A program made the translations under genes and the position numbers. Under the pieces are notes generated by a model. The model did not search any database, was not told the origin of the DNA, and was given only the letters and a program-made list of their open reading frames with translations. Shown here one piece after another: positions 1-64,000 of a DNA stretch of 64,000 nt. The DNA is from Amoebophrya sp. A120 (lineage: Eukaryota; Protista; Dinoflagellata). The stretch is from the NCBI GenBank assembly GCA_905178155.1, contig CAJINV010000004.1:6178828-6242827 (forward strand), given 5' to 3'. Positions within the stretch are counted from its first letter, which is position 1, and each line of letters starts with the position of its first letter.

Positions 1-4
1 TCTT

Positions 5-2192
5 TTACATCAACTCCGTGTTGTTGCAAATGACCCAATCCCCGTCGATGAGTTCCACTTCCTCGTTGCTCACCGGCATGACGTATGCATTGCAAAAATG
101 TCTGGGTCTGGAAGAATGCGCGATTTGTCATGCAGCTTTTTCATGACCCATGAGGTCTGCAATGCATGCCGTAGCATCACAGATTTTTAGAGGGCTTCCC
201 GATGCGCCTTCCGCATGAGAAATGCCCTCTCCGCGTAGCACAAACTGGAGTCCTCTTGCTGGTCATGCAATACAAATTTTTTCAGAATCCAGGGACAGCA
301 TTACAAGTTGCAGCCTTCCAGACCCAGACATATTTGCAATCCATATGACGTATTCCACCTGGTCCTTCTTTTTCTCCTCCTCGGCCTTGGTCAATTATCC
401 AGTGCAAAAGTATCGTACTCGTACAAATGCAAGTCTTGCATTACAAACCTTGTTCCCAAGGCAAATCTGCATTACAAATTTTATTTCTCATGCTGAGGGA
501 GTTTGTAATGCATTTATACGAGTACGATACTTTTGCAATTCATATCAATGCTTGGGTCTTGATGTTCTGCCGCTGTTGCATCTGCCAAAGCCGCTGCTCG
601 TTCTCGCTCGTGCTTTCCGACTCAAAATCTGACTCGTATATCTGCTCCTCTGTACTCTGCCCGCTACCACTGGTGTGACCTGGATAATGGGAAGAAGATT
701 GAGTTTTATTTTTTGCCGTAATTCTTTTTTGAGAAGGTGGACGTGACGAGAAGGTCTTGAAGAAAAGATTAATGAATTCTCTTGCGTTACAGGTGCTATT
801 GTAAAGAACTACCAGTAAAAATAAGCAAAGATTGTACTGCTATCAGACAGCCGGCCAGCGCATTTTTTCGAAGACAGGGCCATGTCCAGAATGAAGGGTG
901 AGCATTTCTTCTGCTCCAGCGTTGCTGTGCTGTTCTGCAGCAACAAACTCGTGGGAATGTTGGAAAATTTCGTGGCGGCACGTGGTGTCGAGGCATTCAC
1001 TGCTGCAGCTGTGAAGAGCGGCGCAGCGGCCCTTCTCACTTGCGAGATCGTCTTGTTGTTGCCTGCTCCATTTACATTTTGTTGTTGTTCTACACCTTTG
1101 TTTGGCGTCTTTATGTTGCTCGAGCTCGTGTTATTTGATGCTGCGTTCATTTTCATGTCGTCTACCCCACCAAGTCTCTGTTGCATCAAGGTATTGTTCC
1201 TTTGCTGATTCAGTTGTCTCACCGCGCAGCATCTGTCGCCAGCATCGCAAGTTGTGGATGTCGTTGTACAGGTGGTAGCTGTTAGTGCACTCGTCTCACC
1301 ACGACGAGAAGCACTACACGGCTGCTCGTCAATCATCTTCCCACCCGCGCCAGCTCTTGCAGTGTGCAGCTGAATGTTTGCTGGCGAGGCATGAAAGGGT
1401 AAAACCGGGCTGGTCGAGCTGATATTCTGCTGGTTGTGCGCCATCTCACGCATGACATGCTGCAAGGGTGCGGCGTGGTTCGACGAGGCTTGGGTGAGGA
1501 GAAAGGACGACGCAGCCGCGGCATTTGGTGAGGAACCTGTCGTCGCACAGGAACTAAGACCGTGCTCCACAACAACCGGCCCGCTGGTCCACGCGTGATG
1601 TTGCGCGTTTACGGAGTTCAGAACTCGGTGGTCCGACAACTTCAAAATGGTATCCTGTGATAGTGATTTAGTGATAAGTATCAGCATTCCATCGTGTAGT
1701 AGTTTCAATTTCAAAATCGAAATCATCCTACCGCATCAGTTTCTCGTCGAGCAGTGCCATCTTTCATCATTTCAACTGAGAATAGGAAATACAAAAGGCC
1801 AAGCACCGCGACACCGAAGAGGGCATGAAGACCAATCGTCAAGAACAAATCGAAATCAAAAATACCTGCTTGTATAGCCTGTGTGCCGGGGTCGGTGTGG
1901 GTCTGGTCTGCTGGTAGTCTGCGACGACGCTCTTCAAGCAGAAGCTTGGTGACGTGGCGTGCTCCATTTTTTGTTCTCCCAGCCGGTACGCGCTGTACAA
2001 CCGGTTCGCTGCGATGTTGAAAGTGAACTTGTTGTGCGTCCTATCTCTCCTGCAACCAGATCTGGCTTGGGCCAGCGAGGCTACAAGAAAGCAGAGGCAC
2101 GCATGGTCATATGTGGGGGAGATCTGCTCCGGTGGCAAATAGTCGTGCAGCACAGGTGGGATTAGAAAAGGAAAAGGTATGCGAATAAACAA
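5..2192 (-). CDS. Multi-exon hypothetical protein (low-complexity, Q/S/T/N-rich); 5' end uncertain
   Basis: Stop at 5-7. Removing introners 84-345 and 396-544 (+5 nt each) gives ...QNIKTQALTKAEEEKKKDQVEYVMPVSNEEVELIDGDWVICNNTELM*. GT-AG intron 1655-1865 joins ...RLYKQ|DTILKLSD in phase 0. The junction between 680 and ~835 is plausible but not certain. Confidence 0.6.
84..345. mobile_element. Introner family A (262 bp)
   Basis: 31-bp TIR TATGCATTGCAAAAATGTCTGGGTCTGGAAG; TSD TGACG at 79-83 and 346-350. Confidence 0.95.
396..544. mobile_element. Introner family B (149 bp)
   Basis: TIR TAT...TGCAAAAGTATCGTACTCGTA; TSD TCAAT. Confidence 0.95.
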
Positions 2193-2894
2193 GAACGTAA
2201 ATAAGCAGGTACAAAGATACTATTCGAATTCGAATCTAAGGTAGAAAAGATGGATATGGTACAAATGTAGAATGGTGGAGGACCTGGGAGTGGAACGAAT
2301 ACGAAGTGCATGGGCTTGTAACAATACGGAGGATTCTGCGTTGCCGCGCACGAATAGCACATACAACAAGTGCAGACGCACGGAAATGGACGATCCGTGC
2401 TCTTCTGAAAGACACAACAGTACGACACAACCACAAAAAAAACGAAACCGATTGGCACGATGCCGCTGCTCTGAATGTTATTCGTACGATTTTTATAGCT
2501 TTACGTTTAGGAAATCGAAATAGCAACCGAAATGCTGGCCATTGTTCTTGCTATAGCAAAGACGTAGCTCCTTGTTCTGTCTCTTCGAAAAAACGAACCG
2601 AAATGTATCTATTTCGCCTTTGCACGATACCAGCTTTGAACGACAGCTGCACCGAGAGAACCCTAAACGTGATGATTGACAAAAAAGTTCGATACCGAGT
2701 GTGAGTTCAGGAAATTTGAATGTGAAACGAAACCTGATGTCAAAACCGACAGGGTCGTGGAAGAGCCAACTATAGGCAGAACCGACAGTAAGGTGCATTC
2801 GTTGATTCACACTTAATCTGACAAGGAAAAGAACAGATGAATGTGTGAGAAACTATTTCGGTCTAAACACGGCTGCGCAAGCACATGCACAGCG

Positions 2895-2962
2895 CCCATA
2901 TCAAATAAACTTTTAAGCTGCAACATGGAAAGATAATGCTCTCGTCTGTCGTGTTCGCTGCT
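2895..2962. repeat. 68-bp dispersed direct repeat, copy 1 (copy 2 at 5118-5185)
   Basis: 65/68 identical by eye. Confidence 0.85.
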
Positions 2963-3813
2963 CGTTCCCGGCCATAGCATTTTGCTGCAAGGTTCTTGCA
3001 TGGACTGCGCAACAAATTTTAAAACGGGTAGGCGATTCCTCGAGGCGAGGTGTAGATATTTGTCTGGGGTAGAGTTTTTGCGCGTCTCGAAAAGATTGAG
3101 GAGGACCTGCTTCCTGGTTAGCACACGGGGCGCCAGCCAGTAGCCTCGTGCTTGCTCCTTTCGTACTCCTGCTACTTTTCATCAACATAGGCTGTATGTA
3201 AGTTCGATAAATGAAGTTGCATGCAAGACACTACGGGAAGGCGGCTGCTAAAACGTATTGCGGCGAGGCAAATGCATAGACTGAACAAAATCAAAAACAT
3301 GAAAAGGTGTAGATTAAGTAGCTGCTAAACTGGGGTCAAAACTTTTCCGGAAATAATCGTACTTGGCACCTGCATCTTTTATCGGACACGCGGCTGCATT
3401 TCCAACGTAGACGTACATGATTTGGCAGAAAAAAATGGATAAATTAAAATTGTTTTCTTGTGTGACATAAAGAATCCAAACAATCTGATGACGGTAGAAT
3501 CGAGGTGGAGTGTTGCAGTCGTAACTAGAAAATCAAAATGCGCATGCGCCTTCCCTTTGCTGTACACATTTTTTTTTCACGCTGAATAAAGTAAAAATAT
3601 GCTTAGTTTCAATGGGAAAGCGGACGTTGTTCGCTCTCATAGCGTAAGTGAACAGCTGTGGATTTGTTTTTGCTTTCATTATGAGAATACTTGGTTAATG
3701 GAGTGCTCTACTCGCGACTGTGATGTTGATGAACTTTCGAAAAACAAAGGAGATCGAGTCAGAGTATCCGCCCCGCTCCCTGACGTAGACGACAACATTC
3801 CTGCGGACTATTC

Positions 3814-4173
3814 TCACCACCAATCGCAGTAGTCCGCGCAGGCAGTTGTATCCCCCGGACTATTTTTCTTTTGCACCTTGCAGGTGGGCATCGTCTTCAC
3901 GTGCTTCTCACACTCGCCACACTTCTGAAAGTCCCCCGCCGAGCCACTGGTCCTCTTCACCGGGGTACGAGCATCAACATGTGGAATTTCTTCTAAACAG
4001 CCATGATACGGATCGCAGCCCCCACCAAGCTGCAAAAATTTTGCGTTCCAGCAGCAATCATTTGCCTGCGCCGTGCCCTGCTCCGTCACATCGTCACACT
4101 GAAAGAAAGGAGTATTGAGTATAGTTGGTTTCTCGCCAGCGCCGTAGTCGTAAAATAGTACAAAAAATATCAT
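3814..4173 (-). CDS. Possible small Cys-rich protein or exon
   Basis: 119-aa ORF with ~10 Cys on the gene-bearing strand; no recognised family. Confidence 0.3.
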   Translation of the reverse strand: MIFFVLFYDYGAGEKPTILNTPFFQCDDVTEQGTAQANDCCWNAKFLQLGGGCDPYHGCLEEIPHVDARTPVKRTSGSAGDFQKCGECEKHVKTMPTCKVQKKNSPGDTTACADYCDWW

Positions 4174-5117
4174 GGTGCACGATAAAGTGCATATTCCGTC
4201 GTTCTCAAAAAAGCGTCACGCTTTTCCTTTTGGCCATACGTCTATTTAAGTAAATGAAGAAGATACTCGCATCATTCAAATACCGGGTCCTTGGCCTTGT
4301 CCTGCAGCATGGTCGTGGAAGCTTTGCCTTTCGACACAACCGACGCCTTGTTCTGGATGAAGCCACTGGCTGCGTCACCGTCTTCGCGTCCAACCCACCC
4401 GTTCGTAAACCCGGTGGGGGGGGGGGGGGGTGATCGCCGCGGCCTCCGCGACAATCGACACGACAGTCGCTCTCTTCATTCTTGATTACTCGAAGTCGAT
4501 CTATTCTATGGCCTTCACAATCACGTCGAGAAAACGTCAATATAATCTTTCTAGGATCTACTGCGCTTTCTCAGTCTGCGGCGATGTAAAGGCAGTGTGG
4601 TACTTGGATCACGGAGGAGTGAAAAAAAAAAACCTTTTTTCCTGCCAAGTCTGTTGTTTTGTAGAGTGGACTTTTGGGTCTAGGTCGCGACGAATGGAAA
4701 ACTGAACTAGTGCATCCCTGTCAGACGTTGATATCGATATGTTGATATTCATAGAAATTATCCGATCACTGTTTTAGTATTGAGGACGGAGACGATGCGA
4801 ACGAATACGCGAAGGACACGGAATTGAGCGTAAAAACGATACAAGCGGACTGGTACGAAGCAACTCCGCCCTACGAAAATCACAGCAAATTGAACGTATT
4901 TATGGCAGTACGATCTAGACTGATCAATGTGTCATGATCAGAACGTGATGCGGAACGACAGCAGCACTGGGGAATACGACGAGGAGCACCGTCTTTTATT
5001 GCTGCAGGCAATCTAAGGCCCACGAAGATCATGCGAAGAGGTAGAACACGGTCCGTTCAAAGTGCTGCAACGAGTTGCTTGTACGATCACGACGAGGAGG
5101 AGAATCTTTTCCCTTCA

Positions 5118-5185
5118 CCCATATCAAATAAGCTTTCAAGCTGCAACATGGAAAGATAATGCTCTCGTTTGTCGTGTTCGCTGCT
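5118..5185. repeat. 68-bp dispersed direct repeat, copy 2
   Basis: Matches 2895-2962. Confidence 0.85.
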
Positions 5186-5455
5186 TGTGCCCGACATGAA
5201 GCGCTGTTCACCGTATTTGCAGCAAACTGCAAACTACCTTCACGTCGAAATAGACGGTTTAGACCACAAATGATCTTCTCCACAACCGCCGCGGCCAACC
5301 ACCCGCCCGCACGAATCAGCATGTTGATGCAGCCACTCCAGCTTACGCGCTCTCCTTGAGCGCGATCCCCTCGCTCTCGTCCTCGCCGGCTATGGCCTTC
5401 GCAACCTTCTCGGCCTCTTCTTTCTCGGCTGTCGATATCACGGTCGTGAGGGACA

Positions 5456-8400
5456 TTATGCAAAAAGAAAAATGATAGTTTTTTTTATTGATGCTGTTGC
5501 AGAAATGAAAGAAAGTAAATTTAGATGGAGAAAAAAGCTCATGCGCGGTAGGTTAGCATGATGATGTACTACAAGGACAGATGATGATACTACATTTAAA
5601 TTTATACCTTTTTTCAGCACGGCGTTGAAGTCACCGACGTAAAGCAAGCTTGATATGCCGAAGATCAGCACGGAGACTACGAACTCGGGGCATACTTCGG
5701 AGTCGAAGAAGATCCAGCTCATAAATGTCGTTACAAAAATGATGACGACCCCGCCAATGCACTTTACGACGTTGTCAAAATACCTGAAAGAGTAAAATGT
5801 TTGCATCTACTTCGTAGAGAATATAGATGCCGAGGAAATTATGTTCAGTTCTGGTGACCATCCTCGACAGATGAATTTTCTTCAAATTTATTCATGTTGT
5901 GGTCGCATTCTTGCTTTCCAAACCAAACGACCTGCTCTACTCAGAGGACTATCGTGCGATGAGAAAGCAAAGTAGAGATTCTTGAAGTCAAAACAGACAT
6001 CAAACCTCAGTATGAGGCTGACAGACAGTCCATAGGAGCATTCGCACACGACAAGGAGCCCCACTGCCCAGGTAAAGCCGTGAAATATGCTGCCGCTGTC
6101 TTCTCTCGTCGATGTTGAAGACGAGGATGCGCTTTGTTCTCTTGACCTGTCTGCCGAGCTGAACGCGACGGCGCCGTGCCTCAACAGACTTCTTGCGTGC
6201 ATCACGCCATACGTGGCGGCTGCACCTTGAAATGAAATTGTTGATGCGCGAGGTTGATTTCGATGCTACACGACCATTGAGATTATGTGCTAGTTTTTTT
6301 TCCTGCCTGGTAATCTGAGTTCGAATCGCTATCAGTCCTACTGCGAGGGCTCACGCGCCCTCCATCACAAGGTGGCCCCCGACCGCTACCGTCTCGCTTT
6401 CTTGCCCCCAATAGTACTTCGTCCTGAGTACATAGCAGGCTTGGTGGAAGCTTTCGTTTCCTACTGCTAGCTATTAATATTCTCTGCGACTTGTGCATGT
6501 TGCTGCTGATCGTGTACGACCAGAGCTATTTTCCAAAAGCCGACCTTACTCAGATTACCAGGAACGAAATCGAAATCAACCAAAACATTCGCGCTTTATT
6601 TTAAAAATCCCCTTTGGAAGTGAGTGCCCTCCACCACCTATGTGGATAGTTCCACGCTCTATCATGGTGCAGCAGCGGTGCTGGCAAATCTCTCCTGCGG
6701 GTTGTCTCATTCCCCATCGGCAAGAGCACGACACATCCCTTCCTCCACGCCAGCAAGTAGAACCAACCTCCGCTGCGGCAGTCGGAAAGGACAGTGAGCT
6801 CGTTAGGTGTAAAAACTAACATAGGCGAGGTTGGTTTCTTATCTTTCTCATCCCGCCGATAGTCTGAGTAAGGCGACCTACTAGCGCTAAGAAAATATGT
6901 AAATCATTCAGAGTTGAGTACTCCTACCAAATCTAAGTGACAAGTGGAAATACAAACATACTACACTAACCGTTACGGTAGGTCAACGACATATCGTTGC
7001 AAATAACTACCCAGCACCTGAGGACAAGCGAGACGGAGAGGCCCAGGAGCACGTTGCAGCAAATAATCGTGTACACGCCGGCATTGAAGCCGCTCAGGGG
7101 GTCCAGCAGCGTCGATGAAGTATTCGAGGAAGTGGCATTCACGAACAACATCGCTGTTTGGTGGAAGAACGGGAGGGTACTTCTACTAGATCTTCTTCTA
7201 TGCTACGCAATCTACAAACAGATTAACTCACGTCCTCGACGTCCCACTAGTGCGGCCCGGCGCACAGGCGCTTGCGATTCGAATTCACATTACCAGAAGC
7301 AGAATTTCTGTGCGATAAAAACTTCTGTGGAAACATCAGCGTTGGTTCACTTCTGCGGCCATGAAATTATTTCAATCACCAACAAAAAAGTTTGATTCCC
7401 ACGTAAACAACTCGGCACTATTTCTACGAAGAACTTTACTGTTTATACATAGTAAGAAAACCAGCTTACCGCCCAGGTTGAATATGCAGCCCCACTGGTA
7501 GGTCCAGGCGTTTTTCCGCATTAGAGGCACATCGCTGTCGATCGACTTGAGCAGCCACTCGTTCACGGCCCCGGAGAGCCCGCTGGTGACGGACATGATT
7601 GTCACACAAATCATACCCAGCACGAAGGAGCCGAATCCTGCAGACGGCGGCTCGATCCCAGCCGGACTCGTACCTGCTTGGAGCAATCTGACAGCACTCG
7701 CGTCCGCGACGGTGTAGTATTGCTCAGAAGTTGCGCCAGCTCCTGCATTTGATGCGCCTGCAACTACGGTTCCTGCAGCTGCTATTGGGCTCGACCACAC
7801 GGAGGAGCTCGCTGTTGATTCGCCAAACAAATTGTAGTCGGGAAACAGCATTTGGGCTGCAGCTGAGGTCGTTGACGACGCAGATGAAAGGACTCGTCCA
7901 GCACCTGTTGATCCGCCTTGCTGTAAGAGACTGGTCGCACTACCTGCTTCACTGGCAGCTACATATGAGACTGCACAACTCCCCCTCCCCTCATTTGTCA
8001 TGCAAAACCCCAAATCCAAGTGCTTCCCTGTGGCACTGTTTGCGTCACAGATTCCGGAAGCCCAAACAGTAACTACACTAGGCGCATGAATTTGTCATGC
8101 ACAGGCTCCAGGTGTGGAGGTGTTTGTATTGCTGTTCATGCAATACAAATGAGGGGGAGGGGGGAGTTGTGCACTCTCGTACTACAGAAGTGCTGTCTAG
8201 TAGACCGCTGGTCGGCGGCAAATCTAAAAGCACGGAGGCCTCGTGAAGGTGGCGGTCCCAAAAATAACTGGGTATCAAATGCAAATGTGTCTGGGTCGTC
8301 TGGAAACTTGTGATGCAAGCAAGGGAATATTGAGCACACTGTAATGCGCTCCCCAGCATGACAAGTTTTTCCGTGGTTCAGAGTTGCGCACGTCGCATGA

Positions 8401-10555
8401 GAAACTGCTTTTTGCATGACAGACAAGGGGATCTCTTCGCGGGCACGCAATACAGAGTTTAGAATCATGCCAGACTAGCATGACAAATCTCGCAATCTCC
8501 CAGACCCAGACACATTTGCAATGCATACTGGGGTTCATACTCGCATTTGACATTGCGATCGCCGCATCCTCGTCCCACATATCCTGTGCAAAAGTATCGC
8601 ACTCGTACGAATTGCAGTTATGCATGACAAATTTCCTTTCCAAGGTAAAACAGCATGACAAATTCAATTTTTAATGCTGAGAAAATTTGTAATGCAATTC
8701 ATACTAGTACGATGGTTTTGCAATTCATACCACATCAACTGCCGCAACTTCAGCCCGCATTCCCCGATGGTACGCACTTTGGAGACGACGAGGGCGAGTA
8801 CCAGGTTGACCAAACCCAGTATCAAGAAGAAAAATCTCCCTTCCCCATATCAAAGCGGAAGTCTGTGATGCAGATTTGTGGCCACAAATCAGCTTTGTCA
8901 TGCTAAAAGGGAAAAGATGAGGACTGTAGTGCTGGGTGGCGTAGGAAAGCCTGGCATCTTCAGCATGACAGGAGGCAACTGGAAGTGGGAAACAGCACCA
9001 TGACAAATTCGCTGCAATTCGGCCACAACGGCGGCTCTTGGCGTTCTAGCAATACAAGTCGATTTGTGTACTCAAATACAGCATCACAAATTTCGTTTTC
9101 GATATGGGGAGGGGGGATTTTTCCTTTTGACACCCAGCCACTGCACCTTGGTGAAGTGCTGCTCGAGGAGAAACCAGCCCGACACCGCGGCGAACAGGAT
9201 CTTGGAATTGACAAAAAGGCTGAACAGCGGGGGGCCGAGCAGGGAAATCGCGTAAAAACCCAGGTTGTTCTGGATCGCGTACATGAAAGCCGGGCCAGCG
9301 TACCTTAGATAGTAGTTGATACTGAAAACTAAAATCCCAAAGGGAAGTTTGAAAATAGCACAGTAGCATAGCGAACTGAGAATATTTGTGCAAGCACATC
9401 CTGTGGAAGGTTTTTTGGAAGATGAAGAAGGAGGCGACTACGTGAGTCCCTAGCTAGAAATGGGCGCGGCGCGTGTGTGGATACTTCTGCCCACGCGGTC
9501 CCACATGGCGTAAGCCGGAGCACCGCGACCAAGCAGTGCTACACCCAGCCTACCACGTGGGTGCTCCCCTAGTTAGCATTTGGTCGATCGTTTTGCGCCC
9601 GTGGGTACCGGTTCACCGGAGATAGTAGTTGATACTGATCGTGGAGATGGGGCGGAGGGTGATTCTACTTCTCGTGTATCAAGCGGTTGGTGTAGCGGCT
9701 TTCGCTTGGTTCTTTCATCTTGTTACGTATAATTTTTCTAAGTGTACAAGGCGACAAACATAAATACCGAACCCAACCAGCCATCGTAGTGGACCGCCGG
9801 CTTTCCTTGGTGGAGTATCAAATGCAAAAATGTCTGGGTCTGGAAGAGTGCTAGGTTTGTCATGCAGGTTATCCATGACCTATGCGGTCTGGCATGCACG
9901 GCCTAGCATGACAGATTCTGTGAGATCTCTATCATGCCTTTCCTGCATGAGAAACTGCCTCTAAACTTGTTCAAAAGTGGACCTCTTTTGGTAATCATGC
10001 AACACAAATTTTTCGACGATTCAGATGTAGCATGACAAGTTGCATTCTTCCAGACCCAGACATTTTTGCAATGCATATGGAGCCGCACAGCCCCATGTTG
10101 TCGAAGACCAGCGCCGCACAGAGCTTGAGGAGCTCGATGAAAAAGACCGCGACGGTATCCTGAGTAAAAACGCTCCCACCCAATACGTCAAGATGGGGAT
10201 CTCGCAACACAAATCGAGAAGTTTTGGGAGCCAAGCATGACAAGTTCCCTGCTGTAGTGTAGTGCAGTTTAGCAAGTACAGCCGCAACACAAATCCATCT
10301 AGTGATCCTGTTTGAAGCATTACAAAGTCCAAAATACGTTTGGAAATGCCTCTCATGGGGATGCGCATTACAAATCTTCCTGTAACTGCAAATCTGCATG
10401 ACAATTAATATGGGGTGGGGACGTTTTTACTCAGCATAGACGGCCACATTGTACACGAGCTTTCCACCGCTGGCCTCGGAAAATTTTACCACCAAGATGG
10501 ACGCCGAGCCCATGCAAATGTAGTACGCAAAAAGACCAACGAGAAACGGCGACAT
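5456..10555 (-). CDS. Nucleotide-sugar transporter, SLC35A (CMP-sialic acid/UDP-galactose transporter) family
   Basis: Exons 10439-10555, 10078-10155, 9768-9815, 9133-9303, 8730-8819, 8528-8579, 8182-8272, 7470-7963, [7018-7153 or 6006-6225], <=5783. Motifs AVFFIELLKL, YAGPAFMYAIQNNL, NSKILFAA, QWLGL, SGLSGAVNEWLLK, GLSVSLxLRYFDNVVK. Exact N- and C-termini uncertain. Confidence 0.88.
6006..6225 (-). CDS. Alternative exon B of the transporter (220 nt)
   Basis: AG acceptor phase 1, GT donor phase 2; ends FHGFTWAVGLLVVCECSYGLSVSLILR. Confidence 0.8.
7018..7153 (-). CDS. Alternative exon A of the transporter (136 nt)
   Basis: AG acceptor phase 1, GT donor phase 2; ends LSGFNAGVYTIICCNVLLGLSVSLVLR. 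Confidence 0.8.
7964..8181. mobile_element. Introner family C (218 bp)
   Basis: TIR TATGA..TGCACAACTCCCCCTCCCC; TSD CTACA. Confidence 0.95.
8273..8527. mobile_element. Introner family A (255 bp)
   Basis: Family A TIR; TSD CTGGG. Confidence 0.95.
8580..8729. mobile_element. Introner family B (150 bp)
   Basis: Family B TIR; TSD CCACA. Confidence 0.95.
8820..9132. mobile_element. Introner family D (313 bp)
   Basis: TIR TATCAAGAAGAAAAATCTCCCTTCCCCATATC; TSD CCCAG; removal joins QWLG|LVNLVLALVV. Confidence 0.92.
9307..9638. repeat. 294-bp segment flanked by a perfect 19-bp direct repeat, inside GT-AG intron 9304-9767
   Basis: AGATAGTAGTTGATACTGA at 9307-9325 and 9620-9638. Confidence 0.8.
9816..10077. 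mobile_element. Introner family A (262 bp)
   Basis: Family A TIR; TSD TGGAG. Confidence 0.95.
10156..10438. mobile_element. Introner family E (283 bp)
   Basis: TIR TATCCTGAGTAAAAACG..CCCAC; TSD GACGG. Confidence 0.95.
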
Positions 10556-11154
10556 CTTGATCTGGTCCTGCGCGTATCTATAGTGTAAGGATAAGGAATA
10601 AAGGGGTTCAATCACAAACTGAAAGTTGCAACTATACTTATCAAGCCCAAAGTGATGAACAAACTTGTTCCGCTACTGTAACTTTCTTCCTCTGTCTCTC
10701 TGCCGTGCCGCGGCTGGTTGTATTTCTCAAGGTACTGAATGGTTTGACGAAAGAACAAGAAGAAGATCAAATAAAACAGACTGGACGAAAGCAAAACGAC
10801 CTTCAACGAACCTCCTGAACCATGTCCAGAGACGACCAGAACAACGTAAACTGCAATCACACTGTGAGACCGCAATCGCTACACTGTTTGCATCTAGTAC
10901 AGCATATCAACTTCTTGGTTATCTTTTTCTTTCTTCCGTCGTGTGTAGCCAGAGCGTTGCCACGACACTTAACATGCGGCTCGTTCCAGTCTACGAATAA
11001 TTTCCAACCGTGTCGGCTTGGAACGAGCAACAGATCAAAATTGCGCATGTAAGTTGGCACATCACTGTCTGCGGCGAGGCTTACTCAATCGTAAAAAACA
11101 TCGCCCAGTTTTGCAAAGAATTTAGTCCACAACACGTTGAAGCCGCTTGAAATC

Positions 11155-11302
11155 TACTGCATATTCATTCTTTTTCTACTTGTCTTTTGGTGAAGCAAGT
11201 TTAGCTTTAGTTTGTTGCCTATATAATCGGGCAATTTACTGTATATTCATTCCTTTTCTACTTGTCTTTCGGTGAAGCAAGTTTAGCTTTAGTTTGTTGC
11301 CT
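11155..11302. repeat. Near-tandem 66-bp duplication
   Basis: 11155-11220 vs 11237-11302, about 3 mismatches. Confidence 0.9.
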
Positions 11303-11556
11303 TCATCATTTCTAATTCGATCGGGGAGATGAAATGAAATTATACTTATACGCACTTCGCCGAGGAAGCCTTTGTCTTGTTTGTTTGTTATCATTGGATT
11401 CGTGGCATCCGGTTGAAGGGCTCACCTTCCTGTTTGTTTGTGTTCATGCGTCAAGGTGGGAACGCGTTTACATACTCTTACTCACCTTTTTCCCTAAAAA
11501 TCCGCTGCTGAGACTTTGCCCCGCTGAAGAACGACTCTACAGCTATTTCAAGAAAA

Positions 11557-11645
11557 ATACTATTTGGCTCAGGCGTCTTTGGCTCAGACCTGAAAATCAA
11601 GCGTCTTTGGCTCAAATACTATTTGGCTCAAGCGTCTTTGGCTTA
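11557..11645 (+). repeat. Array of five TTTGGCTCA(A/G)G-like units resembling dinoflagellate spliced-leader relics
   Basis: Units start at 11563, 11578, 11606, 11622 and 11637; spacing 15, 28, 16, 15. Confidence 0.65.
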
Positions 11646-11701
11646 TGCGCCTCAACATCAGGAAAGCACCTCGGAAAAAAAAATGATGACGGAAAAGGTG
11701 A

Positions 11702-14700
11702 TTATAAACCAAAATCTGCATACAGCCGAAAACATATTTCGCCAGCTTCCCGCTGGCAGATCTCGTCGGGATCTATCCTTCCTGCCAGACCGAAAATGTT
11801 CCCGCTATGGTATGGAGTTGTTTGCTGAGTCACCAGAGAAGTGTTGTTGTTCGCAGTTCCTACTTGACGACCCAGGCCAAGCTGGAGGTCATTTCTTCGT
11901 GTGCTGCTGGGTGGAGAATCGTCTACTTCATCTCCCCGCTCATGATCTCCGGCGCTCAGCAAAGGTGATCCTGATGCTGTGCTCGTGGTCGACGACGTGT
12001 TCTCATCTGTATCCGACATCTTTAGATTGCGACTGCTCTCAAGTACTGTCACTAGACACGAATTGCTAGCGGTGGTTCTTTCAGCGGGCGTCATTCTGAT
12101 CTCCTTCATCCGCTCCGAGGGTCGCTGAAATTTTAGTAGGATCGGTGGAACAATTTCAGTGTTGTCCACTACATCAGGTTGCAGCGAAGCCGCATGTTGC
12201 GCATGTGCATGAAAATCACAAGTACAAAAAGTGCCGTATCTTTTTCGCGCAATCAAATCAATAAATTAAATAGCAGGAAAAGAACTACCGCATGACTATG
12301 CAATACCTGCAACGTTCGCACAATGTCATAGCCTCCGCCGGCGGCCGAACAGCCTAGTGTCGTCCCCCGTCTCGTTATTTTCCAGTTGCGAAACCAATCC
12401 ATGAATACCATTGCCTCGTCGCTGAAGCGCCGCACCGCAGACGTCCAAGCACCGGCCCCACCTGCTTGTAGTCCGGCAGCACATCGGTAGTGGCCCTGGC
12501 CTCCGAGCACGTGCCGGTCCATGACTGCTTCCAGACAGCTCGTGACCAACTCGTAGCTGGCTCTTCGCACCCGCGTTTTATGCATCGCAAAAGCATCCCA
12601 TCGCACTAGCAGTGATTGCATCACAAATTTGTTTGGCAAGAACAAAACTTGAATTTGTAATGCTGAGTCAGCTAGGTGTCGATGTTTGTCATGCATGACT
12701 GCAATTTGTACGAGGTCGATACTTTTGTAGTGGATAGGTTTCGCGGTTCAACAAATCGGCGGACCACATCAGCTGTTCGAGGACTTCCGATACTTTCTTC
12801 GTTTCCGGCGTGCAGAACTCTTGGATGATACTCTTGCACACGTCTAGGAAGGTCTCCCACACCACCGGACTGACGAAATCAGAGGAGTCATGGTACGTAG
12901 TAGGATTGCTACTTGTGAGATTCTCGTCCTGGTGAACTATGTTCTTGTTGTTACCGGTAGCTGCAATTGCAAACTGGTCACGGCGGCCATTAATCTTCTT
13001 CATCCGGTTCATCGACGCCCAAGCTGCAGTACTAGGACTCGTTGATGTTGCTGGGTTAGTACAAATCGGTCCAGGTTGCACTTGTTCCCTCGCACTACGG
13101 CGGTAGGGTCCTTCCTGGGTTGAAAATAAATCCATGCTCGGATCTTCAGTACTACTAGCACCCGTAATATCATGCGTTCTTCGTGTTGTACAGCTACTAG
13201 GGCCTTTCTTCCTCCTACCTCGCTGCAGATTCTCCTTTTTCAAATTTCGCAAAATTGTCTCCTCATCCTCTTCGTCCTCGGCGTAGGGCACGACTTTCTT
13301 CGCAAAACCGCCGTCCGCTGTGGCAATCCACTCGTTGTCGCAGGCAGCAGCAGCTGTACGACTTGCATCAGATGGATAGGGAAGTGCATCGAAATCCGCC
13401 CTGCTGGACGATGTTGATGATCCGGTGAGTGGCTGGGAGTTGCTCCTACCACGAGAGGTTAAAGAGAAACACGGCACAAGCGCAGTCGCCCCAAAAAGGT
13501 GCGTCAGCGGACGAACGTACGAGTCGTGTAAAACCTCGGCCATATTGTTTTTGCCAGCAATCCGCATTTTATCTAGGATGATGTTCACAATGTCGCTGCC
13601 ACCGAACGGAAGCCGCTTCGCCAGAAGGTCGTAAAGAATCTGTGTGTATTACTTCTTTTGTTTTGGATCTACTTTTGCGGTGCGGGATGTTGATGCGAGG
13701 GAGGCCAAGCACAATTGGCATGGATTCTGAGTCTGTAGGTTGCATCACACCTACTTCATCAACAGGTCAACAAGTTCAAACTTAAACTCATGCAGGATCG
13801 ACACCAATATAGTACTGGAGGCTGCAGGCCGAAACGTTGCAAGCAATTAGCAAATAGCTAAAAGTGAAACACAAACATCATTTACTGGTAAATTCCCCGG
13901 AATGGCGGCCACGATCTGCCGCCGCAGCCGCTCCAGTTCCTCCTCGTCTTCGTCGGGATAGAGAGAAAAGTCGAGCTGCAAGAGCCGCGTGGTCAGTGCC
14001 ATCCGCACGCCCCGCTGGCTATGGGGGTGTCAGGATCGGAATTGACAAAGTCGAAATAGTTTGTCATGCATAAAACGGATAAGTACCAGTTGGTGCCTAG
14101 ATTTCTTTTTCAAGTGGCGCATTACAAATTTGGGTAGAACCGACATCCAGTTTGTCATGCTGTTTGGGGAAGGTAGACGCCTTTTGTCATGCTACTTCAG
14201 CAGCTCTATTTGTACCCCTCAACAGGCTTTTTACAATCTGCCTCCCTTGCCTACTCTGCAAGACAGGCACTCTGTGGGCTGCATTTTATGCATCACAAAC
14301 TATTTCAACTTTGACGGTTTCAATCCTGACACTCCCATACTGCCCTTCCGTCGCGTAGTCGGCGAGCAGCAGCCCCGGTGTTTATGAAAGTGCACAACTA
14401 CTCCCCCTCGCACTCGTTTGTATTGCATGAACAGCAATACAAGCGTCAGCAAGAATACAGGTTTTGCATGACAAATTTGGACAGGAAGGTAGTCTTATTT
14501 GGGCTGCCAGAACTTGTCATGCAAACAGTGCCAAGAGGCAGAGGGTGAGTTTGGTATTTTGCATGACAAATGAGGGGGAGGGAGATGTGCGCTCTCATAG
14601 TGTTTCCTCCGGGTCCTGGAACGCCTGGAAAGGCAGGCCCATGGGCAAGGGCCGCGTCTCCGGCCATTTGCTCGACGCGTTCGTTACAGACAGCAAGGAG

Positions 14701-17700
14701 TTGAAGGAGGAAGACTCCAGGTTGCCGCTGCTCATCATCGCGTGCAGTTGCAGTCCGTCGTCGGCGTCAGAGTGATCATGTGTTTCCCACAGGTGCTTAC
14801 TCCGTCTTGTGCGGGCTCGGTCTGCAGGTATCGTATTTCATGTTGCTTTTTATCTTTTTATTCATCTTACCACGTTCTTTGTATATCATCAGAATCAAAG
14901 GCAAATTAAGTTTCATGTCTACCTTTCTCCTTTTCCCGCTTGGACTTGATCATCCTCATCCTTGTCGGATCGGTCGGGTCCATGTGGCGCCGGGACGGGG
15001 AATGTCTTCGCGTGGGCGAATGCGGCCGGTCGCCGCGCTCCTGCACCAAGGGGCCGCGTGTCAATGTCACGACTTGATGTTCTTGTTCCAGGGCTGTTGT
15101 TCTCGAAGAGGATGGAGGTTTTTTGTTGTTCATCTTTGCTCTACTTGTACTACTGCTGCTGCTGCTGCTAGATGAGCTAGTAGAAGTAGACGTCGCACCT
15201 CTACCACGACCCTGTCCATCCTTCGTGTTCTCCTTTTCCTCATGGTCGCCGGCGCCAGCCCTCACATCCTGTACCACCTCGAGGACCCATGGTTGCCCGT
15301 GTTGCGGATCGAAGGTAATTGCCGGCACAGTGCTCAATCCGTTCTGGTTCTTGTCCTCGGCGAAAAGTAGCGTCGTGCGGTCCTCTTGCACGTCGACGCG
15401 GCCCCTGCTCTTGGTTGCACATGAAGAGTTTTCTTTTTTGTCCACCCAGATCCTCGGCGATCGATGGTAATCCATTCCTCCCAAATGGTCCATGTCGGTG
15501 AGCCGCTCACAGTGCGCCTCCCGGTGTCGGGCAAATTCGTCCTTCAAAAGCCGATCTGCGGAGATCAGCAAGTGCTTGATGTCCACGTGCTCGTCGTCGC
15601 TGCGCTGCGAGGCGGACAAACAAGTCTCCGCGTCCTCTAAACACTCACGAAGCGCCCGGTAGAGCTTCGGCGGTCGTTGGGTTTTCTTTCTTGCTTGTTC
15701 CAGCTCGTATTCCATCAGATCGTCTTTAACTTTTGCCGCCTGCATAGCAAAGTTGTACTTGTAGCGGTCTTCTGCGAATAAAAGATGATACAGTGCGACT
15801 ACTTTTAGTTTAGTGAAGCAAAAATGTTCATGTTACAGTAAAGTAAAGAAGTCCCAATAATAGACAGCACCAATTCTGATTCCTGCAGCATCCTATACCT
15901 GAACTTGTTTTGCATTTCCGTCTTCGTCTTCGACCTCGTCCCGATCCACCCCCGGCTTAGCAGCAACACATTCAGCACCAGGTCTCGTCTGCAGTTCCGG
16001 TCTCGGCTGTTGAGCATCCGTGGAGGTCAACTGTGGCTCCTCCTCGCTGTCGTCCGTGACACTCTCTGCGTTGGCTCCTGCCAACATGTCGGTCAGCGCG
16101 CGGTCTTTCGCCACCTCGTCGCCGTCCCTGTCGGAAGATGCTACGGAGAATGCCCCTGTCGTGTCGGCATCTGCTGATTGAGCATTTTTGACATTTTTGT
16201 CGGTGGCAACTCGCGGTGCAAGAGCAGATGCTGTTGCAGTTGCTCTTGCTGCTGAATTTGAGTTGGAATCACTTCCTACAACTCCGGAACAAGCAGCAGA
16301 ACTCCTCCCACCTCCTCCACCAGCCGCTGCCTGTTCGCCAGCTGGACTCGTCGCACTGAAGCTGATCTTTCTTCGGAGTTCGGGGAGTTTACGCTGTAAA
16401 AATCGGGAAGATGACGATCTTCCCGCTGGAACGTCGTCGCCCGGATCTTCATCTGCCCCCACCGGGCTGCTCAGCAAGTCGCTCGACGTGGAGGTGACAA
16501 AACGTCGACCTTGATGTTTTTGCGGAGCGCGACAGATCTCTGCAGTTTGCTCTTCTGCAGAATTCGCACGCAACATTTGTGCCGAAGAGGAGGAGGAGGA
16601 AGATTCAGTTGTTCTCGCCTCTACTCTACTAGTGCTGGTGGTAAGAACTTCAGTTTCTGCAAGAGCGGTATTTTTCTCTTCATTCTGCTGATTTGCCTCT
16701 CCCAGCAGCTGCACCTGTCCTCGGTCGTGCACTTTCAACTTCGAATCAACGAAACGGCGCTGCTTCGCCCACGGATGATCATCCTCTTGTGCGACGTTGT
16801 CAACTTCGCTTGGGGAGGACACACCAGTTGTCCCGGCTTTTTCTGCTATTCTTTCTGGATAACGATGTAGCGGACCTCCTCCGGGTGGCAACTGCTGTAG
16901 AGGTGGTGGGTAGGCAGACAAAGACAAAGGATCATTTTGCGTCAACATGACGGTTGTTCCAGCATCCTCGCTAGTATGCGAAGTTGTTGTTGCACGATTA
17001 GCACGTTCCTGCCTAAAGAACTGGGTTCTGTCCGCGACATAGATCTCCTCGATCGTAGTGTTGTTGCGCCATGGGTCTACGCTCGTCCCGGAGAACCGCG
17101 TCGCATGATCCCACTTGAAGCAATTTTTCCGGCTGATCGGGTAGTAGTTTTCCGCTGGCTCTTGGATACTTTCCAAAGGCCGGCGAGATGTAGTAGAAAG
17201 GTGGCTTCTTGTTCGAGGGTCAACGTAGTCCTGTGACGCTGTTGAACAAGCAGGTGTAGATGAAGTAGATCTTCTTCTCTCGCTTGGCTCGAGCGGGTCT
17301 TGATCTTTTTCAATTGCCAACTGGAAGTAGGGTCTTAAGGCCTCGCGCAATCCATCTCGATCTTCTTCCTCTGTGCCAGTTCTTGTGCAGTTCTTGTTCA
17401 AAAAGTAGGCGTCGAAGTCCTCAGATTTTTCACCTGTGCGGCCGCCCTCTACCGTAACCGTTGTGCGACCTCCGCGAGCCGCAAACCTCATGGTGGCTTT
17501 GCTCATCGCGTGCATCACGTACAAACCAAGCACCCGCAGGGTTGGACAGGAACTGTTGACGCGGGCCTGGACCCCTGGCAGGACCAAGGGGACCACGGTC
17601 GTCGTGGACATGGCATGGGTGAAAAGCTCGAATTGATGCAGGTGCTTCATTTTTTGTTTCTGCACGACCTGAAACCGCAGGTACCGGACCACGTTCAGTG

Positions 17701-20700
17701 CCGCAACGACGTGACCCGCAAGCTCCGGGAGAAAGTAGGGGAGCACGTGGTTATCTGTAGCTCTTGTTTCGCTCGTTGTCGTTGTGCGACCAGTAATACA
17801 GCCCTGCTGCTGCTCCCGGTCGCGGTGCCCGTTCTTGTTTATCGCGCCACTATCCCGAATAAATCTCTTCGCTCTGGTGGAAACCAGTGCGAGCGAGCGC
17901 ATCCCCGAGCCGGTTTGTGCCCAGTGTGCGCAAATCGATTTCCCGAAGTAGTTGTCCAGCAGGTCCGGGTCGACCGCAAGCATCAGGCGGAAAAAGGCAC
18001 TGTTGTGCTTCGTAAATAGCTCGTCGCAGAGCAACCCCGCATGCTGCACGAAGTAGTCCGTCAACGCTTGGAAGGCTGCCTTCTGCACGTGGCGCAGAGT
18101 TTTGTGTTGGGTCGAGGGATCATCAGCTGCACGAAACAAGCAGGAGATGTTGCTCTTGCTCGTCGTCGTCCCATTTTTGTTCGACGAGGACAGCAGGTAA
18201 GAATTTCGGATCTCCTCCCAGAATTCTGCCACCTCCGCTGATTTTGTTTCCGAATCGAGTAATTCCTTCTCCTCGGGTGTTACTTTGCCGTGTCTCTCGC
18301 GGGGCATACTACCAGCGGATCCGGATGGAGTTGCTTCTGCATGATCGACGCCGTTTCGTCCACACCCGTGCAGAAAAAACAAGTGGCGAAAAAGCATCCC
18401 CAAGACCTTGTTGCTCTGGTAGGACTGATTTGTTTGCTGGTCGCGCGTCGGGTCGCCGCGAAGTGTTGGTCGTGCTCGTGAAGAAGTAGAACAAGTGGCA
18501 CTTCTTGATGTAGTAGTTTCAGTTTCTCCTACGGTCGTTCTTGCGGTCGTTTCTATCTCTGCCGCATCCGTAACGAGAAATCCAATCAAGAGAATCAGCA
18601 ACTCGGCACGATTCAACCTGTCGCGCCTCGCAACCCGGTCAGCTCGCTCCTCGGCCATCTCATCCTCCGGCGCACGAAGGCCCATGGCGATCAAAGCGGC
18701 GGCACTAGGTTTGTCTATGTCTTTTTCGGGCTGCATGGGTATTAAACCCCGATGCACTTCGTCTCGCAGATTTGGTAAACGCGTTTTCCGTTTCCCTGTT
18801 GTATGCAAGTACTTTAGTTGTTCATTGCCGAGTTCATGTCATTTTTATCATCACATACAGCAGATTGCAGTTTTTTCTATTTTTATGGTACCTCTACCTA
18901 TCAAACTACGTACGACGGCTATCTGCTCCGATATCTTGCTTACTTCGAAATCGCGTATAGTAAGCACTGTTATCTGTATCTGACCCGATCAGCAACGCAA
19001 GTCTTTGTACCTGCATCGCCCCGTTCGCCTCCACCTAAAGAAGCACCGAGCAACAGCTGTCGCAAGGCCAACAACACCACTTCGCGATGACCGTTACTCG
19101 CGCGGACGCAGAGCCGCTCGAGCACGTTGCGACAGTTCCTCAAACTCTGCAGTTTCAACATGTGCTGCGCAGGAGTGTCGGGTTCTTGCCGTCGATCATC
19201 TGTTTTTGTTAATACTGGAACGAAGATGTTTGTGTTTTCTCCTTCCTCTTCCTCGGATGACTCCGCCGCATTAAGATCAGCCGCCGTAGGAGCGGTCGCG
19301 GTCGAATGACGCAACTCACCGCTCGTGTCAGCATCTAACTCCTGCTCCGACCGCTCTTTGTCTTTGTCTTTTCGCGTCTTCTCACTTTCCTGTTTTTTGT
19401 TGTTTTCCGGAGCGACGATGAAAGCCACGAGGGAGTGGAGAAGCTGTTCCAAAAGTGCGGTAGATAAACTGTGGTACGTCTTGGACACCAAATTTTCTGC
19501 GTAGACTTGCTCTTGCGCCCGCCCGGTTGTGACCCAGTGGTCGGAACAAGAAAGAAGATCAAGATCGAGATCGGTGAAGATTTTATCATTTATTCCCCTG
19601 TCCTCGTGGTCTTCTGAGAGGCCGCAACTCGGAATGGAACTCGAAGAAGTTGTGGATGAGGTACAGCAGCCGCGTGAAGAAGATGAAGAACTAGATCCTG
19701 CAGCACCTCCACTTTCCCGTAGCGGCCCACGACGAGAACGAGAACCCCCACGAGGACCGCTCAACACGAAGTTCCGCAGCCACGCCGCGTTGTTGCGCTG
19801 GCGGCGGGGATGTTCGAGGGCGTCGTTCTGCTCCATTTGTTCAATCGCGAGCTGGGCGACGGTGTGGACACAGTCCGGCAGGAAAGGTAGAAACTCCTGG
19901 TAAACTTTTGCCATGTGGTCGAACTCCTCTTGATTTTCAGCTGGAAAAAACGCGTCGCTGTCGTCTTCGCGGTACAGAGGGACCTTTTGATGGGGTCGAT
20001 AGCAACCAGTGCTCATGGAGGACTCGCGGTCGTCAAAGGGCAGGGGAAGAATTAGATGATGTTTATTTTCGTCTACTCCGCTGGCATTGGTCGGCAGGAC
20101 CCCGTACCCGTTGTATTTATCGTGTAGCACTTCTTCGCTCGGTCGTCCACCTACGCTGGCATTTGCACTGTTCTCGCCCGCTTTCCCCCCGACATGGGAG
20201 TGCCAGTCATGGTAATCGGAAAAGGCCGTTTTCACGATCGCTCGAATCTGAGACGGATCCTTGGCCGTGCACAAACAGTTAAGCAGGTGGTATGCGCGGA
20301 TCGGCGTGGTTGAAAGCGAGACCCTGCTCTGGTTGTTCATTTCTAATGGAGTTGTTGTTCGGTCGTCGTTTTCTTGTGGGCGGTAGAACTTCTGTCGTGG
20401 TGCAACAACTCCATCTGCGGGTAGTTGATCATTTTTCCGTTTATCTTTGCAGTACGCCCAGATGATGGGCCACAAAAACCAGTGCACAGAATGAAGGTCG
20501 TTTAGCGTCATCTTCGCCCCCGGTTCCGCCGGTAAGGCAGCTCGGACTCTATCTCTACTCCTTCTCGCCGCCGCATGATCTTTGCTGCCAGGAAGATGTC
20601 CTTGGTCAGAAGATTTTTCATCTCCGTCGATTAATTTCTGGTCAACACCTGCAGAAGCCGTACTATTCTCGTTCGGGTGATAGTACTTAAGCAAGAAGGC

Positions 20701-20916
20701 TTCAGGAGGTGAGGAGGAGCTATGTTCCAACCAATATCGCGCTAGAAACAAGCGGTCGGAATTGGTCAGGAGCAGCTTGTTCGTCTTTTCTTGTTGGCCT
20801 TCTCGTTCTACCTTCCGGAACTGCGCCTGTTGGAGCTCCTCATCCGGCTCCTGCGCCGGTGGAACCTTCATCGTCGGGGATCTGGGTGGTTGCTCTGCTG
20901 GTGGTGATTCTTCCAT
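11702..20916 (-). CDS. Very large multi-exon hypothetical protein (probably one gene, >2500 aa)
   Basis: ORFs 18970-20916, 15893-18808, 14906-15745, 12689-13588 and 11702-12256. In-frame joins via GT-AG introns 14822-14922 and 13640-13885, an intron between ~18810 and ~18985, and three introners. Junctions near 15830-15897 and 12200-12306 not resolved. Confidence 0.65.
12579..12736. mobile_element. Introner family B (158 bp)
   Basis: Diverged B TIR; TSD CGTTT/GGTTT (synonymous Thr difference). Confidence 0.9.
14020..14339. mobile_element. Introner family F (320 bp)
   Basis: TIR TATGGGNGTGTCAGGAT; TSD CTGGC/CTGCC. Confidence 0.92.
14383..14599. mobile_element. Introner family C (217 bp)
   Basis: Family C TIR; TSD GTGTT. 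Confidence 0.95.
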
Positions 20917-22479
20917 ATTGTGGCGGGAAAGAAAATGAGAATGACGAGGCTCTCAACAAACAAACCAGCGCCGGACCTGCATGTTCAAACAGCTAAGTAA
21001 GTAGTTCTGGAAGTTCTTGATTTACTTTTACTCAGGGAAGAGGTCGTGGCAGGCCGAATGATGCTGAAGCCAGAGGCAGATGAGGCTCGTGGTCTTTACA
21101 AGGGATCCCGATCTTGGAGGCGTGGCCTGCGCGAAACACGACCCGGATTGGCGATGCATGTGCGCCAGGAGGAATCAAATTCGCATGCTGGAGGTGAAAG
21201 AAAAGGAAAGCTAAAATCGAATGATGGTGAAGATTGCTGGTGTAGCGCTTCTACGAATGAGTGCGAGGCACTTTATTTTTACCGTATACACTTGACTCAA
21301 TGTTAGAACGAAGAGAAGACGATGGTGATTTCTAGACCTCGTGCTTCGTTCCTGATTTTCTGGGAAAATCGAAAATCGAAATGGCAACAGCACAACACAG
21401 GTCTCGGTTGTGCCTCAATGCGCTTGTCCTTTTGATAATTTTTTGACCACAACAACATCAGCACAAAAAAAAATGAATTTTTGACAACAACCTCGGAAAA
21501 ATGAACCTAAGCAGCGGCAGTCCTAACGAGATCCTACTGCACCAAAGTGGTACTGAAAGAAAGTGATGAAGATCTGAAGGAAAACATAAGTAGATCTTCG
21601 GCTTCGTGCTTCCAACGCGGGATCTTGTTTACTCACACGTGAGCAAGCCAATCAAAGTCACAGCCACTCCCTGAAGCTGCATCTTGATCTTCACAGAATT
21701 TGCATAAACAAGAAACTCAGTCAAACCGACGCTCGTCGTGAACACCGTCAACAAACTTTCCAAAAAACAAAGGCGCATTGCCCCCTCTGCAGCGATGGAG
21801 CTTCAGTGTTGATCTGTTTTCTTCGTAAAAATGTCTAGATCAAGAACCCACGAGGGGGTTCTCGTCGTGGTAGCAATCCACTAAAAATGTCTTCCAGATG
21901 AAATATCCTCCTGCCTATACAGCATATAATCAGCTGCGTGCGGCATGATAGGGATAAAACTTTCTAAACCGTTCTGATAAAGAACTCGCGAGAAGGAAAT
22001 GCGTGCTGTTGTCATGCGCTAAAGGAATCCTGTCCAGAATCGGCGATCACTTTCACTTTCTATGTTTTAATTTCATATGCATACTACTAGAAAATTAAAG
22101 CAGGTGCAATTGCAATTGCAAATGCAGCTATGCATGAAAGGAATGTCGTTGTCGTGCGACATGCGAGATAAGTTCGTTGGGGGCTGTTGCTTGTTTAATT
22201 TTACTATAGCTTGAACTTGATGCTCGTGCAGTATTTCTTGCACACGCAGCTACGTCATTTGTGCCTACTGAATTCAAATAATTTTCCTCACAGATCATAC
22301 AACACCATGACCATGTGCGCGCCATGATCCTATAAAAATTGAAATGCATTTTCACAAACCTGGCTAGACTGCAGCAAGGAAGAGGACCATTGTTGATACT
22401 ACATTCGGAGTTTTCGAAGGATCATCAAACTACACTGACATAAACGAGTATGAATTTTGGACAGACTTTCTGCTCTTCT

Positions 22480-23961
22480 TCACTGAGAAAAAGTATAACC
22501 TCCTCGCGGGATCGTTGGCACCGCGCCGAGGCCGAATTGCTGCTGAAAGGAGGAATTCCTTTGCTGCGGCTGGTATAGGTAACTGTTCGCGGCCTGATTG
22601 TGCTGCTGCACGACGGGACCCACGACACGAGAAGTTGTTCCGGCAGCAGTGCTCGGCTGGTTGAACCCAGAAATGGGATAATGAAGCTGTTGCGACATCG
22701 GGGTATCAACTGCGGTAAACGCATGCGGAATGTGTACGGGTCGGATTTGGCGGTATTGCGCCGGCACGCTCTGCGGCATGGGTCGCAGGTTTGTCCCTTC
22801 GACGTGATATCTTCTCGTAGTCTCCAGCGCATCTGCCGGAGCAAATTTAACACGACGGGAGCGCAAGTCGTTCGTGGACTTTGACCGCCTCAGAATAGAA
22901 GTTGTAGGCGGCGCGGAGGCTCGGCGGGACCGCTGCGCAATTTGATGTTGTTCTACCGGGATCATCTGCACGGTGGATCTCGCACTGGCAGAGAGTTGAT
23001 TTGATGTTCCGGTGGAAGCAGGAGGTGCTGGTGCAGAAGAAGAAGAAGAAGACGATGATCCACCATACTGGGTTGCAGAAGTCGTTGTCACGACTTGCAC
23101 CGGCACGTCAACAGATCTCGCCGAGGACGACAGCAGTGGCGCGGCACTGCTTGCAGCACAAGATGAGCCTTCTTCTCCTCGGCGACTCATGAACTCCGGC
23201 CTTGGATTCGTCAGAATCACGCTGCAGGGGGAGGCGTCTGCGAAAAGATTTTCTTGACTTTCGTCGGCGAGGACGCCAGAAATATCGCTGGCGCGCGTCC
23301 CGGGAGAGACCGAGGGCGAAACTACGCGGCCCGAGCCCGCCGTGCAACTGGCTGCGGACACCTCATCAAGCAAGCACCGGCCAACCGCATTACCTCGACC
23401 CGCAACCGCGCTGTGCGGAGAGGGGTGGTGCTCTTCTGGCCGTGACGAGCCGTTAGAGGAGGAGGAGGAATTAGTACTGCGAGGTGTTGTCAATGTCACC
23501 GACAGTTCCGCGTCACCATCGCTCGACCGCGACAGCGCCAGACTGGACGGCGTTCCATTTGGGCCTAATTGCTCTTCGACGTCTTCAGCCTGTTCTTGCG
23601 CTGCCGGTGCAGCAACGACCTCGGCTAGCTCACCCAGATTCTCCTCTGGGGTTCCAGGAGTCTGATTCTGGCTGTTCGCGTACGTGCTCGCCTCGGATGC
23701 CGGGGTGAGAGGCCCATCTCCAAAGCCAAAGTCGTCCGCATTTATTCCCGCGATCGGGCTGAGCTCGTTCTCTCCGTCGAAAAAATCAGCGGCAGCGGGC
23801 TGGGGGGCGGCGAAGGTCCTCGGAGAATCAGGAATGTGAGCGACTTCTTCAAATTCCTCAAACAGATTGCGCCTGACCGGTGGAAAGTCTGCGCCAGAGC
23901 AGGGCTCCAGCAACTGCGACAGGACGACGACGGCAGCAAATCTCATGGATAAAGAGGCCAT
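22480..23961 (-). CDS. Hypothetical secreted, Ser/Pro-rich disordered protein (493 aa)
   Basis: Uninterrupted ORF; N-terminal signal-peptide-like MRFAAVVVLSQLLEPCSG. Confidence 0.75.
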   Translation of the reverse strand: MASLSMRFAAVVVLSQLLEPCSGADFPPVRRNLFEEFEEVAHIPDSPRTFAAPQPAAADFFDGENELSPIAGINADDFGFGDGPLTPASEASTYANSQNQTPGTPEENLGELAEVVAAPAAQEQAEDVEEQLGPNGTPSSLALSRSSDGDAELSVTLTTPRSTNSSSSSNGSSRPEEHHPSPHSAVAGRGNAVGRCLLDEVSAASCTAGSGRVVSPSVSPGTRASDISGVLADESQENLFADASPCSVILTNPRPEFMSRRGEEGSSCAASSAAPLLSSSARSVDVPVQVVTTTSATQYGGSSSSSSSSAPAPPASTGTSNQLSASARSTVQMIPVEQHQIAQRSRRASAPPTTSILRRSKSTNDLRSRRVKFAPADALETTRRYHVEGTNLRPMPQSVPAQYRQIRPVHIPHAFTAVDTPMSQQLHYPISGFNQPSTAAGTTSRVVGPVVQQHNQAANSYLYQPQQRNSSFQQQFGLGAVPTIPRGGYTFSQ

Positions 23962-25046
23962 GGTGTAAAGTTGTTGGAACTTTCTTCAGTCAGATCGAGT
24001 ATCTGTATCTTCCTGCGGTAGCGATCTTGCTTTTAACACTTACGCAACAATCCTAAGAAATAAAGTTTGGATTCTTTATTGCAAAAACTCAGATATGTAG
24101 CAACTATCAACTACAGTCCACTCCGCAAGAGTCAAAGTCAATGTCAAGGTTGTGATTGAGTACGAAGTATGTACTACAACTAGGTAGAGCGATCGATTGC
24201 TGCACTGGGGATATTACAGAGAGATCATGAATTCATTCGTAGACGACAAGGACGACAATTCTGAGCGGGGTTCCGATTCGCGAATCTTTAACATGCAGGA
24301 GCAGGGGGGCTTTCTGGATCTGTGTCTGAACATTTTGAACCACAATTTCATGAGGTTTTCGCTCGTGCGTATGAGATCTTTGTTCAAATTTCGGCTCAGG
24401 AAACCGAGGATTTCTTCGCCGTGCCAAACCGATGTATTGATCTTTCCAGTGTTTCTCGTGTCGACGTCATTCTTGGTTTCAATCCTGGCCTTGCAGCTGC
24501 ACTTGGACTTCGTCGATTACAAGCGAAAAGAAATACGAGACTTAAATGACATTGCAGAATGGCGTTGCGCTTCCTTGTTTGATCCGATTTTGGTGCTGAT
24601 CCTCGGTGTTGATCATGGTCATATGATACATTTTCGTCCGAAATCGATGAGAAAACATCACCCCCTGACAGTGGCCGTCGCGCGAACACACATCCACACT
24701 CAATTATCCTCACGGCAGAGGAGCATCAAAATAAATCCCGCAAAGTCTGCTCGGACTCTACGCACTGGCACGCAGCTGCGTCCTTATTGTTTTCTTTGCG
24801 AGCTGGGGCAAGCTACTTCGCAGCGGGGCTGCGGGGCGCGCGGGCAGGGCGGGGGCGCGCGGGCGCGGGCAGGCAGATCTTTTTGGGCGAATTTATGACT
24901 AGCTGTGACCTTGTTGTAAGTTCCAAGAATCTTGTGTAGATGCGGTGTTGTGTGTTGTCATTGTATGTCCAGGAAATGGCAACATTATTTTTGATTTTCA
25001 TCATCATGACTGCGCTTGTTGAAAGATGAACACCCGCAACGCGATG

Positions 25047-26309
25047 TCATTCCTGCCTGCAGTTTTGCACACCTCCGTGCGTGGAGAGGTGTAGCTGCAC
25101 CACGAGTGCCGATGAAACAGGATTTTTAACTTTATTCTTGAGATTGTCTTCGTGCCGGTCGTAGTTTAGATTTGTAGCTTTGCCCTCGCTGTTAATTGAC
25201 AAAACCACTCGTCGCGAAATTGGAAAATAAAGCTGTAGTGCTGATGCGCGCTTCTGGTAAAACGTTGAAATCAAAATCATACAAAATAAGCCACTCGGAA
25301 TGAATAAACCTTTGGCAAACGAAAAGCTAGCCCTTCGCAGTTTGTGTTCTTGAAACGATAGAAGTACATCAGTAAATACAGATCTCTGTCGTGAAGACGC
25401 TTGGAAGATCGCCGTTGTCATGAATCTAAATACAAACTTCACGCCACAATTAGCCATGTTTCGGTAGTTCTTTCGCAATGGTAGTTCAATGCGGTCGCGC
25501 GAACAATTGTTGCGAAGAAACAAGAATTCGTGGCACAGATCTTGCGCCGACATGAAATTTGCGAAAGTCCTCAACAACGACTTCCTGCTCGGGATGAACA
25601 TCCGAAAGAGTAGAACTAGTAGCAGTGCGCGATGGTCGTGCTGGATGATGGTGAAAAGGAGTGTCATATGCAAGCAATGAACGCCCGGCTCGGGGAGACG
25701 AGGACGTTCACTGAAAATTTTGCTGTCATCATTTGTGTTCGTGCAAACAAGGTCGGTGAAAGGATTTTTGGTGAAGAACCTCGTTATGAAGAGGCGTAGG
25801 TAATTATACGCCAGGTGGTGTAAAAATTTCTCCAAACCGAAACCGCTGGGTGAAAGTTCTTCTTTGATATCTTTTGGCAGTTCTTGTCCAGGGAAAAATA
25901 AAACCATTCTCGGATAGAAAACATCTTCAAAGGTAGAGACTATAGAAGATCTGATGAACATTCTATTTCCTTGTGTCAGCACAATTACTAGCGCAATCAA
26001 AGCGGAGGTGAAAATTTGAAAGGGCATCTTCCAGCGGCAAGAACCTTCGGTTGAGCTGCAGTGGCCCGAAGGAACCTCTGCTACTCGGGATCTTTGCCGG
26101 AAAAAGCCAAAGCTTCGAACCACCAGCAATAAGAGAGCGACCAAGATGTTGATGACTAGAGGGAAGATAAAACAAAAAACCACTCGATAAAAAATTCTTG
26201 AAGACTTCCGAATATTCTTGACCTTGCATAGTGCTTGTACCAGAAGACAGTAGAGTTCTTGTTTGCGCCTCTTCTGCAAGAAAAACCGTCGCAGATGAAT
26301 CTGCATCAC
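25047..26309 (-). CDS. Orphan 420-codon ORF, coding status uncertain
   Basis: Long open frame, but Phe/Leu/Arg-rich and unlike the neighbouring genes; begins 18 nt after the CobW stop. Confidence 0.35.
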   Translation of the reverse strand: MMQIHLRRFFLQKRRKQELYCLLVQALCKVKNIRKSSRIFYRVVFCFIFPLVINILVALLLLVVRSFGFFRQRSRVAEVPSGHCSSTEGSCRWKMPFQIFTSALIALVIVLTQGNRMFIRSSIVSTFEDVFYPRMVLFFPGQELPKDIKEELSPSGFGLEKFLHHLAYNYLRLFITRFFTKNPFTDLVCTNTNDDSKIFSERPRLPEPGVHCLHMTLLFTIIQHDHRALLLVLLFRMFIPSRKSLLRTFANFMSAQDLCHEFLFLRNNCSRDRIELPLRKNYRNMANCGVKFVFRFMTTAIFQASSRQRSVFTDVLLSFQEHKLRRASFSFAKGLFIPSGLFCMILISTFYQKRASALQLYFPISRRVVLSINSEGKATNLNYDRHEDNLKNKVKNPVSSALVVQLHLSTHGGVQNCRQE

Positions 26310-26326
26310 CTTGCGCTGGCTTGCCT

Positions 26327-28894
26327 CTAGGAGCGGTCCTGCTCTTTCTTCTCCTCGTTAACCTCCGACGGAGACATTTCTTCATCGCCGTCATCCTCCG
26401 CACCGGTTTCGTCCTCCTCGCCATCATCCTTTTCGTCCCCTGCTTCCGATCCCTCCTCCTCTTCCTCCTCGTCGTCGCCCCGATATTCCATGAATTCCTC
26501 AATCGCTTTGCCGCCAAAGAACGGGTCTTCGTATTTCAAAAAGCGGTCCCACGGGGTCTTCAAGCCGCCCGTTCCCTTCATCACCTGCTTCTCCGTCAAT
26601 GAAATCAACGCCTGCTCCCCGCCCTCGGCCGCGGTCTTGACCATGAACTTGTCGAACTTCTCCTTTTCCTCCGCCGCTTTGGTCATTTCCTCATCGGTGA
26701 CTAACGTGTTTTCCAGCTCTTCCTCGATCGCCTTCTTGTCCAAATCGATGCCGATCACCACAATCTCCGTTTCCCGATCGCCAAAAACACCGCCGAAGGC
26801 AGGATTCTCGTCCTCGACTTCCATCTTGTTCGTCGCGTCACCAGACTTTGCGACGACCTGGTTGCCGTTTTGGTCGACCATCTGCTGCTCGAAGCCCGCG
26901 TCCTTAATGGCGGCGTCGAACGGCTGTCCGGGGTTTAAAGAAAATTGCCGTCCCGTGCTGTGCCAGTCCATGCGGTAGCCGCAGGCGTTGGCGAGCCAGA
27001 TCTGCCCCTTGGACCGGATCACACCCTTGAAGATCTGCTTTTCATCTTGTGTAGCGGTTTCATCAACTACCTTTTTGTCTTTCCCGCCAGTCGGAGGTTT
27101 CACCAGCTCAGAAATCCGTCCAAACCCGTTCAAGATCGCGTGCAATTTCGTCGGCACAAACGGTTTCTTCGAGCGGAACACAACAGAACTGATTCCATAC
27201 TCCTCGGTCTCCGGCACGTGGTGCCCATCGTTCGCCAGCTCCTGCAACCAACCGGCCGACCGCTGCGCCACCTCGAAGTTGAATAAATTGGTCCCGAGCA
27301 ATTTTTCCGGGTCGACCTTCCCGTGTTCCGTCCAGTAGACGTTGGCCGAGGGGTTCAACTTCTTCACCAAAGCCTCAATCTGCGTCACTTTGTCCGAACC
27401 GCACACGATGTTCTCCTCCGTGTTGGTTTCTTCTTTCTTCGCAAAGGGATTGGCGTTTTTCTGCAGGAGCAAATCCTTTTTGTTCAGCAAAATCACGTTC
27501 GCGAACTCGATCTGGTCCACCAGCAAATCGACGATGGACCGGTCCAAATCCATGCCGCCCTCGTCCTCGTTGGATTGCTGCGCCTCGGACTTTGACCACT
27601 TGGAATCTCGCAGGGAGTCGAGACTACCTAACACGTCGAAAATCTCGGCGGCGTCGACCACCGTGACCATGGTATCTAATTTCGCAATGTTCTGCAACTC
27701 GATCGCCTGGACCGCGAGCTTTTTTTGATCTTCCGCCGCCTGGTTCTGGTCCGTGGCGACGGATTCATGATCGTGGTCGTGATTGTCATGGTGATGTCCC
27801 GCGGCCTGGGCCATCTGCTCCAATTCCTTCAGCGAGTGGCAGAAGGTTTGGGCAACAGGGACGGGTTCGGAGATGCCGGTGGATTCGATGATTAAGTAGT
27901 CATATTTGTTGTCCTTCGCCAGTTCCGCGACCTGCTCAACCATATCAAATGCAAAAATGCCTGGGTCTGGAATGTTGCCGGATTTGTGATGCATATTTTG
28001 CATGGCCCAGGATGTCTGTAATGCACGAGGTGGCATCACATATTTTTAGAGGGCTTCCTGATGCCTACTCCGCATGACAAATGCCCTCCCCGCGTGGCAC
28101 AAACTAGACTCCTCTTGCTGGTCACGCAATACAGTTTTTTCTAAAGTCCAAAGTTAGCATCACAAGTTCCAACCTTCCAGACCCAGACATAATTTTTGCA
28201 TTTGATAAACCAAGTCCTCCCGCAACGTGCAGCAAATGCAGCCGTTTTGTAACGCGACCATCTTCGGCTTCGCGGTTTTGTTGGTTTCCGTCTGCTATCA
28301 ACTGTAAAAATGTCTGGGTCTGGAAGATTCTGACACTTGTCATGCACGTTTTGCATGAGCCATGATGTCTGTGATGCATCCCCTAGCAATACAGATTTTT
28401 TGAGGGCTTCTTGATGCGTATTCCGCATGACAAATGCCTTCTCAGCGTAGCAAAAATTGCCTTCCCTTTGGTACTCATGCAATACAAATTTTTTTGGAAT
28501 CCAAATGCAGCATCAAAAGTTGCATTCTTCCAGACCCAGACATTTTTACATTTGATATCTGCTTCTTGTCACCACCGGCGGCAGCTTTCGTCGCACCCCC
28601 GGTCTTCTTCTGCGCTGCACCACTAGTGTCTTTATCACCTTCCACAACCTTGTTGATTTCCAGCGCGTCGACGTTTACGCTTGCCATGTCGTTGACGATC
28701 AAGGCGATCTTCAACCCTTTGTTGTTGTTCAACAAATGCGTTAAGGTGGTGGTCTTCCCAGATCCCAGGAACCCGGACAGAACGGTGACGGGTAACCGGG
28801 TGTCCTGCTTGTTCATCTCGGTTTCTTGCATATCTTCGGCGTCAACACTGGTGCGCTGGCGCTTCGGAGCGTTTTCGGTAGTAGTTGCGGACAT
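26327..28894 (-). CDS. CobW/COG0523 (ZNG1-like) G3E P-loop GTPase metallochaperone, 676 aa
   Basis: [33 protein letters not shown] (micro-exon 28208-28295), IIESTG, NKKD, VIRSKG, His-rich insert; spliced length 2031 nt is divisible by 3. Confidence 0.95.
27943..28207. mobile_element. Introner family A (265 bp)
   Basis: Family A TIR; TSD AACCA. Confidence 0.95.
28296..28557. mobile_element. Introner family A (262 bp)
   Basis: Family A TIR; TSD TCTGC. Confidence 0.95.
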
Positions 28895-29634
28895 CTTGGA
28901 TCTGTTGGTGTTGCGTTGTGGTTTTTGGATTTAATGGTTCTTTTCCGAAAAGATTTCTGAAGACTCTTTATACTTTTTAGCGGCGAATAAACTTGAGGCG
29001 GTGATTTTCGGCTACTCCTGTCAGTGACTTCTATGTCGACTTTATTCTTTATTTCAATTTCTACTTTACTATTGTGACTTTCAAAAGCGCGGCACGGTTT
29101 TTCTTTTTGCTGTACTAGTCAGACTTTAACTGTGGTGACCCTTCTGAGACAGGCGTCGAGGAAAAAGAGGCTGGAGGTCGTTTTGGTTGTCGAAATTCAG
29201 ATGAAATTCAGGTTGCCATCAGGATCATCGCGCGGAAAGCAGTGCCACCATCAACAGGGCCAAGAAAAGGATCTTCAGGGCCGGACCTAATTGCATTCGG
29301 AAGAAGAGCTCGTTTTTTTTTCATTTGTATTCAACTAGAGAGGGAGATGAAATTGAAAATAATGTTGATCCTTCTTGCTAATTCATTGCTGAATAGATCT
29401 GTCTTCTTGAGTGTCGTGTGTGGTTTAACCTGAAGAAGGCTATTGACAAGAACTTGCTTCGTGTCGTGTTAACTCCTCGGTTCTTGGTTTTCTTCTACGA
29501 CTACTAATATTCGTTCTGATTGTGATTCTTATGAATTGATGCTGAACTGGCGCGGTTCTTCTTTTGTAGCGTGCCAGCCGGCACGCAGGAGCTTTTGAAC
29601 CAACTTGTTCGGTATCATGTTCATTTATCACTTT

Positions 29635-32600
29635 CTAAACTTCAAGATCTTCTTTGCTGTAATACCAAGTGAAGTTCGTTGCCTCTTGCACGAAATTTTT
29701 AAACCTCGTGGGCCGAAACAGGTGCGCAAAGTCAATCAGATCTCTGGTTTCATCTTCGTGGTGCTGATCTTCGTTTACTTTTGCTGATGCAAAAACCCTC
29801 GGGCGCTGTGTCGCCTCGAGGCTCACGCTGCGCAACCCCTGCAGCAAGGCGGGGTCAAGCGATTCAGCCGGGTCCCACAGATGAGGCGCGATGGGAGTGC
29901 TGCCGTTTTCGGAGGATGATGTTGGTGCTGGTGAGCCAGCATTTTTAGTGCCAAATTCTGGCGCGGCTGATTCCGCATCCCGCGGTAGATCGTCCGCCAG
30001 TTCGCGCAGGCCTTTCTGCACGACCCTTTCCTCGTAGTTCCAGTACCGCCGGTCGGCGTTTGTCTCTCTGTTTCTGGAATTCATTTCTTCTGCATTTTCC
30101 CTATTTATTGTTCCTTCTTCCAACATGTCCACCGTCCATTCCCGGTCTTCTCGCCGCCTATCCCGTAAGAGCTTCAGCCGCCGTAGAATCAACAAGTACG
30201 GGTTGCACTTCACGTCCACAGAGTACCAGTTGAAAAAGCAGCTGTATTTCCGGCCGTTTTGTTTCATTTCCCTCAGTCTCCCCGGCTCGTAAACCGCCAA
30301 ATCGTGCAGAAACTGGTACAGGCGGCTGTCGACCAAACTTTCCGGCCACTTGATCGCGATCTTCTCCCACGGGATCTCGTGTCGGAAGGCGACAAAGTAA
30401 TCATCCGACAATATCACCGGCACACAACCGGAGTAAAACGATTCGTACAGGTGGTTGGTCCAGGGGGAGGTGCCCGCGGGAACGAGACAGAAGTGGCTAT
30501 CCCCCTTCCGCTCCAAGTAGTCGGACACAAACCCGCCGACGTCCACCCCGGGAAACCCGGAAAGGTCCATCACCTTTCTCCTCACTGCACAGTGTTCATA
30601 CGCCGTGTGGCCGCCGGGCGCGCGCCCGTGAAACGTCGCGAGCAGCTGCCGGTCTTGCGAGGGTTTGTCGTGCTTCTTCATGTACTCGAGTCGCGCGTAG
30701 TCCGTGTGCCCGGGGATGATCACGTCCTTCCAGGGGCCGAGACACCGCTTCACATCCACATATTTCCGCATGTTCTCGCCCCACGTGGGGCAAGTCGCCT
30801 CAGGGGAGAGAAACACCGCCTCCGCCCGCCAAACATCGTAGCTGTCGAAAATACGGGGGCCCTGCCCGTCGGCGAAAAGGAAAATGTGGTCCTGGCCGTT
30901 GTGCCGGTGGTAGTACTTACTGGTGCGGAGATACGCTAACACGGCTTCCCACGAAAAAACTGTTTCACTGCGATGATCTTGCAAGATCTGCATCACAAGT
31001 TTGCTACACATGACACAGAAAATGTGCCATGTGCGCTCCCCAAGTGAAAACACGCGGAAAAATCCAATGTCTTGCAGGTGTAGCAAAACAAATCGCTCTG
31101 TGCTCCATTCTCTGCATCACAAGTTCACAGTGAAACAGTTTTTTCGTACGATACACGGCTTCCCAGATGTAGTCGGTGGACAATTGGTCCATGGATTTCA
31201 TTATGCAGTGCAAAAGTTGTATCGTACTCGAACTCGTACTAGAATTGCGTTTCTGCATTACAAAGCTTTTCCTTAATGCAAATCCGCAGTACAAATTTAA
31301 TTTGTAATGCTAAGTCAATTTGTAATGCAATTTATACGTAGTACGGTGCTTTTGCAATGCATATTCATCACTTTGCCTTCATCCACCACACCCTCATTCA
31401 ATTTGACGTACCGGCAGGTGGCAAACAAACCCACGTAGAACCAGTCCGCAGCTTCTTCGTCATACGTCCGGCAGCTGCTATTCTCGAAAAAGCTCCGCAC
31501 CAGCACCTCGGTGCCCCACTGCCCCTGCAGGCAGGAGAGGAGGCCGGGCGTGTAGAGCGAGAAGTGCAGGTCGTCGTATACGAAAAATCGCTGTCCGTGG
31601 CAAAGTGTACTAGCGGTTTCACTTTCATCATCTCCGCTTTGATGAGGTTCGGTGCCGTGGTTTAGTGACGATGCAGGAGATTTCGACGCACGCTTGTAGT
31701 TCTCCGTGCTAGAATTTGTTGTACTACTGCTCTGTAGTTCATTGTCCACATTTGCGCCACGATTCCAAGCCGTCGTCCTGGTCCTCGGCGCGAAGGGGCC
31801 TAGACGCTTATGGCGTTCTCAACTGTTACATTCTCAACTGTTACATGATTTGTAATGCAAAACGAACATCAACACTCACAGGGTGAAGCTACTTCGCATG
31901 ACAAATTTTGGAAAGGCTAAACAGCGCCTAAATCTGTGCGGAATTTGTAATGCTACAGGTGCAACCACCCTGCTTAGACTTTTGCCATTCTTGCATCACA
32001 AATCCATGCAACAGATGAGAATGCAACAGTTGAGAACGCCATAACGCTCCCCGTGCACGTTGAAAACTTTCGGGTACACAAACGCAATGTCGACCTCCCA
32101 CTCCTGCATCAGAATCTTCAGATTTCGCAGCTGGTACTGTTTATCGCCGGTGGATAACAATTCCGGGTCGCGGCGCTCGAGGGCGGCGACTTCGCTCATC
32201 AGGTGGGGTATCTGTGGCCAGGGTAGGAGGCCTATTTCATGCTCTCGCGTGACAGTAGGAACGCTCGGCTTCTCGTTCATCTGCGGGTGGTCTACACCGT
32301 CCGCGTCTACAACCACAGCTGAGGTCGAAGAAAATGGAAATGCACCAGAACTACTAGTACCGTCCAATCTTTCCATAATCGCGTCCCGCAGGTCGAAGAT
32401 GTACTGCACGTATCGCTTGGCAGCCTCCCGCCCGTAGTGCGTGTCCACGTGCAGCACGCCGTTCATCATGATCTCCAGCGTCGCGGCCGGACACCGGCGA
32501 ACCGCGTCGGGGAACAAAAGTTCTTGCTGTGGTGATGTGGTCTTCCTGGCGTCAGCGGCTGTTTCACGACCTTGAAGATCAGAATCTTCATCGGAATTTG

Positions 32601-33063
32601 CAGCCAAAAACTTGCCGAGAAACATCTCTTCGTAGAAATGTTTGGACAAGGATAGGTTGTCTCTGCCGTACCGCGTTTGCCAATTGCCGAAATTCTGGAA
32701 CCACTCCGGCGCCAGATCGCCGACCGGAAGGGAACAGACCAAAGGCGAGGAGGTGGCGTCTTCATTGGATTCTTGTACTGTCGGTTGGTGTTGTTCGCGC
32801 TGTTCCTCATCTGTCCTCTCGGTGACATCGACCTCAGCGGTTTGATGATGTTGAACTTGACTAGCTGCAATAGTACTACCATCACCATCTTCATTCTGGC
32901 CTGCGGCGAAAAGCAACTCCTTCACGAGGCGGTCCAGCACGACTGCGAACGTTGTGAACAGCAGCCAGCAGCCCCGGCCGCGACGAGGGCCGCTGGCGCA
33001 TTGGTCTGCTGGCACTCGGTGTCTTCGCCTGCCTTCTCGCAGAACAGGCGACATCGATACCAT
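29635..33063 (-). CDS. Exostosin-family (GT47) glycosyltransferase, ~935 aa
   Basis: RFFVYD, QWGTEV, RTYDEEAADWFYV, GQDHIF, SHFCLVPAG, LYESFYSGCVPVILSD; N-terminal hydrophobic anchor; spliced length 2808 nt. Confidence 0.92.
30945..31153. mobile_element. Introner family G (209 bp), left end altered
   Basis: TIR ACGAAAAAACTGTTTCACTG; TSD CACGG extended to a 13-bp direct repeat; same length as 37998-38206. Confidence 0.88.
31202..31363. mobile_element. Introner family B (162 bp)
   Basis: Family B TIR; TSD TTCAT. Confidence 0.93.
31809..32043. mobile_element. Introner family H (235 bp)
   Basis: TIR TATGGCGTTCTCAACTGTTACATTCTCA; TSD ACGCT. Confidence 0.95.
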
Positions 33064-33957
33064 AAAACCTGGCACGACCGGGGTCAGGTATGATCGAAGG
33101 TTTCATCGCGTGCTGGCATGCGCATCGACGACGAACAAAAAAGTAAGTACTTCTTAGTGCGGCCGCGGCCAACAAGATTTTTCAGGGAATAAACCGATCG
33201 AAGTTTCTCTGTGTGGGTACTAAAAACAGACCATAGTGAAAACAAGGTGTTGATGATCGTGATTCGCAGTGTCCTTGCCGATACCGGTCTGTCTCTTCTA
33301 TGCCTTAACTTTTCTGTAGCCGAGCCGACGATCTATCTTCGAAATGCAGAAGGATCTTTTTTGTCCTTGTGATCATACCGACCGCAGCGGAACATCGTGG
33401 TAAATCTAGACGAGCACAAGTAGCTGATGCCGCAACCGCCCCATCCGACGCCCTCGCCCTCGCCCACTAGCACCAGGAGCAGGACCAGCTGCACACAGTG
33501 TGCATTACAGGCAGTAAGAGGTTACAGGATTTTTTTTTTGAAAACAAAAATAAAGGTACTAAGACATCATTGTACAGAAAATGGAGTTGACAAACATTCT
33601 GTTACAGGAGGAGGGCATCCTCAGTCTTGTCAAAATTCCAAGCAATTTTTATGGACATTTCTAGGCCTTTCCTCAGCAGCTGCTGATTCTGATTGTATTA
33701 ATTCGTACTTTAGTGTAAGTGATACTGATATGAAAAAACTTACTTCGATGGACGTTTTTGGTTTACGCATGTGAAATTGACTTAAAATTTGAAACGGTGT
33801 GAAAACTTTTTTGCAAAATCAAAATGACTAAAGTGACTTCTTACTAGTAACTTAGTCTTGTAGTGTGCGATACCTTTACCTCGGCACGCCAAAAAATGGG
33901 GTACACAATAAAACTAGAAAAAAACTTGGTGATTAACTAGGAGCAACATTCGCACCC

Positions 33958-36900
33958 CTACTTTTTCTTCTTCTTCTTTTCGTCCTTTCCCTTGGGCGAC
34001 TTGGATTTGTCCTTCTTTTTCTTGTCCTCTTTCCGTCGCAATTTGTCCGGGTTGAACCACTGGTAGCTGACCCAGGGACTCTTATCCGCGCCGGCAGTGA
34101 TGGTAACGTTTGACCCGTAACCACCGCGGATCGCGCGGTCGCACAGCAGCGACGGATGCAGGACTTGGTGGGACAGCGGTCTGGGGGACAAGAGCGCCGG
34201 ATTTTGCGGCAGAATTCGCTGTCCCCTTGGCGTATACTCCGGCCCTTTTTCCTCGTCTTCCTCTTCGTAAAAATCGCCGAGATTCAGAATCCCTTTCGCC
34301 TTCGCCTTTTTCTCCCCCCGGTCTGGTTTCGGAGATTTCGACTTGGGCGGCGACTTTGACTTGCCGCTGGCCGAAATTTTCCCGCCTTTCCCGACCGGCT
34401 TTTTCTTCTTTGCGTCTTTCTCCCGCTGCTTCGCGTCGGCGATGACACGGTCCACGTGACCGTCGAGTTCTGCGTCCCAGTCCAAAAACAACTCCTTTTT
34501 CCTGATCACGACGATCGCCGTGCAGCCGACGTCTTTCAGTAAACACCGGTCGGATAATTTGTCCCATTTGCAGGGCGTGTCGTAGCTTTCCATCACGCGC
34601 TCCAGTTCACTCGGTGCGAGCAAGTGCCGGTGCAGGTCGCGGAGCTTTTCGATCCGGCGCTTCTTTTCCGGCGCCAGGTAGAATTCGGTTTCTTCGCCAA
34701 GTAATTCCTTCTCTGTCGAACCGAAGACCCGGGACTTCCCCAACTGGAGCAATTTTACCTGGCGGAACTTCTTGATCATCAGCGACCGCAAATCCCGCCG
34801 TGGCTCCGCCGCCACCTGTTGCATCTCCTCCGGCTCCAAGTCCGCTACGGTGTCTTCGCTGACCTCTTGTGGAATGAAATCCACGGCCGTCGCGGGGAGT
34901 TGGTCCCTGGTCGGGTCGAAGTCGGTCGTGTCGGGAAGGACTAAACCCTGTTGATCCAGCTTCGTGTTCAAGTTTTCCAGCATCTTTTCGCTTTGCAAGC
35001 TCTCGAGGCCCTGGGCGGAGCTGGCAGCGAGTTTGGCGTAGGTGGAATCGGTTTTGGATAAAGTCGTGCCCTCAACATTGTCGGTATAAACATAGGTCTT
35101 CAGCATCTCGTTGTCCACTTTGCCACCCTGTTCTAGAACAAGGAGTTGTTGTTCCTCCTCCAGCAATGTCCTTGCCAACTCCTCGTCCTTCGCCCCGATC
35201 TCGCTGGTGTCACTGTCCGAAACAGACCGGTGCTTCAGCACCGCGGGCAGTTGCTTAGTTGTACTAGGAGGAGGTGCGGGAGGTCCTTGGTCGTCCGGCG
35301 CTGCACCGCCGGATACTGCATCTGCAAGTTCTTGTTGTATTATCGGCAGATCTGCGACGGTGGTGTTTGGATCTACTACTGTTCCTGTTTGCTGCTGCGA
35401 GTCTGGAGATCCGCCATTTGCATTTTGATTTTGCTGCTCTCCTGCAGCTCCTGCAGCATCTTTCGGTTCAAAAGAGACCCCTCGTTTCGCAAAACTGCCA
35501 CCAGACCCATCAGTTCTTACCGTGCCGTCCATATTACCTCCCGTGGTCTGCAGCGTCGTGTTCATAACGCCGTCGGAACTGGTAGTTGGACCTCCAAACC
35601 CATTTGTCGTTCCAGCAGTGGTGGCGAGAAATTGCTCTTTCGTGGTTCGGCCAGCCGAGTTTGACGCGTCCTCGGTTTTGACACTAGCAGCATCTACAGC
35701 TCCTTCGGGGAATTGCTCGGTGCCACGCTTATCGATTGCCATTTGCTCGACATCTTCCGGAAACTGCTCGGTTGCGCGCGGGTCGACCGGTAATTGCTGT
35801 TGCGAACTATTGTCCGCACTTGGGCTGGCAGTATCCCCACCTCCCTGCACAACATCAAGAACTCCTGTTGGCGCCACCAGCGAGGCCCCTTCGCCGATTG
35901 GCGAATCCGGAAACAAGCTCGCACTAGACCCCTCCTGGGAGTCGCGGTTGACGGGGGAATTTGTCGGGCTGGCCGTGTTATCCAGTGCAAATATGTCTGG
36001 GTCTGGAAGAATGCAAGTTTGTCATGCTTGTCTGGCATGACTCGAGAATCTGTGTTGCATAGGCACGAAAAGGCCCTCTTACCTGTCACGCAAAAACGCA
36101 GTTTGTCACGCGGAATACGTAAAACACAGGACCCAAAAAATTTGTCATGCGTAGCTGCGTATTGCAGTGCGTCTACCATTCACTTTTAGCATTACAAGTT
36201 CGAGACCCAGACATGTTTGCAATCCATACGTGTCCGTCGGGCTGGAGATTTCAAAATCCGCTGGATTTTCCTATCCTGAGTAAAAACGTACCCACACCAG
36301 AGTCACGATGGGGATTTTGCAACACAAACCTAGGAGTTTTAGGAGTCACGCATGACAAGCTTCAGTCCGTAAGGTAGTGCAAGTTAGCAAGGAAAGCCGC
36401 ATCACAAATCGACCTTCTGATCCTGTTTACAGCATTACAAGTTCCCAAACACGACTGAAAACGCCTGTCATGGGGTTGCGCATCACAAATGTTCCTGTCA
36501 TGGCATATCTGCATGACAACTCTGGGGTGGGGACGTTTTTACACAGGATATTTCCACCACCCCCGTCTCCGTCGCCTCTTCCTGCGCTTCCTTCTTGATC
36601 TGGGCCTTCATCGCGGCAATCAAGTTCTTCATACCGCCGATCCGGCTTTCGCTCGCGTTGGGGTCCACCGTGGCGATGGGTTCTTTTCCGTCCTCCCCGA
36701 GGTTCGTTTGGGTCAGCCCGGACGCCTTCGCCATCGCGAGTAACCCTTTTAACCCCCCGGCGCCGAAGAGACCCCCGCCGCCAGACGCTGGTGCACCATC
36801 GGCTTCTTCGGTCGGGGCAATGCCCGCTTTCTTGTTGTACTGATCTTGCAAACTCGTGCCCATCAGCTTGCTCATCTGCTTCATGAACTTCAGCCGTGTC

Positions 36901-39900
36901 CGGACCCGGTCGCGCAGCTGGCGCCCGCGCTCGCGCCGCAGAATCAGCGGGACGCGCTCCTTCTCCACGGCTTTGCGGATCTCCGCGACTTCTCTTAACA
37001 GTTCGGATTCGTATTCCTTGAATTTCTTCGACCAAAATTCCTGTTTCGGCATCCCTAAAGTGTCCAATAATGGCTTCGGGGGCCCGACCAACGGGAAAAA
37101 CGGCTTTTTCCGCGTCAAGTCTGTATGCATTGCAAAAGTATCGTATTCGTATAATTGCATTACAAATTCCTTCAGCATGAGAAATAAGGATTGTAATGCG
37201 GATTTAGCTTGAGAACAAGATTTGTAATGCATGTTTGCAATTACTACGAGTACGATACTTTTGCACAGGATAGTCTATCTTCTCCCGCAACAGCGGTAGA
37301 TGCCGCGGGTTGGATTTTTCTAAAATATTCGTGTGGTGGACTATTTCCCCCACCTGAAACTGCTTCTTGTCCGCGAGTCCGAGCACGAGGCACTTTTTAC
37401 TCGTTACTGAAATCAATTTCCCCTTCCAGCGCATCATCCCCTTTGGCACCGCGTCTTCTTCGTGCCTATCAAATGTAAAAATGTCTGGGTCTGGAAGATT
37501 GCAACTTGGCATGCTAAATCTGAAGCATGGAAAAATCTGTGTTGCATGATCGCCAAAAGTCGTCCAGTTTTGACCAAGTCGGGAGGGAGTTTCTCATGCA
37601 GGATACGCATGAGAGAGATCGCACAGAATCTGTCATGCTGGGTCCTGCATTACAGACCTCATGGGTCATAGAAAAGCTGCATGACAAGTCTCGCAATCTT
37701 CCAGACCCAGACATTTTTACATTTGATAGTGCCCCTCGGGAATCAATTTCGGCAAATTCTGGTCGAGTTTCTCCAACCCTTTCTCAAAATTCCGCATGTC
37801 GGTGCGCTTCCGCTGCAGTTGTTTCCCGGATTGCAAAGCCCCGTCGAAGATGAACTCCTTCCGATGTCTGTCCTGCTCGGCGGAGTGCAACGTCGGGAAC
37901 ATTTGCCCCGCGATCACCGCCGACGCGTCTTCCCCCTTGCCCTTCGCAATCGCCACGGTGGCGTGCTGGTCGTACCGATTGAACTTCATCCGGTCTTTAT
38001 CCAAGAAAAAAACTGTGTTAGTGTAAGTCTCTTGGGAAAACAGCATCACAAGTTTGTCTGCCATGACAGGAAAAACTTGTTATGCGCAGATAGGAAGGGA
38101 AAACACATAGGAAGCGCGCCGATCATGCATGTCGAGCATGACAAGTGTAACTGTTTTGCATTTTCTGCATCACAGATTTACGCTTACACAGTTTTTTTCT
38201 TGCATAGTCTTCAAACAAAACCGCTTGCCCAGCGAGGACCGTGTCCGTTTCCGCGGACCATTCCTTATCCTTTTCCTCGCCGGAACTGTAATCCAAATCC
38301 CCGACCGCGTCCTCCTCCTCGCTCTCCGGCAGCGGTTCGCCCTGGATCAGGCCCAGCTCCAGCGCGCGTCTTGCGCGCCGACGCTCCCGGCGCCGTTCCC
38401 GCCGAACCTGGTCCTCTAGTTGCTTGTCCCGCAGCTTCTTGTCCGCCGCGCGCTCGGTATGACAGTGCACAACTCCCCCTCCCCCTCATTTGTGATGCAA
38501 AATACCCAACCCAGTCGCATTTAAATGGCACTGCTTGCATGACAAATTCCGGAAGCCCAAAAAGTACTAAGTTAGGCACATAAACTTGTCATGCATAGGC
38601 TCCACTTGTGGTCGTGTTTGTATTGCTCTTCATGCTATACAAATGAGGGGGAGGGGGAGTTGTGCACTGTCATACTCGGCGGACATGTGCTCCGGATCGC
38701 TGTCATCGTCCCCCCGACCGGCTTCTTCCGCTTTGTGGGAAGCTTGGACGAGCGATTGTAGCCTTGCCATCCCCACCACCAGCCACCGGATCTTCCGCCA
38801 CAGCACTTTGACGAGTTGTTTCATGTCCTCACGCTTTTTCCTTTCCTCCTCGGCCTCCTCCGCGTCGACGCTGTGGTCGCCCTCGATGTCGCTGTCGGTG
38901 TCCTCGTGCGCCTTCGGTCCGAACGCGTCCTTCATCCCCTGGACATAGCGTTGGTACTCCTGCAGGTTCTATCAAGTGCAAAAATGTCTGAGTGTGGAAA
39001 CTTGTGACGCAAGAAAGGGAAGAGTGAGCGCCGTGTAATACGCTGCCCAGCATGACAAGTTTTTCCGTGGTTCAGAGTTGCGTAATCCGCATGACAAACT
39101 GCGTTTTTGCATGACAGACAAGAAGAGCTCTTCGGGGGCATGCAATACAGAGTTCAGAGTCATGCCAGACTAGCATGAAAAATCTCGCAATCTCCCAGAC
39201 CCAGACATATTTGCAATCCATAGGTTCTCCTCCTTCCCGCCGACCGCCAAAAGCCGCTCCCGGGTGTGCGTCCGCAGCGCCCGCAGCGCCTTCGGCTTGG
39301 CCCGCCGCTCCGCGCGCAGCTGCTGTAGGATTTCGTTCACGCGTTCTTCCCTGCGCTGCAGTTCCTCCTCTTCCTGCTTGCGTCGCTCCTCCTTGCTGTC
39401 CACCTTTTCCGCCTATGCATTGCAAATAGGTCTGGGTCTGGAAACATGTAAACTTCTGATGCGCATTTGAGACCAGAAAAAAATCTGTCATGCATGGACC
39501 GCAAAAGCTGCTCATTTCTTGTCACCAAAAGAGGGAACTTGTCATGCGGATTAGGCATCGCCTAACCTGGTCAAAACATGCGTTGCTAGGACTTGCATGC
39601 TAGACCTTCTGTGTCATGCACAAACAGCATCACACTCTTCCAGACCCAGACATATTTGCATTTGATACCGCCAGCTGTTTGGCCATCTCCGCCGCCTTGG
39701 CAGCCAAGTACAGGTTGAATTTTTGGATGAACCGCTCCTCTTGCTCAACCACCGCCTGCGACCGCCCGTCCGGGTCCCCGTTGATCACGTTCGTGCCGTC
39801 GCCGGCAAGGCCGGAGCCCGGCCCGGTGATCGGGTTTCCATTTTCGTCCACGGGTACCTTCCTGCGCCGTACTTTCCGTTTCACCATGATGATTAACCCG

Positions 39901-41711
39901 GTGACCGGATCTAATTCCTCCACTTCAACCTCGACCTCTTCCCAGTTCGTATCCCCGGGCTCGAGAACCGTACCGTCTTCCAGCACGACGCGACCTTTGG
40001 TGCTTTTGCTCATCTCGGACTTCTTTTTCCGCTGTTTTCTATCATTCTGGATCTTTTCCCTTAACGCCCGCTCCTCCGCGAGCAGCCGCTGGAGCTCCGC
40101 TCTTTTCCGTGCCTGCTCCGCCTCCCACGCCTCGCGCCGCTTCCTCTGCGCCACAGCGGCTTCTTTCATGTACTTCTTCTGCGGGGCTTTTTCCGCGTCC
40201 TCCTCGATTTTATTCACCGAGTCACGTGGCTTCGCGCCTTTTGCAAGTAGCGCCTGCTTCTCGGATTCCAGCATCTTTTGCATCTCCGCATTTTTTGCAT
40301 CTTGTTCTTCCTTTTTTATTTCCTCGTCCGGGATCTTGTCCCCGCGCGGCTGCGGGACTGGTTCCTCCACCGGAACGATCGTGGCGTTCACTTCGTCTAA
40401 TTGGACCGGATCGGTATCTTGGTCCTCTGCAACAGCCGGTACAACGACTGTATTCTTCGCACTGGCAGTTGCATCTTCGATCTCCTCGATCTGGAGCTCC
40501 TGTTCAACTGCTGGTGGCGTACTACTAGCCGGCTGTATGGTCGTCACGCGCACCGCCGTCTCGATGATCTGCGTGGTGCCGTCCTCCAGCACCTGCACCG
40601 TCTGCTGCGACATGGTATCCTGCGTTGCGATAACGGCCTCCTCAGGTAGAGGTACAACCGGTGGAATCTCAATCACCTCTACCGGTTGCTGGGGTTCGAC
40701 ATCCTGTGGCGGTTGTTCCGGTACTGGTTCTTCTTTCGTTGCAGAAGCTGCACTTCCCTGCTCGCTGTGGTCTTTCGATTTCTTGTCCGGCGTCCCCGGT
40801 TTATTTTTTCTATCCCCCTTCTCCGGCGTACTTGGTTTCTTCTTCTTTGAATCTGGCTCTGGCGCGGATGCCCGCCGCTTCTTCTTCGGGTCCTCCTTTT
40901 TCTTTTTGTCCGAACCGGTCGTTGACCCCGCCTTGTCGGACTTCGCGGACTTGGACCCGCCGGCTTCGCTGCTGGCCCGACTCTTGACGTTAGTTCCCTC
41001 GCCCCCAGTAACGGAACTGGGCGCGCCGTCGATGGAAGACAAAGTGGTTTTCATCGCGTCTTCGTGGTCAGAAACTACTTTTTTCTTCGGGTCGTCGGGA
41101 TGGCCCTTCGCGATCAGACTGCGAATCAACTCCAGGTTGATCATGCCCAGCATTTTGGGAAGCTGTTCTTCCTCTTTCTTGGTACTGTCCTCTTGATCGC
41201 TGTGATTTTCACCATCGTCGTCCTTCTTCCCCTCCTCCTCCTCCTTCAGCGCAACTGATTCGGATTGCTCCTCTTCATTCTCATCCCCGACATTTTTCAA
41301 ATGCTTTTTCTTCTCCGCGTCGTGTCGCTTTTTCAAATCCACCCGGAGCTTCTTCAATAAATCCTTCTTCTGCGCCATCAATTTCGCCTGCTTCTTCTGC
41401 TTCATCACGCCGGTCAGGCCGAGCAGCCCCATGTTTTCCCTGTTGCGGAACTGCATCTCGTGGGTAATCTCCGGGTCCGGGTCCTGCCACCCGCCCTGGA
41501 TGTCGTAGAGCACCACGTCCTCGGGGTCATCGACATTGTAAAAATCCGCGATCAGCCTTTTCACCTCCTTCACCCGCACGTCCCGCTCACGCCGCAAGTC
41601 GAACTTCAGCAAGTCTCCATTCAACCGCGCGAGCACCAACCGGCAGTAAACGATGTCCCGGCCGCGGCGCGACAAACGCTCTGGGATTTTAACCTTGTCA
41701 CCGAGAACCAT
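33958..41711 (-). CDS. Large charged/coiled-coil hypothetical protein, 1946 aa, with 8 introners; possible N-terminal ubiquitin-like domain
   Basis: Removing 8 elements (+5 nt each) leaves 5841 nt, divisible by 3, with in-frame junctions; the Ubl guess rests only on the VRVKEVKRLIA pattern. Confidence 0.88.
35979..36228. mobile_element. Introner family A (250 bp)
   Basis: TSD CGTGT. Confidence 0.95.
36272..36550. mobile_element. Introner family E (279 bp)
   Basis: TSD TTTCC. Confidence 0.95.
37124..37272. mobile_element. Introner family B (149 bp)
   Basis: TSD GTCTG/GTCTA. Confidence 0.93.
37467..37728. mobile_element. Introner family A (262 bp)
   Basis: TSD GTGCC; orientation opposite to 84-345. 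Confidence 0.95.
37998..38206. mobile_element. Introner family G (209 bp)
   Basis: TIR TATSCAAGAAAAAAACTGTGT; TSD GTCTT. Confidence 0.93.
38458..38674. mobile_element. Introner family C (217 bp)
   Basis: Near-perfect TIR; TSD CTCGG. Confidence 0.95.
38970..39222. mobile_element. Introner family A (253 bp; close to 8273-8527)
   Basis: TSD GGTTC. Confidence 0.95.
39414..39667. mobile_element. Introner family A (254 bp)
   Basis: TSD CCGCC. Confidence 0.95.
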
Positions 41712-43209
41712 TTTGATTTTTGTTTTTCCTCGTCGGTGGTGGAGGCTACGAGCAGGTTGGAGATGATGGCTTTAATATTTGCAGGTCGTGGTCGTGGTTC
41801 TGTTGCGAACTATTTCTACTTCCCCCGGTTCGATAGTACGGCGCTACAGCTACAGGTAGCTGGGTTTAGAAAAGACAAGAGGTTCGAAGACTTTTATCGT
41901 GGTAGCTTGAGACGTGCATGTGCCATCTTGATGTTTTTCGTGGAGTACTGGGCGGTGGATACTGATATTGTACAATGCGAAATTCGGTATCGGTAGATAC
42001 CTCCTAACCTCCTACTCGTTCAAGAAATCCGTCCTAGCGCCGTTTGTAAAGATCAGCGTCCACATAGAGGTAGGGCGCAAGTGCGTAAGTAGTACCGGAA
42101 AGGTATCAGTCACTCGGCACGAAGATACTTATCTTCACCGACTTTGATTAAAAACTCAAGCGAAAGAGGGGGTACCCACAAAGATTTTGATATGCAACGG
42201 GAGAAAATGACACGAAAATCTCCCTGGAAAAACATTTGGTAAACATTTATGAAAACACAAAAAACACGAATCACCGTGGCGATGCCGATGACATGCGAAC
42301 GCACGAAAAAGAACGTGAAGATGTGACCCGCCGTCGGTGTTCCCCTAACAAAAAAACTGCGGACGGAGGATGCGGACGAAAAAAAGAACTTTGAGGAACG
42401 AAATGGACGAACGATTAGTTGTACGAATATGAGGAGGAGATCGTGATTTTTCAATAAGTACATACTACTGTTTCTTGTCTTTACGATGCTGAAGACGCAC
42501 ACATCTTTTGCTGCTTGAAACATCAATGTGTACGCACGACCATGGCAGTTGGGTGGAACGAAAGCCAAATGGCGCATTGATGTCGATGTGAAAGTAGAAC
42601 AAGAAGAACAGGAATTTTTACACACGGCGATCATGCGTAAGCCACAGGCAGTGGCAGATGAACGATGCGCAGTTTCTGTATTCATTGAATGGTTGGAGAT
42701 AATTTCGGAGCGTCATCAATTGGGAGTTATCACAACGCGCGAGGTCTTTCAGTGAGCGTTCTCTTTCCCGTCGTGGGTCTGAGCCCGCTTTGATGAGTCG
42801 CGAAGAGTTGCAGTGCCTGTACACGGTGTACGTGCTACATAGTGATGTCTGACGATAAAATAGAGCCTTCACTATGTGGTCGTACCACGGCTACCAGATG
42901 ATGATGATGATGAAACACGATCACAAATAAAGAATAGTAAACATCTGCAAGTTTTAGTACGTAAACGAAAACAGAAAACCGAACTTCAATGCAATTGCGA
43001 CACTGAACCTCAAAAGGAGACGCCGGCATAGTACCTGCTGGGGTGCGCTGCAAATTGATCGTTCATTGTTCAAAAATTCAACAGGCGTCTATTGATTGCC
43101 TGGAAACGTGGTCCTCGCCGTAAAAATTCAGTATCGACAAAATTTACTTACCGTAAATCGACGTAAAAGTAAGCTTTACAATGCGTAATCCACCACCCTT
43201 CTGCAACCC

Positions 43210-44444
43210 TCAATCCTTAAAAGGGACCGCCTCGGAGAGAACGCGGACGAATCTACTTCGCTCGCTACCAGATGCCCCCTGGGTCGTTCCTGCCCCGAGA
43301 CCATCTTCGGAGTTTTCACTTTCATCTTTGGAAAACTGGAGGTGGTTCAGGATGAAGGCCCAGAGAATTCCGGTCGTGCTCATGTAGGGCCAACGGTATT
43401 TCAACGGGATAAATTTGAAGTTGATCCACATCAGCGGAATCCACACGGCGCACGCGGCGGTGTTGTCCTGGACGAAGTTCTTTGTGTAATTTGCCCACGC
43501 ATTGTAAAGGACGGTGGTGACATTGCCATCTTTGTGGTCCTCTACTTCCTGCGCGGCGACCGCCTTGGGCTTGAGCGAGCTTTCTAACATCTCAGAAGCA
43601 GCAGCAGGGCTCGATGAGGATGATGACGTCCCGGCGGGCACGACCGTTGTTCCCCTACTTGAGGATGTACCCGTCGGTGTAGAAGGTTTTTCTGTGCTGC
43701 TGGGTAGAATGATTTCTTTCACCACGTAAAAGCAGGGGAAAAACAGCAACGGTGTCTGCACGACGCAATCGAAAATGCTCCCCGCTAGCGGATACACCTT
43801 GAAGAGCTGGGGCACGCGCGGGTAGATCACGTTGTAAACGCAATACCCCGGTCCTCCGGCGTACAAAGCGCCAAACAAACCGAAGGAAAACGACCTGCGG
43901 TAATCGACTACGGATGAAACCGCCCCGGGCTTGGCTACACTTGTGGTTCCGGCACTGGGATTTTTTTGGCTCGGAACCGCTGCTGTTGAAGCAGTGGCGC
44001 TGGTACTACTGCTGGAAGTTGTACTTCTAGACGCTGGTCTATCAAATGCAAATATGTCTGGGTCCGGATGAGTGCAGGAGTTTGTCATGCACATTTTGCA
44101 TGACCCATGACGCCCCTGGTGCATGCTCGAGCATCACAGATTTTTTGACGGCTTCTCTCGATGCCTATCCTGCATGAGAAATGCGTTCCTCGCGTAGCAA
44201 CGACTGGAGTGCTGGTCCTCTTGCTCTTTATGCAATACAAATTTCTTTCGAATCCAAAGGCAGCATCACAAGTTGCAACCTTCCAGACATCCAGGGATAT
44301 TTGCAATGCATATGGTGGTCCATATTGCTGCGCGATCGCGTCGCAGACCACGTACCGGGTGCCGTTGGTTAAAGCGGCCGTGGCGATGGGAAAAAAGTGC
44401 GCTCGAAAGGAAGACGACGCAGCACCAGCCGAAGATGATGCCAT
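43210..44444 (-). CDS. Mpv17/PMP22 family membrane protein, 318 aa
   Basis: CDAIAQ, DYRRSFSFGLFG, FDCVVQTP, AVWIPLMWINFKFIPLKYR; one introner; spliced length 957 nt. Confidence 0.9.
44040..44312. mobile_element. Introner family A (273 bp)
   Basis: TSD TGGTC/TGGTG. Confidence 0.93.
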
Positions 44445-45329
44445 GTTAACAAACCTAATTGGAAAGACAAAGAAATCAGGTGGGGGCTGCGCTTAGGTTA
44501 ATAAATACGATCGGTGGAGGTTCGTCGACTGGTGACTGAAATGGGACATGATCAAGGCAGTGCGGGTCGTGCTGGTAGTTAAAAAGAAATGTTGAAGCAG
44601 GAAGGTTAGTTGTCTGTAGGGTCAGAGGATGTATTTTACCAGTGGGGGTGGGACTGTGCTTATCCTAATTCGTTGATTTTTCTTTCCGTCGCGCAATGTA
44701 CAAAACGGGCTACAATAAGACTTTTTGATTCCGGTACAACAGCTAAAGTTGCGTTTCGGCTGTACATGACACCTCCTTACAACCCAACTCCTTTCATCAC
44801 GAAGTTTTACCCTCTCTGGAATACACGTCGATACCCCTCATGATGCACCACGAGGAACACACGCCTCGCAAACTCCTACAGCTGCGGGCTAGTCAATGGT
44901 GCAACGAAAAGAGTATTGCCTTTGCAAAGGACTAGAACGGCTCAAGCGACAATTTGATCATGTTACACTGTTGGAAGTTCATCTATGCCAGTCTACGATG
45001 TGATGGAGAATGCTGTGTAATGGTGTTCTGTACGCCGGCCCAAGATCTCTGCAAAAATATGTTTTACGAAAAGTAGAGATCTTCATACTATCCAGATACT
45101 GAACACGAAAAGAACAGCAAAACATCCATAGAAGACGAGGACACAATAGCGTCTCTTCATCTTATGATGGTTCCACCCGAAAACGACAAAATTGCAAAAG
45201 CTTCTCATGCGAATGCGTGTCGTGTTGTTGAAGGAAGATATGCTCGAAGGTAGAGCAGCGATCAACTTATGCAAAACAAAAAGTTCGCTGAGCCTGAGGT
45301 CGCCGTCGCGCCATGCACAATATCACGAC

Positions 45330-48300
45330 CTACTCAACCACTACTGGCCCTTCACCACTACCCTCCTCGGTGCCGCTATTCTCCTGGTTATCGTCTTTTG
45401 TCTCCAACTCACCTTGACCAGAAATGATGAGTTCCGCCTCCTTTTGGTATTGTTTCAGCTTTGCCCGCATGGTGTCGAACTGCGCGTGTTGTGCGTATGG
45501 GGTTCTCAAACGTTACATCCTCAACTGTTACATGATTTGTCATGCAAAATTGCCATAAGCCGCCACACGATCAAGGTGTTTCGCATGACAAATTCTCGAA
45601 GGGCGAAACAGCGCCTGAATCTGTTCCGCATTTGTAATGCAAAGCGCGCAATCTTCCCGCGCTCATTTTTGCTGTTCTTGCATCACAAATTCATGTAACA
45701 GTTGAGAATGTAACGTTTCAAAGCCCCATAGTGCGTGGAACTCGGTTTCGTAACCGACGTCCTTCAAGTAATCGACGGACGGATACCCTTTAGCTTCCGC
45801 GCTGTGCGTGGTGGTGTTCATGACGTAGCCGTTCTGAAAAGTCGCCATGATTTTGTAAAAGAGCTCCCAGTGCTGCTTCGTTAACTCGGTGATGCGGGAC
45901 TGCCAAGAGTTCGAGGAAAGAGTTCTTGCTGCTGTCTTCATGGTCTCCTTGGTTGATGTTCGTTCCGTAGTAGTAGCTCTCGTGGTCTGTGCCAAGGTTA
46001 CAAAGTCTTCGTCGGTCGTGTCAGTCGATTTCGATTTATTTCTCGTGTCGTGCCTTTTATGCCACGATACCGCGAAGTCCACCAGCTTTCCTTCCGTCTC
46101 CCGCTGGTACGCCGCGACGTAGCTGCGGATGTCGGAAAACCTGGGGTGAGCGTGAGTCGTGGGGTACAGTATTTACAGACTTCGGGAAGAAGACAGCACT
46201 TGCTCATCACGCCGTCTGGGGAAGCCGAGCCGTATTCTTTCGTAGTCAAAGTCAATGACATTTTGAGATGAAATTGAAGTTCCAAAACAGCTCACAGAAA
46301 TTATCAATACCTGAGGTCCATCCAATTCCCAATCGCGTTCGCGGCCCACCACAGACTGTTATGCTCCACGGCCCACCCGCTCCCCGACCGCAGCTCTATC
46401 GGCGCATAGTCGGTGCTGTTGTGCAGAAACAGTGGCACGAACACCGAGGCAGAGGCGCGCGCCGGGGCGTACCAGAGGGTCACCTTGTTCGACGCCGGCG
46501 GTGTAGACGAAGCACCAGCTCGTGTAGTTCTACCTTTATTTGAATCTGCTTCATCCGTCACTGCCGTGACCTCCGCGACGTGGGTCATGGTGGTGCGGTA
46601 GATGTCGATAGATCGTTCCCAGGCACCGTATTTGAACGTTGCCTCATTCGCACCCTCGGCGTACCGCATCGGGTTCCCATAGCCTCCGGCGGCCACGTTC
46701 TGGGTCAAGTCAAAGGGCGTGTTTTCGTAGTGGTCCCGGTAAAAGCCAAACACGTCCTCCCGCGTCAACGGCCGGGATACGGGCACGGAGAAGGGGTAGG
46801 TAGGCTTCTCGGTTTGGTAGCCCAGCATGGGGTCGAGCCCAAGCTCTGGGTTCGCGTGCGAAAGCATCCGCCACGCGCGTCGGGCGGAGGGAGTATCGTT
46901 ACGAAATGTTTGTCATGACATAGACATCAAGCAGCTAAAAATGAAAAAATGCACACCAGCGTCTTGGTAGAGGCATATAATTACCGTGGCTACTTCTTTC
47001 ATTGGTTCACTCTACTACTAGACAATCTTTGCAGCAAGAGCTACGATGTGTGTCTTGGTCAACAAAGATTTGTTCCTGTCGATACTAGTAGGGGTGCGCG
47101 TACTCACCGGCCGAGTAGATTTTCGTGAAATCGAACTTCTCACCGGAAGCAGGATCGTACCTAGGATTTTCATTTTTGACAAACCGCTTTAGTAATCTTG
47201 TTTCAACATCAGAAGAGCAACTTCGTCGATGTGGAACTACAAGTAAACCCCGACCCTGGTGCAGTTTCTGTTGTTCATTTTTCCCTTGTATTCATATGTC
47301 TCCAGAACGCGACGGAGAGGACTGAAGCGTTATTAACCACGTGGACTACATCTGCAACACTTACTAGAAAAATGAAATAGCCGGTCGTATGATTTATGAT
47401 ACCACCCGTGCTTCTGGGCTACGGAGACCAGGTTTTTCGAGAAGAGGAAGGTCTATCAAATGCAAATATCTCTGGGTCTGTAAACTTCTGATGCAAGTCA
47501 GGGAACACTGCGCACCCTGTAATTCACTGCCAAGCATGACAAGTTTTTCCGTGGTTCTGAATTGCGTATTCCGCATCAAAAACTTCGTTTTTACATGACA
47601 GGCAAGAGGAGTTTTTGTGGCCGCGCACGACAGAGCTCATAGTAATGCCAGATTAGCACGACAAGTCTCACAATCTTCCAGACCCAGACATATTTGCAAT
47701 GGTTAAGGTCTCGGTATCCTCCAGGTTCATTTCCCTTATGACAAACATGTTGGCCACCACGGCGAAGTGGTTGGGCTGCAGCTTTTGCGCGGCCCACACC
47801 GCCCCCTTGCCGGTATCGTCCGCCAGGATGTGGAAGACCCACGTTTCCCTCCCGTCCGTGATGGTGAGCGCCTCCCCGCTGTCATCCACCTCCAGTGTGG
47901 AAAAAAACCCGTACTTTTCCGCCAGGCGACCGCCGTGCAGCACCGCACATCTCGCCGTGGTGCACCGCTCCAGCATCAGACGGGAGATCTTATGCGTTGC
48001 AAAAGAAGTACCGTAGTAGTGGGAACTTCTGCATCAGAAATTTTATTTTCAGAAGGAACATGATCACCAAAATCTGTCATGGGGAATTAGGTACAAAAAC
48101 CAGAGCTGCCACGCTGTACTGCAACTAGTACGAGTACGATACTTTTGCGAAGGATAGATTTCTTGGATTGACAGCAACGCGTGGCCTTTTCCGCTGGGAT
48201 CGTTCTTCGGGAGTGCGTACAGCCGGGCCGAGCATGTGGCTTCCGCAATCCCCAGGTAGTCGCTCAATGACATCCGGTGAGGAAATGTAGTACCCAGTTC

Positions 48301-49492
48301 TGCTGACTTATTTTTGCCAGGCAAATAACCTGCCTCCCCGCCAGAATGTGTCTTGTCATGCGGCTCGACATAGAACCTGTCATGCATGAGTCTGAAAGCG
48401 TCTGAAGGTTTTTTGCACTATGGGCAGCAGCCCCTGGGTACTACGTTTTTTCACTTCGGGTAATCAACGCGTAGCTGCCGTCGTAGTATGGAAACGTGAA
48501 CTCGTGATCTGTGGTCACTCGAATTTTTGTTTCCCCGGTTTTACTTTGTGACGGCGCGACATCGAAAAAGTTCTCCTCGTCCGCTTCAAACTCTGGGATG
48601 AAGCCGAGCGGCTCCGTATGGGGTTCTCAAACGTTACATTCTCAACTGTTACAACATGAATCTGTAATGCAAGAATGGCAAAAGTGAAACGGGGGACCTT
48701 GCGCGTCTTACATGACAGATTTGGCACAGATTATCAGCCTGCTTGGGCCTCTGAGACTTTGTCACGCGAAGCAGCTTGATATGGTGCCGATTCTGAAGGT
48801 AATACTGCATGACAAATCGGGTAACAGTTGAGAATGTAACGTTTGAAAACGCCATACTCCGTGGGCCGGTCGTCGGGGTGGAAAGGGCCATACTCGGGCG
48901 AGATGGTTGTCGGCGCCACCAGGCGCGGCGTGCCCTCCAACGGGTAGAAAAGCGGGCGGCTTGGCTGCGCAGTGCGGTTTCGGGCCGGCACGAAAATGAC
49001 CCGGTAATCCTCGTCACCCTCGCCATCGGAGGTCTGCGAAACCAGCGCGCCAACGCCCTCCGCAGTGGCGTTTGGGCCCATCCCGAGGCACGTGCAGTGG
49101 TCGCGCGGACGGCGGGGCAGTTTGCTTCTTTGCTGGTGGTGGGCATCATGGCTTGTTTCCTGTTCAGCAGGAAGTGCACTAACCTGTAGGCCTGAGGGAC
49201 GTGGACCTGCCGGGGGTTTCCTCGAGCCTCCTGCGCCCATTTGTTTGTTTTCGCCGTGGACTGCAGACTTTTCCGCATCCTTGTCTATTCCCCCAGTTTG
49301 ATCTTTCTGTTGGGAGAGGACGACATTGAATTTCGTACTCGTTTTCGTCCCGCCGACGGCCGCCAGCAGCGGTTGGCGGCTCGGTTCGTGTGCCGCTGCG
49401 GACCGGATGAAAGCGAACAGCGACACCAGGACCAGCACCAGGTACGACGAGCCGGGAGTAAAGTTGTAAAGTTGGGGCTCCTGCACGGGCAT
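45330..49492 (-). CDS. Peptidase family C69 (secernin/dipeptidase-like Ntn hydrolase) with signal peptide, ~814 aa
   Basis: HCTCLGMG nucleophile region, SQTSDG, LGIAEATC, MLERCTTARCAV, GEALTITDGRETWVFHI, VWAAQK, VANMFVIR, YYSARRAWR, YRDHYENT, ERSI; 6 introners plus GT-AG introns 46141-46310 and 47161-47402; spliced length 2445 nt. Confidence 0.92.
45496..45730. mobile_element. Introner family H (235 bp)
   Basis: TSD GTGCG. Confidence 0.95.
46894..47084. mobile_element. Degenerate introner (191 bp)
   Basis: TATCG...CGATA ends with weak TIR and eroded TSD; removal +5 nt restores HPYYSARRAWR. Confidence 0.75.
47454..47705. mobile_element. Introner family A (252 bp)
   Basis: TSD AGGTC. Confidence 0.93.
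47991..48156. mobile_element. Introner family B (166 bp)
   Basis: TSD GATCT/GATTT. Confidence 0.9.
48271..48462. mobile_element. Degenerate introner (192 bp)
   Basis: TIR core GTGA..AAAYGTAGTACCCAG; flanks AATGA/ATCAA; removal restores YALMSDYLGIAE. Confidence 0.8.
48617..48856. mobile_element. Introner family H (240 bp)
   Basis: TSD CTCCG; orientation opposite to 45496-45730. Confidence 0.95.
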
Positions 49493-49690
49493 TGTCGAAG
49501 ATGCGATAGAAGTTACTCACACATCCAAGAACTTCTGCCGGAGAAAGTGGAAGTATTGGACCCCCTGTTGTAGCTTTCCGCCCTGGACAACGGTACCGTT
49601 TAGTGCACTTTGTACGTAGGTGGTCGTAAGTGGCCCGCGTGGTAAGTTCTTGCTTTTTTGTCCGCAACAGCACGCCAGGTCCTTTGGCTC

Positions 49691-50385
49691 TGATGATGAT
49701 GTAAATCTATTCGAGGTAGTCCCCTTAGATTATCCTCTTCCGTCCTCTAAGTCTCATGATTGCTTGGATTGGTAGTCTTTCGTTGTTGTTGTTTGCTTGA
49801 AAGGAGAGCGCTGAAGATGTATTGCTGCTGCTTGTTGTTTTTGCTGATGCTGTTGCTGCGCCTGTGGTGATGTCTCGCCATAGATTTCGATCAAGGCAGT
49901 CCTTTACTGTTGCTCGCTTTCGATTGAGATCCGCGTTGATTTCTGCTATCCAGGTCTTTGTTGCTCCTTGCCCTTTTTTCGTCTTGGCGTTCGGCACGGT
50001 GGCTGACAACATCAGCCGCGCCCAGCGTTTCGCTGGATACCTTACCACGCGGCCAAAGTATCGCAGCCTTCGCTCTCTAATTTTCTCAGAAAGCGCCCGG
50101 GCCTGCAGCTTGTTGTAGATGTCTCGCGTTTTGACGTGGTCGCGTTTTGTTATTCCTAGACAGTGGCGGAGCTTCTTATTCCACCACGTGTCTAACAAGA
50201 TTTCGCCACTTTGTCGCAGACACCACGTCTCGCACCCCCATGCGAGCACGGGGTATACGAAGGCGCAGAGGATTTTCAACTTGAGCCGCGGCGTGAGTAT
50301 TTTACCGTTGAAGACGTTGGAAAGCTCCCCGGTTTTCTTTTGTGCTAGCAGGATTCTCGTCTCGATGTTTGGCTCTACTTTGTTT
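49691..50385 (-). mobile_element. 5'-truncated non-LTR retrotransposon (RTE-like), RT C-terminal region
   Basis: KLKILCAFVYPVLAWGCETW...LRHCLGI...IRERRLRYFGRVVR...KTW pattern; (CAT)n 3' tail at 49691-49701. Confidence 0.85.
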
Positions 50386-51444
50386 CTTCTGTTTGGCGTT
50401 CTAGTTCTTCGCGGACATTCATCATTTCCGCTGCAGGGAGCCCCGCACGAAATCTCTCTACTCGGCTGCACTCCTCTCACTCACTGCTGCGTCGCTTATT
50501 CTGGCCAAGGCCACTCGCACTCGATCCATCCTATCATTTGCAGAGAACCATCCACCTCACTACACTTAAAGCCCGCCTCCGAAAACAGGCACGCTCTGAC
50601 TCCTCCATTTGAGAGGATGAAGAGTGCCAGAAGGCAAAGTTGTTCTCAATCTAAATCTATTTTATGACTTAAAATATGCACGCTCTCCCCTTATTTTAGC
50701 AGAGATAGGTGGCTGTGGGTACTAAATTTGCCAGCGCCCATCTCCCACGAACACGATCCTAACCAGACCAAAAACTCACTACGGGACCGCCGTGCCATGC
50801 TATTTTTATTTTTTCTGTGGCGCATTTCTATGTGTATGAAAAAGGCGTCAGCAAGGTGATACTTTCAAAGCCCACGCGAGCGGGCTACGCAAGCGGAGCG
50901 GGGGCACATCGTGCCCAGCGATGCAAGATTCACGGAAGGCGTAATTAGGAGCGGAAGCACGCCCGCGTGGTGTGCTGAAATTAATTTTTCGTGCGCCTTT
51001 ATTGCGTACAATACACCAGTGCTCTGAGACTGGGGGGGTCTGATCTATGTGCATCTTTGAACTCGTCTTTGAAAACAGTTTCTTCCGCAAGACGATCCTT
51101 GATGTGGTGTTTGAAATATTACTTCTCGTGCACTACAAAACATGTGGATTATGATGGTTGTGCTAATTTGCGAAAATGAGATGCAAAAAAAAACATGTAA
51201 AAATCTGAAAGCGTGCGAAAAAATTAACACAAAAGCGCGGGTGAAAAAATCAGGTAAAAAATTGAAAAAGCGAAACAAAGGTGCAATAAGACGTGTATGA
51301 AAATCGAAAAAGCAGACTGCTCTGAAAGAAAACAGGCTGTTCTGAGATGCTTGAAAGTCCACTGTATTTTTTGCTTCAGGGCATCTGTGTACTTAGTCTA
51401 TTCACTTTATAATTAACTTTGTTTTGTTTGATAGAACTGTAGAT

Positions 51445-54400
51445 TTACTCGTTCGCTTCGTTGGCAGTGTCGGCCTCGGGCGCCGGTGCGCTTTCCTCAA
51501 CACCACCTCCTTGGCTTTTCCTACCGCCTTCGCGGCTCGTGCGGGAAACTTTTTGACCATCTTCCCCGGGAGGAGCAGATCCAGATTTCGCACGGCTGGC
51601 GCGGCTGGCCTGATTCTTGCTCCCCTCCTGTCTTGCCGCTTGGTTCACTGCGGATTTCTTGGAAGGTTGTCCACGCGCTGCCTTTTCGCCTTTCGCGGGC
51701 GCGGCCGAGTCCGCATCAGCTGCCGTGGCACCACTACCGAATAAACACGGGCAACAGGAGGCGGGGGGCGGTGGCGACGGCTGTTGTTTATCCTGTTGTT
51801 CCGCAGGAAACAACCCACTTTTTTGCTTCGCAAGGGACTGGTTGACGTTGGAGAGGGATTTCGACAGGCTTTTCTTTGGCACCAGTTTCGCTACCGACTT
51901 CATCACTTCCGCAGGCGCCGGCGCCTCTTCCCCGGCCGCTTGTTTTCCCTCCCCAGCAGCCTCGTTCACTATTCCACCGTCTTCGTCCACCACCGGCAGC
52001 TTTGGCGTGTTCTTTTTCTTCTTCGGTGGCAGCATCGCGCTCGTGAAGTTTAAGCCGGTTTCCACGCGCTCGACCTCCCCCACGTGCAGGTCCAGCGTCA
52101 TGGTGTGCACCGCCAGGTCCAGCGAGAGCTGCTTCTGCGCCCGTTTGTTGATCGCGCCGGCCCGCGCGAACCCCTTCCACAGCACACTCACCGACTCGAC
52201 ATGATCACCTTCATTGTCGCTCTTTTGCCCCCGGTGGATCAACTGGGAAAAGAGTTCGTAGTCCTCACCCTCAAGGCCCATCTCCTCGAGGTCATGTTTA
52301 CTCAAGCTGTTGACAAAGTTCATAATTTGCTCGTCGGTGGGCTCCGTGTCCTGGACCCCCTCCAGGCCTTCCTGGAGCTTGGTGGCCAGCTTCTTGGCGG
52401 CCACGGGCGTGAACCCGTGCGCCACGAGCGCGTGCTCGGTGTGCCCGAAAGAGAACCGCAGGTGCTCCCCGGTGAGCAGGAGCTCCTTGACCCCCTCCTC
52501 GCCGTACTTCTGGACCGCGAGGTTGTGCAGGAACCCACGCATGCGCCCGACCTGCTCGAACCCGCCCTCGAAGTCCAGTCCCAGCTGCGTCATCACCTCC
52601 AGGTCCTTGTTTAACGACGGCCTCGCAAGGTCCTCGTTGTTGCTCACGCTGGGTCTGCTCACCTGCGCCGCCAGCTTCTTGGCGTACATGGGCGACAGTC
52701 CGGCCGACAAAAACGCCGCCTCGGCGTCCCCAAAGGACAGGATAAACGCCTATCCTGAGTAAAAACGTCCCCACGACCCCAGGGTTGTCATGCAGATCTG
52801 CAAGCGCAAGAGCGTTTGTAATGCGCATCCCCATGAGAGGCATTATCCATTTTGTTTGGGAACTTGTAAAGCTGTAAACAGCATAAGGAGATGGCTTTGC
52901 TATGCGGCTTCTCTTGCGAAACTGCACTACACTACACCCTGCAATTTGTCATGCGTGGTTCCCAAAACTTCAAGGTTTGTGTTGCAAAATCCCCATCTTG
53001 ACTCTGGGCGGGTGGGGACATTTTACAAATGATAACACCGGGTCCGTGTTCAGTTCCAGATCCGCTTGTTCTACTTCCGGCGAGGCCGGCGCCAGCACCT
53101 TTGCAGCCTCCGCTGCCGTGCAGCAGAGAAACAACACAATTCCGAGGATCAGGAGCAAGGCGGCGCAAATGCCGCCGCCAATCGCCAGCGGCGCCGCCAG
53201 CCCGCCACCGGCTTTTATGGAGTAGAGAAAAAAGTGTTTTTTAACAGTTGTTTACAACTACGTACACATCGCGTTCTTGCCGAACCCGCAACAGAGATGC
53301 GCTGTTCTTTGAAGTGCGAGATATTAAGCCTGTAGTGCTCAATGAAGTTTGTAAAATTGAATTTTGTAAAAAAATGCAGCTTCCCGTTTCTTCCCTTATG
53401 ATCCCCGAATAATCTCATCTATTCTTACATCAGGCGTTTCTTGTCATGCAGACCAAACCTGGGCTGCTGGATTATCTCTTGCACTTGCGAAAATGTGCAG
53501 TATTAACTGTGACACTTTTTTTCTTGGATAGCTTCGACCGCTTCCTCAGTAGCGTTAGTGGTAGACTCGTTGGTTCCCCCGCCACCGAAGATCACCTCCT
53601 CCACTTTCGAGTGATATCAAATGCAAAAATGTCTGGGTCTGGATCTGGAAACTTGTGATGCTAAAATGTGCATGATGAAAACACTTCCGAATGCAGTCCG
53701 GCATGACAACTTCCCAAAACGCTTTGTTCTCATAGGCAATCCGCATGAGAAACTGCGTTTTTGCATGACAAAAGAGGCTGCGACTTTTGTTGGTTATGCA
53801 ATACAGATTTTCTAGGTATGGAAAGCTAGCATTACAAGTTCCCACCTTCCAGACCCAGACACTTTTACAATCCATAAGTGACCCCCGGTAGCGATGTGCG
53901 TCTCGGTAGTGGCATTGGTGCAACACGTTGCCTCGCAGTCGGTCACGTCCGGCAACGAGAACAAATTATTCGTCACATTTAAATCGCCCACAGCCCGACA
54001 GAGTTGGCTGCTGTCACCAGTGACATTGTAGCCTGGGGCACTGCATGCCCCGCCGAGAACTTCACACGTGGGGAGGCACGCTTTCCAGTCCATACGAATG
54101 TCCATTAGAACGTAGCCGGGTTCAGTACAGAGCGCACAGTCTTGCTGACCATCCTCGTGGCACGTCGCGGAGTCAGCTGGGTTTGTCGTACCATGCTGGC
54201 ATTCGCAGACCTTCGCCGCACGAACGCAGCTTCGCGCACTGGGGGCGCCGGGGACGTCCTCGTCCGAGAGATTGTAGCCGGGCTCAGTACATTCGTAGCA
54301 GTCTTGCTGACCATCCTCGTAGCACGTCTGGGAGCCAGCCGGATTCTTCGTACCATGATCGCATTCGCAGACCGGCGGCGGGCGGCACTGTTTCGCATCG

Positions 54401-57400
54401 GGGGCATCGGGGACGGGCCTTTCAACGGAGTCGGTCTCAGTACAGAAATCACAGTCTTGCTGGCCATTTTGGTAGCACGTAGCTGTGGAGAGGACCGCCT
54501 TCATCGTACCACCGTCGCACCTGCAGGTCGGCGTGCCCGTGTCCTCCGGAAGGCACTGTTGCGCACCTGCGACGTGCTCGATAGGCGCTAGTTCGAAGCC
54601 GGCCGTGGTGCATTCGGCACAGTCTTGCTGACCATTTAGGTAGCACGTATCTGTGGTGGCAGCCGCCTTCTTGTTACCATGTTCGCACTCGCAATGTTCA
54701 GGCGCAGTCGCAGTCTCGTCTGCGCACCCTGCCACCTGAAGTTCAGCACCTGACTGGCTGCAGTAGAATTCTGCATCGCCGCTTCCCGCGCAGCTTGCTG
54801 ACCCGATATCGACGGGCATTGAAATCGCACTTTTACCTGGCATCATCCGAGAATCACTCAGCCAGGTTTTCCAGTTACCCGCGGAAAAAGAAATCGTTAC
54901 CCTGTTGTAAGATTTTATTGTCAATTTAGCCTTCGTTCATTCATTTTGCTAGGAAGAGGAAATGAAATGCTGATGATTTGACCGAGCTGAGCTCGGCACT
55001 GCTCGTGTTCCCTCCCTCCGCCGCAGCGCGGCTGGAATAAAGCAGTAGCCTGCCCTGATACCATAGCGAGAAGAACGCCACTGAGTGTGAGTGAGGCTAG
55101 GGCTTGTCGACATTCAAATTTGGAGCGCCAACACTCTCGGTCGTCGAACTCTACTTCATCGGTTCGGGGTTGGTCGGAGGTCGTCGTGCGGGTACAGAAA
55201 AGCAACATGTGTCTGTGTGGCCGCGCGGATCGATAGTACAAAGAAAAACTATGTGAAGCAAACTTCTTCGACAAAGGGTCGTCTGGTACTAAATAAATAT
55301 TGAAAATCGTAAAGAGCTGTACTTGTCGAAAAACCCGGAAGCGTCACTCGGCTTCTTGCATCCCTGCACGCAGCATGCTGTCTGACAGGCCTGAACAGTC
55401 TTATGGGTGTGTCAGGATCGAAATCGACAAAATCGAAAAACTTGTGATGCGTAAAATGTAGAGCACTGAAGGCCTGTATTGGGGAGCAAGCATATGAGGC
55501 CGATTGTAGGCCTGTTGAGGGGTGTGCAATGTGCTGCCAGAGTAGCATGACAGGAGCAGTCTTCTTTCCCCAAACAGCACGACAGACTGGATTTTGGTGC
55601 TCCCGAAATTTGTCATGCGCCACTGGAAAACTGCGGCACCGACTGACATCGATTTTGTGCATCACAAATTTTTCGATTTTGCCAATTTCGATTCTGACAC
55701 TCCCATAAATCTCCTCACCGTCGTATCCTGCCACTGACGCGCAATCCGTGTCGGCAGATACGGAGTCCTGGTAGATGTAGAAAGGCGTCTCCTGGGCGTC
55801 GCTTGATCCGGGCACATTACAATCCGCAGCAACACGGCTGCATTTCGGAACGTCGCAGCCGTCCATGAGAACCTCCGCGCCGGCTGCGGGGCAGTACCAT
55901 TTGGGCGTGCTAGACGAGTCCGAACTCGAGGTCCAGCCGTCGGCGCACTCCACTAGCTCGGTCCCGCTGGTCAGCTGCCACGTCTTCCTGTCCGAGCTTG
56001 CGACAGCGAGGCTGTTCTCGGGTTTCATGTCTTCCGAACGCAAAAGAGCCGCCCACTCCTCGTTGCTAGCGAGGAGCTCCGGAAGGTTTTTCGTTCGCTC
56101 CTGCATACTTGTAAAATCGGCATCTGCAGGCGGCTTGCAGCCTGTCGTACAACAGGCAGACTCGCATTCATCATCCGGGAAAGTGCTGCCGAAGGCAACG
56201 TCGTTGGACATATTTTCGTTACAGAAAACCTGCGAGCTGTCTGACGTCCGCACCAGGTACGCGCCCGTGCTGTCGGCCGTGGCTCTACATTGGGTCATCC
56301 CCTGACAGGTGGGCCAACAGACACTCACCGGCTCATCCTCGGTGCCAAGATTCCTCAATGCGTAACCGTGATCGCATTCTGCACAGTCCTGCTGCCCATC
56401 GGCCAGGCAGGTAGATGCGGTCGCAACGTTGCGCTTTTCTCCATTCGAACATTGGCAAACAAACTGGTTATCCTGGTCACCGATGACAACAGCATCGGTT
56501 GTTCCGCTCTTGATTTGGGCGCACACTGTGTAAGCACTGTGGACGGCGGCATTGTGTGGCGGCGCCCATTGCGTACGGTATATGTTCTCATCTGGCTTCA
56601 TGGTCGCGTCGCGTAGCCAGCAGCCTTCGGCCAGATCGGTCCCGTTTCCGCGCCCAGCAGACATGGCCTTGCACCAAGGTGTGATCCGACACCACGCCAT
56701 ACAAAGGAAGTAGCCCATCCCCGGTCCGTCGGGAAGATATTCCCACGTCCAGTCCTCCCCAGTTTTCGGCACGCCTGTGACCTTCTTCACCGTGGTGAAG
56801 TCACCGGTCTCCGCATCCTGGAGGGTAATCGCCGTCACCGTAACCGATACCTGTCCTGTTGTTGCATCCTGGTACACAATGCTCTCGGAGGCGTCCTGAT
56901 AAAGGCCTTGATTCACTTTTGCGTTACCGAACATGGAGCCTCCGTGTGGGGATTTGCCTCCCGCACTCGACGGCCAGTCCAGGAAAAGACCGAAGTCTCC
57001 TTCTTTGCAATCCTCGAAGACTTTTTCGTCCGCACTGTCGGTTAACACAGAACACGGAACACCCGACTCGATGTCGTCGCTGTTTGAGAATTTGTACCCT
57101 CCTTGTGCCAGGTCCTCGTGGCTGGTAGTACCGACGAAGTCGATTTCTGTCCACTCCCCTGAAAAGAGCCGGCACGCGGGACCCTTCGATTCCTTCGCAT
57201 GGTCTCCGAATTGGCCGTTTCCGTCAAAATCCCAGTTTCGGCCATTCGTGTACCAGGATCCGTCGACCGGGTCGACGGGGGTCGGCCCCGTATGACAGTG
57301 CACAACTCCCCCTCCCCCTCATTTGTCATGCCAAATGCCTAATTTACGCTTTGGCTCTCCCTCTCGGCACTGTTTGCATGACAAGTTCTGGTAGCCCAAA

Positions 57401-59070
57401 TAGCACTGCAATCCAGTTCAGATCTGTCATAGAAAGATAACATGTATTCTTGCTGACGCTTGTATTGCTGTTCATGCAATACGAATGAGGGGGAGGGGGA
57501 GTTGTGCACTTTCATACCCCGAAGCCTTGTTGTAGTACGTCCAGCCCGTACAAGTCACATCCGGCACGTGATTCTCAAGTGCATCGAGGGGCTCTGGTTT
57601 GATTTTATTGCCAGTGCGGCTTGAGAACTTGGGCCACGCGGCACACACGGCCGCACACTGTGCGGCGTTGACGAGGTTTGGCCCCTGCAGGGTGTTGGGC
57701 GGGCGGGCGTTGACCTCGGGCGGTACGGCTGCCGCACCGACGAGAGTGTAGTGCATTGTATCATCTCCGCCGAAATTTCGTTCCGGGGTCCAAACGTCAA
57801 AGTCTAAAATGACAGTCCCGTTCAGGAGCTTGTTGTGCCTGGCCTCCTCGTCACCGCAAATTGTCGTGTCAGAAACGACGGAGACTTCTAAGCCCTGTCC
57901 TGCCTCTTCCCGCTGTACAAGGGATGCCTGTGTCACCGAGCCGCTATGTAGCTCGTGGTGGCGCGAAGACGACAAAAGTCCCGCCTCTTCTACCACATGA
58001 GAAGATGAAGGACCACTTTCAACTGCGTCGGTGAGTTTCCGAGTGCTCTCGACTGTGGTCCCTTCCCGCCCGACAGCTGCTGTGTCGTGTGACGCTTTCT
58101 TCGTTGGCACTGGCAGCTGTTCTTCCGCAGTTGTTGTATCATCATGCAGTAAAAACTCGGTGTCGTCGTGTTGCTCTCTCGCCGACTTCGCACGGTTCAC
58201 AAGTGTAGTCAATCTAGTGCCCCTTGCTCTCCAGGGGCCAGTACGGGAGGGTGCAAAAGTTGCGAGAAAAGCGCTGCTGGCTCCGCGACGGGCCCCTTGT
58301 TGTTCCCGATTGCTGGGCCGCTTGTTCACCAACTCGCTGCTTTCTTGTGCCGCGGTGAATTCCTGTTCAAATTTTTCCTCTGCTGGTCGATCTTGCGAAC
58401 CGTCAGGACTCCTCTGCGACGTGCTTGTTGCGGACCCTACTGCATCATTGCTGGTTGTACCCGTCTTCGTGTTGACCGCGCGAGCTACGTAATTATGCAG
58501 CGAAAAAAAAGTCGTTGTGAGGGTGCGGGTGGAGCTCTTTTCTTTCACTTCTAATATTCTACTGCTTTTGACTGCTTGATCTTGGGGCACCAGCGTCAAG
58601 AACATGCTCATGCCGGGACAAGAATAACTTGTTCTTTCACAGTGCACAAGAAAGGCTCTAAAATTATTTGATGGAGAGAATGAATAAAATAGTTTCATGC
58701 ATGTTGTAGTACACATCCGTCCTGGATTCAACCAGCACAGTCTATCCATCCATGCTTACAGTGCTTTTGCACCTACAACATGACTAACACTAAATACGAC
58801 TTTTTATCTTCCATAAATGGTGCGCTTTGAACGCGGCGAGACCCCGCCGGGCTTTCGTACCACGGTGAAAGCAGCCACGTGGCCAAGCAATAAATTTGCC
58901 TCGAAAAAACCTGATGTGGCTGTCAACAGGAATACAGATACACTGCCCGCCTTACTAACATTTGCCGTTCTAGCAGGAGGCGCAGTGCCGGCGGTTGACA
59001 TCGTCATCGTCGGAGAAGCGATGATCATGCCTCCATCTCGCGGGCGGTTTGAAGGTGTTCTGGCCATCAT
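51445..59070 (-). CDS. Large Cys-rich type-I membrane protein with PAN/apple-like modules and Cys repeats (paralog 1)
   Basis: First exon ~58810-59070 (AFTVVRKP, matching the paralog); ORFs 57472-58749, 55249-57303, 53812-54924; TM exon 53035-53215; tail 51445-52750; 5 introners. Junctions near 54900-55320 and 58520-58810 unresolved. Confidence 0.8.
52751..53034. mobile_element. Introner family E (284 bp)
   Basis: TSD ACGCC/ACACC; orientation opposite to 10156-10438. Confidence 0.93.
53216..53530. mobile_element. Introner, family G-like ends (315 bp)
   Basis: TAT...AGAAAAAAGTGT TIR; TSD GCTTT/GCTTC; joins EEAVEA|GGGLAAP. Confidence 0.85.
53615..53876. mobile_element. Introner family A (262 bp)
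   Basis: TSD AGTGA. Confidence 0.95.
54105..54695 (-). repeat. Four tandem ~52-56 aa coding repeats CxCxxG...TCxxxGQQDCxxC
   Basis: Visible in ORF 53812-54924; a fifth copy lies at ~56370-56456. Confidence 0.9.
55402..55707. mobile_element. Introner family F (306 bp)
   Basis: TIR as in 14020-14339; TSD AGTCT/AATCT. Confidence 0.92.
57291..57516. mobile_element. Introner family C (226 bp)
   Basis: TSD CCCCG. Confidence 0.95.
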
Positions 59071-60458
59071 TGTGAAGAAAACTCCGGAAACGAAACACGA
59101 GTACTTCTACGGGCAGTCAGTCGGTCGGTGGTGGAGACCGGGAGTTCCTGCCGTCGCTTCGACTTCTTGGTCCACTTATTTCTCGGCGGCGGATGCGAAC
59201 TTTGGTTTTGCGTAGTTACGTTTTTCAACAAGAAAGAGAGCGCGAAAGAACTCGGTAGTACCAAGAGTAACGGTTTAATACGACGGGGGAAATTTCTACT
59301 TGGAAAAGGGGCGTGAACTCGCACTTCACTGGTGGTATGTGGTTTTCATGTAAAACAAAACTGAAAATTCTCGATAAGGTAACTACTTGTTGCACACAAG
59401 AACTACCGTGGACGAGGGCAGAAAGATCACGAACGAAGGAAACCGAAAACCTGGCTACGAATGCGTCCAATACTACATGTGCTCGTGGAAAATCACCATG
59501 CAGAGCAGCCCGGTGATGCGTACACTGCCAGGCGGGACGTACAACTTTGACAACTTAGACTTAAGTACTTTATTACTTTTCTGGACGACGGCATGGAGGT
59601 TGGGTTGTACGTACGAAAAGATAGAACGAGCAGGCAGTCCAATGGCAGAACGAAAAATGTTGAAGATACGTCTACAACGACTACCTCCAACGATAAGAGG
59701 CAGGACGACCTGGACCTGGCAGCAAACGAAACTCAACAGAACGAAAGACATATGAGACAGGGCCTGGAAACCACGAGTATGGTACTTATTACGAACTGAC
59801 GCCACATCAACAGCTGAAGAACGAACCGAGGCTGAGTCTTGTCTTTTTGTCGTCGTATTCGTATTGCTTTTAGTTTTACTAGCTAGCAAGAAATACGAAC
59901 GCCTGCAAGATCCACACGACTCGGTGCAGCAGAAATGGAAGTGCACAGACAGCGACAGTGCATAGTCTCGTTCGGTAGCTACATACAAATGCACAAACCT
60001 TTTTTGATGCACAACATCGGAGGACGAAGGGGAGTGTACATCATAAAACTGACACGGTCATTTGCCAAATCCTGTAGTATTAATTTGGGGTCGTCGAAGG
60101 GGATTATATCAAGAAACTTTATTTTGCCTGCAAATTTTAAAGGTGACCGGCATCGCCCAGGGTAATATCGCTGCTGCTGTAGATGAACTGGTAAAAACCT
60201 AGTACAATTATCGGCCTGATGTAATCGAAAAGCTGCACTTATTTCGGAGCAGTGCGAAATTTCTGGACGTGCCGTTCCATCGAAAAGCCCGACAAATTTT
60301 GATTTCAAGTAGTTCCATGGGGGGTTAACGCAAAATTTTTTTTCAAAATTCTAGTGCCCGCGCTCACGCTCTTAAGCGTGTAGCCGGAAAAAAAACATAA
60401 AAAGTTAAACAGAATTTCAAAACAACGACAAAACGAACATGATAGATTGTCCTCTTCC

Positions 60459-63400
60459 TCACTTCTTTTCTTTTTTCCCCGCCGTCTTGCGTTCCTTGTG
60501 TTTCTTCGGGGGGATGTGGGGCGTGAAGCCGGACTGCAGCTGCACTTGCTCGACTGGGCCATCCAGATCCATGCCCTTCCAGGTGCTCAGGTCGATGGAC
60601 ATCCGCTTCTTCTTCTCCGTGGGCGCCTTCGCTTGCACAAATGCGCTCCACATGTCCGCGTGCTCGGCCTCCCCGCTGATGTGATACAGTTGCCGGACCA
60701 GCTCCAGATCCGCCCCATCCAGTTCCAGCTCCGCAATGTCACTCTCGGAAAGCTGCACCCGCGGTGCCTGCATCTTCTATCCGACGGAAAAACTTCCTCG
60801 TCTCTCTTGTTCCCCACATCGCCAACACATATTAGTCACGGCATCTTCATCATCTTTGAGCTGATTGAACTCAAACAACATTTACATGGAGGTTGTGCAC
60901 ATGCTACATCGCGACTATCGTACACACCTCTAGCGTGTATTTGCATCGTAGCATCAGCAGGGTATCGTACGTTGCATGTCGTATGTTCAAACAAACAGAA
61001 TCAGAATCCAAAACGTCTTCATGACCATATCTCCGCTTGTTGCACAAACCGAACTGAGAGGAGGACAAGCGACACGCCAGAATCAGGTCGCTCTTCGTCC
61101 TTGCCTCCTCAAGCACACAGATTCATGACTATGTTCCCTGCATGATGATTCTATCTACTTAAAATCAATCTTAATTGCCCCTTCGAAGGAAGATGCTCTA
61201 GTTACACGGTGGGGAACCGAAGAGCCGGTGGCTTTCTAGCGGTGCGGTGGATAAGTTACGCGTCTTGGTCAGCGAGGACTGCTGAAACTCTTTCGAAGCG
61301 TTCCGGCGCAGGCGCGTGGCAATCTTTGCGGCCGCAGCGGCGGAGAAGCCCTTCGCCTGCAGGGCGCTCTCGGTCTCGCCGAACGAGACCATCTGCGGAG
61401 TGGTGGCGGTCAGGTGGGCGTCCACGTGGTCGTTCCCGTACTTGTCGCGCGCCAGGTTCTGGAGAAATTCCCGCATCCGGCCCACGCGCTCGGGGTCCCC
61501 AGCGAAGTCGAACCCAAACACCGACATGGCATACACGTCCGCCTCCGCCTCCGCCGGCGTCAGGTCGTCTTCGTCGTCGACGAGGGGGGAGCTCACCTGC
61601 TCCGCCAGCGTCTTAGCGTAGGCGGGGGTCAGACCCGCGGACAGAAAGGCCTTCTCCGCGTCGCCGAAGTCCATCAGAAACACGGCTTCCAGGTTCGGGT
61701 CCTCCGCCGGCTTCGACGCCTCCGATTCCTCGCCGGCCACCGCGGCCGCGGCGCCGCAGCAGCAGCACGCCAAAACCACGCCCAACGCGATCAATGCCAG
61801 CAGGGCCCCGAGGCCGCCAATCAGCGGGGCCGCCAGACCGCCGTCCGCGTCCTCCGTCGCTGCAGCGGAGGATGATCCATTGGTGCCGTTCGGCGGCGAC
61901 CCAGTGGAGTTCGTGCCGTGCTGCTCTCCGGAATTGTCGCTGTCGGGTTCCTTCAATTCCTTGCAGACCGTGAACGCGGAGTGCACCGCCGCACCCTTTT
62001 CCCAATCTCCTGGGTAGATGTTTTTTCGTCCGACCGCCGTGCGCATCCAGCAACCGTCCCACCAGATTTCCACGTCCTGAAACTGGCCCGAGTCATGTTT
62101 TGGTCCATGCCCCGCGGTCATGGCCTTGCACCAGGGCGTGATGCGGCACCACGCCATGCAGAGGAAGTAGCCCTTCCCCGGGCCTTTCTGCAGATATTCC
62201 CAATTCGCGCCGGGGGTCGGCACGTTCGCGAACTGGTTGTCGCCGTTCGCGTCGGTGGTCATTTCCACCTTTACCATTCCCTCTTGGAATACTCCCTCTT
62301 CGTTTTGGCAGCTCGGGTTTTTCGCGTCCTCTGGGTTTGTAGAATTGCTGCAGATGACCATGTTACCGTCTGCGGCAGCGTAGTAATTTCCCTGGTGTAC
62401 CTCGGGCGCCCCTTTCATAGCACCTCCGATCGGGCTTGCTCCGCCATGGTTAGCGGGCCAGTCCAGAAAAAACCCGAAGTCCTCCTCCTGGCATGTTGTA
62501 AAATCAAGGCTCTTGATCCCATCTGCCTCCCTCGGACACGGTGCGCCTGACTCGATCGGAACCGCTGCGTCGAACCCGAACTGTTCAGGGCTGTTACCAA
62601 AATCCACTACATGCAGTTGCAGCAGCCCGGAAAAGAGGCGGCAAGCGTTTCCGGCTGGCCGGTCGTATCCAGCGTTGTAGTAATTCGGGTTTGCGAACCC
62701 GGATTGAAGGTGTTTCTCGTCGTAGTTTTCGCCACGCCCGAAGAAAGTCCAGCCAGTGCAAACGACGTCTACGCTTGACGGCGCTTGACCTGTTTTTCCA
62801 GAAAACTTGGGCCAGGCGGCGCACACGGCCGCGCACTGCTCTGCGTCGCTCAAGGTGGGACTACCATCTTCTGGTGTCGCAGCTCCGACGAGATGGTGAG
62901 ACTGCCCATGCTCCCACGAGTTGTCTGCATTCCACACGTTAAAGTCAAGGATGATATCTCCTACGAGGGCGAGATTTCTGCCAGGATGTTGATCCTTGCT
63001 GCGCTTGCAGGCTGCTGTCGCGCTCGTACCAGTAAAGTCAGATACTTGAACGTCGTTGCTATTACCGTGCAAACCTAGCATAGTTGCGTAGCCCGCGGCG
63101 GTAAAGTTGAAGTTCGTCAAATCTGGGAACTGGTTCGTCGTCGATTTTTTCTGCTGTTGCCGTCCTTTTTCTTTTTCCAAACTAGCCGTTGCCTCTGCGG
63201 TTTCTTGCAGTAATGCGGAGGTCTCCGGACCAGCAGCACTACCCCACCCTTCACTGGTAGAATCTTCAATACGCGCCTGTCGATGAAGTTCTCCCCCAAC
63301 TACACGATCCGGTCGTGTACTCGCAAGAAGCTGAGCTTCACCAGCTTCCACGGCGGTCTTGACGACATCGCGAGCATCGCTCCGACCCGAATTATCTTCC

Positions 63401-63714
63401 TCGCCATTATTCCTCTTGTTACCAGTAGAAGCAGCCTTCCGTGCAAGTTTGTTTCTGTTGCCGCCCTTCATCGGGTGGTGCGTTGTCTGCGGGTGTTGCA
63501 CATCTGCCGGTCTGCGCACAACCGTGAATGCCGTCGTGTGGTGCAGCAACACAGGCGCGAAGATGGCGACAAAGGAGGAGCCGGAGAGTTGTAAGACCGG
63601 CGCCGAAAGACGAGAGGAAAACGCCGCAGGTTTTTTGTGTAGCGCTACGTTCGAGTTGCGGTTATCTTCCTGCGACATTTTTCTGCCACTTCTACCACCT
63701 GCTCCGCGCATCAT
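60459..63714 (-). CDS. Cys-rich type-I membrane protein, paralog 2 (~924 aa)
   Basis: Shares QCAAVCAAWPKFS, DFGxFLDWP, GYFLCMAWCRITPWCKAM, AAVHSA, GGLAAPL-TM and FGDAExAFLSAGL with paralog 1; last exon 60459-60773 matches the paralog-1 tail. Confidence 0.85.
60778..61253. mobile_element. Tentative highly decayed introner-derived intron (476 bp)
   Basis: TATCC...GGATA ends; removal +5 nt gives in-frame TRNMQAP; no in-phase GT donor found by eye. Confidence 0.45.
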
Positions 63715-64000
63715 GGTTTGATTGAAGAGGAGAGTTGTTGTTTAGTTTTGTTGTTGTTCGGTCCGGTGGATGAAAAATATTTAAGTGAGAGCGACACTAG
63801 TACTTCTCAAAAACACGACGAAGGCCAAAGGCCATCCTTGTATTCGAAAGTATCCTCGTATTTGTATGGAAAAGGGGGACAAGGCAAAACTTGAACTTCT
63901 GTGGGGCAGAATAATGATTTCGGTCTTTCAGGGTTTTATTGCCCTATGATCCCAAAACCACTTCGCCTGTATTTCTTTTGAAAATCGAAATTCGTAAAGC

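Follow-up and report, generated by a model that had tools for sequence, protein, structure and literature searches.

In the 64,000-nt stretch of Amoebophrya sp. A120 DNA analysed here (the window, to which all coordinates refer), the splice junction at an old introner, 46894..47084 on the minus strand, is confirmed: the intron consists of one nucleotide of the upstream flank, the element itself and four nucleotides of the downstream flank, a register written below as 1+4. We read this intron as an introner of the A120 type cut at 1+4; the rule is likely to extend to the whole class, and the cut is likely to be made by a modified, putative spliceosome using the terminal TAT and ATA of each element as its reference points. 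We assign this reading as a whole a probability of about 0.55. Non-canonical introns make up approximately 65% of the A120 total, and their borders and mechanism are left open in the consulted portions of the published description (PMC7789003). A single fixed register, if true, would reduce many apparent splice-site classes to one rule and make gene models re-annotatable. The cut phosphodiester bonds would then be known exactly, so that spliceosomal versus non-spliceosomal excision could be tested directly, and the cost-free invasion of exons by ~30,000 elements would be accounted for.

The junction at 46894

On the minus strand, the element stands in the context CCC TAC TA|G TATCG…CGATA CTCC|C TCC GCC, and the non-canonical intron GT…CC (46890..47085, 196 nt) is composed of G, the 191-nt TAT…ATA element and CTCC. 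In the upstream flank ACTAG (47085..47089), ACTA is exonic and G is intron position +1; in the downstream flank CTCCC (46889..46893), CTCC is intronic and the final C is exonic, and the exon after the intron begins with this C. The joint is unambiguous and its register unique: contig 2 of run X4, which we guess to be RNA, shows the joint 46889>47086 with 196 nt absent and 0 slidable letters, and 196 is exactly 1+191+4. The composition of one nucleotide, element and four nucleotides that had been proposed from the genomic letters thus agrees with the X4 joint. The cDNA check named in the original prediction gives the expected result as well, the spliced product at the contig junction being TACTACTCC.

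Among the six possible splits of the flanks, retention of four upstream nucleotides and one downstream nucleotide alone yields YAHPYYSARRAW, and retention of all five upstream nucleotides gives a TAG stop. Two adjacent tyrosines had been expected at this position from C69 homologs. The alignment bears this out, with YY in 11 of 24 non-self homologs, the A25 ortholog among them, and YS in 0/24. The site departs from a canonical U2-type GT-AG intron in its acceptor, which is CC and not AG; the donor is GT.

The register had been read from TSDs described as eroded, and this description holds in part. TSDs with one mismatch exist in the window, but the flanks at 46894 match at 0/5 positions, so there is no recognisable TSD and we infer erosion from the class of the element. 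The arms are complementary at 11/20 positions, and no close relative was found among 325 elements. When the terminal A is read as the first TSD base, ACTCC aligns with ACTAG at 3/5 positions; judging from these letters, this would be another possible history of the intron, with the cut coordinates unchanged.

Host gene and transcript evidence

The intron lies in the transcript-covered part of a C69 dipeptidase gene (45173..49353, minus strand; PF03577) with six introners and two GT-AG introns. The spliced model of 2463 nt contains one ORF of 767 amino acids, which is identical (0 differences) to residues 48-814 of the deposited Amoebophrya sp. A120 C69 peptidase (P0001). Since this identity extends across the junction, the deposited gene model already uses the 46894 junction; P0001 was possibly predicted from the same RNA, and so does not count as independent support. 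Four runs were compared with positions 43500-57500 of the window. Added together, the exons between the joints measure 2463 nt, the full size of X4 contig 2, with the intervening letters taken from the genome. The X4 contigs contain 19 joints, 15 of which were listed; among those listed, seven are at elements, two at GT-AG introns and six between element copies, and these six of 15 were discarded as repeats because each links different copies. The two canonical introns (46141..46310 and 47161..47402, both on the minus strand and both with an X4 joint) lack TIRs and start with GTAT. This start shares its bases at +2 to +4 with the N+TAT of the introners, an observation with n=2.

A joined contig could also be derived from DNA, either from an intron-less allele or retrocopy or from elements that are excised from DNA itself. 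The RNA status of X4 is a guess, and over 43500-57500 the raw RNA runs X8-X10 gave 65, 2 and 3 partial reads, which match element fragments only and span no host junction. However, the X4 contig lacks both GT-AG introns together with all six elements, shows no differing letters in the four pieces listed and matches the deposited protein. In addition, the share of genomic words is 0.84-0.87 in runs X5 and X6 versus 0.42-0.47 in runs X1-X4, as expected for unspliced versus spliced material. We consider a DNA origin of the joint very improbable.

The register at other elements

Removal of element+5 nt is found at 7/7 element joints listed in the X4 contigs, all on the minus strand. The old introner 48271..48462 (TAC…ATG, flanks TTGAT/TCATT) shows the joint 48265>48463 with 197 nt removed and 1 slidable letter, which permits 1+4 (TT-AT) or 0+5 only. 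This element had been cited as compatible with the rule; 1+4 is indeed allowed, but 0+5 is allowed equally. The introner 47991..48156, whose TSD copies differ at position 2, has the joint 47984>48156 (171 nt) and retains the upstream base in the RNA. Similarly, the introner 44040..44312 in the adjoining Mpv17/PMP22-family gene, with a mismatch at position 1, has the joint 44034>44313 (278 nt), and the upstream base is retained in X4. The introners 45496..45730, 47454..47705 (5' end TAA) and 48617..48856 have perfect TSDs and thereby slidable registers. The permitted number of upstream bases kept is 4 at 46894, 4-5 at 48271, 2-6 at 47991 and 1-5 at 44040, and it is unconstrained at the three perfect TSDs. 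These ranges intersect at 4, so 1+4 is the sole register common to all seven element joints listed, and the expectation that the rule would suit further elements is upheld at each of them.

Four more mismatched introners on the minus strand were compared by sequence. At 52751..53034, which has a mismatch at position 3 and a 1-nt offset between its arms, the upstream base gives VF; the paralog near 61695 has VF too, as had been anticipated, and the comparison supports retention of at least three upstream bases. The others are 53216..53530 (position 1, GAAGC/AAAGC), 55402..55707 (position 4, I versus T) and 12579..12736 (AAACC/AAACG), which has the sole position-5 mismatch together with a non-G donor and is the one site in the window at which the register of a non-G donor could be decided. 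No element joint at 52751, 53216 or 55402 is among the X4 joints listed. At 12579, ACC and ACG both encode Thr in the likelier frame, so proteins cannot discriminate between the two readings. Protein searches with the gene around 55402 returned one 90%-identical protein, which does not span the junction, and no longer one. Among 15 exons adjoining informative mismatches, Pfam found a single match above its cut-off, next to a synonymous site.

Alternatively, the position of the cut might vary inside an intact TSD, or 0+5 with a TA donor might be the register of young elements, 46894 having come to 1+4 only through a mutation to G that produced GT. Among the listed joints, the only one to exclude 0+5 is 46894, an old intron with a canonical GT donor on one contig of a run guessed to be RNA, and 48271 (TT) fits either register. 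The borders are called variable in PMC7789003, and the 3' flank at 46894 can be realigned to 3/5 identity. On the other hand, a one-base shift of the donor demands an equal shift of the acceptor onto CC, without a canonical signal, and a TA donor is absent from the predominant A120 motifs given in Table S4 of PMC7789003. This explanation appears unlikely to us. The 1+4 register as the general rule for these introners, hanging on one unambiguous junction, is quite probable.

Elements in the window and in a related assembly

The window contains 36 elements, 35 from the scan and one (53216-53530) found separately. They are 149-320 nt long and have no coding capacity, and most fall in families. 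The TSD is perfect in 26 and has one mismatch in eight, and 48271 and 46894 complete the set with 2/5 and 0/5 identity. When TAT…ATA pairs were required to have 14 or more of 20 arm positions paired and a perfect 5-bp repeat, the window gave 22, and each of five block shuffles gave 0. Under the 1+4 rule, the donors are GT in 12 elements, CT in 10, AT in 7 and TT in 7, which reproduces the census made originally; the counts assume that every element is read on the minus strand, where the coding model places 27 of 29 scored elements. The remaining two (9816 and 10156) have an open frame on either strand, and moving them to the plus strand changes the counts to GT14/CT9/AT6/TT7. The acceptor is AG in 2/36. 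The T at +2 in 36/36 is largely given by construction, because +2 is the first base of the TIR. Element 30945 (30940-31165) shows a different end structure, in which a copy of the upstream exon end replaces the 3' TIR end and a 12-nt direct repeat is present instead of a 5-bp TSD.

A larger sample was taken from a related assembly, where a TIR pattern scan gave 143 loci (L001-L143, 406 kb) with no long match to the window. Pairing with an arm library yielded 366 elements including 30 from the window, and a perfect 5-bp TSD is present in 278/366. In the loci, 288 elements have a TSD of at least 4/5 and usable flanks; 181 were oriented from sequence by the coding model. Among 73 confidently framed elements of the related assembly, the reading frame requires removal of element+5 (mod 3) in 66, and seven misfit.

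The original prediction held that the machinery ignores G+1 and the terminal AG, and the 152 related elements with perfect TSDs agree, since both occur at background frequency. G is found at TSD position 5 in 44/152 against a background of 30% (p=0.79), and AG at TSD positions 3-4 in 13/152 against 7% (p=0.43). These frequencies support a putative indifference to G+1 and AG, with a weak preference still possible. A bias to G at +5 was looked for in the related loci and is absent (32:34).

A requirement of the machinery for U at +2, which had been proposed from the loss of terminal bases at the opposite end, is not upheld. The 5' end has lost its terminal base in 2/181 elements and the 3' end in 3/181, and the counts pooled with the window are 2 versus 5 (p=0.45). 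The T at +2 is thus indistinguishable from the conserved first base of the TIR. Two related elements lack it: L002:1359 would have a GC donor in an open frame, and L141:301 would have AA, its coding support being weak. Over 14 positions compared in 181 elements, the 5' arm cannot be told from the 3' arm, and element families occur in both orientations (36:29, 19:9, 10:10 and 14:6). Because the arms are symmetric and either orientation is used, the splicing signals are most likely the symmetric ends themselves.

Two further patterns were rejected as evidence. A skew of TSD mismatches to positions 1-2 (8/11/3/2/6) disappears with a second finder (8/7/4/4/6, p=0.70). The excess of phase 0 at the 1+4 cut (78/49/48, p=0.007) was set aside as register evidence, target preference alone predicting 0.46/0.25/0.30. 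A codon-likelihood test of the exonic TSD copy did not discriminate at position 5 (sum 0.01, n=6). At L004:2123 and L046:3329, the flanks are apparently 3 nt longer (an 8-bp duplication; a TSD with three extra bases), and these 3 nt keep the frame if exactly element+5 is removed.

What the cut is measured from

The 3' site had been suggested to be placed by its distance from the TIR stem. The arm alignments show the inner stem shifted against the termini by 3 nt at 46894, 2 nt at 48271 and 1 nt at 52751. The offset of the cut is thus constant only relative to the terminal TAT/ATA, and any ruler would have to stand on these termini and not on the inner stem. The folding of the 46894 region is no better than that of shuffles (z = -0.36). 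Its predicted short terminal helix is lengthened by a pair between G+1 and the first trailing C. At the RNA-checked elements 44040, 47454, 47991 and 48271, the three terminal pairs have a predicted probability of 0.25 or less.

These data bear on a non-spliceosomal origin of the 1+4 register, a structure-guided cut-and-ligate reaction, as proposed for Euglena, in which a staggered cut would be made where the TIR hairpin ends. Such a reaction would be in line with boundaries that show no base preference on either side, with the symmetric arms and their free orientation, with U1 being undetected in A120 (PMC7789003) and with the fixed-spacer code N3CDG…CH'GN5-6|R of Euglena (PMC12501133). However, the terminal helix is often weak or owes its extension to chance pairs, and old introns whose inner stem is offset are nonetheless cut with precision. 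The offset also places T-A(-T) at +2 to +4, like the GTAT donors of this gene, the A120 spliceosome is nearly complete (PMC7789003) and the TIR-derived introns of Fritillaria are reported to be U2-spliced (PMC11282704; bioRxiv 2025.08.15.670264). We regard cut-and-ligate excision as rather unlikely.

The reading that we prefer is a cut at 1+4 by a modified, putative spliceosome. The spliceosome described for A120 is nearly complete, with U2, U4, U5 and U6, and U1 and snRNP27 are undetected in that description (PMC7789003). The inverted arms would bring both ends of the element together, and N-UAU would be read as a degenerate GUAU donor, perhaps via U6, as U1 and snRNP27 are undetected in Amoebophrya A120. 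The 3' cut would then be docked 4 nt beyond the terminal ATA, with the bases in between unread. In yeasts, loss of SNRNP27K accompanies a preference for U at +4 (PMC10581693), and a link between the absence of snRNP27 and N-UAU donors may be taken from this analogy as a lead. Since exactly one TSD length is removed at 1+4, any insertion would restore the original mRNA.

Insertion target and neighbouring features

The flanks of 299 locus sites, when symmetrised, show T at -13 in 300/598 half-sites (p ~1e-63) and G at -11 in 259/598, with no preference inside the TSD. In the window, T is found at -13 in 21/36. The two sides of the insertion show a negative association (odds ratio 0.33, p=3e-6); the target motif is therefore one-sided and reads approximately aaaTnGt at -16 to -10. 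The side on which it lies is unrelated to the orientation of the transcript, and unrelated to that of the element in 8/9 families. The motif suggests a candidate transposase that would insert ~10 bp from its recognised site. Combining this with the splice register, one could envisage a U1-free, putative spliceosomal code that cuts 1 nt and 4 nt out from TAT/ATA and reads no boundary base, under which insertions at any site and either way round would be perfect introns from birth, supplied by an enzyme inserting ~10 bp from a one-sided aaaTnG. We put this forward as a doubtful but conceivable scheme; if it were true, the two offsets together would equal the length of one target duplication exactly.

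Nearly all of the scored elements are on the minus strand, as are the longest ORFs, which is the arrangement of a unidirectional gene cluster. Pfam identifies CobW (26330-28045), exostosin GT47 (29638-31116) and Mpv17/PMP22 (43213-44133). The genes in 51445-58755 and 61198-63741 are paralogs; they are rich in cysteine, contain internal repeats, probably encode membrane-anchored proteins and have no Pfam match. An inverted-repeat pair of 271 nt without TAT/ATA ends is located at 6299-6569. Finally, a 299-nt X4 contig with a depth of 87 falls within 49696-50059 and has 17 differences over 49726-50024, which suggests another repeat family there.

Comparison with known systems

The elements combine TIRs, a TSD of constant length and a lack of coding capacity, as do MITEs and TIR DNA transposons. 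They belong to the A120 introners described by Farhat et al. (2021, PMC7789003), which have inverted repeats of TAT, 7 nt and AAA, direct repeats of 3-5 nt over the borders and 29,850 copies. Both sets come, by protein identity, from the same organism or a near-identical one and share the TAT/7 nt/A-run inverted repeats (weak at 46894, 11/20) and the non-canonical ends. The difference lies in the borders. The text of PMC7789003 reports dinucleotides without a clear signature and describes the borders as variable or unknown, whereas a fixed 1+4 cut is proposed here. In Table S4 of that paper, 9/9 predominant non-canonical motifs of A120 have N-T donors and 9/9 of A25 are TT-xx; the listed motifs may reflect an aligner preference for GT, CT or AT at slidable junctions. 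Singleton IEs are also listed, and a cognate autonomous transposase was not found in A120 by that study. The legend of Fig. S23 gives the IR as 'located at 1-5', and the description of the DR reads 'four nucleotides upstream'; both may already reflect the register, as may Figures 3 and S19-S23, where it could appear as a mode. No fixed register for Amoebophrya is stated in the portions consulted of PMC7789003, PMC12130899, PMC11282704, PMC12501133, PMC11453091, PMC9860276, PMC12621601, bioRxiv 2025.08.15.670264 and bioRxiv 2020.10.14.339549, nor was a later paper stating one found, with subscription journals outside the scope.

The nonconventional introns of Euglena (PMC12501133) likewise have paired terminal motifs and fixed asymmetric spacers without GT-AG. 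However, their motifs are CDG/CH'G with spacers of 3 and 5-6, and their exons start with a purine; the introners have TAT/ATA with spacers of 1 and 4 and, at 46894, an exon starting with C. An assignment of 46894 to the Euglena type was accordingly rejected, as G-TAT…ATA-CTCC|C fails the signature N3CDG…CH'GN5-6|R. The MITE-derived introns of Fritillaria borealis (PMC11282704; bioRxiv 2025.08.15.670264) share an origin from transposons with TIRs and TSDs, but they are cut by an adapted U2 spliceosome. Their splice sites are mostly AG-AC or AG-AT and are defined by sequence, whereas positions +1 and -2/-1 are free in Amoebophrya. The introners of Micromonas, Aureococcus, Symbiodinium and Polarella (PMC9860276; bioRxiv 2020.10.14.339549) are also non-autonomous TIR elements with net-zero change to the mRNA and splice sites inside the TSD. 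Micromonas-type introners require the TSD or the element to supply GT/GC/GA or AG, which limits their targets, whereas the TSD in Amoebophrya has no base bias. The fixed 1+4 offset is thus a real refinement of a known, mechanistically unsolved system.
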